This document shows positions 1-38,721 of a stretch of DNA of 38,721 nt, piece after piece; position 1 is the stretch's first letter; every line of letters starts with the position of its first letter. The notes beneath the pieces were generated by a model, which did not search any database, was not told the origin of the DNA, and was given only the letters and a program-made list of their open reading frames with translations. This DNA comes from a virus (Duplodnaviria > Caudoviricetes). Position numbers and translations under genes: made by a program. The stretch spans positions 1 to 38,721 of IMG/VR virus record IMGVR_UViG_3300030708_003143; one strand, written 5' to 3'.

Positions 1-1
1 A

Positions 2-289
2 TTGACCGAAGTACATAAAAAAATAAAACATCTTAATCACACCATGATTGTTTGGGCTGAAGATAACAAATATAAAAGACATCGTAACGATGATTACATC
101 ATTCCACCAAGAAAGTTTTACAATGAACTTCAAGGTGGTGATTCATTTATCGAATGGAAAGATGATTTGACATTTGTTACAAAGTTAGATAGATTATTAA
201 GTGATGGTAAATCTTTGACCAAAAAAGAATTAAAATATTGTAATATGTTATACGAATTTTATAGTGGGGTTTATGAAAAGCGTAATTGA
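2..289 (+). CDS. hypothetical protein, probably 5'-truncated by the window edge
   Basis: Open frame from the window start, overlapping the next gene; no motif recognised. Confidence 0.55.
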
Positions 290-866
290 TTGTTTAAAAC
301 ATGAAAACCCTTTAATCAATAAAAAACTAAAAGAGGTTTCCGTTGAAGAAGGAAGAACTATTGCCACAGAACTATTTCAGATACTTAACAAAAGAGGGGA
401 CGGCATTGGGTTGGCAGCGAATCAAGTGGGAATTGATGCACAAGTGGCCGTTGTCAATGTTATTGAACCTTTGGTTCTCATTAACCCAAAAATCATCCAC
501 AAAGAATTCCCAATAGATTACTTTGAAGGTTGTTTGAGTTATCCCAAAAAAGGTACTCCAACAAAAAGATATAGAGATATCATAGTACAGACAGCACAAT
601 CAGAAAGTGGATGGTACTTTAGTGGTGTTGAATCCACCAATGAGGCCAGAGGTAGTTGGGAAGAAAAAACCAAGAAGGATGAGCAAGAAAATAGATTGTT
701 AGAGGCGATTTGCGTACAACATGAGATTGACCATTTGAATGGAATCACGATACATGATAGGGAAAATAAAACTAAACCTATGGTATCTCAAAAGAAGGTT
801 GGTCGTAATGACCCATGTCCTTGTGGAAGTGGTAAGAAATTTAAAAAGTGCTGTATTAACAAATGA
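273..866 (+). CDS. def: peptide deformylase with C-terminal SEC-C zinc-binding motif
   Basis: PDF motifs [13 protein letters not shown] and QHEIDHLNG; C-terminal [21 protein letters not shown] 273 preferred over GTG 264. Confidence 0.93.
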
Positions 867-1264
867 TAAGAGAAATAATTAGACCTTTATTACAAGAAAT
901 ATATCAAGACGACCCGTGGAAGATGTTGGTGTGTTGTATACTACTCAACCTAACCAAACGACAGCAGGTCGATGGTATTAGACATGAGTTATTCAGTAAG
1001 TATCCAACCGAGTATGAGATGATGGAAGCTGATGAAGATGAACTATCCGAGATACTGAAACCATTAGGGTTGTATAGAAGAAGAGCCAAGACTCTTATAA
1101 AGTTTAGTTGGATGTGGGTAAATGGATTCAATGATGTTATGGAATTACATGGTATCGGACAATACGCAAAAGACTCATGGGAAATATTCCAAATGAATAA
1201 TGTGCAAATAAAACCAACAGATAAAGTTTTACAGGAATATTTAAGAGTAGAACACGGAGCATAA
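863..1264 (+). CDS. HhH-GPD DNA glycosylase, MBD4-type catalytic domain
   Basis: [34 protein letters not shown], Hh[12 protein letters not shown] and PTD (catalytic Asp position) mirror the MBD4 glycosylase domain. Confidence 0.85.
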
Positions 1265-1265
1265 A

Positions 1266-1385
1266 ATGAAACTACCAATAAAAGTAATTGAAAAAATGGT
1301 CAAGGAAACACCAAATGATATGGAATTAGGTGCTAAGGTTAGACACTATATTAATTGGTTGAGACCGAAAAAGAAAGATGACTAA
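1266..1385 (+). CDS. small hypothetical protein, 39 aa (MKLPIKVIEKMVKETPNDMELGAKVRHYINWLRPKKKDD), not in the ORF track
   Basis: ATG directly after the previous stop, GGAG upstream; fills the gap. Confidence 0.65.
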   Translation: MKLPIKVIEKMVKETPNDMELGAKVRHYINWLRPKKKDD

Positions 1386-1557
1386 AAAACAAACAACATA
1401 TTCTAACGCTGGTAAGGGTGATAAGAGTAGAATTTCAAACCATAAAAAATATTCCGATAATTGGGAAAAGATTTTCGGAAAAGGAAAGAAGAATGAAAAA
1501 ACCATTGATGACATTAGGGGTGGAAGAAAAGCCCGAGATGAAGTCTCCGATAGATAG
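1378..1557 (+). CDS. small basic hypothetical protein, 59 aa (MTKKQTTYSNAGKGDKSR...YSDNWEKIFGK...), not in the ORF track
   Basis: Overlaps the stop of 1266-1385; GKGDKxR...YxxNWxxIF pattern recalled from small phage proteins. Confidence 0.6.
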   Translation: MTKKQTTYSNAGKGDKSRISNHKKYSDNWEKIFGKGKKNEKTIDDIRGGRKARDEVSDR

Positions 1558-1714
1558 TTTAATTGTAGACTTGATATTGGAACACTTTAATGTAGAGAGT
1601 TTAGAAGGTCGTAAGGAAATTCTTACTGGTGACCAATTCTCTGATTTAGTAAAACTGGCAGAAGGTATGTATTACGAAGAAGTTACCAAACACCAAAAGT
1701 TAGGATTAGCTTGA
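1538..1714 (+). CDS. hypothetical protein (MKSPIDSLIVDLILEHF...)
   Basis: 3' part of track ORF 1418-1714; ATG 1538 minimises the overlap with 1378-1557. Confidence 0.5.
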   Translation: MKSPIDSLIVDLILEHFNVESLEGRKEILTGDQFSDLVKLAEGMYYEEVTKHQKLGLA

Positions 1715-2907
1715 AAACTTATTTAACATATGATGATGTAAACATCGTCCCAAAATTCTCAGAAGTTTTATCTCGTGAGAATGTTGACCTATCTACAAGG
1801 TTTACCAAGAACACCACATTGAGTATACCAATAGTATCTTCACCAATGGATACGGTTACAGAAATCAATATGGCTAAAGAGATGTTAGATATGGGTGGTG
1901 TTGGTGTTATACATAGATTTCAAAGTATCGAAAAACAAACTCGTATGATGAAGTCATTACACTACGAATGGGATAGATGGTACAACATAGGTAATCCTGA
2001 AAAGGATAGAACCGACCATACACAAGTATTTGAAGATTGGTGGAATGGTATATATCATTGGAACTCACCACCAACCAAATCTGATTATGAAGACCTACAT
2101 GAATTACTTTGGTTTGCAGATGAAGCTCAAAGAGACGAAGATTATTGGAGTAAAAGACCTTTATGTGCGGCTATAGGAACCACAGGTGATTACTTAGAAC
2201 GGGCACAAGAATTGGTAAAGAATGGTTGTAATGTACTACTTATTGATGTAGCACACGGACACCATAAATTAGTAGGAGAAGCTCTTGAAAAAATCAAGAA
2301 AGACATACAAGGAGTTGAAGTTGTTGCGGGAAACATTGCGACAAGAGAAGGGGCCGAGTTCCTTTTACAAAGTGGAGCCGATGGAATTCGAGTCGGAATC
2401 GGTAATGGTTCATTATGTGAGACGAGAATCAGAACGGGTGTTGGACTTCCTCAGGTTTCTACTCTTCTTGATGTCGTTACCATTTGTGATGATTTTGATG
2501 TTCCTTGTATTGCTGATGGCGGTATTAGGAATATCGGTGATGTATGTAAAGGACTTGCTTGTGGGGCAGATTCGGTCATGTTGGGAAGTCTTCTTTCGGG
2601 TACCAAAGAAAGTCCGGGTCAAATAGAAAAGATAGGTCAATGGCCTAACGAGAAGTTATTTAAAAAATATAGGGGTTCTGCCTCAAGGGACTCAAAAGGA
2701 AATGATAAGAATGTTGAAGGGAATCATAAGGTTGTACCGTATAAAGGGAAAGTCTATAGATTACTCTCAGATATTAAAGATGGAATTCGTAGCTCTTTCA
2801 GTTATGTTGGGGCTAACAATTTGTCTGAGTATCATAGTAAAGTAGAATTTGTAAGGGTTACCCAAGCTGGAACCATAGAAGCTAAACCACATTTGATAGG
2901 AGAATAA
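1711..2907 (+). CDS. guaB: IMP dehydrogenase / GMP reductase family oxidoreductase
   Basis: LTYDDV, SSPMDTVTE, IDVAHGH, AGNIAT, catalytic loop GIGNGSLCETR, IADGGIR, MLGSLLSGTKESPG, YRG; lacks CBS domains. IMPDH versus GMPR unresolved. Confidence 0.85.
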   Translation: MKTYLTYDDVNIVPKFSEVLSRENVDLSTRFTKNTTLSIPIVSSPMDTVTEINMAKEMLDMGGVGVIHRFQSIEKQTRMMKSLHYEWDRWYNIGNPEKDRTDHTQVFEDWWNGIYHWNSPPTKSDYEDLHELLWFADEAQRDEDYWSKRPLCAAIGTTGDYLERAQELVKNGCNVLLIDVAHGHHKLVGEALEKIKKDIQGVEVVAGNIATREGAEFLLQSGADGIRVGIGNGSLCETRIRTGVGLPQVSTLLDVVTICDDFDVPCIADGGIRNIGDVCKGLACGADSVMLGSLLSGTKESPGQIEKIGQWPNEKLFKKYRGSASRDSKGNDKNVEGNHKVVPYKGKVYRLLSDIKDGIRSSFSYVGANNLSEYHSKVEFVRVTQAGTIEAKPHLIGE

Positions 2908-2908
2908 A

Positions 2909-3157
2909 ATGGCATTTAATATGCGAGACGAACTAATAAAGGCGAGTAGGATTCATTTTAAAGCACATATTGAAAAACATAGAATGAATGTTGAAAACCT
3001 ACTTAATAATTCAGTTGGGGTGGCAGAACATCCTGACTTAATGGATAGTATTGAAAAAGAATTGGCTATAATAGCTGAATACGATGATAAACTTGAGATG
3101 TTAAATAAGTATTTTCAAGGTGACTTTGGAGATACGAAGACTTTATTGAATGAATAA
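2909..3157 (+). CDS. conserved phage hypothetical protein (NSVGVAEHPD motif)
   Basis: AGGAG RBS; VG(V/I)xEHPD motif recalled from T4-like marine phages. Confidence 0.7.
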   Translation: MAFNMRDELIKASRIHFKAHIEKHRMNVENLLNNSVGVAEHPDLMDSIEKELAIIAEYDDKLEMLNKYFQGDFGDTKTLLNE

Positions 3158-3464
3158 AATTTGGATACAGATATCCGCTTGGTTAATAGCCTTTAGTTTC
3201 GTATTTGGATTCTTAGGTGGACTAATACTGATTTCTTCGATACCATTTTGGTTATTGTGGAATTGGTTGATACCACCTATATTTGGATTACCAAATATAA
3301 CATTGATTCAATCATTTGGTCTTTGGTTGTTCTTAATGTTGATTAGAAGTACGAAGTTTGACTTTAAACAAACGATGGAAAACATTAAATCACAACAACA
3401 TAAAGATGAGCCGATAGAGTGGAATCAAGTATTCGATTCTGTGAAGAAAAACTATATGGCTTAA
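3150..3464 (+). CDS. membrane protein
   Basis: Hydrophobic segments; WLLWNWLIPPIFGLPNIT. Confidence 0.7.
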   Translation: MNKIWIQISAWLIAFSFVFGFLGGLILISSIPFWLLWNWLIPPIFGLPNITLIQSFGLWLFLMLIRSTKFDFKQTMENIKSQQHKDEPIEWNQVFDSVKKNYMA

Positions 3465-3497
3465 TACTTATACTTTAAGTATTAGGAGATTAAAGAA

Positions 3498-3647
3498 ATG
3501 TCTGTAGAAGAGATATTAGAAATACTAAGAACTTCAATCGAAACAAAAGATTGGGATGTAATTAGTGAATTAATTGAAACCCTTAGTTATGAAGGTGAGT
3601 CCGATGGAGATGAATTTAAAGAGTATCTTGAGGACTTTGACGATTAA
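3498..3647 (+). CDS. small acidic protein, 49 aa (MSVEEILEILRTSIETKDWDVISELIETLSYEGESDGDEFKEYLEDFDD), not in the ORF track
   Basis: AGGAG at 3484-3488; ends 4 nt before the tmRNA. Confidence 0.75.
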   Translation: MSVEEILEILRTSIETKDWDVISELIETLSYEGESDGDEFKEYLEDFDD

Positions 3648-3651
3648 ATAT

Positions 3652-4061
3652 GGGGGTGACTTGGAAATCGACTGGTATTGGTTGATACTTAAGTGCAGCA
3701 GAGATTGAGTAGGTCTCGTAACAAAAGACTCATCAAACCTAATTGGCGATGATAATTCGCTAGACGGGTTGGTTGTTGATTGGCATCTAGCTGAGTATGA
3801 TTACTCACCTATGGTTCCAGTCTCTAATGACCAACCATCTTACGCCTACGCGGCATAAGGTACTGAGTTGTCTAACACTCGGTCATAAAATAAGTTAGAC
3901 ACCAACTCAAAGACACAATGAGTATAAATGATGTACGGAGCTATCCAAAAAAATAGTCGGTGGTTTGTAGGTAACTTCTCGGAGGGTAGTAACCTAACTA
4001 AGCTGTGAATGACTTAATATTGATAATAGACAGGACTCGGGTTCGAATCCCGACACCTCCA
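3652..4061 (+). ncRNA. ssrA: tmRNA (transfer-messenger RNA)
   Basis: 5' GGGGGTG pairs with 3' CACCTCC-A, giving the G3.U alanine identity pair; T-arm TCGGGTTCGAATCCCGA; pk1-like GAGATTGAGTAGGTCTC...ACTC; tag frame 3745-3858 ends YAYAA-stop; CCA not encoded. Confidence 0.95.
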
Positions 4062-4080
4062 CAAAACAGCAAGAAAACAC

Positions 4081-4109
4081 TTGTAATTGGTTATAAAAAG
4101 TTGTAAATT
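4081..4109 (+). promoter_or_regulatory. sigma70-type promoter, probably leaderless transcript
   Basis: TTGTAA-17 nt-TAAATT, with ATG 4116 six nt after the -10 and no SD. Confidence 0.5.
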
Positions 4110-4115
4110 CTATAT

Positions 4116-5552
4116 ATGAAAAAATACTATTATGAAAGAAGTAATTTGCTTGAAAGTGATGTCAACATCAACTTTGAGGAATTACTTTATATGGATGAAA
4201 AGGAAACTTCTAAATGGATTGAAAAACTTAGAAGTTTTATTATATCTGAATGGGATGATAAGGGTATTCCACCAACCATCGGTTCCAATACTAAAGACAT
4301 AAAAAAGAATTTTAAGAAGCTACGAGAGTATGATGTACATAATAAATTTTTGATATCAGATGACGATGGAAATAAAAATGTAATCAAAAATTACAATAAA
4401 CATGCCAGTAGTATAAATCAATTCTTCCCAACTATGTTGAAAACTCGTGTTCAGAATGGTAGTATTTACGATTGGTTTACGGATGAATATAAACACAAGT
4501 TTGAAAAGGTAATATTAAGAATATTGAAAAGAGATTCAATGTATAATTGGTCTAAGTGTGTATTGGATGGTGAAGAATTACCTGAGAACTTTTTTATAGT
4601 TCAACACAAACACAACGCTGTAGAAAGTATTTACAAGACTTTATCCGTTGAAGAAGTAGAGAAGCTGGATGATAAACATAAGACTAATCTACCAAAAGAA
4701 TTGGATGGTGATACATACAAATTCTTAGTTAGAGATTTTCAATTAGGACAAAAATTATTTCCAGCAGGTATTCAAGCATTTAGATTGGGATTGGGTCAAC
4801 CAGCGGTAAACTTTCCACCACTAACGGCTCGTTATTTATATGAACACTATACCAATCATATTGATATCAATAAACTTGAAGATAAACAATTAAATATATA
4901 CGACCCATCAAGTGGTTGGGGTGGTAGAATACTTGGAGCTATGTCTTCACTAAAAAGAATACATTATATTGGTACAGACCCAAACACGGATAATTTTATT
5001 GACGAAGTGGGAATATCAAGATACGAATATGTAGCTAACTTTTTTAACAATGAGGTATTGGAAAGTAATCCATTTTGGGAAGAAGAAAAGAATACATTTC
5101 ATTATTTTCAAGAAGGTAGTGAACACATTGGAAACCATCCTGATTTTCAACAATACAAAGGTAAGTTGGATATGGTGTTTACATCACCACCTTACTTTGA
5201 TAGGGAACAATATTCAGAAGATGAGGAACAATCCTACAAGGCTTACCCAAAGTATGATGATTGGAGAGACAATTTTCTCAAACCAACTTTGACTAATGCA
5301 TATGAAAGTTTACGAAATGACAGATATTTATTATGGAACATCGCCGATATCAAAATCGGTAAAGATAAATACCACCCTCTTGAACAAGATAGTATCGATG
5401 TAATAACGGCCCTCGGTGGAGAATATCAAGGTAAACTCAAAATGTTGATGACATCTATGGTTGGGGTTGACCAATCAAATGTCAAAAACTCGGTAAAGGT
5501 TAATGGAACATATTTGAAGTATGAACCGATATTCATTTTTTACAAAAAATAA
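4116..5552 (+). CDS. amino (N4-C/N6-A) DNA methyltransferase-like protein
   Basis: SAM-binding YDPSSGWGG and catalytic FTSPPY motifs. Confidence 0.85.
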   Translation: MKKYYYERSNLLESDVNINFEELLYMDEKETSKWIEKLRSFIISEWDDKGIPPTIGSNTKDIKKNFKKLREYDVHNKFLISDDDGNKNVIKNYNKHASSINQFFPTMLKTRVQNGSIYDWFTDEYKHKFEKVILRILKRDSMYNWSKCVLDGEELPENFFIVQHKHNAVESIYKTLSVEEVEKLDDKHKTNLPKELDGDTYKFLVRDFQLGQKLFPAGIQAFRLGLGQPAVNFPPLTARYLYEHYTNHIDINKLEDKQLNIYDPSSGWGGRILGAMSSLKRIHYIGTDPNTDNFIDEVGISRYEYVANFFNNEVLESNPFWEEEKNTFHYFQEGSEHIGNHPDFQQYKGKLDMVFTSPPYFDREQYSEDEEQSYKAYPKYDDWRDNFLKPTLTNAYESLRNDRYLLWNIADIKIGKDKYHPLEQDSIDVITALGGEYQGKLKMLMTSMVGVDQSNVKNSVKVNGTYLKYEPIFIFYKK

Positions 5553-5553
5553 C

Positions 5554-5582
5554 TTGACTTTTAATGAAAAAGTTCGTAAGAT
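5554..5582 (+). promoter_or_regulatory. sigma70-type promoter
   Basis: TTGACT-17 nt-TAAGAT upstream of ATG 5612. Confidence 0.6.
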
Positions 5583-5611
5583 CTAGAGTAATTCGAGAAA
5601 GGGAAATTAAC

Positions 5612-6151
5612 ATGATTTCAACAAATAAGGCAATAGCAGGGGTAGTCCTTGTTACATTGTTAAATGGATTTATATCCGTAAACCTATTCAAAGAACAAAA
5701 TAAATTTTATACCAATGAGGTTGATAAGTTATTGATAGATAATCAAAAACTTCATACTGAACTTGAACAATTCTACAAATATGGTGTTGAAGTGAATGTG
5801 ACTATGTATCAGCCTGTATATCCACAAACTGATAATACACCTGATATAACAGCTGACGGAACAAGGATTCGTATAAATAAAGCTTCGGATTATAAGTTTG
5901 TAGCTTTATCAAGAAACCTTTTAAAACGATGGGGAGGCCCTTTTGATTATGGTGATTTTATTTTAATCAAAGGAACCAAGAATAAAGATGGTGTGTATCA
6001 AGTAAGAGATACAATGAATCCAAAGTATGTAAACTATGTTGATATATTGGAATCGATAAATGTAAAACCATATAAGTATGAAAATGTACAGATTTACAAA
6101 ATGAATTGGACAGATAATTTAGCACTAATAAAAAATGACAAACAAGGTTAA
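5612..6151 (+). CDS. membrane-anchored 3D-domain (RlpA/MltA-like) cell-wall protein
   Basis: N-terminal TM helix and coiled coil, then VTMY..QTD..PDITADG, VALSRNL, VRDTM, VDIL; start moved to 5612 because of the promoter. Confidence 0.75.
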   Translation: MISTNKAIAGVVLVTLLNGFISVNLFKEQNKFYTNEVDKLLIDNQKLHTELEQFYKYGVEVNVTMYQPVYPQTDNTPDITADGTRIRINKASDYKFVALSRNLLKRWGGPFDYGDFILIKGTKNKDGVYQVRDTMNPKYVNYVDILESINVKPYKYENVQIYKMNWTDNLALIKNDKQG

Positions 6152-6165
6152 AGGAGAAATAACAA

Positions 6166-6372
6166 ATGCCAAGAAAGAAAGCATATAAATACTCAACCCT
6201 ACCAATCAAAGTTGGAGATTGGGTACTACCAACAAATGTACAAGTCGGTAAATTCGAACCAGCTTATCAAGTTGAAGATGAGACCGAAGATGGTAGATTC
6301 GTAGTAGTACAAACAGAAGGATGTTATCAACACAGAATGACGGTTGATGTTAAAAAACTAAGAAGGTTATAA
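6166..6372 (+). CDS. small hypothetical protein (possible SH3/KOW-like fold)
   Basis: AAGGAG RBS; IKVGDWV start. Confidence 0.7.
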   Translation: MPRKKAYKYSTLPIKVGDWVLPTNVQVGKFEPAYQVEDETEDGRFVVVQTEGCYQHRMTVDVKKLRRL

Positions 6373-7161
6373 ATGAAACAATTAACAGAAGAACAATTAC
6401 TTGGTAATTGGAATAAGCTGTTACAACTCGTAGAGGATACATTCGAAGGAGAACGAAAAGAACGACTCCTCGAAATGTATAAATACTTTGAAGATAGAAT
6501 GGTTGTAGCTCCAGCTAGTGGAAAAGAAGAATTCCATTATTGTTACGCTGGTGGTTATGTCAATCATGTTCTTCATGTGGTTGAGACGGCATTAGAAGTA
6601 TCCAAGACCTATGAAAAAGTTGGTGGTTATAAAGATTGGACAGATGAAGAACTTATCTTTTCAGCTCTACACCACGACTTGGGTAAGGTTGGTGATTTAC
6701 ATGGAGAGTACTATATTCCCCAAGATAACGATTGGAGAAGAAAGACTCTTGGTGAGGTTTTCACACACAATACAGAAATAGATAATATGAGAGTGACAGA
6801 TAGAGCTTTATTCTTACTTCAACACTTTGGTGTTAAGGTTAGTTTGAAAGAAACACTAGCCATCAAGGTATCTGATGGATTGTATGATGAAGCTAACACC
6901 TACTACATGAAGGTATTCGACGCTAGTCGTTCTTTGAAAAATCATCTACCATACATTATACATTGGGCCGACCATATGGCTACACAAGCTGAATACGATG
7001 AATGGAAACGAGGTGACGAAGATGAAAAAGAAGAGATGGAAGCTCGGCTAGATAAAATCAAGAACATAAGTGTGGGAACTGATAAAACTCCTCCACCTAA
7101 AAAAGAAGAAAAGAAGTCTAAACATGAAGATTTGTTTGACGAACTTTTTGGAGATAGTTAA
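6373..7161 (+). CDS. HD-domain phosphohydrolase
   Basis: APAS..FH...GGYVNHVLHV, ALHHDLGKVG, IIHWAD. Confidence 0.85.
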   Translation: MKQLTEEQLLGNWNKLLQLVEDTFEGERKERLLEMYKYFEDRMVVAPASGKEEFHYCYAGGYVNHVLHVVETALEVSKTYEKVGGYKDWTDEELIFSALHHDLGKVGDLHGEYYIPQDNDWRRKTLGEVFTHNTEIDNMRVTDRALFLLQHFGVKVSLKETLAIKVSDGLYDEANTYYMKVFDASRSLKNHLPYIIHWADHMATQAEYDEWKRGDEDEKEEMEARLDKIKNISVGTDKTPPPKKEEKKSKHEDLFDELFGDS

Positions 7162-7436
7162 TGATATTAGAAATCTTATTAGGTTTGTTGGTTGTAATTT
7201 TTATTACTGAAAGTTATGTTATTTGGAATTTACTCAACAAGGTAGAGCTATTAGAAACTTGGGTCGAAGACTTTAGTGATAGGGTAGCAGGAACTTGGAA
7301 GGAAATTAAGGACATAGACTCGACAGGTCATTTCGAAGCAGATGACGAGGTCGGTAGTATATTTACATCCATCAAAGAAACAATCGAAGAATTAAATCAA
7401 TACATAGAAGAGGATACAAATGCCAAGGAAAGCTAA
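7161..7436 (+). CDS. membrane-anchored hypothetical protein
   Basis: N-terminal TM helix; FEADDEVG motif. Confidence 0.7.
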   Translation: MILEILLGLLVVIFITESYVIWNLLNKVELLETWVEDFSDRVAGTWKEIKDIDSTGHFEADDEVGSIFTSIKETIEELNQYIEEDTNAKES

Positions 7437-8139
7437 AAAAGGTTCACCAAGATATTATTTCACACAAAAAACTGAAGATGCTATAATCCGTTACAATAAA
7501 GAGGAACGGGCTTACATGAAGGAAAGAATTTATAACGACCACATAAGAAGGGCGTTTGATAAGTTGTGTGAGAACATCATTCATACATTTAAATTTTATT
7601 ACTTTGATGTTCCAAGTGAACAAGTAAAACAAGAAGTGATATCATTTTTGGTGTTGAATATGCACAAGTTCAAGGAAGGTAAGGGAAAGGCTTTCTCATA
7701 CTTTAGTATTGTTGCTAAGAATTATTTGATTCTACATAACAACAAGAATTACGCTCACTATAAATCTCATGACACGATGGATGTATTGGATTGGAACCAA
7801 AAGACCAAAGACCAAGAGATTAAGAAGGAAGAAGACGAAAGTATAAAAGAATATGTTCATCAATTTGTTGAGTATTGGGAAAACAACATTACCAATGTTT
7901 TCACAAGAAAGAAAGATATATTGGTTGCTGATTCTGTATTGGAGATATTCAGAAGAGCTCAACATATTGAGAACTTCAACAAGAAAGCTCTGTACATTAT
8001 GATTCGTGAGATGAGTGGTTCTAAGACTCAACATATTACTCGTATTGTAAACACGATGAAGAAATATCATCAGAACCTCTCACAAGAGTACATGAATGTT
8101 GGGCACATCGATACAACAAGTACAGGTTCATTCTTGTAA
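7420..8139 (+). CDS. putative phage sigma-factor-like protein (T4 gp55-like region 2)
   Basis: KFKEGKGKAFSYFSIVAKNYLI resembles sigma region 2.3-2.4 (the FAYFT signature of gp55-like factors). Confidence 0.5.
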   Translation: MPRKAKKGSPRYYFTQKTEDAIIRYNKEERAYMKERIYNDHIRRAFDKLCENIIHTFKFYYFDVPSEQVKQEVISFLVLNMHKFKEGKGKAFSYFSIVAKNYLILHNNKNYAHYKSHDTMDVLDWNQKTKDQEIKKEEDESIKEYVHQFVEYWENNITNVFTRKKDILVADSVLEIFRRAQHIENFNKKALYIMIREMSGSKTQHITRIVNTMKKYHQNLSQEYMNVGHIDTTSTGSFL

Positions 8140-8178
8140 CAAAATGGTATTACAAATTGTTACACTCAGTAACAAAAT
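8135..8178. promoter_or_regulatory. candidate enhancer (bEBP-binding) sites
   Basis: Inverted repeat TGTTAC-ACTCA-GTAACA at 8158-8174; direct repeat GTAACAAAAT at 8136 and 8169. Confidence 0.45.
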
Positions 8179-8189
8179 AATACACTATG

Positions 8190-8219
8190 TAAAAAACCAC
8201 TTATTCGAGTGGTTTTTTA
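8190..8219. terminator. intrinsic (bidirectional) terminator
   Basis: TAAAAAACCACT-TATTCG-AGTGGTTTTTTA hairpin. Confidence 0.85.
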
Positions 8220-8280
8220 TTGCCTATTTGTAAATGTAACAATATTATGACATAAAAAAAATTTTAAAAAATAGGGTACT

Positions 8281-8297
8281 TTGGTACAGTTATTGTA
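8281..8297 (+). promoter_or_regulatory. candidate sigma54 (-24/-12) promoter of the pilin cassette
   Basis: TTGGTAC-AGTTA-TTGTA versus consensus TGGCAC-N5-TTGCW; spacing correct, but GT instead of GC at -12. Confidence 0.5.
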
Positions 8298-8358
8298 CTA
8301 TATAGGTAGGAACACTCACAAGGAGTTTCCAAAACAACAAAGTACAAGGAGAACTGAA

Positions 8359-9006
8359 ATGTTCAAATCTTTTTTAAGAAAATTAAAAAGTCGTAAAGGT
8401 AATTCACTAGCTGAATTCGCAGTAACGACAGCAATGATGGCTACATTAGCTACAACAGCCGCTCCAAAATTTGGTGCAGTTGGTGCAGGAGCTAAAGAAA
8501 AGAAAACGATGGCTAACATCGATAAGATTTTGACTGTAGCTAACAACTATTATAACCAAACACTATCTGAAGAAGGAAAAGGTAGATTTCCAGGACAAGA
8601 GAAATATGATGTCGCCGTTGGTGGTGTCGATTTATCTGAAGGAGCTTCCACAGATGAAACTCTTGAAGCTTATGTGGAAACAATACTTGACCAAAAAGTA
8701 TCTTACACAGATGACTTAAGTGAATTCGTATATGTGTTCTCACCAGCAGTTGATGATGATGACGCATTACAAAACGATTGGATGAGTCTTGAAACATCAG
8801 TAGGATTCGATGGTAACTCTGAGATTGGAGCACTTGACTTCAAGAAAGACTTCGGTAACAATGGTTTAACATCACCATTTCAGGATGGTTCTTACGCTTA
8901 CCTAATTATACCAGGAAGTGGTAGTGGTACATCAGCACAAGCACCTGTTCTTGTTGTGATAGATACTGAAAATCCATCTAAACTACATAAGACTTTAGTA
9001 CCTTAA
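8359..9006 (+). CDS. type IV pilin-like protein with non-canonical G|NSLAE cleavage site
   Basis: AAGGAG RBS; basic leader MFKSFLRKLKSRKG, Glu at +5, hydrophobic helix ending APKF. Confidence 0.75.
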   Translation: MFKSFLRKLKSRKGNSLAEFAVTTAMMATLATTAAPKFGAVGAGAKEKKTMANIDKILTVANNYYNQTLSEEGKGRFPGQEKYDVAVGGVDLSEGASTDETLEAYVETILDQKVSYTDDLSEFVYVFSPAVDDDDALQNDWMSLETSVGFDGNSEIGALDFKKDFGNNGLTSPFQDGSYAYLIIPGSGSGTSAQAPVLVVIDTENPSKLHKTLVP

Positions 9007-9044
9007 TTCTTAACCAAACGGCGAGAGCCAGAAAGAGAAATAAA

Positions 9045-9497
9045 ATGAAGAAACTAAAAAACCAAAACGGATTTACCTTGATTGAATTAATCATGGTGAT
9101 GATAATATTAGGTATATTATCAGCCGTAGCCATCCCAAGATACTTGGAGACTATTCAAAAAGCTGAAGAAGCAGCTGAAGATGCAGTCATCAGTAATATT
9201 GGTGTAGCACTTGAAAACTACGGAGTTCATAAACTCATAGATAGTGGAAGAGCAATATGGCCTGATAACCCTTTTGACGCACTAAAAGATAAACCACAGA
9301 CTTATACTGATGATGGTACAAACGCCGACACAGATAACGAATGGACATTTGTCGATGGTGACCCAGCGTACATTACCCATCAACGCTCGGACAACTCAAG
9401 ATGGAAATGGGAGTATGACGCAGGTATAAACACAGGAACAGACGCAGACACAACTGGTTTCTTAGGAAACAGAGAAAGTCTATCAAGTGGTCAATAA
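9045..9497 (+). CDS. type IV pilin (prepilin N-terminal cleavage/methylation domain)
   Basis: G|FTLIELIMVMIILGILSAVAIPRY. Confidence 0.92.
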   Translation: MKKLKNQNGFTLIELIMVMIILGILSAVAIPRYLETIQKAEEAAEDAVISNIGVALENYGVHKLIDSGRAIWPDNPFDALKDKPQTYTDDGTNADTDNEWTFVDGDPAYITHQRSDNSRWKWEYDAGINTGTDADTTGFLGNRESLSSGQ

Positions 9498-9960
9498 AAA
9501 CAATGGTTTTACCTTAGTCGAACTGATAATGGTAATGGTTATCATTGGGATTTTAGCCGCAGTTTCGATACCGAGATTTACGAATATTGTCCGACAATCT
9601 GAAGCAGCTTCCGAACAAGGAGTTTTGATTAATTTGGTCGCTGCTTTAGATACTTATAGTCAAGAAGAGTTTATCGATACTGGTGTCCAAAAGTGGCCAA
9701 GCAATCCCTTTGATGCACTTAATAAAGTACCACAATCCTACGACAAATCAAATACCACTTTAATGGTAGAGATGGACGATAGTGATTGGATTTTTACTGG
9801 TGAAGCAAGTAATGATTTTAAAAATTCAATTGTCCATCGTAGAAAAGAAGATAGTCTAGCAATATGGACTTACAATTCATCAACGGGTGAGATTGGATAT
9901 TCTAATCCACCATATCAACCAAATCAAGTCGTATACAGACCTGATTTACAAGGACAATAA
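9487..9960 (+). CDS. type IV pilin (prepilin N-terminal cleavage/methylation domain)
   Basis: G|FTLVELIMVMVIIGILAAVSIPRF. Confidence 0.92.
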   Translation: MVNKNNGFTLVELIMVMVIIGILAAVSIPRFTNIVRQSEAASEQGVLINLVAALDTYSQEEFIDTGVQKWPSNPFDALNKVPQSYDKSNTTLMVEMDDSDWIFTGEASNDFKNSIVHRRKEDSLAIWTYNSSTGEIGYSNPPYQPNQVVYRPDLQGQ

Positions 9961-9962
9961 AA

Positions 9963-10403
9963 ATGAAAATACTAAAAGAGAAAATGAATGAAGGTTTTTC
10001 TTTAGTAGAGTTAGTAATGGTAATGGTCATCTTGGGAATACTCGCAGCAGTTGCAGTACCTAAGATGACATCCGTTCTAAATCAAGCAGCAGTAAGAGCT
10101 GAAAAAACTACAGTAGATACAATATGGGCAGGATGTGAATCTTACGCTAGTGATAAACTAATCGAAACTGGAACTGAAGTGTGGCCTTACAATCCACTCA
10201 CAGTTATGGGTAGGACTCGTAACATCAAGATAAATCTAACATTAGGTGTACCCGATGAAGATAATGAATGGCAGTTTAGTCTGATTGACGCAGGAGAACC
10301 TGCTATCTTTCATCAAAGACCTGATGATGAGATATGGTATTACACATATGATTCTACAGCATTTGAATTAGCCGAGGAACCAATTAGATACATAGCACAA
10401 TAA
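9963..10403 (+). CDS. type IV pilin (prepilin N-terminal cleavage/methylation domain)
   Basis: G|FSLVELVMVMVILGILAAVAVPKM. Confidence 0.92.
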   Translation: MKILKEKMNEGFSLVELVMVMVILGILAAVAVPKMTSVLNQAAVRAEKTTVDTIWAGCESYASDKLIETGTEVWPYNPLTVMGRTRNIKINLTLGVPDEDNEWQFSLIDAGEPAIFHQRPDDEIWYYTYDSTAFELAEEPIRYIAQ

Positions 10404-10404
10404 T

Positions 10405-10830
10405 ATGAATAATCAAATAAAAGAATTACTTTTATATGGTGGAATATTTTTATGTTTCGCATATGTTATATTCGCACCTGAAAAGGATTCTACACCCAAA
10501 GTCGAAACACCATCATTGGTAGATTTCGATGAACATCCAATAGTAGCTTGGTTAGCATATGATAGAGAAGGTGGCCCTTGTGTTAAGGTCAGATATGAAG
10601 TCAAGAGGAAAGAAACCAAGCTATTTATGTTTTCTGAAAGTGGTAAGTTAGTACATCAAACTCCTATCTCGTTGAGTCCTCATAGAGACGGAAGAAAAAG
10701 AATAGAAACATATACATGGAAGTTATATAGAACTGAATGGTCATCTCACATTGAGCCAGGTTTCTATACAGTTGTGGTTGGAACGAAGTATGACAAGAGA
10801 GGTATCGGAACCGAGATAGAAGTATTATGA
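10405..10830 (+). CDS. membrane-anchored protein with possible FlgD-like Ig domain
   Basis: N-terminal TM helix; MFSESGKLV...YTW...IEPGFYTV pattern. Confidence 0.55.
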   Translation: MNNQIKELLLYGGIFLCFAYVIFAPEKDSTPKVETPSLVDFDEHPIVAWLAYDREGGPCVKVRYEVKRKETKLFMFSESGKLVHQTPISLSPHRDGRKRIETYTWKLYRTEWSSHIEPGFYTVVVGTKYDKRGIGTEIEVL

Positions 10831-11432
10831 AGTACCTAACACTTTTATTATTATTGAGTGTTACATATTCTCAAGACATCCAACAAACATCAGAAACTAA
10901 AAGAGATGTTGCTTACGGACAAGATTGTGATGATACAGAATATAGAGATTACAAAGGATATCCAGCTTGGAAAGGTTATGGTGGATGGTTATCTGAATGT
11001 GATTCAATCCGTTCTGTAAACTTAGATAGAGAATTCGCGGAAAGAGCTAAGATACAGAAAAGAGAAAAGGCAATTCAAGATAGTATAGATACACAAGAAG
11101 CATTGGCAGAGATAGATAATTTAGATTTAGATGCTATGTGGGAAAATACCGTATGGGAAGAAATACAAGATGTCACAACCGTATATGCTGAAGTCGAACA
11201 GATAACAGCAGTTGCTGGTGTTCGTGGAGCAGAAGCAGAAGATGAGGCACTCGACCATTTATATTACAGACGAAGTATGAAAGGATTGGCTCTGATAGAT
11301 TTACAGAAGGCTTATGGTAAGTTAATAATCAAAAAAGACAACTTAATTAAAGTTGACCCTAATCATCCCAAATTAAATAAAATAAATAACTTAATAACAC
11401 AATTAGAGGTGAAAATTAAAAAGTATTCTTAA
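10827..11432 (+). CDS. secreted hypothetical protein
   Basis: Signal peptide MKYLTLLLLLSVTYS; AVAGVRGA motif. Confidence 0.7.
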   Translation: MKYLTLLLLLSVTYSQDIQQTSETKRDVAYGQDCDDTEYRDYKGYPAWKGYGGWLSECDSIRSVNLDREFAERAKIQKREKAIQDSIDTQEALAEIDNLDLDAMWENTVWEEIQDVTTVYAEVEQITAVAGVRGAEAEDEALDHLYYRRSMKGLALIDLQKAYGKLIIKKDNLIKVDPNHPKLNKINNLITQLEVKIKKYS

Positions 11433-11469
11433 TATTTATTGGTACACATACCGATGAGAGAGAAGTACA

Positions 11470-11844
11470 TTGAGGATATTATTATTGTTATTAATGGTTA
11501 CATCCTTATATTCATCACCGACATTCAAAGTGTTTAATGATAACTTAAATTTTGAAATGGATAAAACTGCCCACATGATGGTTAGTGGTGGTTTGTATTA
11601 TCAAGGTTTGGTTTTTCAAGATTCAACTCAGAATGAAACCAAGGCAGCTGTTTTTGCATTTTGTATTGGGGTGGGTTGGGAAACCTATCAAGGTTTGGCA
11701 CATAAAAGACATGGTGGATTTTCCGTACAAGATTTACAATACAATGTATTGGGAATATTTTTAGCACATTTACAAAAAGAATTTTGGTTTTATTTCAAAA
11801 AAATTAAATCTAACAGAAAACTAACACATTTTTCCGACAAGTAG
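11470..11844 (+). CDS. YfiM/DUF2279-like membrane protein
   Basis: DKTAH...GVGWE...GGFSVQDLQYNVLG. Confidence 0.6.
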   Translation: MRILLLLLMVTSLYSSPTFKVFNDNLNFEMDKTAHMMVSGGLYYQGLVFQDSTQNETKAAVFAFCIGVGWETYQGLAHKRHGGFSVQDLQYNVLGIFLAHLQKEFWFYFKKIKSNRKLTHFSDK

Positions 11845-11930
11845 CTTATATTTATGTACGAAGACTAAAGATAAATTTTAGTTTTTAAAGCGACAATACA
11901 TAATCTTATCACTTAATAAAGGAGAAACCG

Positions 11931-12260
11931 ATGAGAGCCTTAATATCTTTGATGTTAATGGGCTCGTTGATAGCCCAAAACTCCATAAAGGAGAGTCAAC
12001 AATTTCCACAACCAATCGTTCCGTTTGAATTATCATACAATGATGTTTTATCTGTAAATGAAAATCCCATTGGAAAAATTAATGTAGTTTTTTTCATAGA
12101 TGAAAATGGTGATGTTGAGGATGCGGTTATTTTAGATTCATTCGATGTAAAGATGAATCCAGTTGTACTTGACAAAGTTAATCAAACCAAGTATCAACCA
12201 GCTATACAAAATGGAAGACCTGTTAAAGTCAAATATCATTTACCTATAGTATTTAAGTAA
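11931..12260 (+). CDS. TonB C-terminal domain protein with signal peptide
   Basis: GKINVVFFIDENGDV...YQPAIQNGRPVKVKYHLPIVF; AAGGAG RBS. Confidence 0.85.
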   Translation: MRALISLMLMGSLIAQNSIKESQQFPQPIVPFELSYNDVLSVNENPIGKINVVFFIDENGDVEDAVILDSFDVKMNPVVLDKVNQTKYQPAIQNGRPVKVKYHLPIVFK

Positions 12261-12263
12261 AAT

Positions 12264-12293
12264 AAAAAAGGGGAATTTTCATTCCCCTTTTTT
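12264..12293. terminator. bidirectional intrinsic terminator between convergent genes
   Basis: AAAAAAGGGGAAT-TTTC-ATTCCCCTTTTTT. Confidence 0.9.
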
Positions 12294-12301
12294 TTCATAC
12301 A

Positions 12302-12517
12302 TTAACTTGGTCTGTTCTTCTTTTTCCATTTCTGTTTAAAGATACCCCAAGAACCTTTCTTACCCTTTTCCTTACCTTTTACTTTCTTACCTTTTTTCTT
12401 TTTCTTCTTCTTAATCTCATCGGCATATTCGTAATTGGCCATATGGATATTCCATTCTTGTGGAACGACTCCACATACGAAGCAGGATAATAAGATTGAC
12501 AATAATATACTTTTCAT
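12302..12517 (-). CDS. secreted Lys-rich peptide (paralog 2)
   Basis: Signal-like N-terminus, then EIKKKKKKKGKK; AAAGGA RBS. Confidence 0.75.
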   Translation of the reverse strand: MKSILLSILLSCFVCGVVPQEWNIHMANYEYADEIKKKKKKKGKKVKGKEKGKKGSWGIFKQKWKKKNRPS

Positions 12518-12527
12518 TCAGTCCTTT

Positions 12528-12725
12528 CTACTTGGAACCAAAGACCTTTGAGAAGAAACCTTTTTTCTTCTTTTTACCCTTTTGTCCCATTTTCTTACCT
12601 TTCTTCTTTTTCTTCTTTTTGATTTCTTCCATACCAGCCATATTCATCTCAGAGGACGCATACGCAGTAGGGACAGCACCAAAAAAAATTACTAAAGAAA
12701 GTATACTCGTGAGTATATGTTTCAT
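12528..12725 (-). CDS. secreted Lys-rich peptide (paralog 1)
   Basis: Signal peptide ending AYA, then EIKKKKKKKGKK...GFFSKVFGSK; AGGAG RBS. Confidence 0.8.
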   Translation of the reverse strand: MKHILTSILSLVIFFGAVPTAYASSEMNMAGMEEIKKKKKKKGKKMGQKGKKKKKGFFSKVFGSK

Positions 12726-12806
12726 GATTAACTCCTATAACAACGCGTTATATTGGTTCTCTTGTAGAACCAATTATCTATAAATATATGATTAGTTTAC
12801 TTAGAA

Positions 12807-13505
12807 TCAAGTTTTTCTTATTGGATATACATCGGACTGGGCTAAGTAATCCGAAAGACTAACAACACTACAATCTTTAAATATTTCTGCTATAATAGTA
12901 TGATTATCCATTCTCTTAACACCCTTCGAGTTTATATACATGACTCTTTCATTTTTATGTCTCATACAGTTATAAATATCGTCATACATTTCGTCTGTGA
13001 GTGTAGACTCTAATGTTTTATAGTTTGAAAAATAAAGTAAATCATTCAACCGAATTGATTCATTAGTTGTGCCAGGAAAACAAACTTTGTTTTTATTTAT
13101 CTTGGGTTGATATTTTTCAAATTGAAGACTTGTTATGTAACTCAAATCAAATCGCGTCATCAAAACCACATCTCTCGGATTTGGTTCGGTTTCCTTAAGT
13201 AATTCGAAACTTTCAAACATGGAATACAATTTACTTGCTCTTCTTTTACTTGCCTGTTCTACTCCAAACTTTTTTTGTTTTTCTATTTTATAAGATGTAG
13301 GTTTATAATGATGTAGAATATCTGCCTCTTGTTCAGTATTCCAACAATGTAAAACAATATCTATTTCATCGAAATATTTTTTGTTTGGTTTTATAACACC
13401 TTCGAGTAACTCATTATATGTGGTTTCGGCTTTATAGAATCCACCTTGTCCATCTTTACCTGATTTACCTCCAAGTATACCACTTAAAACTATTTTAAGA
13501 TTCAT
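12807..13505 (-). CDS. putative glycosyltransferase-like protein
   Basis: LSG..., DIVLHCW, YKP...IE, VLMTRFDL and LNDLLYF pattern of viral GT-like proteins. Confidence 0.45.
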   Translation of the reverse strand: MNLKIVLSGILGGKSGKDGQGGFYKAETTYNELLEGVIKPNKKYFDEIDIVLHCWNTEQEADILHHYKPTSYKIEKQKKFGVEQASKRRASKLYSMFESFELLKETEPNPRDVVLMTRFDLSYITSLQFEKYQPKINKNKVCFPGTTNESIRLNDLLYFSNYKTLESTLTDEMYDDIYNCMRHKNERVMYINSKGVKRMDNHTIIAEIFKDCSVVSLSDYLAQSDVYPIRKT

Positions 13506-14300
13506 CTACTTACCTTTATTAAAATCTCCATACTTTTGACCATTTTCTTTTTCTATAATAGACTTGAAATAATCAACTGTAAAATCACTTCTGTGTTTGT
13601 TATAACTATCGAATATTTTCATATCTTTTTCTTTTCCATGTGTTTGTAATTGCATGATTATTGCTTTTCTATCTTGAGGACTCATGTTGCTTGAAGAACC
13701 ATGTAACAATCTGTGATTAAATAAAAGCATATCACCTGGTTCCATCTCTACATTCATTATACCATATTTTTCAGTTGCTCGTTTCATTTCAGATGGCTTT
13801 GCTCTTTGCTTATGTGTTAAGTTGTTCCAAACAATATCTTGGTGTTCAACCATGCCGAGTTTATGTGAACTCGGAACAATTCTAAGACATCCATTTTCCA
13901 ATGTCATCTCATCAATAGCTATGAATACTTGTGCAAATTTTTTCCAATCCTTCTTAGGGTCACAACCAGGTGCAAATGTTCTTATATTTGGCCATTCTTG
14001 ATGCCACATTTCTTCAGGTCCGATGAATGCGGCTTTATTACTAACCATGAGATGATTTACATGAGGATTTTTATTTTCAAGTACTTGTAAACAAAAATTA
14101 TTCAGATGTTCATTAGTCAATATTTCATCAAATGGAGATACACTATGTAGTTGACCATAACCCCAAGGCACATCTGAAAATGGCAAATAAACTTTTGGTT
14201 CTAATTCTTCGAGTTTTTTGTGTGCCCTATATACCCAATCATCATTCAAGGCTGATTTGATTAGAATATATCCATCATTGTTATAGTTTTCGAATGTCAT
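13506..14300 (-). CDS. PhyH-family Fe(II)/2-oxoglutarate dioxygenase
   Basis: WHQE, IAIDEMTLENGCLRIVPSSHK, MEPGDMLLFNHRLLHGSSSN...R. Confidence 0.88.
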   Translation of the reverse strand: MTFENYNNDGYILIKSALNDDWVYRAHKKLEELEPKVYLPFSDVPWGYGQLHSVSPFDEILTNEHLNNFCLQVLENKNPHVNHLMVSNKAAFIGPEEMWHQEWPNIRTFAPGCDPKKDWKKFAQVFIAIDEMTLENGCLRIVPSSHKLGMVEHQDIVWNNLTHKQRAKPSEMKRATEKYGIMNVEMEPGDMLLFNHRLLHGSSSNMSPQDRKAIIMQLQTHGKEKDMKIFDSYNKHRSDFTVDYFKSIIEKENGQKYGDFNKGK

Positions 14301-14327
14301 GAAAATAAATATAGTTTTTTAAAATAA

Positions 14328-17327
14328 TTATGGTGCAGAACTTTTGTAAGGATGGTCTGCTGGTAAGTTACCTTCCAATCCCCACTTGTGTGCCAGATAA
14401 CCTTCTGCTTTTTCTAATGTTGATATATCTTGAAAGGCTGTTCCAGGTATGTCTGCTACGGCGAAAAATTCTGCTAGTTTACCTTCCAATTCCACCGATG
14501 ACCTATTCCTCATCAATCTCAACTGTTGGTTTGTTTGAATTGAGTTGTCATAATCATTGACTGGTGTAAAAGCATTTGCTCCATCTATTCTATTGCCTAT
14601 TTGATTGCCTGATTTATTAAAGAAACAAGCAACTACATGCCATGTGTTTTGTGTTAAACCTGATGTCCAATCTTGTTTATTGCCTATTGTTGAGCTTATT
14701 CTATTGAAGGCGTCTACTCCACCACTACCAATACCATCTAAATCTAACTCACCCGGCCAGGTATTATTAGACGCACCTGCACTCAAGGCGTAATCTCGTT
14801 TTGGTGAAGTATTTGTTTCATAACTCCAAATGGAATCTTTGTTACTATCAGTTCCTTCAAATCTAAACACACCGATTGCCCAATGGTTACCACTTGATGC
14901 TTGTGTTCGGTAACCTGAACTTTGTAAAAATTCACCATTACCATCAAAATCAAATACATTCAATCCATTTTGAGTATTACCGACCGTTGGTGTTCCCCCA
15001 ACTGTCATCGTGTAGGTTCCTGATTTATCAGTCACACCAGTCAAGGTTGTTCCACTTGTTGTGTAGTTTGAGGAATCTGATGCATCAATCCAAGCAGCAG
15101 TTGTTATATCGTTGGCTGGTGACCACGCCGCTACAGGAGTCGTGTATAAGAAATTGAATCTATTATCAGTCACGAATTGACTATCACTATTTCCACTTGT
15201 ATTCCAAGTTATTCCAGTTTGCCATATATCACCATTGTATTCCAAAGCACCAATGTCATCAGTTAATGAATCACTACCTGTTGGAATGAATTCAAAATTA
15301 GTATATGTGGTATTTCCTGCATCCACTATTGAGGCAGTATTTATCGGTCTGAAATCAAAACTGGCTGAATCTACCAAAAGAGGTTCTATATCGGCTTGTG
15401 TATAATTGTTTGAACTTGTTATTCGAGCTTCAAATGCTTCTGCATCACTTCTATGACCACTTATTGATTCAGCTAGATTATTCATCACTACGGAACCGAA
15501 ATTGATATCTTGACCGGCTTGGACATTCAAAACCATTATATCATTCTTTTCCACACTATTGAAAATCGTATTATTGTATACAAAATGACCGCCAACACTA
15601 ACACCACCATCCAACATACCACCTTTTACCATGATACCGCCTGTACAATTCCATCCAACATTATGGTGGATATATCCGTTGAATCCTTCACCATCACCAT
15701 CGAATCGTATACCATATTTAATGGTATCGTGTACCCAATTATATCTTACTTTAGCATTTCGTTGCTGTGATGTCATGAGATGTATCATGGCTCCATCACT
15801 TTGTAAATAACCACTTTCGGCTAAATCATTATATTCTATAATTGGTGCGTTGCCTGAATTTAATGTAGAGGATGCAGCCGTTTTTCTAAAAGTATTGTGA
15901 CTAACAAGGTTATTATCACCCATCAATCTAAGAGTTGTCATCACGGATGATAAATTGGCAACAGTTTTATCTATGTAATTAAAATAACAATCTATGATTG
16001 TAGTATCTCCACCTTGTGTATGAATTACATCACCATCAGTATATCTAAACGCACATCCGTTAAAACTAACATTTGGACTACTTGTAATTCTCGTTTGAGT
16101 CTCAAAGACTTCATTGGTAGCTGGAGCAATAGTTGAACCTGAATTGATTTGATTTAACATATGTGCATAACAACTGGCATATTGAAAATTACAATCACGG
16201 ACTTTTAAATGATTGGCATTATTACCTTTGATTGTGGTGGAGAAGAAATTAATGTTTTCGATGGATACATCTTTTGCCGTTACATTTAAGGAATAACTCT
16301 GTTGTTTTGCTCTTATGTTTGTGGTACTTGGAACGGCATCATCCTTTAACCAAACATACAAGTATTTTGTAGTATTGTCAAAGAACCATTCATTTTCACT
16401 ATTCAAGTATTCTAATTTATTTTCCAAATAGTAATAGTGATGTTTTGTTTTCCATGAAGCAACAGGATGATACGATAATCTAATAACATCATTAGTATTA
16501 TCTAATGATTGTGAAGTTACTAATTTTGTATAAGTTCTGAATGAACCAACATTCAAGTTAATCAAAGAACCCGTAACATTGAATCCATTACCCAATCCTT
16601 GTTGTGCCTCAACAAAATCATATAAACTGGCACTGAAACTACCATCAAAAATATGTGCTACATCAACTATTTCTCCGTTGTCATAATAATAATGACTACC
16701 AGTTCCATTACCTAAAATACTACCTGAAATATTTGTAATGTTTCCATTATTCTTATATTCATAATATCCATGACCCCAATTATTAAAGTTATATACGGTT
16801 TCATCAGTCCATTGAGCACTTGGATATCTTGCGTTTATAACTTCATCTCTGTTGTGAAAAAGTTGCCAGATTTCAACATTCGAATTTAATTTTATTTTGT
16901 AAATGGTTTTGTTACTAAGTGTTTGGTTGGTATCCGTAATGATATCAGTTGTATGTGTTGACCATTCACCACCATTTACAGAACTATCTGCCAAATCACT
17001 TATTGGTCTTGTTCCATCAAATGTAACATTTTCATAATTATATCCTCTTATTGACAAACCATTATTTGTTATTTCTTCTTCATCGAATTCATATGAACCT
17101 GTTCTAAAATATATTGTGTCTTGGTTTGTTATTTGTGACTGTGCGAAGGCTAAGGTTTGAAATGGATTATTTATATCCCCACTAACTGATACATCATCAG
17201 TACCATCATTTGATACAAAAAATGGAGTTGGAGGCCAGATGTGTTCGTTATTATAATAAACATCATCCACCTCAGTATTATTAAAATAAATGTTTTGTGC
17301 GGTGTTAATTCTTATAGACCGAGACAT
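14328..17327 (-). CDS. right-handed beta-helix protein with C-terminal LamG-like domain (tailspike/depolymerase-like)
   Basis: GxD...NPFQTLAFA..YFRTGSY start, parallel beta-helix repeats (YNWVHD, GIRFDG), DFRP..IVDAG..DIGALE, and terminal EGYLAHKWGL..LPADHPYK. Confidence 0.7.
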   Translation of the reverse strand: MSRSIRINTAQNIYFNNTEVDDVYYNNEHIWPPTPFFVSNDGTDDVSVSGDINNPFQTLAFAQSQITNQDTIYFRTGSYEFDEEEITNNGLSIRGYNYENVTFDGTRPISDLADSSVNGGEWSTHTTDIITDTNQTLSNKTIYKIKLNSNVEIWQLFHNRDEVINARYPSAQWTDETVYNFNNWGHGYYEYKNNGNITNISGSILGNGTGSHYYYDNGEIVDVAHIFDGSFSASLYDFVEAQQGLGNGFNVTGSLINLNVGSFRTYTKLVTSQSLDNTNDVIRLSYHPVASWKTKHHYYYLENKLEYLNSENEWFFDNTTKYLYVWLKDDAVPSTTNIRAKQQSYSLNVTAKDVSIENINFFSTTIKGNNANHLKVRDCNFQYASCYAHMLNQINSGSTIAPATNEVFETQTRITSSPNVSFNGCAFRYTDGDVIHTQGGDTTIIDCYFNYIDKTVANLSSVMTTLRLMGDNNLVSHNTFRKTAASSTLNSGNAPIIEYNDLAESGYLQSDGAMIHLMTSQQRNAKVRYNWVHDTIKYGIRFDGDGEGFNGYIHHNVGWNCTGGIMVKGGMLDGGVSVGGHFVYNNTIFNSVEKNDIMVLNVQAGQDINFGSVVMNNLAESISGHRSDAEAFEARITSSNNYTQADIEPLLVDSASFDFRPINTASIVDAGNTTYTNFEFIPTGSDSLTDDIGALEYNGDIWQTGITWNTSGNSDSQFVTDNRFNFLYTTPVAAWSPANDITTAAWIDASDSSNYTTSGTTLTGVTDKSGTYTMTVGGTPTVGNTQNGLNVFDFDGNGEFLQSSGYRTQASSGNHWAIGVFRFEGTDSNKDSIWSYETNTSPKRDYALSAGASNNTWPGELDLDGIGSGGVDAFNRISSTIGNKQDWTSGLTQNTWHVVACFFNKSGNQIGNRIDGANAFTPVNDYDNSIQTNQQLRLMRNRSSVELEGKLAEFFAVADIPGTAFQDISTLEKAEGYLAHKWGLEGNLPADHPYKSSAP

Positions 17328-17329
17328 TT

Positions 17330-18142
17330 TTATCCTTGTATGATATAAAGAGTTCCAGTGACAGGTGTGATTGACGCATATGATGCGGATGTCATGACTT
17401 CTATTATATTGGTCGTGGATGAACTTACAAAACCTGACTCACTAATTTGTGTAGAACCACTTATCAGACCACTTGGTAGTTGTAATGAACCACTAATAAC
17501 ACCATCAGGAAGCTGTGATGTTATAGACCCACTCAATATACCACTATTTTGAGTGATTTGTACTGAACCACTAATAGTTCCACTTGGTAAAATAGAGGTT
17601 ATCTGAGATGAACCACTCACGATTCCACTCGGTAGTTGACCACTACCACTTATTATTCCACTTGGTAATTGACCACTTCCACTAATTACACCACTTGGTA
17701 ATACGGATGTTATCTGTGATGAGCCACTAATGATTCCACTTGGTAATTGTGATGAACCACTAATTATCCCACTTGGGACATTTGTCAAATCTGTGTAAGA
17801 GGATACTCCACTACCACCAGCTGCAAGTGAAGCTGATGTAAATATTCCACCACCTACATTTATCACTCCAAATGAACCAGTCCCACTTCCGCTAATATCT
17901 CCACTTGAAGTCACGGCTGTGAATAGATGAGTTGAACCACTAATGATTCCACTTCCATCCGTAATTTGAGCAGAACTACTTACAATACCATCACCTGTGG
18001 TGTTCAAATATTTAGAGTCAAAACTTGTGGTGTTGGAAGGTCTGTCAACCACCCATACGGTTCCATCGAAACGATACACCACACCATTACTGGCGGTATG
18101 TGTATCTCCATTTGAGGCTCCATCAGGAAAATTAAAAGCCAT
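17330..18142 (-). CDS. fibre-like virion protein with LPSGIISGSSQ repeats
   Basis: N-terminal NFP..ASNGDT...YRFDGTVW module; C-terminal SYASITPVTGTLYII. Confidence 0.65.
   Translation of the reverse strand: MAFNFPDGASNGDTHTASNGVVYRFDGTVWVVDRPSNTTSFDSKYLNTTGDGIVSSSAQITDGSGIISGSTHLFTAVTSSGDISGSGTGSFGVINVGGGIFTSASLAAGGSGVSSYTDLTNVPSGIISGSSQLPSGIISGSSQITSVLPSGVISGSGQLPSGIISGSGQLPSGIVSGSSQITSILPSGTISGSVQITQNSGILSGSITSQLPDGVISGSLQLPSGLISGSTQISESGFVSSSTTNIIEVMTSASYASITPVTGTLYIIQG
17447..17779 (-). repeat. about 9 degenerate 33-bp coding repeats (LPSGxISGSxQ)
   Basis: Recurrent ccactaat..ccacttggta units. Confidence 0.85.
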
Positions 18143-18197
18143 GATTATTTCTCCTTTACAATAAGTATTCTACCACAATAAATAGAATATTATGGCC

Positions 18198-18227
18198 AAA
18201 AAAAAGGGGGAATCACTTCCCCCTTTT
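18198..18227 (-). terminator. intrinsic terminator of 18245-18466
   Basis: AAAAGGGGGAA-TCAC-TTCCCCCTTTT with a U-tract on the minus strand. Confidence 0.85.
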
Positions 18228-18244
18228 CTGTGCACCGATAATAG

Positions 18245-18466
18245 CTATTTACGGAATAAACCCACTAACACCAATAAAGCGACTAATCCAGCGAAACCGG
18301 ATTCGCCGAATTTATTTATGATTAGTGTTAGGTTACCAATAACATTGACACCAAAGACACCAGTACCGAATATTACTTCGGATATAGCACCTATGGCGAC
18401 AAAGGATAGTAATAGATGAGCTAAATCATCTACCCAACCTTTGACGAGTGTTATGATTTCCTTCAT
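18245..18466 (-). CDS. small hydrophobic membrane protein
   Basis: GGGAGA RBS; two hydrophobic segments, GFAGLVALLVL. Confidence 0.8.
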   Translation of the reverse strand: MKEIITLVKGWVDDLAHLLLSFVAIGAISEVIFGTGVFGVNVIGNLTLIINKFGESGFAGLVALLVLVGLFRK

Positions 18467-18667
18467 TATTGTTTTCTCCCGTTGTTTGTTCTTATCACTA
18501 AACAGAAAAGGGATGTTTAACTTCCTCAGTTCTGTACTCAGACAGGATGCCCGAGTATATATAAATATTAGTTTACAAAAACTTTATATTGCCAATATAT
18601 ATGACTCAATTTGTGGTTTTATACTATTTATTTATGAATTATTGTACCAAATAACATAGGAAGTATT

Positions 18668-19060
18668 ATGTCAACTGAATACGAATTGTTTAAAGGTAAA
18701 TCACTATCATCACTTTTTGAGGATATATATAATAATTCCAAACATAATAAACACCAATTAGAAGTATTGGTCAAAGAAGTTACGAGTTTCATCAAGGATG
18801 GGGATATGGCCGTTCAACTTATCCCAATGATAAAAGAGTATTTAGAAATAAATGTAAAGAATGATGAACAACTCGTTAAACTTGCTGGTATTGTTCAAAG
18901 AATCATAGCCAACGAAAACAAAGGTGGTTCTGAAGCTGAGTTTGGATTATCTGATAGAGAAAAGGAACAATTACTGAAAAGTATTGATGATGTTGTAGTT
19001 GATTTACAATCTAAGACAGACGAAATCACACAAGATATAGAAGAAGTCAAAGGAAATTAA
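18668..19060 (+). CDS. conserved phage hypothetical protein
   Basis: First gene of the structural operon; IKEYLEINVKNDEQLVKLA. Confidence 0.75.
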   Translation: MSTEYELFKGKSLSSLFEDIYNNSKHNKHQLEVLVKEVTSFIKDGDMAVQLIPMIKEYLEINVKNDEQLVKLAGIVQRIIANENKGGSEAEFGLSDREKEQLLKSIDDVVVDLQSKTDEITQDIEEVKGN

Positions 19061-20590
19061 ATGGCAAGATGGGGAAAAAACTCCTCCTACACCTACACAG
19101 GCCGTAAGAAAAAAACATTCGACCAAAATACAGGTGGATTGGCTACAAGTGGTGTAGTATCGAGTAGAATATCGAGAGAATCAACAGCCCCAAACTCATG
19201 GGAGTTCTATGAAATAGAACTTGCAGAAGTTATGTTTGTTTACGATACCGTAGAAAGTTTACCAAAAGATAATAATGGTAATCCTCTATGGGCCCTTATG
19301 GGTGCTATAAAGGCAAGAAACCAAGAATCTGATAAAGGAAAATTAGTTGGTGATTTAAGAATTTACTTTCCGTTGACTCCTAATCAGACACAAGTTCCTT
19401 TGAGAAATGAAACCGTAATAACCCAAAAATACAATGACACATATTACTATCAAAGAATAGCCTTATATCCTCAGAGTCCTAATGCTAATGTGTTACCAGG
19501 TTTGAGTGGTAATCAAACCGAAGATGAATTAGAGGATAACTATTTATACGACAATTTCGAATTGAACAAAAATTTTGGTTTTGATGAAAGAGTAAAACCA
19601 CTTTTAATTCACGAGGGTGATACAATATTTCAAGGCAGATTTGGACACTCTATAAGATTCGGAAGTGCTATAGTACCCGACGCACACCAAGAACCCGACA
19701 CAATACAAAACTCACCAAATATTTTATTTCGTGCTGGACAAAGAGAAGATGCAGGATTGGGGTTTTTACAACCTGTCGAAGAAGATATAAACAAAGATGC
19801 TTCAAGTGTTTGGATTACAACAAATCAAAAGGTGATGTTAGATATTTCAAACACAAACGCAACCGACCATCGATACATGACAAGTGAACATGGAGATGAC
19901 CAACCAAGTCGTGGCGGTAAACAAATCACAATCAATTCCGATAGGATAACATGGAATAGTAAAGATGGAAAACTATTAGGATTTTCATCCAAAGGAATTG
20001 GATTTTCAACACAAGGTAGTTTTAGTGTTGACGCAGATAATGGTATGCAGATGAATTCAGGTGGGGCAACAAACATGAGTATGGTACCAGGTGGTATCAG
20101 TTTGGTAACACCAGGTAACTCAAGATTAGATTTAGGTCAAGGTGGAGAAGGTGGTGGTTCTGATACTATTTATTTGTCAAGTGAATGTCCATCTTTTTTA
20201 ACCTTAAATGATAAAGCCCATTTGGAAAGTTGTAAGGGTGCAAATGTACACCTTGATGATTGTGCTGGATTATACACGGACAACGGAAGTTATTTTAAGA
20301 TTGGTGGTAGTAAAGATGAGGCTGTAATTTATGTAAAGGGTCGTGATGATGTCAAAGAACAACACTTGGTATTCGGTGAGAAACTTACTGAAATATTAGA
20401 TTTGATGTTAGCATCACAAGAAGCATTAATTGATACAGTTATGTCATTTGCAGGAATACCAACAGGTGCAGGCCCGAGTGGCCCGATTAGTGGAGGCCCA
20501 CCGAATCAAGCTTTGGTGGACACTTTTAAACAATCAACCGTTGAAGTTATTCGAGCACAGATTTGTGATATATTGACACGAGTTGAATAA
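19061..20590 (+). CDS. baseplate hub/spike protein (gp5/VgrG-like)
   Basis: EGDTIFQGRFGHSIRFGS, beta-rich C-terminal half, GPSGP tip; upstream of the gp25-like gene. Confidence 0.6.
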   Translation: MARWGKNSSYTYTGRKKKTFDQNTGGLATSGVVSSRISRESTAPNSWEFYEIELAEVMFVYDTVESLPKDNNGNPLWALMGAIKARNQESDKGKLVGDLRIYFPLTPNQTQVPLRNETVITQKYNDTYYYQRIALYPQSPNANVLPGLSGNQTEDELEDNYLYDNFELNKNFGFDERVKPLLIHEGDTIFQGRFGHSIRFGSAIVPDAHQEPDTIQNSPNILFRAGQREDAGLGFLQPVEEDINKDASSVWITTNQKVMLDISNTNATDHRYMTSEHGDDQPSRGGKQITINSDRITWNSKDGKLLGFSSKGIGFSTQGSFSVDADNGMQMNSGGATNMSMVPGGISLVTPGNSRLDLGQGGEGGGSDTIYLSSECPSFLTLNDKAHLESCKGANVHLDDCAGLYTDNGSYFKIGGSKDEAVIYVKGRDDVKEQHLVFGEKLTEILDLMLASQEALIDTVMSFAGIPTGAGPSGPISGGPPNQALVDTFKQSTVEVIRAQICDILTRVE

Positions 20591-21168
20591 TGGCACTGGA
20601 TAAAAAAAAACTTAAACAGGCATTAGTTGATAATTATAGTAAACTAGCCGAGGATGGAAACGCATCAAAATCAGATTCGGCAGATGGAATGGCAACGGCC
20701 ATCGTTGAGTTCATGAAGGACGCTGAAATAGTACCTGTTGGAAGTCCAGCACTTACACCAGCCGTACCATCACCGATACCTGACCCAACATCGTTAGGTA
20801 CTCCATTGAAAGTTATGGGTATTGATGGAGCTAAAGCACCATTGAAAACTGCAATATTAGGTAGTTTCAATTTAGAAGACCCTTCAATGGGACAGATTAC
20901 AAGTGGTATTGTGACGGCAGCAGCTTTAATGATAAACTTTGGAAATCCATCTGTAAAATCGGCAACAGGAGCAAGTGTGATGAGTGTTCCGCCTGTATTG
21001 GCACCAGCAACGGCGGTAGGAATGGGTGGTGGTAGTATCGATGATGTTTGTGATAGTATAGCCACTATTATAACGGCTTCGTTTTTATCAACTGTGTTTA
21101 ATGGAGCAGTCATACATACAGCAAGTGGAGCAGTGATACCAGGTGTGGTATCTAGCACAATAATTTAG
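20590..21168 (+). CDS. putative baseplate/spike-associated protein
   Basis: Ala/Gly/Pro-rich; coupled to the gp5-like gene. Confidence 0.55.
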   Translation: MALDKKKLKQALVDNYSKLAEDGNASKSDSADGMATAIVEFMKDAEIVPVGSPALTPAVPSPIPDPTSLGTPLKVMGIDGAKAPLKTAILGSFNLEDPSMGQITSGIVTAAALMINFGNPSVKSATGASVMSVPPVLAPATAVGMGGGSIDDVCDSIATIITASFLSTVFNGAVIHTASGAVIPGVVSSTII

Positions 21169-21182
21169 AATAGGAGTCTAAA

Positions 21183-21701
21183 ATGAAAAAGAAAGAACTA
21201 ATAAAAATATTAGAGACATTAGTTCGTAAGGAAGTTAAGAAACAGGTAAATGAGATATTTATTAATGAAGGAAAGAAAGCTTTAGCAAGTCGTTCCATAG
21301 AAGATGAAGTCTCATCCTCTCTAACTCAAATAGCAGAACAAGAGTACACCCAACCTAAACCAAAAAAGAAAGTTTATAAAGAGTATACTAAAAATGAATC
21401 TCTAAATAAAATTTTGAACGAAACGGCTGGAGGTATTCCACAAGGTGATTCTGAATATCCGACAATGGGTGGTGGGACTTATACCTCTGATAGAGTTCAC
21501 GAACTCATGGGTGGAAATCCAATGATGAGAAATACTCCACAAGGTAAGGAAAAGGCAAGACAAGTCGGAGCGGTAGAATCGTTAAAGGCACAAGGTGTAA
21601 GTTCTGAACAAGTAGGTGAAGATGTTGTAAACGCACTCACAAGAGATTATAGTGGATTGATGAAAGCTATGAATAAGAAAAAAGAACCATTTCGTCCATA
21701 G
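21183..21701 (+). CDS. conserved phage hypothetical protein
   Basis: AGGAG RBS; LNKILNETA and ALTRDYSGLMKAM motifs. Confidence 0.75.
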   Translation: MKKKELIKILETLVRKEVKKQVNEIFINEGKKALASRSIEDEVSSSLTQIAEQEYTQPKPKKKVYKEYTKNESLNKILNETAGGIPQGDSEYPTMGGGTYTSDRVHELMGGNPMMRNTPQGKEKARQVGAVESLKAQGVSSEQVGEDVVNALTRDYSGLMKAMNKKKEPFRP

Positions 21702-21711
21702 GAGAAATTAG

Positions 21712-22131
21712 TTGTCAAGTGTATTAGAAAAAGATTTAGATCCTGATGTAAAAATTGGTGTACCATTACCAATGGATCATACTGATGGTAGTGGTTTTTT
21801 TCCTGGTACTTCAACAACCCTAACACAAACAAGTAGTAATATTAGAAACTTACTATTGACTAATAAAGGTGAACGAGTTGGACAACCTGAATTTGGATGT
21901 GGTCTTTTACAAGTATTATTTGAACCCATGTCTGAAACCTTAATCGATGATGTGAAGTCTACAATTGAAGAAGCAATGTCTCAATGGTTACCTCATGTAA
22001 TTGTGAAAGAATTAAGTGTTCAACCTGATGAAGATGAACCTAACAAACTAATTATTGAAATAGAATTCTCTTTGACGATAAGACCTGAAGTACATGAAAG
22101 TCTTACATTAGATTTTCTAATTGGAGAGTAG
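21712..22131 (+). CDS. baseplate wedge protein, gp25/GPW family
   Basis: NIRNLLLTNKGERVGQPEFGCGL..LFEP...WLPHV. Confidence 0.9.
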   Translation: MSSVLEKDLDPDVKIGVPLPMDHTDGSGFFPGTSTTLTQTSSNIRNLLLTNKGERVGQPEFGCGLLQVLFEPMSETLIDDVKSTIEEAMSQWLPHVIVKELSVQPDEDEPNKLIIEIEFSLTIRPEVHESLTLDFLIGE

Positions 22132-22141
22132 GAGAAACTAA

Positions 22142-24127
22142 ATGCCACAAAAAGAAATAAGATATTTAAATAAAGATTTTGATTCATTCAAATCGAATCT
22201 TATCGAGTTTGCAAAACAATACTATCCTAATACCTATAATGATTTTAACGAGTCATCACCAGGTATGATGTTTATTGAAATGGCATCTTATGTTGGTGAT
22301 GTTCTTTCATATTATGTAGATTCTCAGTTTAAAGAACAACTATTAGCATATTCCACAGACCAACAAAATTTGTATGAGATGGCACAATCATTTGGATATA
22401 AACCCAAGTTGGCTACAGCATCACAAGGTGTGGTTGATATTTTTCAAGTGGTTCCAGCACAAGGTAGTGGTGAAAATAATAAACCAAATTATTCATATGC
22501 TTTACAAGTCAATGAGGGTAGTACACTTGAATCTACTACAGGTGTGACATTTCGTGTTCGTGAAAATGTAAACTTTTCATATTCAAGTTCTTTTGACCCT
22601 ACTACGGTGACAACTTATGAAGTCGATAGTGGTAACGAAGTAACTTATTATTTATTGAAAAAATCTGTAAGAGTTGTAAGTGGAAATATTTCCGAAGAAC
22701 AAATTGTATTTGGAGGAGCAGAAAAATATCCGAGAGCTCTATTAGGACAAGCTAATGTATTGGAAATAATTTCTTGTACGGATAGTGATGGAAATAATTG
22801 GAAAGAAGTACCTTTTTTAGCACAAGATACTGTATTTGATTCCGTTAGAAATACAGAAGCAAACGATCCTGAATTATCACAATATAGTGATGAAGCTCCA
22901 TACATTTTAAAACTTCTAAAAACACCAAGAAGATTTGTTACATTTATTCGTGGTGATGGAAAAACAGAATTGAGATTTGGTAGTGGAATAAGTGACAATC
23001 CTGATGAAGAAATAATACCAAATCCAAATAATGTTGGTTCTTCATTACCTGGTAGTCCAACATATTTAGATACATATTTTGACCCAAGTAACTTTTTAAA
23101 TACAAAGGCTTATGGTCAAGCACCAGCAAACACTACCTTAACAATAAAATACTCATATGGTGGTGGGATAACAGACAATGTTCCAAGTGATACAATTACA
23201 TCTTTGTCGAACTTTCAATATACTATCAATACTAATGGTCTGAGTAGTGGTGTTTTAGACACAGTTGTAGAATCACTCGGAGTAACAAATCCACAGCCAA
23301 CCACTGGTGCAAAGGGAGCTGAAAGTACAAAAGAACTTAAAGAAAATGCACTTGCTTACTTCCAATCACAAGGAAGAGCAGTAACAAAAGAAGATTACAT
23401 AACAAGAGTTTATTCTTTACCACCAAAATTTGGAGCTGTAGCAAAAGCTTATATTGTACAAGATGAACAACTAAATTTACCTGCATTTCAAAAGGAAGTT
23501 TCAACAAATATATTTGTCGACCAAAGATTTAATGATGTGAAGGCTCAAGATGTTGGGAGTAGTAATAGATTACCAAATCCAAATGCACTCAATTTATATT
23601 GTTTAGGATACAATGGAAGTGGACAATTGACACAACTTAGTATTGCAACCAAAGAAAATATCAAAACCCATCTGTCACAATATCGTCTTGTAACGGATGC
23701 TGTAAATATAAAAAATGCATTTATAATTAACATTGGTGTGAAATTCAATTTTATAGCTAGAGCTGGATTCAATAAAGAAGAAGTTACACTTCGTTGTATC
23801 GAAAGGGTTAAACAATTCTTCAATGTAGCTAGATGGCAAATTAATCAACCAATCATAATTCAAGAATTAGCTTATGAATTGTCCATAGTAGATGGGGTTG
23901 GAGCTATAGTACCTCCGACACAAGACAATCCAAAAAATTTACAAGTGTTGATTACTAATAAGTTTTCAAGCTCTGATGGTTACTCAGGTAATATTTATGA
24001 TATTAATTACGCAACCAAAGATGGTATAGTCTACCCATCACTCGACCCAAGTATATTTGAATTAAAGTATCCGAATACAGATATTGAAGGTCGGGCTATA
24101 GGTGACTCCACTGGTAATCAATTATAG
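22142..24127 (+). CDS. baseplate wedge subunit (T4 gp6 / baseplate-J-like)
   Basis: DFDSFKSNLIEF, YVGDVLSYY, FGYKPK, LRFGSG, QGRAVTKEDY. Confidence 0.88.
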   Translation: MPQKEIRYLNKDFDSFKSNLIEFAKQYYPNTYNDFNESSPGMMFIEMASYVGDVLSYYVDSQFKEQLLAYSTDQQNLYEMAQSFGYKPKLATASQGVVDIFQVVPAQGSGENNKPNYSYALQVNEGSTLESTTGVTFRVRENVNFSYSSSFDPTTVTTYEVDSGNEVTYYLLKKSVRVVSGNISEEQIVFGGAEKYPRALLGQANVLEIISCTDSDGNNWKEVPFLAQDTVFDSVRNTEANDPELSQYSDEAPYILKLLKTPRRFVTFIRGDGKTELRFGSGISDNPDEEIIPNPNNVGSSLPGSPTYLDTYFDPSNFLNTKAYGQAPANTTLTIKYSYGGGITDNVPSDTITSLSNFQYTINTNGLSSGVLDTVVESLGVTNPQPTTGAKGAESTKELKENALAYFQSQGRAVTKEDYITRVYSLPPKFGAVAKAYIVQDEQLNLPAFQKEVSTNIFVDQRFNDVKAQDVGSSNRLPNPNALNLYCLGYNGSGQLTQLSIATKENIKTHLSQYRLVTDAVNIKNAFIINIGVKFNFIARAGFNKEEVTLRCIERVKQFFNVARWQINQPIIIQELAYELSIVDGVGAIVPPTQDNPKNLQVLITNKFSSSDGYSGNIYDINYATKDGIVYPSLDPSIFELKYPNTDIEGRAIGDSTGNQL

Positions 24128-24136
24128 GAGATGTAA

Positions 24137-25255
24137 ATGCACTATTTTGAATACGCCGAAAAGGATTCTGTACTCTACTCAAGAAGTGGAAGTCAAAATA
24201 CAGGTATTGATGAAATTTTGGAAGTCACCAAGGATGTGAGTTCTGCTGGTGTCGTTCAAGGAGTAAGTAGAATTTTAATAAAATTCGATACCACATACAT
24301 ATCGTCATCGATATCAAGTGGACTTATCCCATCAAGTTCTTACACAAAATTTTATTTAAATTTATTTGATGCTAATTCTCGTGGTCTCAATGTAAACCAA
24401 AACTTATATGCTTATCCTGTGAGTCAATCTTGGGACATGGGGTATGGTAAAGAAGATAACAATCCAATAATTGGTGATGGTTGTAGTTGGAATTATAGAG
24501 ACAACGATACCACAAGGACTCAATGGAGTACTTTGATGACTGGTTCGGGTGGAACTTGGTACAACCAATATGAAGCTAGTCAATCTTTCAATAATGAACC
24601 AAGTGATGTAAGAATGGATGTTACCAACATAGTTTGGAATTGGGTTCATGGTGATGTACCAAACGAGGGATTTATGGTAAAGAGAAGTGGTAGTCTCGGA
24701 AATACTGATGCAAATCTTGATGAGGGTAGTGTAACACCAATGGGAACCTTTTCTTTCTTTAGTCGAGAGACACATACAATTTACCAACCAAAGTTAGAAG
24801 CTGTTTGGGATGATTCAGTTTGGTCAACTGGTTCATTGGAAGCCTTGACAAATGTAGAGTTAGAAGATGCAAGATTGTATCCGAGAAGTCAAAGGGAATC
24901 ATATAAGGAAGGTTCAAAGGTAAAGTTTAGAATTGTTGGTAGACCATTATATCCTGAAAAAACTTTTTCAGCAACAGCAGGATACTCTACTGGATATAAT
25001 ACTGCCAAGTATTTACCAAGTGGAAGTACATATTATCAAGTGGTAGATGCTTATACAGATGATGTCATTATTCCTTATGGAAGTGGTTCAATAGTAAGTT
25101 GCGATTCGACTGGAAATTTTTTCAATTTAGATATGAAAACATTATTAGCAGATAGATTTTATAGGGTTGAATATAAAGTTGTGAGTGGTAGTGGGACAAG
25201 TGATGAGACAATTCAATACTTTACATATCTACCATCATTTAAAGTGGTGAAGTAA
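24137..25255 (+). CDS. virion structural protein (DNRLRE-like)
   Basis: SRILIKFD, YPVSQSW, DVT..V..W....NEGF, FFSRE..PKLE. Confidence 0.6.
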   Translation: MHYFEYAEKDSVLYSRSGSQNTGIDEILEVTKDVSSAGVVQGVSRILIKFDTTYISSSISSGLIPSSSYTKFYLNLFDANSRGLNVNQNLYAYPVSQSWDMGYGKEDNNPIIGDGCSWNYRDNDTTRTQWSTLMTGSGGTWYNQYEASQSFNNEPSDVRMDVTNIVWNWVHGDVPNEGFMVKRSGSLGNTDANLDEGSVTPMGTFSFFSRETHTIYQPKLEAVWDDSVWSTGSLEALTNVELEDARLYPRSQRESYKEGSKVKFRIVGRPLYPEKTFSATAGYSTGYNTAKYLPSGSTYYQVVDAYTDDVIIPYGSGSIVSCDSTGNFFNLDMKTLLADRFYRVEYKVVSGSGTSDETIQYFTYLPSFKVVK

Positions 25256-25256
25256 G

Positions 25257-25586
25257 ATGCCTTTAACAAAAGAAGAATTACAAAACAGTGAATTCTACCA
25301 AAGATTAAAAGAACAAGATAGAGCACAATATCTAAGTGAATTAGAGCAAAAACGAATTCTAAATGATACGGTAGTCATTACTGAAGATGATAATAAGATT
25401 GAAAATCCTGATGCTCAACCATTGAGAAATGAGGCCGGTTTTTTTATAGCAGTTGAAGACCCTTACGAAGACAATGTAAATTTAAAGGATCCTGACCAAC
25501 TAATCAAGTTGGAAACAAAGACCACAACATATGTGTATGACCCTTATTGGTCTTTAATACTTGATAGAGAATTTAAAGAATTATGA
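25257..25586 (+). CDS. hypothetical protein in the structural operon
   Basis: Coupled ORF; terminal DREFKEL. Confidence 0.7.
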   Translation: MPLTKEELQNSEFYQRLKEQDRAQYLSELEQKRILNDTVVITEDDNKIENPDAQPLRNEAGFFIAVEDPYEDNVNLKDPDQLIKLETKTTTYVYDPYWSLILDREFKEL

Positions 25587-27583
25587 GAGTACAAACCGAC
25601 TTAACACAAAATGATTATAATCAATTAAAAAAAGAATCTAAGGAAGTCTTAGGACTCGATGGATTTCTTTATCCACCATTTGGTGCTTCTCAAGATTATG
25701 TTGAATACCATATTTTCGATATGAGTGGTAACTTTAAGGAAAGAAGTAAATCAGAAAATTACACACTCGAAGATGGTAAGATAATTTTAAACATAGGACA
25801 AGACTTTAGAGATTTAGGATATAATCGTGGTAATTACAGAATTAGATATTTTTTTGTTAGGCCAAGAGCTGGTAATGGTGATGAAGTTGTATTGACCAAA
25901 ACCGTTAATGACAATGTCGGTGTGATACACAGCGGTAATCCTGAGTTGACAGGTGTGTCTATGGGAGAGTTTCATATCGATGATGAGGGTAATGCTTTTG
26001 TAGGATTGGAACCACCACTCGAAGGAGAAGCTCTACCATTAGATGTTAAAGAATGGAAATATCAAATAAATGCTATTTCTTCGGATAGAACAGAAGTTAG
26101 TTTAGTACCACAGATTATTGATAATCTAAAATACAAAGATAATTTTCGTAAGTTAGTTGATGATAAAACACAATACTATTCTACAAAATCAGATATTCCA
26201 CAAGACGAGATAGCACAGGCTTATCAACAAGCTTTGGCTCTTCAAGTAAATCCTCAAGATTTGATAGACGAAATAATTGCTGACAATAGTGGTGGAGAGG
26301 TGAGTTTTACGGGACCTGATAGTTCAAGAATCGAGTTCAATTCAAGGGTTGAAAGTGATGATGGATTTGAAGAAAAGATGAGACAAGGTAAGATAGTCGT
26401 AAAAAATGCTTACATAACAGAATATCAAACCATACCCGATGTTCGTGAAAATTCTTCATTTAATGCTGAAGAGCCAATACCTGAATTATACATACAAGTT
26501 GTCAAGACACCAGGTACAAGAATTGTTGATTATCAATTATATACCCAAGATGGAAACATTTTCAATCCCAATGTAGATTCTGTTCAATTCTATTGGGAGT
26601 TTGGATGTGGTCATAAGCAGGAAACCTCAACGAGTTCCGCTGCTTCTCATCAATATGATGTAGATGGAAATTATACTCCATCGGTTTATGTGTTCACACC
26701 TAACTATTCCGAAGAAATAAGTGAGTTAAGGACACCAACAGGTAGAATACTCGACCTAATAGACTCGACACCTTCTCAGTTACCACCTGAAGCTGTGGAA
26801 GAAACCGAAGAGGTAACAGAAACAACACCTGAAGAGCTACCAATATTAGAAAGTGCGTTCGATGGTAAGATTGTCGGTTGGAATGGTAATGGTTTAGCAC
26901 CATTTTATTCAGCAGGTAGTAGTAGGTCAAGTGCAGGTACGAGATGGTGGGTACAAAATGGTCATACAAGAGCACTGGCATCCAATAATCAAAATTTACA
27001 AGATGCCTTAAGAAGTCTTGTAGGACAAGAACCTGATGATGATATCCTATTGTCTCGTGATATCATAAATGATTTGAGAATCGGGCCAAACTTAGACTAT
27101 ACTAACTTTGGTAATCCAACCGAAAATGAAATACAAAGAATTATAACTGTTGATTGGAGAGATGAAGGTAATCCTGATGATTTTCAAACGAATCGAAACG
27201 CTAGAGAAGAAGCAGCACCACCAGTCAATACTCAACAGATTACAATAACAGGTACTTTTTCAATCGAGACTCAAGGAGACCCGTTTGATGATAGACCTGA
27301 ATTTGAAACCTTAGACATTGAATTTCCATCAAATATGACCTATAGTCAGATTGGTGCGAATGTACAGCCTGTTGAAACACCTACTGAGAGTGGTACTAAT
27401 CTTACAATGTTTTTCCCCTCAGATACTAACATTACACTTACCTTTCCTCCATCTGTAGCCGGAGAATCATTTTTAAGAGCAGAACTTTTTGGAGGTGGAG
27501 GAGTAAATCAATCATTAAGACAGGTTTCATTCGATACCGATAGTGACAAAGAAATAGTATTAAGTTATGGAATTGAGCCGTAA
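25583..27583 (+). CDS. virion structural protein with PKD-like domain
   Basis: ISSDRTEV; FYWEFGCG..ASHQYDVDGNYT (PKD-like). Confidence 0.6.
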   Translation: MRVQTDLTQNDYNQLKKESKEVLGLDGFLYPPFGASQDYVEYHIFDMSGNFKERSKSENYTLEDGKIILNIGQDFRDLGYNRGNYRIRYFFVRPRAGNGDEVVLTKTVNDNVGVIHSGNPELTGVSMGEFHIDDEGNAFVGLEPPLEGEALPLDVKEWKYQINAISSDRTEVSLVPQIIDNLKYKDNFRKLVDDKTQYYSTKSDIPQDEIAQAYQQALALQVNPQDLIDEIIADNSGGEVSFTGPDSSRIEFNSRVESDDGFEEKMRQGKIVVKNAYITEYQTIPDVRENSSFNAEEPIPELYIQVVKTPGTRIVDYQLYTQDGNIFNPNVDSVQFYWEFGCGHKQETSTSSAASHQYDVDGNYTPSVYVFTPNYSEEISELRTPTGRILDLIDSTPSQLPPEAVEETEEVTETTPEELPILESAFDGKIVGWNGNGLAPFYSAGSSRSSAGTRWWVQNGHTRALASNNQNLQDALRSLVGQEPDDDILLSRDIINDLRIGPNLDYTNFGNPTENEIQRIITVDWRDEGNPDDFQTNRNAREEAAPPVNTQQITITGTFSIETQGDPFDDRPEFETLDIEFPSNMTYSQIGANVQPVETPTESGTNLTMFFPSDTNITLTFPPSVAGESFLRAELFGGGGVNQSLRQVSFDTDSDKEIVLSYGIEP

Positions 27584-30500
27584 TGGATAGTAAAAAAATA
27601 TATTGGGGAATTAGGGACGAAAGTGAAATCCCAAAGATGGCTGCCTGTGGTGATGGACAAGACCCACAAGGTGGTGGTGGTGCTGGTTCTGGAGGAAGTG
27701 GTGGTAGTGGAAGACCGAGTCCTGAAAAACCTAAAGGTCTTGGAAAATTTCCAAGTCTTGGTGACCTACTTGATAAGTTAAAAGATTTAGCACCATCACT
27801 TGCACTTGGAGCTCTTGCGGCAGCAGTGGTTGGTGGAGCAGTTGTATTTTTAAGAAAGAATAGAGAACCATCACCTGAAGAAATAGAAGCTGGTGATAAT
27901 GGATTGGACTTGGTTCCACCATTGAGAGTCGCAGGTAGGTCTGCTGAAGAAATAGCGGCTACAGAGATACCTGAATTTGATGGACAGCAGATTATAGATG
28001 ATGATGGTAATTTACTTGTTTGGAAAGAACCACCCGGCACTTGGGTAAATTTTGGACAACAAGATACATTAGTTCAACCAACAAAACAAACTAAAGAAGT
28101 ACCTGTATTCGCTGACTTTGAAGCAGAAATATTAGAAGTACACAATCAAGACGGAATCACAGTCAGTAAGACTTGGAGTGAGGGAGCTACTGAAGCTGGA
28201 CACATAGGACCTACTCAAGTAAATTTACAAACAAAATTCTCTAACTGGTATGTTGAATGGAACACACCACAGAATTTACACACATATCTAAGAAGTGGTG
28301 AATTCAATCGTTCACTAATTGTCAATCGTAAGGAAGATAGAGAAATATGGCCCGAATATCCATACGGAGTCGTTTATAAATTGTATCAACCATTAGCTGA
28401 TAATATACAAACTGGTGACCTTGTATATGTGGTAACGGAGATGTCTTCTCCATATGAGGAAAATGTTAAACTATTAGATTTTGTCGATGAATCCATTGAG
28501 GATGTGGTTTTGAGAAATCCAAAATGGGATACATCAGATGGAACGGTAGACAAATACTTTAGAGAAAGAGATACAAAATATAAAACCTATAGTGAATTGA
28601 CAACCTCGAATTCCACTCTAACAGATTTGATAGAAAATGAAATCGTTAGTGGTAGTTTCATGGATAGTGTGGAGTTAGATGGAATCGAATATGATGATTT
28701 TGATAACTTTATAAGATTTAGTTCAGCTGAAGATAGAGTTGTAAACTTCAAAAGAAAATTACAAAAGATAGAATTATTTCAAAGTCAAAGTGATAATCTC
28801 ATTGGAGTGGGTGGTTCCACAACAGGTGAATATACCGAATCGCTAAAAAGAGACATAAGAAAAATTAAAAACGAATTCACTCCATTTGAAAGTTATATGT
28901 ATTTCAAATCTTCAAGCTATTCAAGTGGTTCATTTGGAATTTCTCATGATAACGCATGGCCTAAGAAGAGTGGTACTGGAACTTTACTCGACCCATATGT
29001 TTTATATTCCGTTTCTGAATCTGTAGCCGAAAATTGGTATTCAAGACAGATAATAAGTGCTTCTGATTACGATAGGGATAATAGAGACGCATTATTATTA
29101 AACATTCCAGCTCATATTCGTGATGATGAACAAAATGATGCATTCACAACATTTATCAACATGACAGGTGAACATTTTGATTATATTTGGAGTTACATAC
29201 ATGAAATATCGAAAATTTATAATAGACAAGAAGGATTGGAAGTAGGACTCTCAAGGGATTTAATATATCATGTTGGTAGGTCATTTGGTTTTTACTTGAA
29301 CGATGGTAAAGACTTGGTGAGTTTACCTGAGTATATAGTCGGAGCAGCGGTAACAGGTTCCGATTCAACTTACTCCATATCTTCAGTAACACCTGAAAGG
29401 GATATATCAAGAGAAATTTGGAAAAGAATTTTGAACAACATGCCATTCTTTTTGAAAACTCGTGGAACCATTAGAGCATTCAAAGGTCTGATAAATTGTT
29501 ATGGTATACCGAGTTCAATACTTAGGGTTCGTGAGTATGGAGGCCCTAATCCTGATAAAAACAGACCATCTTACAACATAACAAGAAAATTTACAAAGGC
29601 TGTTGAATTCAAATCAGGTCAATATATACAGACCACTTGGGCAAATGATACCAATAGTGGAAGAAAGCCTGATACCATAGAGATGAGATTTAGGGCAGCC
29701 AGTGGTAGTAACCAAACCTTATGGCAAGCTGGAACAGACATCGCTTTGAGATTGGTAGATAATGGTTCTGCTGATAATTACGGAACAGTACAATTTTTCT
29801 TAGAGGGTGGTGCTAATCCTGACTTTACATTGTCATCAACTTCATTACCAATTTATGATGGTGAATTTTATTCCGTAATGTTAACACGAATGAGTGCTAG
29901 TATTGGTGATGGTGGTAAACATTATAGTGGTAGTTCTGCAGGACAATTGACAAGTGATACAACATCACAAAATATTTTATATAATCTTCATGTAGGTAGA
30001 TATGATTCGGGTTTACAAAGAACAATTTATAAATCTTGGACAAGTGGTAGCACATCAACCACAAGTGTAAACTCTGCATATGTTGGTAATGAAACAGCCT
30101 ACATAGGTGGTAAACCAAGTAATGATTTTGGTAATCAACTTAGTGGTAGTATCATGGAGTTTCGTTATTGGAATACTGCACTAAATAGTGGTTCGTTTGA
30201 CAATCATGTTGGGGCTCCGAAAGCCTTCGATGGAAACCACCCTTCTGCGTCTTATACTGATTTGGTATTAAGATATAGTTTTGATGACGACAAAAATCTT
30301 GACACATCAACGAGTATCCGTGATACAAGTGCTGACCAAAGTTATACAGCCGAAGGAACTGCCAACGGATATACAAGTGGTAATCGTCCACACTTCAAAT
30401 CTATTGTGGATGAACAGAAGGCAAAAGTTCCAAATTTAGGCCCGAACGCTAGAGTAGAAAACAAAATAAGAGTTGAGTCAAACAAATTGATGAGTAATCT

Positions 30501-31512
30501 TTCTGTAGATGAAAGGTCTGAAGTAAGTGCTTACGATTTAGCACCATTAGATAGTAATAAGGTTGGAATTTATTTTTCACCAAGTGATGTAATTACCGAA
30601 GATGTTATACTGAGTGTTGCTGATTTAGATTATGATGATTTTATCGGTGACCCAAGAGATAAATACAAAAGAAGATATAGACAATTAGAAGATGTAGCAA
30701 ATACATATTGGCAAAAATATAACTCACCAAACAATTTTTGGGATTATATTAGATTGATAAATTATTACGATGCCAGTCTATTTGACCAACTTAGAAATAT
30801 GGTTCCCGCTAGAGCCAACGCATCACTTGGTTTGTTGATTGAACCAAATATATTGGAAAGAAGAAAAGAAGTAATTGGTGCTAGACCAATTAAAGAACCA
30901 ATTAATGTAAGAGGTTCATTAGATGCTAACTTGAATAGAAGAGTAAGTGGTTCGATAATACCATTGACATCTTCAATCGATACAAGACAAAAACTTTTAG
31001 CTAGTGGTTCTTATTTGACTTACACTGGTTCATTAAGTGCAGCACCATCAGCATCAGGCGGAAAGTATCTTACATTTACTGGTTCGATTTCTGAAGATAT
31101 TTTTAGAACACCTGGTACATATGTACTTTCATCTTCATTTGATGGATGGGGTGGTGGAGAAGAAAAGTATGGTAATGTAAAATTCACCATTGGAGGTCCT
31201 GAATATGTATTTAGTGAAGCTCTACAACCAAACATAAGTGGTTCGAGGATATCCGAACACAATTATGAAAGAAGGTTTTTCTACACCACACAGGCAAGTG
31301 CTTCAGTTAACAATTACTTTTCATCTTCGTTGGTACGAAGTGACAAACAAAGTTTATTTTTAGATAATCAAATGTTTAGATTGACAATACTTGGTTCTAA
31401 ACAAACTAAATTTACTACATTAGATAAGGCAGAACCTGTAACGGTAGTGTTGACTTCACCCACAACTCTTATTACTAAGGAAACTGGTGAGTCTAAACTC
31501 GATGTATTATAG
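27583..31512 (+). CDS. large baseplate/tail protein with LamG-like domain
   Basis: FSSAEDRVVNF, LKTRGTIRAFKGLINCYGIP, LSGSIMEFRYWNTAL (LamG-like), GLLIEPNILER. Confidence 0.65.
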   Translation: MDSKKIYWGIRDESEIPKMAACGDGQDPQGGGGAGSGGSGGSGRPSPEKPKGLGKFPSLGDLLDKLKDLAPSLALGALAAAVVGGAVVFLRKNREPSPEEIEAGDNGLDLVPPLRVAGRSAEEIAATEIPEFDGQQIIDDDGNLLVWKEPPGTWVNFGQQDTLVQPTKQTKEVPVFADFEAEILEVHNQDGITVSKTWSEGATEAGHIGPTQVNLQTKFSNWYVEWNTPQNLHTYLRSGEFNRSLIVNRKEDREIWPEYPYGVVYKLYQPLADNIQTGDLVYVVTEMSSPYEENVKLLDFVDESIEDVVLRNPKWDTSDGTVDKYFRERDTKYKTYSELTTSNSTLTDLIENEIVSGSFMDSVELDGIEYDDFDNFIRFSSAEDRVVNFKRKLQKIELFQSQSDNLIGVGGSTTGEYTESLKRDIRKIKNEFTPFESYMYFKSSSYSSGSFGISHDNAWPKKSGTGTLLDPYVLYSVSESVAENWYSRQIISASDYDRDNRDALLLNIPAHIRDDEQNDAFTTFINMTGEHFDYIWSYIHEISKIYNRQEGLEVGLSRDLIYHVGRSFGFYLNDGKDLVSLPEYIVGAAVTGSDSTYSISSVTPERDISREIWKRILNNMPFFLKTRGTIRAFKGLINCYGIPSSILRVREYGGPNPDKNRPSYNITRKFTKAVEFKSGQYIQTTWANDTNSGRKPDTIEMRFRAASGSNQTLWQAGTDIALRLVDNGSADNYGTVQFFLEGGANPDFTLSSTSLPIYDGEFYSVMLTRMSASIGDGGKHYSGSSAGQLTSDTTSQNILYNLHVGRYDSGLQRTIYKSWTSGSTSTTSVNSAYVGNETAYIGGKPSNDFGNQLSGSIMEFRYWNTALNSGSFDNHVGAPKAFDGNHPSASYTDLVLRYSFDDDKNLDTSTSIRDTSADQSYTAEGTANGYTSGNRPHFKSIVDEQKAKVPNLGPNARVENKIRVESNKLMSNLSVDERSEVSAYDLAPLDSNKVGIYFSPSDVITEDVILSVADLDYDDFIGDPRDKYKRRYRQLEDVANTYWQKYNSPNNFWDYIRLINYYDASLFDQLRNMVPARANASLGLLIEPNILERRKEVIGARPIKEPINVRGSLDANLNRRVSGSIIPLTSSIDTRQKLLASGSYLTYTGSLSAAPSASGGKYLTFTGSISEDIFRTPGTYVLSSSFDGWGGGEEKYGNVKFTIGGPEYVFSEALQPNISGSRISEHNYERRFFYTTQASASVNNYFSSSLVRSDKQSLFLDNQMFRLTILGSKQTKFTTLDKAEPVTVVLTSPTTLITKETGESKLDVL

Positions 31513-31602
31513 TGAAAAATTTGATTTGAGTATATTTATAAGTAAGAAAGTTTTAATCTTATTTTGAATCCAAAACTACTCAAATCCTAAAGGAGAACAT
31601 AT

Positions 31603-32271
31603 ATGGGATTTTTAAATAATACCACAATCACGGTAGATGCAATACTTACGAAAAGAGGTCGTGAGTTATTAGCTCGTGGTAATAATGAATTTCAAGTTAC
31701 GAAATTCGCGTTAGCAGATGATGAGGTCGACTATCGTCTGTGGGATACTTCACATCCCAATGGAACAAATTATTATGGGGCAGTGATTGAAAACATGCCT
31801 CTTTTAGAACCTGTACCTGATGAAACTCAAGCTCTTAAGTACAAGTTGATTTCCTTACCAAAGGAAACTTCTCGTCTTCCAATATTGGATATAGCTGTAC
31901 CATCATTAACTTTCCAACAAGGGGGTGGAAATGGTGATTTGGTAAGTCCAGGTACATTGAATTCAACTGATGCTGATTTAGGATATACATTCCTAATTCA
32001 TGACACAAATGTTGCCAGACTACAAGTTGGTCAAGCAGCACCTGGTCAGACAGCACCATTAGTACCAGTTAATTTGAGTAGTGAAGAAATTACAAATTCT
32101 CAAAGTGTAGTTGGTTTGACAGCAAGAGTGATACCTCAAACCTTTACCTCACCTAATCAGAAAACAACACAATTGACAATCGTAGGTAATCAGACTGGAG
32201 CTACATCAACCATCACAGTAACCGTGAACAAAACAGTACTTGGTAGTCCGGGTAGTGGTGGTTCATCTTAA
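31603..32271 (+). CDS. conserved virion (tail/baseplate) protein
   Basis: AAGGAG RBS; DAILTKRGRELLA..TKFALADDEVDY. Confidence 0.7.
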   Translation: MGFLNNTTITVDAILTKRGRELLARGNNEFQVTKFALADDEVDYRLWDTSHPNGTNYYGAVIENMPLLEPVPDETQALKYKLISLPKETSRLPILDIAVPSLTFQQGGGNGDLVSPGTLNSTDADLGYTFLIHDTNVARLQVGQAAPGQTAPLVPVNLSSEEITNSQSVVGLTARVIPQTFTSPNQKTTQLTIVGNQTGATSTITVTVNKTVLGSPGSGGSS

Positions 32272-32287
32272 TCGTAGGAGTTAGAAA

Positions 32288-33331
32288 ATGGCATTAGCAG
32301 GAGCATATAAATTATTTGACCAAGAAAATGATGTAGTCAAAAACATCAAAGCCACAATATCAAGTGGTATTTGGAGTAGTGGAGCAAGCACATTATCAAG
32401 TGGTATGTTTTTCACACAATCTGCACAAAGTTCTTCAACTGGTAATTACTTTTTTGATGTATACAAAACAAGTCCAGCAACAGATAGTGAAGCAGAAATA
32501 CAATTTAGTTTAGCTTATGGACACTTACACGGAAGTGGTTCGAAAGGAACTGTCGGAGCAGCTACTGGTAATAGGTCATCAGCAGCCATACACGCACAAT
32601 TGGTAAACCTCTTATTACCACCAAATGTTGATAGATTTACTTACGCAAACTCTACTACATCTAAACACTTTTTTGTAATATCATTAAAGAGAGCACGGAT
32701 GAGAGAAAAGATGGATCCGGGTAATTGGGAATTACATCTTAGTGGAAGTTCTAAAAAGGTCGGAGACAACATCAGACTGATTGACGATAGTGAATCCACA
32801 ACAAATCCTGAAAGTGGAATTGGTGGAAGAGTGTTCAATGTTGTTACTGGTTCGATTTCAACTGGTACATCAGTAATAGAGACCGCAGCAGCTTCAAATC
32901 CTGGTGGTGGTTATGGATTATTCTATCCTGATTTAGGTTTGATTTTATTGAACGCTGATATTGTAAATGCCTCTGCATCTTTTACTGTAAACGAGACATC
33001 TAATACAATCAATACTAACACTTTAAACTTTTTCAAAAGTGTTAGAGACGCATCATACTTTCAAGCTCGTAGAGAAGAAAAACTTTCATCAACTCATTAC
33101 TTCGTAAGAGCTGGTAATAAAGAGTTTAACTTTAGTAACAATCCAACTTTCTTTACATCATCTACTGGTGATTTTACTCAACCTACTTTCTTTAAAGACC
33201 CAAAGGTTTACATAACAACCGTTGGTTTGTATAACGATAGTAATGAGTTATTAGCAGTGGCAAAGTTAAGTCAACCTGTATTGAAATCCTATTCTCGTGA
33301 GGCATTAATTAAAGTCAAACTTGATTTCTAA
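32288..33331 (+). CDS. conserved virion protein (paralog of 33348-34442)
   Basis: C-terminal YITTVGLYNDSNELLAVAKLSQP..VKLDF. Confidence 0.7.
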   Translation: MALAGAYKLFDQENDVVKNIKATISSGIWSSGASTLSSGMFFTQSAQSSSTGNYFFDVYKTSPATDSEAEIQFSLAYGHLHGSGSKGTVGAATGNRSSAAIHAQLVNLLLPPNVDRFTYANSTTSKHFFVISLKRARMREKMDPGNWELHLSGSSKKVGDNIRLIDDSESTTNPESGIGGRVFNVVTGSISTGTSVIETAAASNPGGGYGLFYPDLGLILLNADIVNASASFTVNETSNTINTNTLNFFKSVRDASYFQARREEKLSSTHYFVRAGNKEFNFSNNPTFFTSSTGDFTQPTFFKDPKVYITTVGLYNDSNELLAVAKLSQPVLKSYSREALIKVKLDF

Positions 33332-33347
33332 AACATAGGGGAGTGGA

Positions 33348-34442
33348 ATGATACTTAGAGATGTCCACCCACAAGATGTTTCAATAGAGCCATTCAAAAC
33401 CTTCAAAAAGTTTACTTTCACGAATATCGATAGTGGAAGTGGAGTATTCGCTCTTAAGGCAAATAGTGGGAGTTTATACAATTTTTCGACAGGTTCTGCT
33501 TTATCTCAAAGTATTGGTACATATAACGCTGATTCACAAAGTTTAGGAAAACCAAAGTCTACTTGGTATAGTGGTGGTACATTTTATAATAAACCAGTCT
33601 ACTATATGTTGAATCAGAATTTTTACGAAAACTATTCAGGTATACAAAAACTTCCCAAAGGTAGAAAAAAGATTGAACCATTTCTATCGTATGGGCCTTC
33701 AAATCCAAATAAAAACTTTCGTCAATTACATGCAAGTGCATCATTAATCACAATACCACAACAATTGATTGGTGAGGGTATCAAACCAAATTCTGTCAAA
33801 ATATTAGATAACATAAGTGATGTCACAACTGATATAAGAGATGATGGTGATGGTAATCTATACGATTTTGAATTTTCTTCGAGTTATGCTTCATATAAGG
33901 CAAGTTCATTCAAAACACAACCTGAAAGTAATGTCAGTTCAAGTGTAGTTATCGGTAATGTATTTTACAAACAAGGTTTAATAGTAATGACAAGTACAGG
34001 TTCAAGGTATTTGAACGCTTTTACTGGTGATATGGACAATGGATTTACCCTTAACTATCGTTCTACCCACACGATTTATCAGCACGAATATCGAGTAATT
34101 TCACCTATGGGAAAACATAATGCATCAATTAATCCAAGTGCTACATTAGGTAGGAGTGGAAGTTTTTCAGTTGGTGAGGGGATTAGTAAAAAAGATTATA
34201 CATTCTTTCCACCCAGTGACAACCCAAGTGGTGGATTTAATTCTACAGGTTCTTTCAAATCATTCTATGAAGCAACTCAACACTACGAAAACTTTGTAAC
34301 TCATAGTGAATTTCGACCTTACATAACCACAATAGGTCTTTACAACGATGCTGGAGAGTTACTCGTTGTGGGACGCACATCACACCCAATCAAAAATGAT
34401 GACAAAATGGATATGAGTTTTGTTGTCAGATTTGATGTTTAG
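33348..34442 (+). CDS. conserved virion protein (paralog of 32288-33331)
   Basis: C-terminal YITTIGLYNDAGELLVVGRTSHP..VRFDV. Confidence 0.7.
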   Translation: MILRDVHPQDVSIEPFKTFKKFTFTNIDSGSGVFALKANSGSLYNFSTGSALSQSIGTYNADSQSLGKPKSTWYSGGTFYNKPVYYMLNQNFYENYSGIQKLPKGRKKIEPFLSYGPSNPNKNFRQLHASASLITIPQQLIGEGIKPNSVKILDNISDVTTDIRDDGDGNLYDFEFSSSYASYKASSFKTQPESNVSSSVVIGNVFYKQGLIVMTSTGSRYLNAFTGDMDNGFTLNYRSTHTIYQHEYRVISPMGKHNASINPSATLGRSGSFSVGEGISKKDYTFFPPSDNPSGGFNSTGSFKSFYEATQHYENFVTHSEFRPYITTIGLYNDAGELLVVGRTSHPIKNDDKMDMSFVVRFDV

Positions 34443-34535
34443 TCAATATATATTATATTTATTATAACTAAATAAAGTCTACAGCCTGTTTGTCCAAAGA
34501 GGTTACATTCAACATATTATAGAGAGGAAGCGTTA

Positions 34536-37223
34536 ATGCGGAATTTGATACTAAGTATTCTGATGGTGTCGGGTCTTCTGGCACAAACACCTATTATCAG
34601 AGTGCTTCAAAGTAGGGAATACAAGACTCCATCAACTTGGTGGAGAGAACCCTTGACATTCAATTTGAGAGGATATTTAGCCGATGATACTACTGGTATG
34701 TCGACTTCAAATACTGCTTCAGGTGTTGCACTTTACAATAACAATTTCGATACTTGGAGAGATTCAGTAATGACATTAGCCATAACCATCGATGATGATG
34801 GAGCTGATGTTACTGCATTTAGAATAGATTTAGTTTTTGATAATGATTTAATAACTTGGTCACATGATTCAACGAGAGTTGAAAAGGGTACATATCTTGG
34901 TGGATTCACGGAAGGAGATAGTTCGGCTGGTGCTGACTATTCATATGAAGTAGTACACTATGAAGATGTCGGTTATACTGATTCGTTAGCTAATGCTGGT
35001 AATGAAATATCAGTTGAAGATGAGAGATACGATTGGTTAAGAGTTACGATGGTCTCTCATAATGGTAATGAGATGACATTTGGTAATGGAGCTGGTACTC
35101 AGACCGAGTTGGTAAAATTCCACTTCAAGATTGATGATGTGGTTGATAACTTCGCACCTCGTTCATTTAGAGTACCCACCCTATATAGTGGACAAACAGG
35201 ATATTATACCTATGTAACAGATGGTTTCTACGCTACGGATTACAAACTTTATATTGACGGCAATGTTGGAACTCACGGCAACGGAGTTGGAAATGGACGA
35301 GGTGACATCTCCTTACATCCCAAATTATTAGATGTTGAAGGATACTTTAGATACCCTCAAAGGAATGGTATAACTGATGACAAGACATATCCTTATTGGA
35401 AAATAAAATTTGAATTAGACCAAAGTAATCCTGAAGATTTTTCAAATTGGTATAACATTGAAGACATAGATACCACTACGAGTCTTACTGATGAAAGTCT
35501 TAATGATGATGTCATTGGTGATTCTGAAAGTACATATTGGTTTGGTAATCTTGGTACAGGTAATACTGGATATGGTACTCTACCAGGTGAGGGATATCTG
35601 AATTTGAGTTATTACGATTCTACATTTGTGGATGATAGAGGATACTTCAATATAAAACTTCCAAGAAATAATTACTACAGAATGTCGTTCTTTCCACCTG
35701 ATAGTGCTGATGATATCGGTGACCATAATCAGTTGGAGTTAGATAGATATGGAATTACAAATATAAATGATGCAATAGCTTCTTTCAACTTTCAAAGTAA
35801 CAAATATAAATCTATTGTTGGTGTTGATACACTTTCTGCCGTAAGTTATTTTATAGGAGATGTGGACGGAGATGATTTGTATCAATTAAATGATTCTTAC
35901 ATCCTATGGGCTTATGTATCACAGATATTAGATAACTACACACATCTAAATGGTAACTCTTACGAGGATTGGTCTACTATAGAAGTATTCAGAGAAGATA
36001 ATGAACCATTTGATTATGAGTATTATCAAGAATGGGGTAATCAAAAATATGAGTTCAGCGTTTTTTGGGACAAAGATTTCAACCAAGATACTACATTGAA
36101 CTTTGGATTAATCGAAGTAACAAATCCTTTGATGAACACCATACAGACTGGATTGGATACATTATCATTTGTATTATATAATGGTAATTCAGCTTGGATG
36201 AGTGAGGTCAATCCTGATACTACCTTAGATAGTATCCTTTACTTTTTTACTGGTGATGTAAATGCGAGTGGAACAAAAGTCAGAGAGGCTGTATTTCGTT
36301 CAACAAGTGATACTGATGTTGTAGCACCACAGAATCAAGATGGATATATTGATGTCAATGGAACCACATATTATAGATGGGGTGAAGGTGACCCACCAGC
36401 ACAATGGCTGGCAAGGATAGCACAACAAAACTACGATGTCACATTATCATTACCTCGTGACTCAACTGTAAGAGTACAATCGGGTAATGAAATAGTAGTA
36501 CCTTTGACAATCACTCCTAAATTTGGTAACAAAATAGCAGGATTTGAATTTGAAATAAAATTTAACGAAAAAGAATTAAAGTTTATTGATATGAAAACCG
36601 ATGTGTTACCAGGACCTTGGTTTACATATGTTAATGTTCATGAACCAGTAGGTGATTGGAGAAAGGTAAGTTTTGGTGGAATGGATTACTCACCTAATAA
36701 TTCACCTGAAAGATATTATATCACATCTGCTATCAATGGTATTGAGTTGATATTTGAAGCTGAATTTCCTGATGCTGAATGGACATCGGCACCTATAGAA
36801 TTTGTAGGTAAACATGCAGCTGGAAATCCAAGTGGTGATGATTTATTGATGGAAAGACAAGATGGTGAGGTATTAGTTTGGAACAAATTTTGGGCATTTG
36901 GTGGTGGAGAACCTGAAAATGATGACATAGCCTATAATTATCCGAATCCATTTACTAATACAACTACATTTCAATTCTTTATGGAAAAACAAGAACAAGC
37001 TAAAATTTATATTTTGAATTCTAATGGTCAATATATTGGAACTCTATTAGACGAGGTAGTAGATAAAGGAATACATACTTTCAGTTTTGATAATAAGCCA
37101 GGTTCATGGTTACCTGAAGTGAGTGTGTATCAAGAACACATGGAGTTGGAACCCGGTGTTTATATATTTGTATTAGAATCAAAAAATAGAATTCGTTCAA
37201 ATAAATTTACAATTGTAAAATAG
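34536..37223 (+). CDS. secreted protein with cohesin-like and dockerin-like modules and a T9SS type A / FlgD-like C-terminal domain
   Basis: Signal peptide ending LLA|Q; cohesin-like VVPLTI..IAGFEFEIKFNEKELKF; GDVDGDD and GDVNASG loops; NYPNPFTNTT..IYILNSNGQ..PGVYIFVL..KFTIVK. Confidence 0.75.
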   Translation: MRNLILSILMVSGLLAQTPIIRVLQSREYKTPSTWWREPLTFNLRGYLADDTTGMSTSNTASGVALYNNNFDTWRDSVMTLAITIDDDGADVTAFRIDLVFDNDLITWSHDSTRVEKGTYLGGFTEGDSSAGADYSYEVVHYEDVGYTDSLANAGNEISVEDERYDWLRVTMVSHNGNEMTFGNGAGTQTELVKFHFKIDDVVDNFAPRSFRVPTLYSGQTGYYTYVTDGFYATDYKLYIDGNVGTHGNGVGNGRGDISLHPKLLDVEGYFRYPQRNGITDDKTYPYWKIKFELDQSNPEDFSNWYNIEDIDTTTSLTDESLNDDVIGDSESTYWFGNLGTGNTGYGTLPGEGYLNLSYYDSTFVDDRGYFNIKLPRNNYYRMSFFPPDSADDIGDHNQLELDRYGITNINDAIASFNFQSNKYKSIVGVDTLSAVSYFIGDVDGDDLYQLNDSYILWAYVSQILDNYTHLNGNSYEDWSTIEVFREDNEPFDYEYYQEWGNQKYEFSVFWDKDFNQDTTLNFGLIEVTNPLMNTIQTGLDTLSFVLYNGNSAWMSEVNPDTTLDSILYFFTGDVNASGTKVREAVFRSTSDTDVVAPQNQDGYIDVNGTTYYRWGEGDPPAQWLARIAQQNYDVTLSLPRDSTVRVQSGNEIVVPLTITPKFGNKIAGFEFEIKFNEKELKFIDMKTDVLPGPWFTYVNVHEPVGDWRKVSFGGMDYSPNNSPERYYITSAINGIELIFEAEFPDAEWTSAPIEFVGKHAAGNPSGDDLLMERQDGEVLVWNKFWAFGGGEPENDDIAYNYPNPFTNTTTFQFFMEKQEQAKIYILNSNGQYIGTLLDEVVDKGIHTFSFDNKPGSWLPEVSVYQEHMELEPGVYIFVLESKNRIRSNKFTIVK

Positions 37224-37231
37224 GAGAGGAC

Positions 37232-37330
37232 ATGAAGGAATTACTAATTTTATTAGGACTATTAATTTTTTCAACATTAATAATGAGAGGTTTAGCTAAA
37301 TTATCAGAATGGCAAGCTAAAAGAAAATAA
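37232..37330 (+). CDS. micro membrane protein, 32 aa (MKELLILLGLLIFSTLIMRGLAKLSEWQAKRK), not in the ORF track
   Basis: AGGAGAGGA RBS; single TM helix. Confidence 0.65.
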   Translation: MKELLILLGLLIFSTLIMRGLAKLSEWQAKRK

Positions 37331-37438
37331 ATGAAGGACACAATAATTTTTTTAGGATTTATATTTGCAATACTACCAGCAATTTATTATACTTTAAAGT
37401 TAATAATTTGGTGGACTGAAAAGATGGAAGGAAAATGA
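37331..37438 (+). CDS. micro membrane protein, 35 aa (MKDTIIFLGFIFAILPAIYYTLKLIIWWTEKMEGK), not in the ORF track
   Basis: Abuts the previous stop; ATGA overlap with the next gene. Confidence 0.65.
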   Translation: MKDTIIFLGFIFAILPAIYYTLKLIIWWTEKMEGK

Positions 37439-38262
37439 AAAGAATATTAACATTATCACTATTGATTAGTTCATTATTTGGACAAGTAAATCGTATACTT
37501 GATATTTCTCCGACTGCCTACGAAACATCGGTGGGTAATCAATCCTTGATATTTAGAAGTCCTGCCCGTAACTTTATGACAAAAGATGATACCATTTCAC
37601 AAGTAACATTCACGAGGATGAATTGGTTGGGAAATATTGTTGATGACATGACTTACAATTATGTGGAGTATAATTGGAAGGATTTTGACTTTTCATTGAC
37701 ATACAAGGATTACGGACAACAAAAACATACAGATGAAACTGGTGTGGTTTTAAGAAACTTTAGTCCTAATTCAATGGTTCTATATGTGGGTTGGGGAACA
37801 CAATTGAATTACAAAGGTATTCCTATGAAGAATACTTTTATTGGAATGGCTGGTAAATTTATTAGTCACGACCTATATTTAGAAAAAGGTAGTGGAGTCT
37901 TTATGGATGTGGGAATACATCAAAGAAACATAGTAGACTTGATAGATGTAGATGTGATGTTGAAGAATTGGGGTTATTCTCCAAGAATAGGAACAGTATC
38001 TACTGAAGTACCAACGAGTTTACAGATTGGTGCATCTATCGAAAGAAAAAATTTGACATTGTACAATCAATGGAATATACACAAAGGATATTACACACAT
38101 GGACAAGGTGTAAAATGGAAGTACAATGGTTTTTTAAATTATCCAACTTTAGGAATAGACTTGAAGTATGCGAATTACATACTTCATTTAGGTTACATAG
38201 GTGGAAGTGAAAACTTACCTTTGAAAAATACTTTATTAACATCAATTAATGTGGAGTTTTAA
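37435..38262 (+). CDS. PorV/PorQ-like outer-membrane beta-barrel
   Basis: Signal peptide; LDISPTA..SVGN..SPA, NWL..DMTY, DYG...TDETG...F, KFISHDL..FMDVG, KNWG..PTSLQIG; terminal Phe. Confidence 0.7.
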   Translation: MKRILTLSLLISSLFGQVNRILDISPTAYETSVGNQSLIFRSPARNFMTKDDTISQVTFTRMNWLGNIVDDMTYNYVEYNWKDFDFSLTYKDYGQQKHTDETGVVLRNFSPNSMVLYVGWGTQLNYKGIPMKNTFIGMAGKFISHDLYLEKGSGVFMDVGIHQRNIVDLIDVDVMLKNWGYSPRIGTVSTEVPTSLQIGASIERKNLTLYNQWNIHKGYYTHGQGVKWKYNGFLNYPTLGIDLKYANYILHLGYIGGSENLPLKNTLLTSINVEF

Positions 38263-38263
38263 T

Positions 38264-38323
38264 ATGTGTGAATGTACAAATTGTGACTGTCAAGTGTGTG
38301 AATGCACTTGTTGTAGTTGTTAG
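38264..38323 (+). CDS. metallothionein-like micro-protein, 19 aa (MCECTNCDCQVCECTCCSC), not in the ORF track
   Basis: GGAG 7 nt upstream; 9 Cys in 19 residues; fills the intergenic gap, and its TAG overlaps the next SD. Confidence 0.7.
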   Translation: MCECTNCDCQVCECTCCSC

Positions 38324-38334
38324 GAGAAAAAATA

Positions 38335-38715
38335 ATGGCTAAGGATATAGAGCAAGCTATTGAAGAAGTCAAATCAAAAGGATTCAAAGTATCAATTAAT
38401 AATATTATTGCTATTGTTACTTTTCTTTCTACCGTCATCGCTGGTTGGTATAGTTTTACTGGTCGTATTGATGGGTTGGAAGAAGTAGTACAAGGATTCG
38501 CTGATGCTTCTGATGTAGAAATGGTAGCGGAAAAATTCAATAAGTATGACGAGGATTTCAAATATCTTCGTGAGAAAGTTGATGGGTTGAAGACACCAAA
38601 AGTAAAATCTTACGATGGTGATATAATCAAGTTAAAAAACGAAATCGACAAATTAAAAGGAGAGATTGGAAGGTTGGAAAAGTTGTTGAAAGACCCGTTG
38701 TCGGATTTCAGATAG
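38335..38715 (+). CDS. membrane-anchored coiled-coil protein
   Basis: AGGAG 38322-38326, ATG 38335; one TM helix followed by heptads. Confidence 0.7.
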   Translation: MAKDIEQAIEEVKSKGFKVSINNIIAIVTFLSTVIAGWYSFTGRIDGLEEVVQGFADASDVEMVAEKFNKYDEDFKYLREKVDGLKTPKVKSYDGDIIKLKNEIDKLKGEIGRLEKLLKDPLSDFR

Positions 38716-38721
38716 AAAGGG

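Follow-up and report, generated by a model that had tools for sequence, protein, structure and literature searches.

Why does a phage encode four type IV prepilins when no pilus assembly gene lies on the same DNA? We analysed this locus in a window of 38,721 nucleotides that comprises an entire IMG/VR record, linear and 22% complete, and for which a preliminary description had proposed an undescribed system: four tandem prepilin genes, the last three of them paralogs, whose products the phage would feed into the host machine so as to replace or jam the pilus. The positions of the open reading frames bear out the tandem arrangement at 8359-10403 on the + strand. P1, a family A prepilin (8359-9006), is read as 215 amino acids from an ATG behind a GGAGAA site, with its leader ending between G and NSLAEF. 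It is followed on the same strand by three family B prepilins, namely P2 (9045-9497, leader end between G and FTLIE), P3 (9487-9960, GTG start, leader end between G and FTLVE) and P4 (9963-10403, from an all-viral clade, leader end between G and FSLVE), which match Pfam N_methyl with E values of 4e-9, 2e-8 and 1e-6, respectively. A class III leader (basic residues, Gly at -1, Glu at +5 and a hydrophobic helix) is present in all four. The common signature described for P2-P4 holds, as P73, N75, P76, W100, F102, I110, H112, R114 and Y124 are invariant in 8/8 aligned phage and host proteins; the three do form a single family, but the tree does not give them the look of a local tandem duplication.

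P1 required additional effort, as searches of Pfam, PHROG and NCBIfam returned no match for it. Within family A, the Gly at -1 is invariant in 18/18 rows and the Glu at +5 in 68/68 rows, while the Asn at +1 of P1 is atypical. An AlphaFold model built on 68 mature relatives reached a pLDDT of 82 (46 for a model from 18 rows) and consists of a long helix, a large insert and a three-stranded sheet. When this model was compared with known structures (VIA), the top 17 rows were all pilins or pseudopilins, at middling Z scores of 4.2–5.9 (rmsd 2.2–4.4, 67–131 aligned residues); Foldseek found nothing at E<=0.001 in PDB and BFVD, and a sequence profile against PDB gave weak pilin matches (best E 0.017). 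P1 is thus predicted from the model to have a type IV pilin fold, and it is likely the major or shaft subunit, with family A taken as the major subunit. The family is abundant (2839 clusters at 90%, phage and host together) and varied, with 44–99% identity among phages. A search of cultured phages with P1 returned no match, and with P2 five weak ones.

The contig is viral and, as had been described, carries a myovirus baseplate module on the same DNA, with gp25 and gp6-like wedge genes at 21712-24127 on the + strand (Pfam GPW_gp25, PHROGs 261/43/6/219). Among cassette-bearing records, gp23 was found in 9/50 and gp25 in 27/49. The window itself shows only the baseplate; the further T4-like myovirus markers (capsid, portal, terminase and sheath) come by way of G017, a 126 kb sequence with the same four-pilin version, which has genes for the T4-type capsid (gp23), terminase, portal (gp20), prohead protease and sheath. 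A chimeric join had been a concern, and the window proved to have none: independent contigs (including L021, L022, L027 and L055) repeat its arrangement of upstream core gene, cassette and baseplate. GC is level along the window. Altogether, 77 viral loci with P1 and 17 with P2 were retrieved, and the family counts, the tree and the identity comparison treat L094, a MAG contig whose gene order is that of a phage, as viral. No tyrosine integrase was found in the 5 largest phage records (66–72% complete).

PilB, PilC, PilT and PilD are missing from the 43 ORFs scanned in the window, in agreement with the preliminary description, and the wider search that it had called for found no machinery above family cut-offs in related records, all of which are incomplete. 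As no cassette-bearing record exceeds 72% completeness, absence here means absence from incomplete records. With working controls, PilB/PilT was found above the family cut-off in 0/49 cassette-related records, prepilin peptidase in 0/50, secretin in 0/50 and PilC in 0/5 of the largest; a stand-alone MshEN gene above cut-off was likewise found in 0/50. Eleven weak PF00437 matches in phage records were considered as PilB/PilT and rejected as short P-loop stretches below the cut-off. G017 also showed no pilus machinery in 110 ORFs scanned, a set that left out ORFs under 90 aa and those known from the window.

The tree of the pilins against cellular loci and the synteny comparison identify the cassette's relatives as a Marinimicrobia (SAR406) type IV filament operon. 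A genome scan with the P1 alignment yielded 34 loci, 12 of them titled Marinimicrobia, three titled as other groups (probably mis-binned) and the rest as bacteria. The host operon begins with a response regulator, a prepilin peptidase (Peptidase A24, two genes ahead of the activator), a PilB-like ATPase, a sigma54 activator, PilC and one to five family A pilins; it continues with family B, family C, three minor pilins, a LamG protein, an ExeA-PilM fusion, PilO and a secretin, after which come a CHASE2 cyclase, an FG-GAP protein and a TPR protein. Its domain matches (ExeA ATPase TIGR03015, E 1e-47; MshEN and T2SSE in the motor; T2SSF in the platform) are to generic families and not to MSH-specific profiles. 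A second locus, with PilT, is present in 4/5 hosts, and L108 and L111 have arrays with 12 to 18 or more pilin genes.

Which of these host subunits do the phages carry? Clustering of 332 distinct pilins gave six families, and phages occur only in A, B and C (97, 61 and 19 viral sequences), whereas the three minor (tip-type) families have 0 viral members against 16, 15 and 13 host members. As the ComGD/GspH-like and PilV-like host minor families are among those with 0 viral members, the phage subunits are not FimU-like tip pilins; the LamG protein is also found in no phage cassette. In the hosts, upstream family A copies often end in a terminator-like hairpin and the last copy reads on into B, and it is with this last copy that all 22 viral P1 rows group (support 96), the P1 of the window lying on a long viral branch. 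In a quick tree of 143 columns, P2 groups with three pilins of the array-bearing hosts L108/L111 (support 98), P3 with four other L108/L111 paralogues (support 99), and P4 falls in an all-viral clade of 24 rows (support 99). Identity to the best host pilin is 47% for P1, 66% for P2 (an L111 copy), 53% for P3 and 41% for P4, and the best phage-host identity overall is 83% in family A and 79% in family B.

Homology and one phage-bearing genome make Marinimicrobia (SAR406) the probable host. That genome, one of 401 from the phylum, contains a relative of the phage (capsid 68%) that has no P1 match and may be there through mis-binning, so its support is weak. The P1 family was found in 6/201 phylum genomes sampled and P2 in 33/301, so either the filament system is patchy or the genomes are incomplete.

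The region upstream of P1 resembles that of the host genes. A sigma54-like -24/-12 promoter (GG-N10-GT, against the consensus GG-N10-GC) was found by motif scan at 8282-8296 on the + strand. Within the window alone the motif has 3 matches, a number reached in 7/100 shuffles and not significant, and the call carries weight because of its position and not because of the motif alone. It stands ahead of family A genes in 49/59 distinct viral and 60/64 host upstream regions (missing from 10/59 viral ones), and 63 of the 112 matches in viral loci and 59 of the 80 in host loci fall at the family A position, compared with 10 and 5 for one shuffle. The -12 element is GT rather than GC in 47/49 viral promoters, a form also seen in some host copies. 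Across IMG/VR, 23 of the 121 matches to the viral promoter pattern lie beside P1, and 41 matches have short flanks. Almost all host copies of family A come with a promoter motif of their own. A sigma70 scan stayed at chance level (22 vs 20.6).

Overlapping TGTAAC-N5-GTTACA-like palindromes, candidate upstream activator sites, occupy 8135-8174 (+ strand), ~110–150 bp before the promoter, and such palindromes, at ~100–170 bp, are present in 39/48 viral and 52/55 host promoter-bearing upstream regions (1.4 and 1.6 in shuffles). Between them and the promoter, a hairpin with a T-run at 8191-8218 (+ strand), seen by eye in several phage copies and not reported by the terminator scan, is a possible terminator shielding the cassette from read-through. 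Sigma54 was found in 5/5 hosts, with the activator inside the host operon, and in 0/5 of the largest phage records, as was the activator HTH (0/5). Host sigma54, together with the activator encoded in the operon, would thus read the promoter, and that activator may bind the palindromes.

The pilins do not travel alone. Directly downstream, on the + strand, 10405-10830 encodes a small membrane-anchored protein, possibly with an Ig-like domain, that accompanies many cassettes; in the ESM Atlas only viral clusters score above 0.85 for it, and Big_14, reached at 0.80 (57% of members), is a weak lead, and it has no match in the host pilus loci searched. The next gene, at 10827-11432 (+ strand), encodes an exported protein; of the viral loci that have this gene and enough upstream DNA, 52/55 also include a pilin. 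In 5/5 host genomes an orthologue of its C-terminal domain (48–56% identity) closes the host pilus locus at its far end, after the TPR gene. The orthologue emerged from a whole-genome search, which was needed, as a profile against host pilus loci alone gave nothing; the ESM Atlas had no usable match for the protein. A stand-alone exported TonB C-terminal domain (11931-12260, + strand; Pfam TonB_C, E 4e-10) is a frequent but non-constant companion, and a terminator-like hairpin on both strands (12264-12293, terminator scan) closes the + strand block. The cassette as a unit runs from ~8135, in the control region, to at least 11432. The window also codes for a T9SS-type sorted protein and a PorV-like protein.

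The cassette is mobile. At the insertion site of the window it is present in 15/69 relatives and absent from 54/69, as counted among relatives with at least 900 bp downstream, several of them near-identical strains and some of which may carry it elsewhere; the sigma54-like motif is in 15/15 filled and 0/54 empty sites. Over 72 loci, 21 different upstream gene families precede the cassette. It comes in three versions, P1-P2-P3-P4 as in the window, P1 with one P4-like pilin, and P1 with B, C and a P4-like pilin, hence with 2–4 full-length pilins in host order and with conserved heads. On a tree built from two neighbouring core genes (31 hand-picked loci) the versions turn up in scattered places, and L067, the nearest backbone relative of the window, carries a different version.

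The pilins are under purifying selection, with dN/dS of 0.17, 0.08, 0.14 and 0.16 for P1 to P4, similar to neighbouring core genes (sets of 11–43 sequences at >=70% identity, with synonymous sites near saturation). In P1 the assembly helix (residues 1–20) has a pN/pS of 0.02 and the insert is relaxed, up to 0.46; every 20-codon window stays under 0.5, so that no sign of positive selection is seen, which makes a fast arms race less likely. Part of 7400-12300 was present in fourteen RNA runs, which were chosen with that stretch as the query and whose contigs speak for presence in ocean RNA libraries, not for level, strand or start. In 7/7 runs mapped, contigs of 90–99% identity cover stretches from 8319 to about 10700–11100, and several bridge adjacent pilin genes. 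Flanking genes are barely covered and 8109-8309 is uncovered in 3/3 RNA runs, whereas X15, a run of unrecorded kind, covers all 30 bins; this contig cover gives a weak hint of a transcript start near the promoter.

What, then, do the phage pilins do? The preliminary description had them fed into the host machine, and this is the natural inference because the phages lack a machine of their own in the records searched and their pilins match a host operon that has one, complete with peptidase, ATPase, platform and secretin. The cassette would be transcribed together with the host pilins by host sigma54 and the activator of the operon, the host prepilin peptidase would cleave the phage pilins, and the host motor would polymerise them into a filament, mixed or mostly phage-made, below tip proteins of the host. 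Incorporation into the host filament is very probable. Of the two outcomes first proposed, replacement is the one favoured by full-length heads, host gene order, a host-type promoter and purifying selection on the assembly helix. The re-coated pilus would keep rival pilus-binding phages from attaching, and a host-built, re-coated pilus that excludes such rivals is the best explanation overall, at a probability of about 0.5, the benefit being its least certain part. We chose exclusion as the benefit because versions are swapped among close kin, because phage-only heads have evolved and because the tested precedent works this way. Counter-evidence comes from the window pilins being just 41–66% identical to the best host copies, from the lack of positive selection, from the GT at -12 in 47/49 promoters and from the P1 family being in only 6/201 phylum genomes.

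The main rival, a possibility that we hold tentatively, is supply rather than disguise: the phage would keep up or boost filament production so that the cell keeps its hold on particles or neighbours and progeny are freed near new hosts, much as cyanophage psbA keeps photosystems running. The retained host promoter and gene order fit this, as do purifying selection without a diversifying signal, the phage copies that are 79–83% identical to host pilins and the LamG-domain protein of the host locus, which is typical of adhesion. However, supply would favour likeness to the host, and the three versions swapped among close relatives, the all-viral P4 clade and the long viral P1 branch speak for the opposite; the LamG protein and the tip pilins are, moreover, never carried by phages.

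A secretion pseudopilus is improbable. If the host system were a short type II secretion-like pseudopilus, the phage subunits would retune secretion and not an exposed pilus, a reading suggested by the ExeA-like ATPase, a weak T2SSB match and the lack of PilT in the host operon, by a host secretin that scores about equally as GspD and PilQ, by GspG as the best match of family B and by the T9SS-type sorted and PorV-like proteins coded in the window. Against it stand the family A copies, as many as five and with separate promoters, and the arrays that hold 12 to 18 or more pilins; the large variable insert of P1 and the LamG protein fit an exposed, variable filament better, and the host operon has PilM- and PilO-like parts.

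Jamming, the other outcome first proposed, in which the phage pilins act as a poison of assembly and the cell loses its pili, is very unlikely. Aqs1 does strip pili, by binding PilB, and offers a jamming model (PMC13436744, as far as accessible), and pilins in excess or mismatched can disturb assembly, as with FimU overexpression (accessible parts of PMC12952977); the Asn at +1 of P1 might act in the same sense, but hosts likewise have Asn or Gln there, and a poison needs neither two to four full-length pilins in host order nor conserved heads. An artefact or passenger (a chimeric contig, a host flank or neutral captured DNA) might be suspected from a record that is a 22% fragment and from the absence of the cassette at this site in 54/69 relatives, but it is already largely refuted, and its chance negligible, considering the 77 viral loci, clean filled and empty sites, purifying selection, conserved promoter and presence in RNA libraries.

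The re-coated pilus would carry pilus mimicry beyond the single tip subunit of Pseudomonas prophages, to a host-regulated cassette of several subunits that is borne by very common ocean phages. The genes link a large phage clade to uncultured Marinimicrobia and point to an unstudied filament system there, and environmental 'SAR406 pilin' reads may be partly viral. It would be unusual, to our knowledge, for a phage operon to depend on sigma54 and an activator of the host, and our literature search found no such case. A broader picture is speculative and, taken whole, rather unlikely: T4-like, non-integrating phages of the abundant, uncultured SAR406 bacteria might plug into the host pilin regulon with swappable pilus 'coats' that are shared back and forth with host arrays (12 to 18 or more genes) and expressed while the phages linger in slow-growing cells, so that a share of wild SAR406 pili would be phage-made and competition between phages would shape the surface of an ocean bacterium.

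We compared the host operon and its control with known systems, using the accessible parts of the sources cited. Like the loci of MSH pili (mshA/E/G/L/M; Denise et al, 2019; PMC6668835), the host operon is a single locus with an ExeA/MshM-like ATPase, an MshEN-bearing motor and an MshG-like platform, in which several pilins are followed by a LamG protein and PilT is lacking. Unlike them, it has its own prepilin peptidase, which MSH loci are described as lacking (PMC6668835), and its secretin scores 95–102 bits as MshL (cut-off 250) against 179–184 as PilQ and 162–185 as GspD, none of which reaches its own cut-off. The label 'MSH pilus' was dropped on account of the secretin type and the peptidase. 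RpoN with PilR is established as driving the major pilin from a promoter with the consensus GG-N10-GC (PMC7170775), and a sigma54 activator inside the pilus cluster with a promoter of this type before the pilin (PMC7170775; PMC8657755) has its counterpart here, where the promoter is sigma54-like; the difference is that promoter and palindromes now belong to a phage genome as well, and the -12 element is mostly GT.

Among phages, the claim of an undescribed system did not hold up, as the accessible parts of one paper (PMC12952977) show a phage copy taking the place of a pilus subunit (P-FimU) and list PilA-like genes in lytic phages. 'Marinimicrobia' does not occur in its supplement file, to the extent that this source was available, and a literature search with most subscription journals out of reach returned no paper on pilins in Marinimicrobia phages. 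P-PilA or PilA-like genes occur in Xylella prophages and in lytic phages including the Synechococcus phages ACG-2014f and S-CAM7, with a function that is proposed (PMC12952977). The cassette, too, brings major-pilin-like genes into partly marine, probably non-temperate phages; they differ in being single genes, and the accessible text describes no multi-pilin cassette or captured control region for them. Similarity between the ACG-2014f pilin and P2 is confined to residues 2–48.

The closest precedent is P-FimU of F10-like Pseudomonas aeruginosa prophages, a highly diverse set of proteins that replace host FimU in the pilus (Sztanko et al, 2026, Cell Rep; PMC12952977, accessible parts). Both are phage copies of a host pilus subunit that come without machinery and with a conserved promoter, pilus incorporation being shown for P-FimU and probable here. 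P-FimU is one tip minor pilin of temperate phages, whereas the cassette has 2–4 promoter-proximal, probably shaft pilins and an exported partner, never includes the FimU-like family, is probably under host-type sigma54 control, shows no arms-race signal, and belongs to T4-like phages with no tyrosine integrase in the 5 largest records. The cassette would work like P-FimU but is not a P-FimU: it carries other subunits, several at once, with a partner gene and a control region of the host type.

The window may carry a second host-surface module of the phage, apart from the four-gene type IV prepilin cassette, as family-profile matches at 34536–38262 place an 895-aa exported protein next to a PorV/PorQ-like protein. 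The former scores above cut-off for TIGR04183, the T9SS type A sorting domain, and has a weak cohesin match, and the latter, which comes after it, was matched at E 2e-17, under cut-off. Elsewhere, positions 264–5552 encode a peptide deformylase with a SEC-C motif, an HhH-GPD glycosylase, an IMPDH/GMP reductase and a DNA methyltransferase. The minus strand encodes, at 12302–12725, a pair of small paralogues, both exported and rich in lysine, whose relatives were found close to the cassette at several genomic sites. An island on the same strand (12807–18142), which codes for a PhyH dioxygenase and two further proteins, one of 999 aa and one, rich in repeats, of 270 aa, is absent from the closest relatives, phage contigs L021 and L022.

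For the second pilin gene, the frame stops after 43 residues in one contig (L013/L066:10718), reflecting either an assembly error or a truncation. Several phages have a second conserved sigma54-like motif 3' of the cassette (L030:10411, L040:2782, L041:5279, L042:8093, L056:8347 and L093:15565), and the P1-type promoter, itself sigma54-like, has a second copy at L085:3856 and L087:13087.

Two host loci contain prepilin arrays, with at least 18 genes at L108:10004–20616, where there is duplication inside the array, and 12 genes at L111:10004–17623, where an Mrr-type endonuclease gene is placed between pilC and the array. These arrays may constitute a surface-variation system.

The conserved core gene 5' of the cassette (window 7420–8139) may be a late sigma factor, a label backed by no family-library match. 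In five phages (L038, at 9118–9765, L047, L068, L078 and L079), the product encoded immediately 5' of the cassette is a membrane protein that contains a cyclic-nucleotide-binding domain. The host pilus locus ends with a CHASE2 adenylate cyclase.
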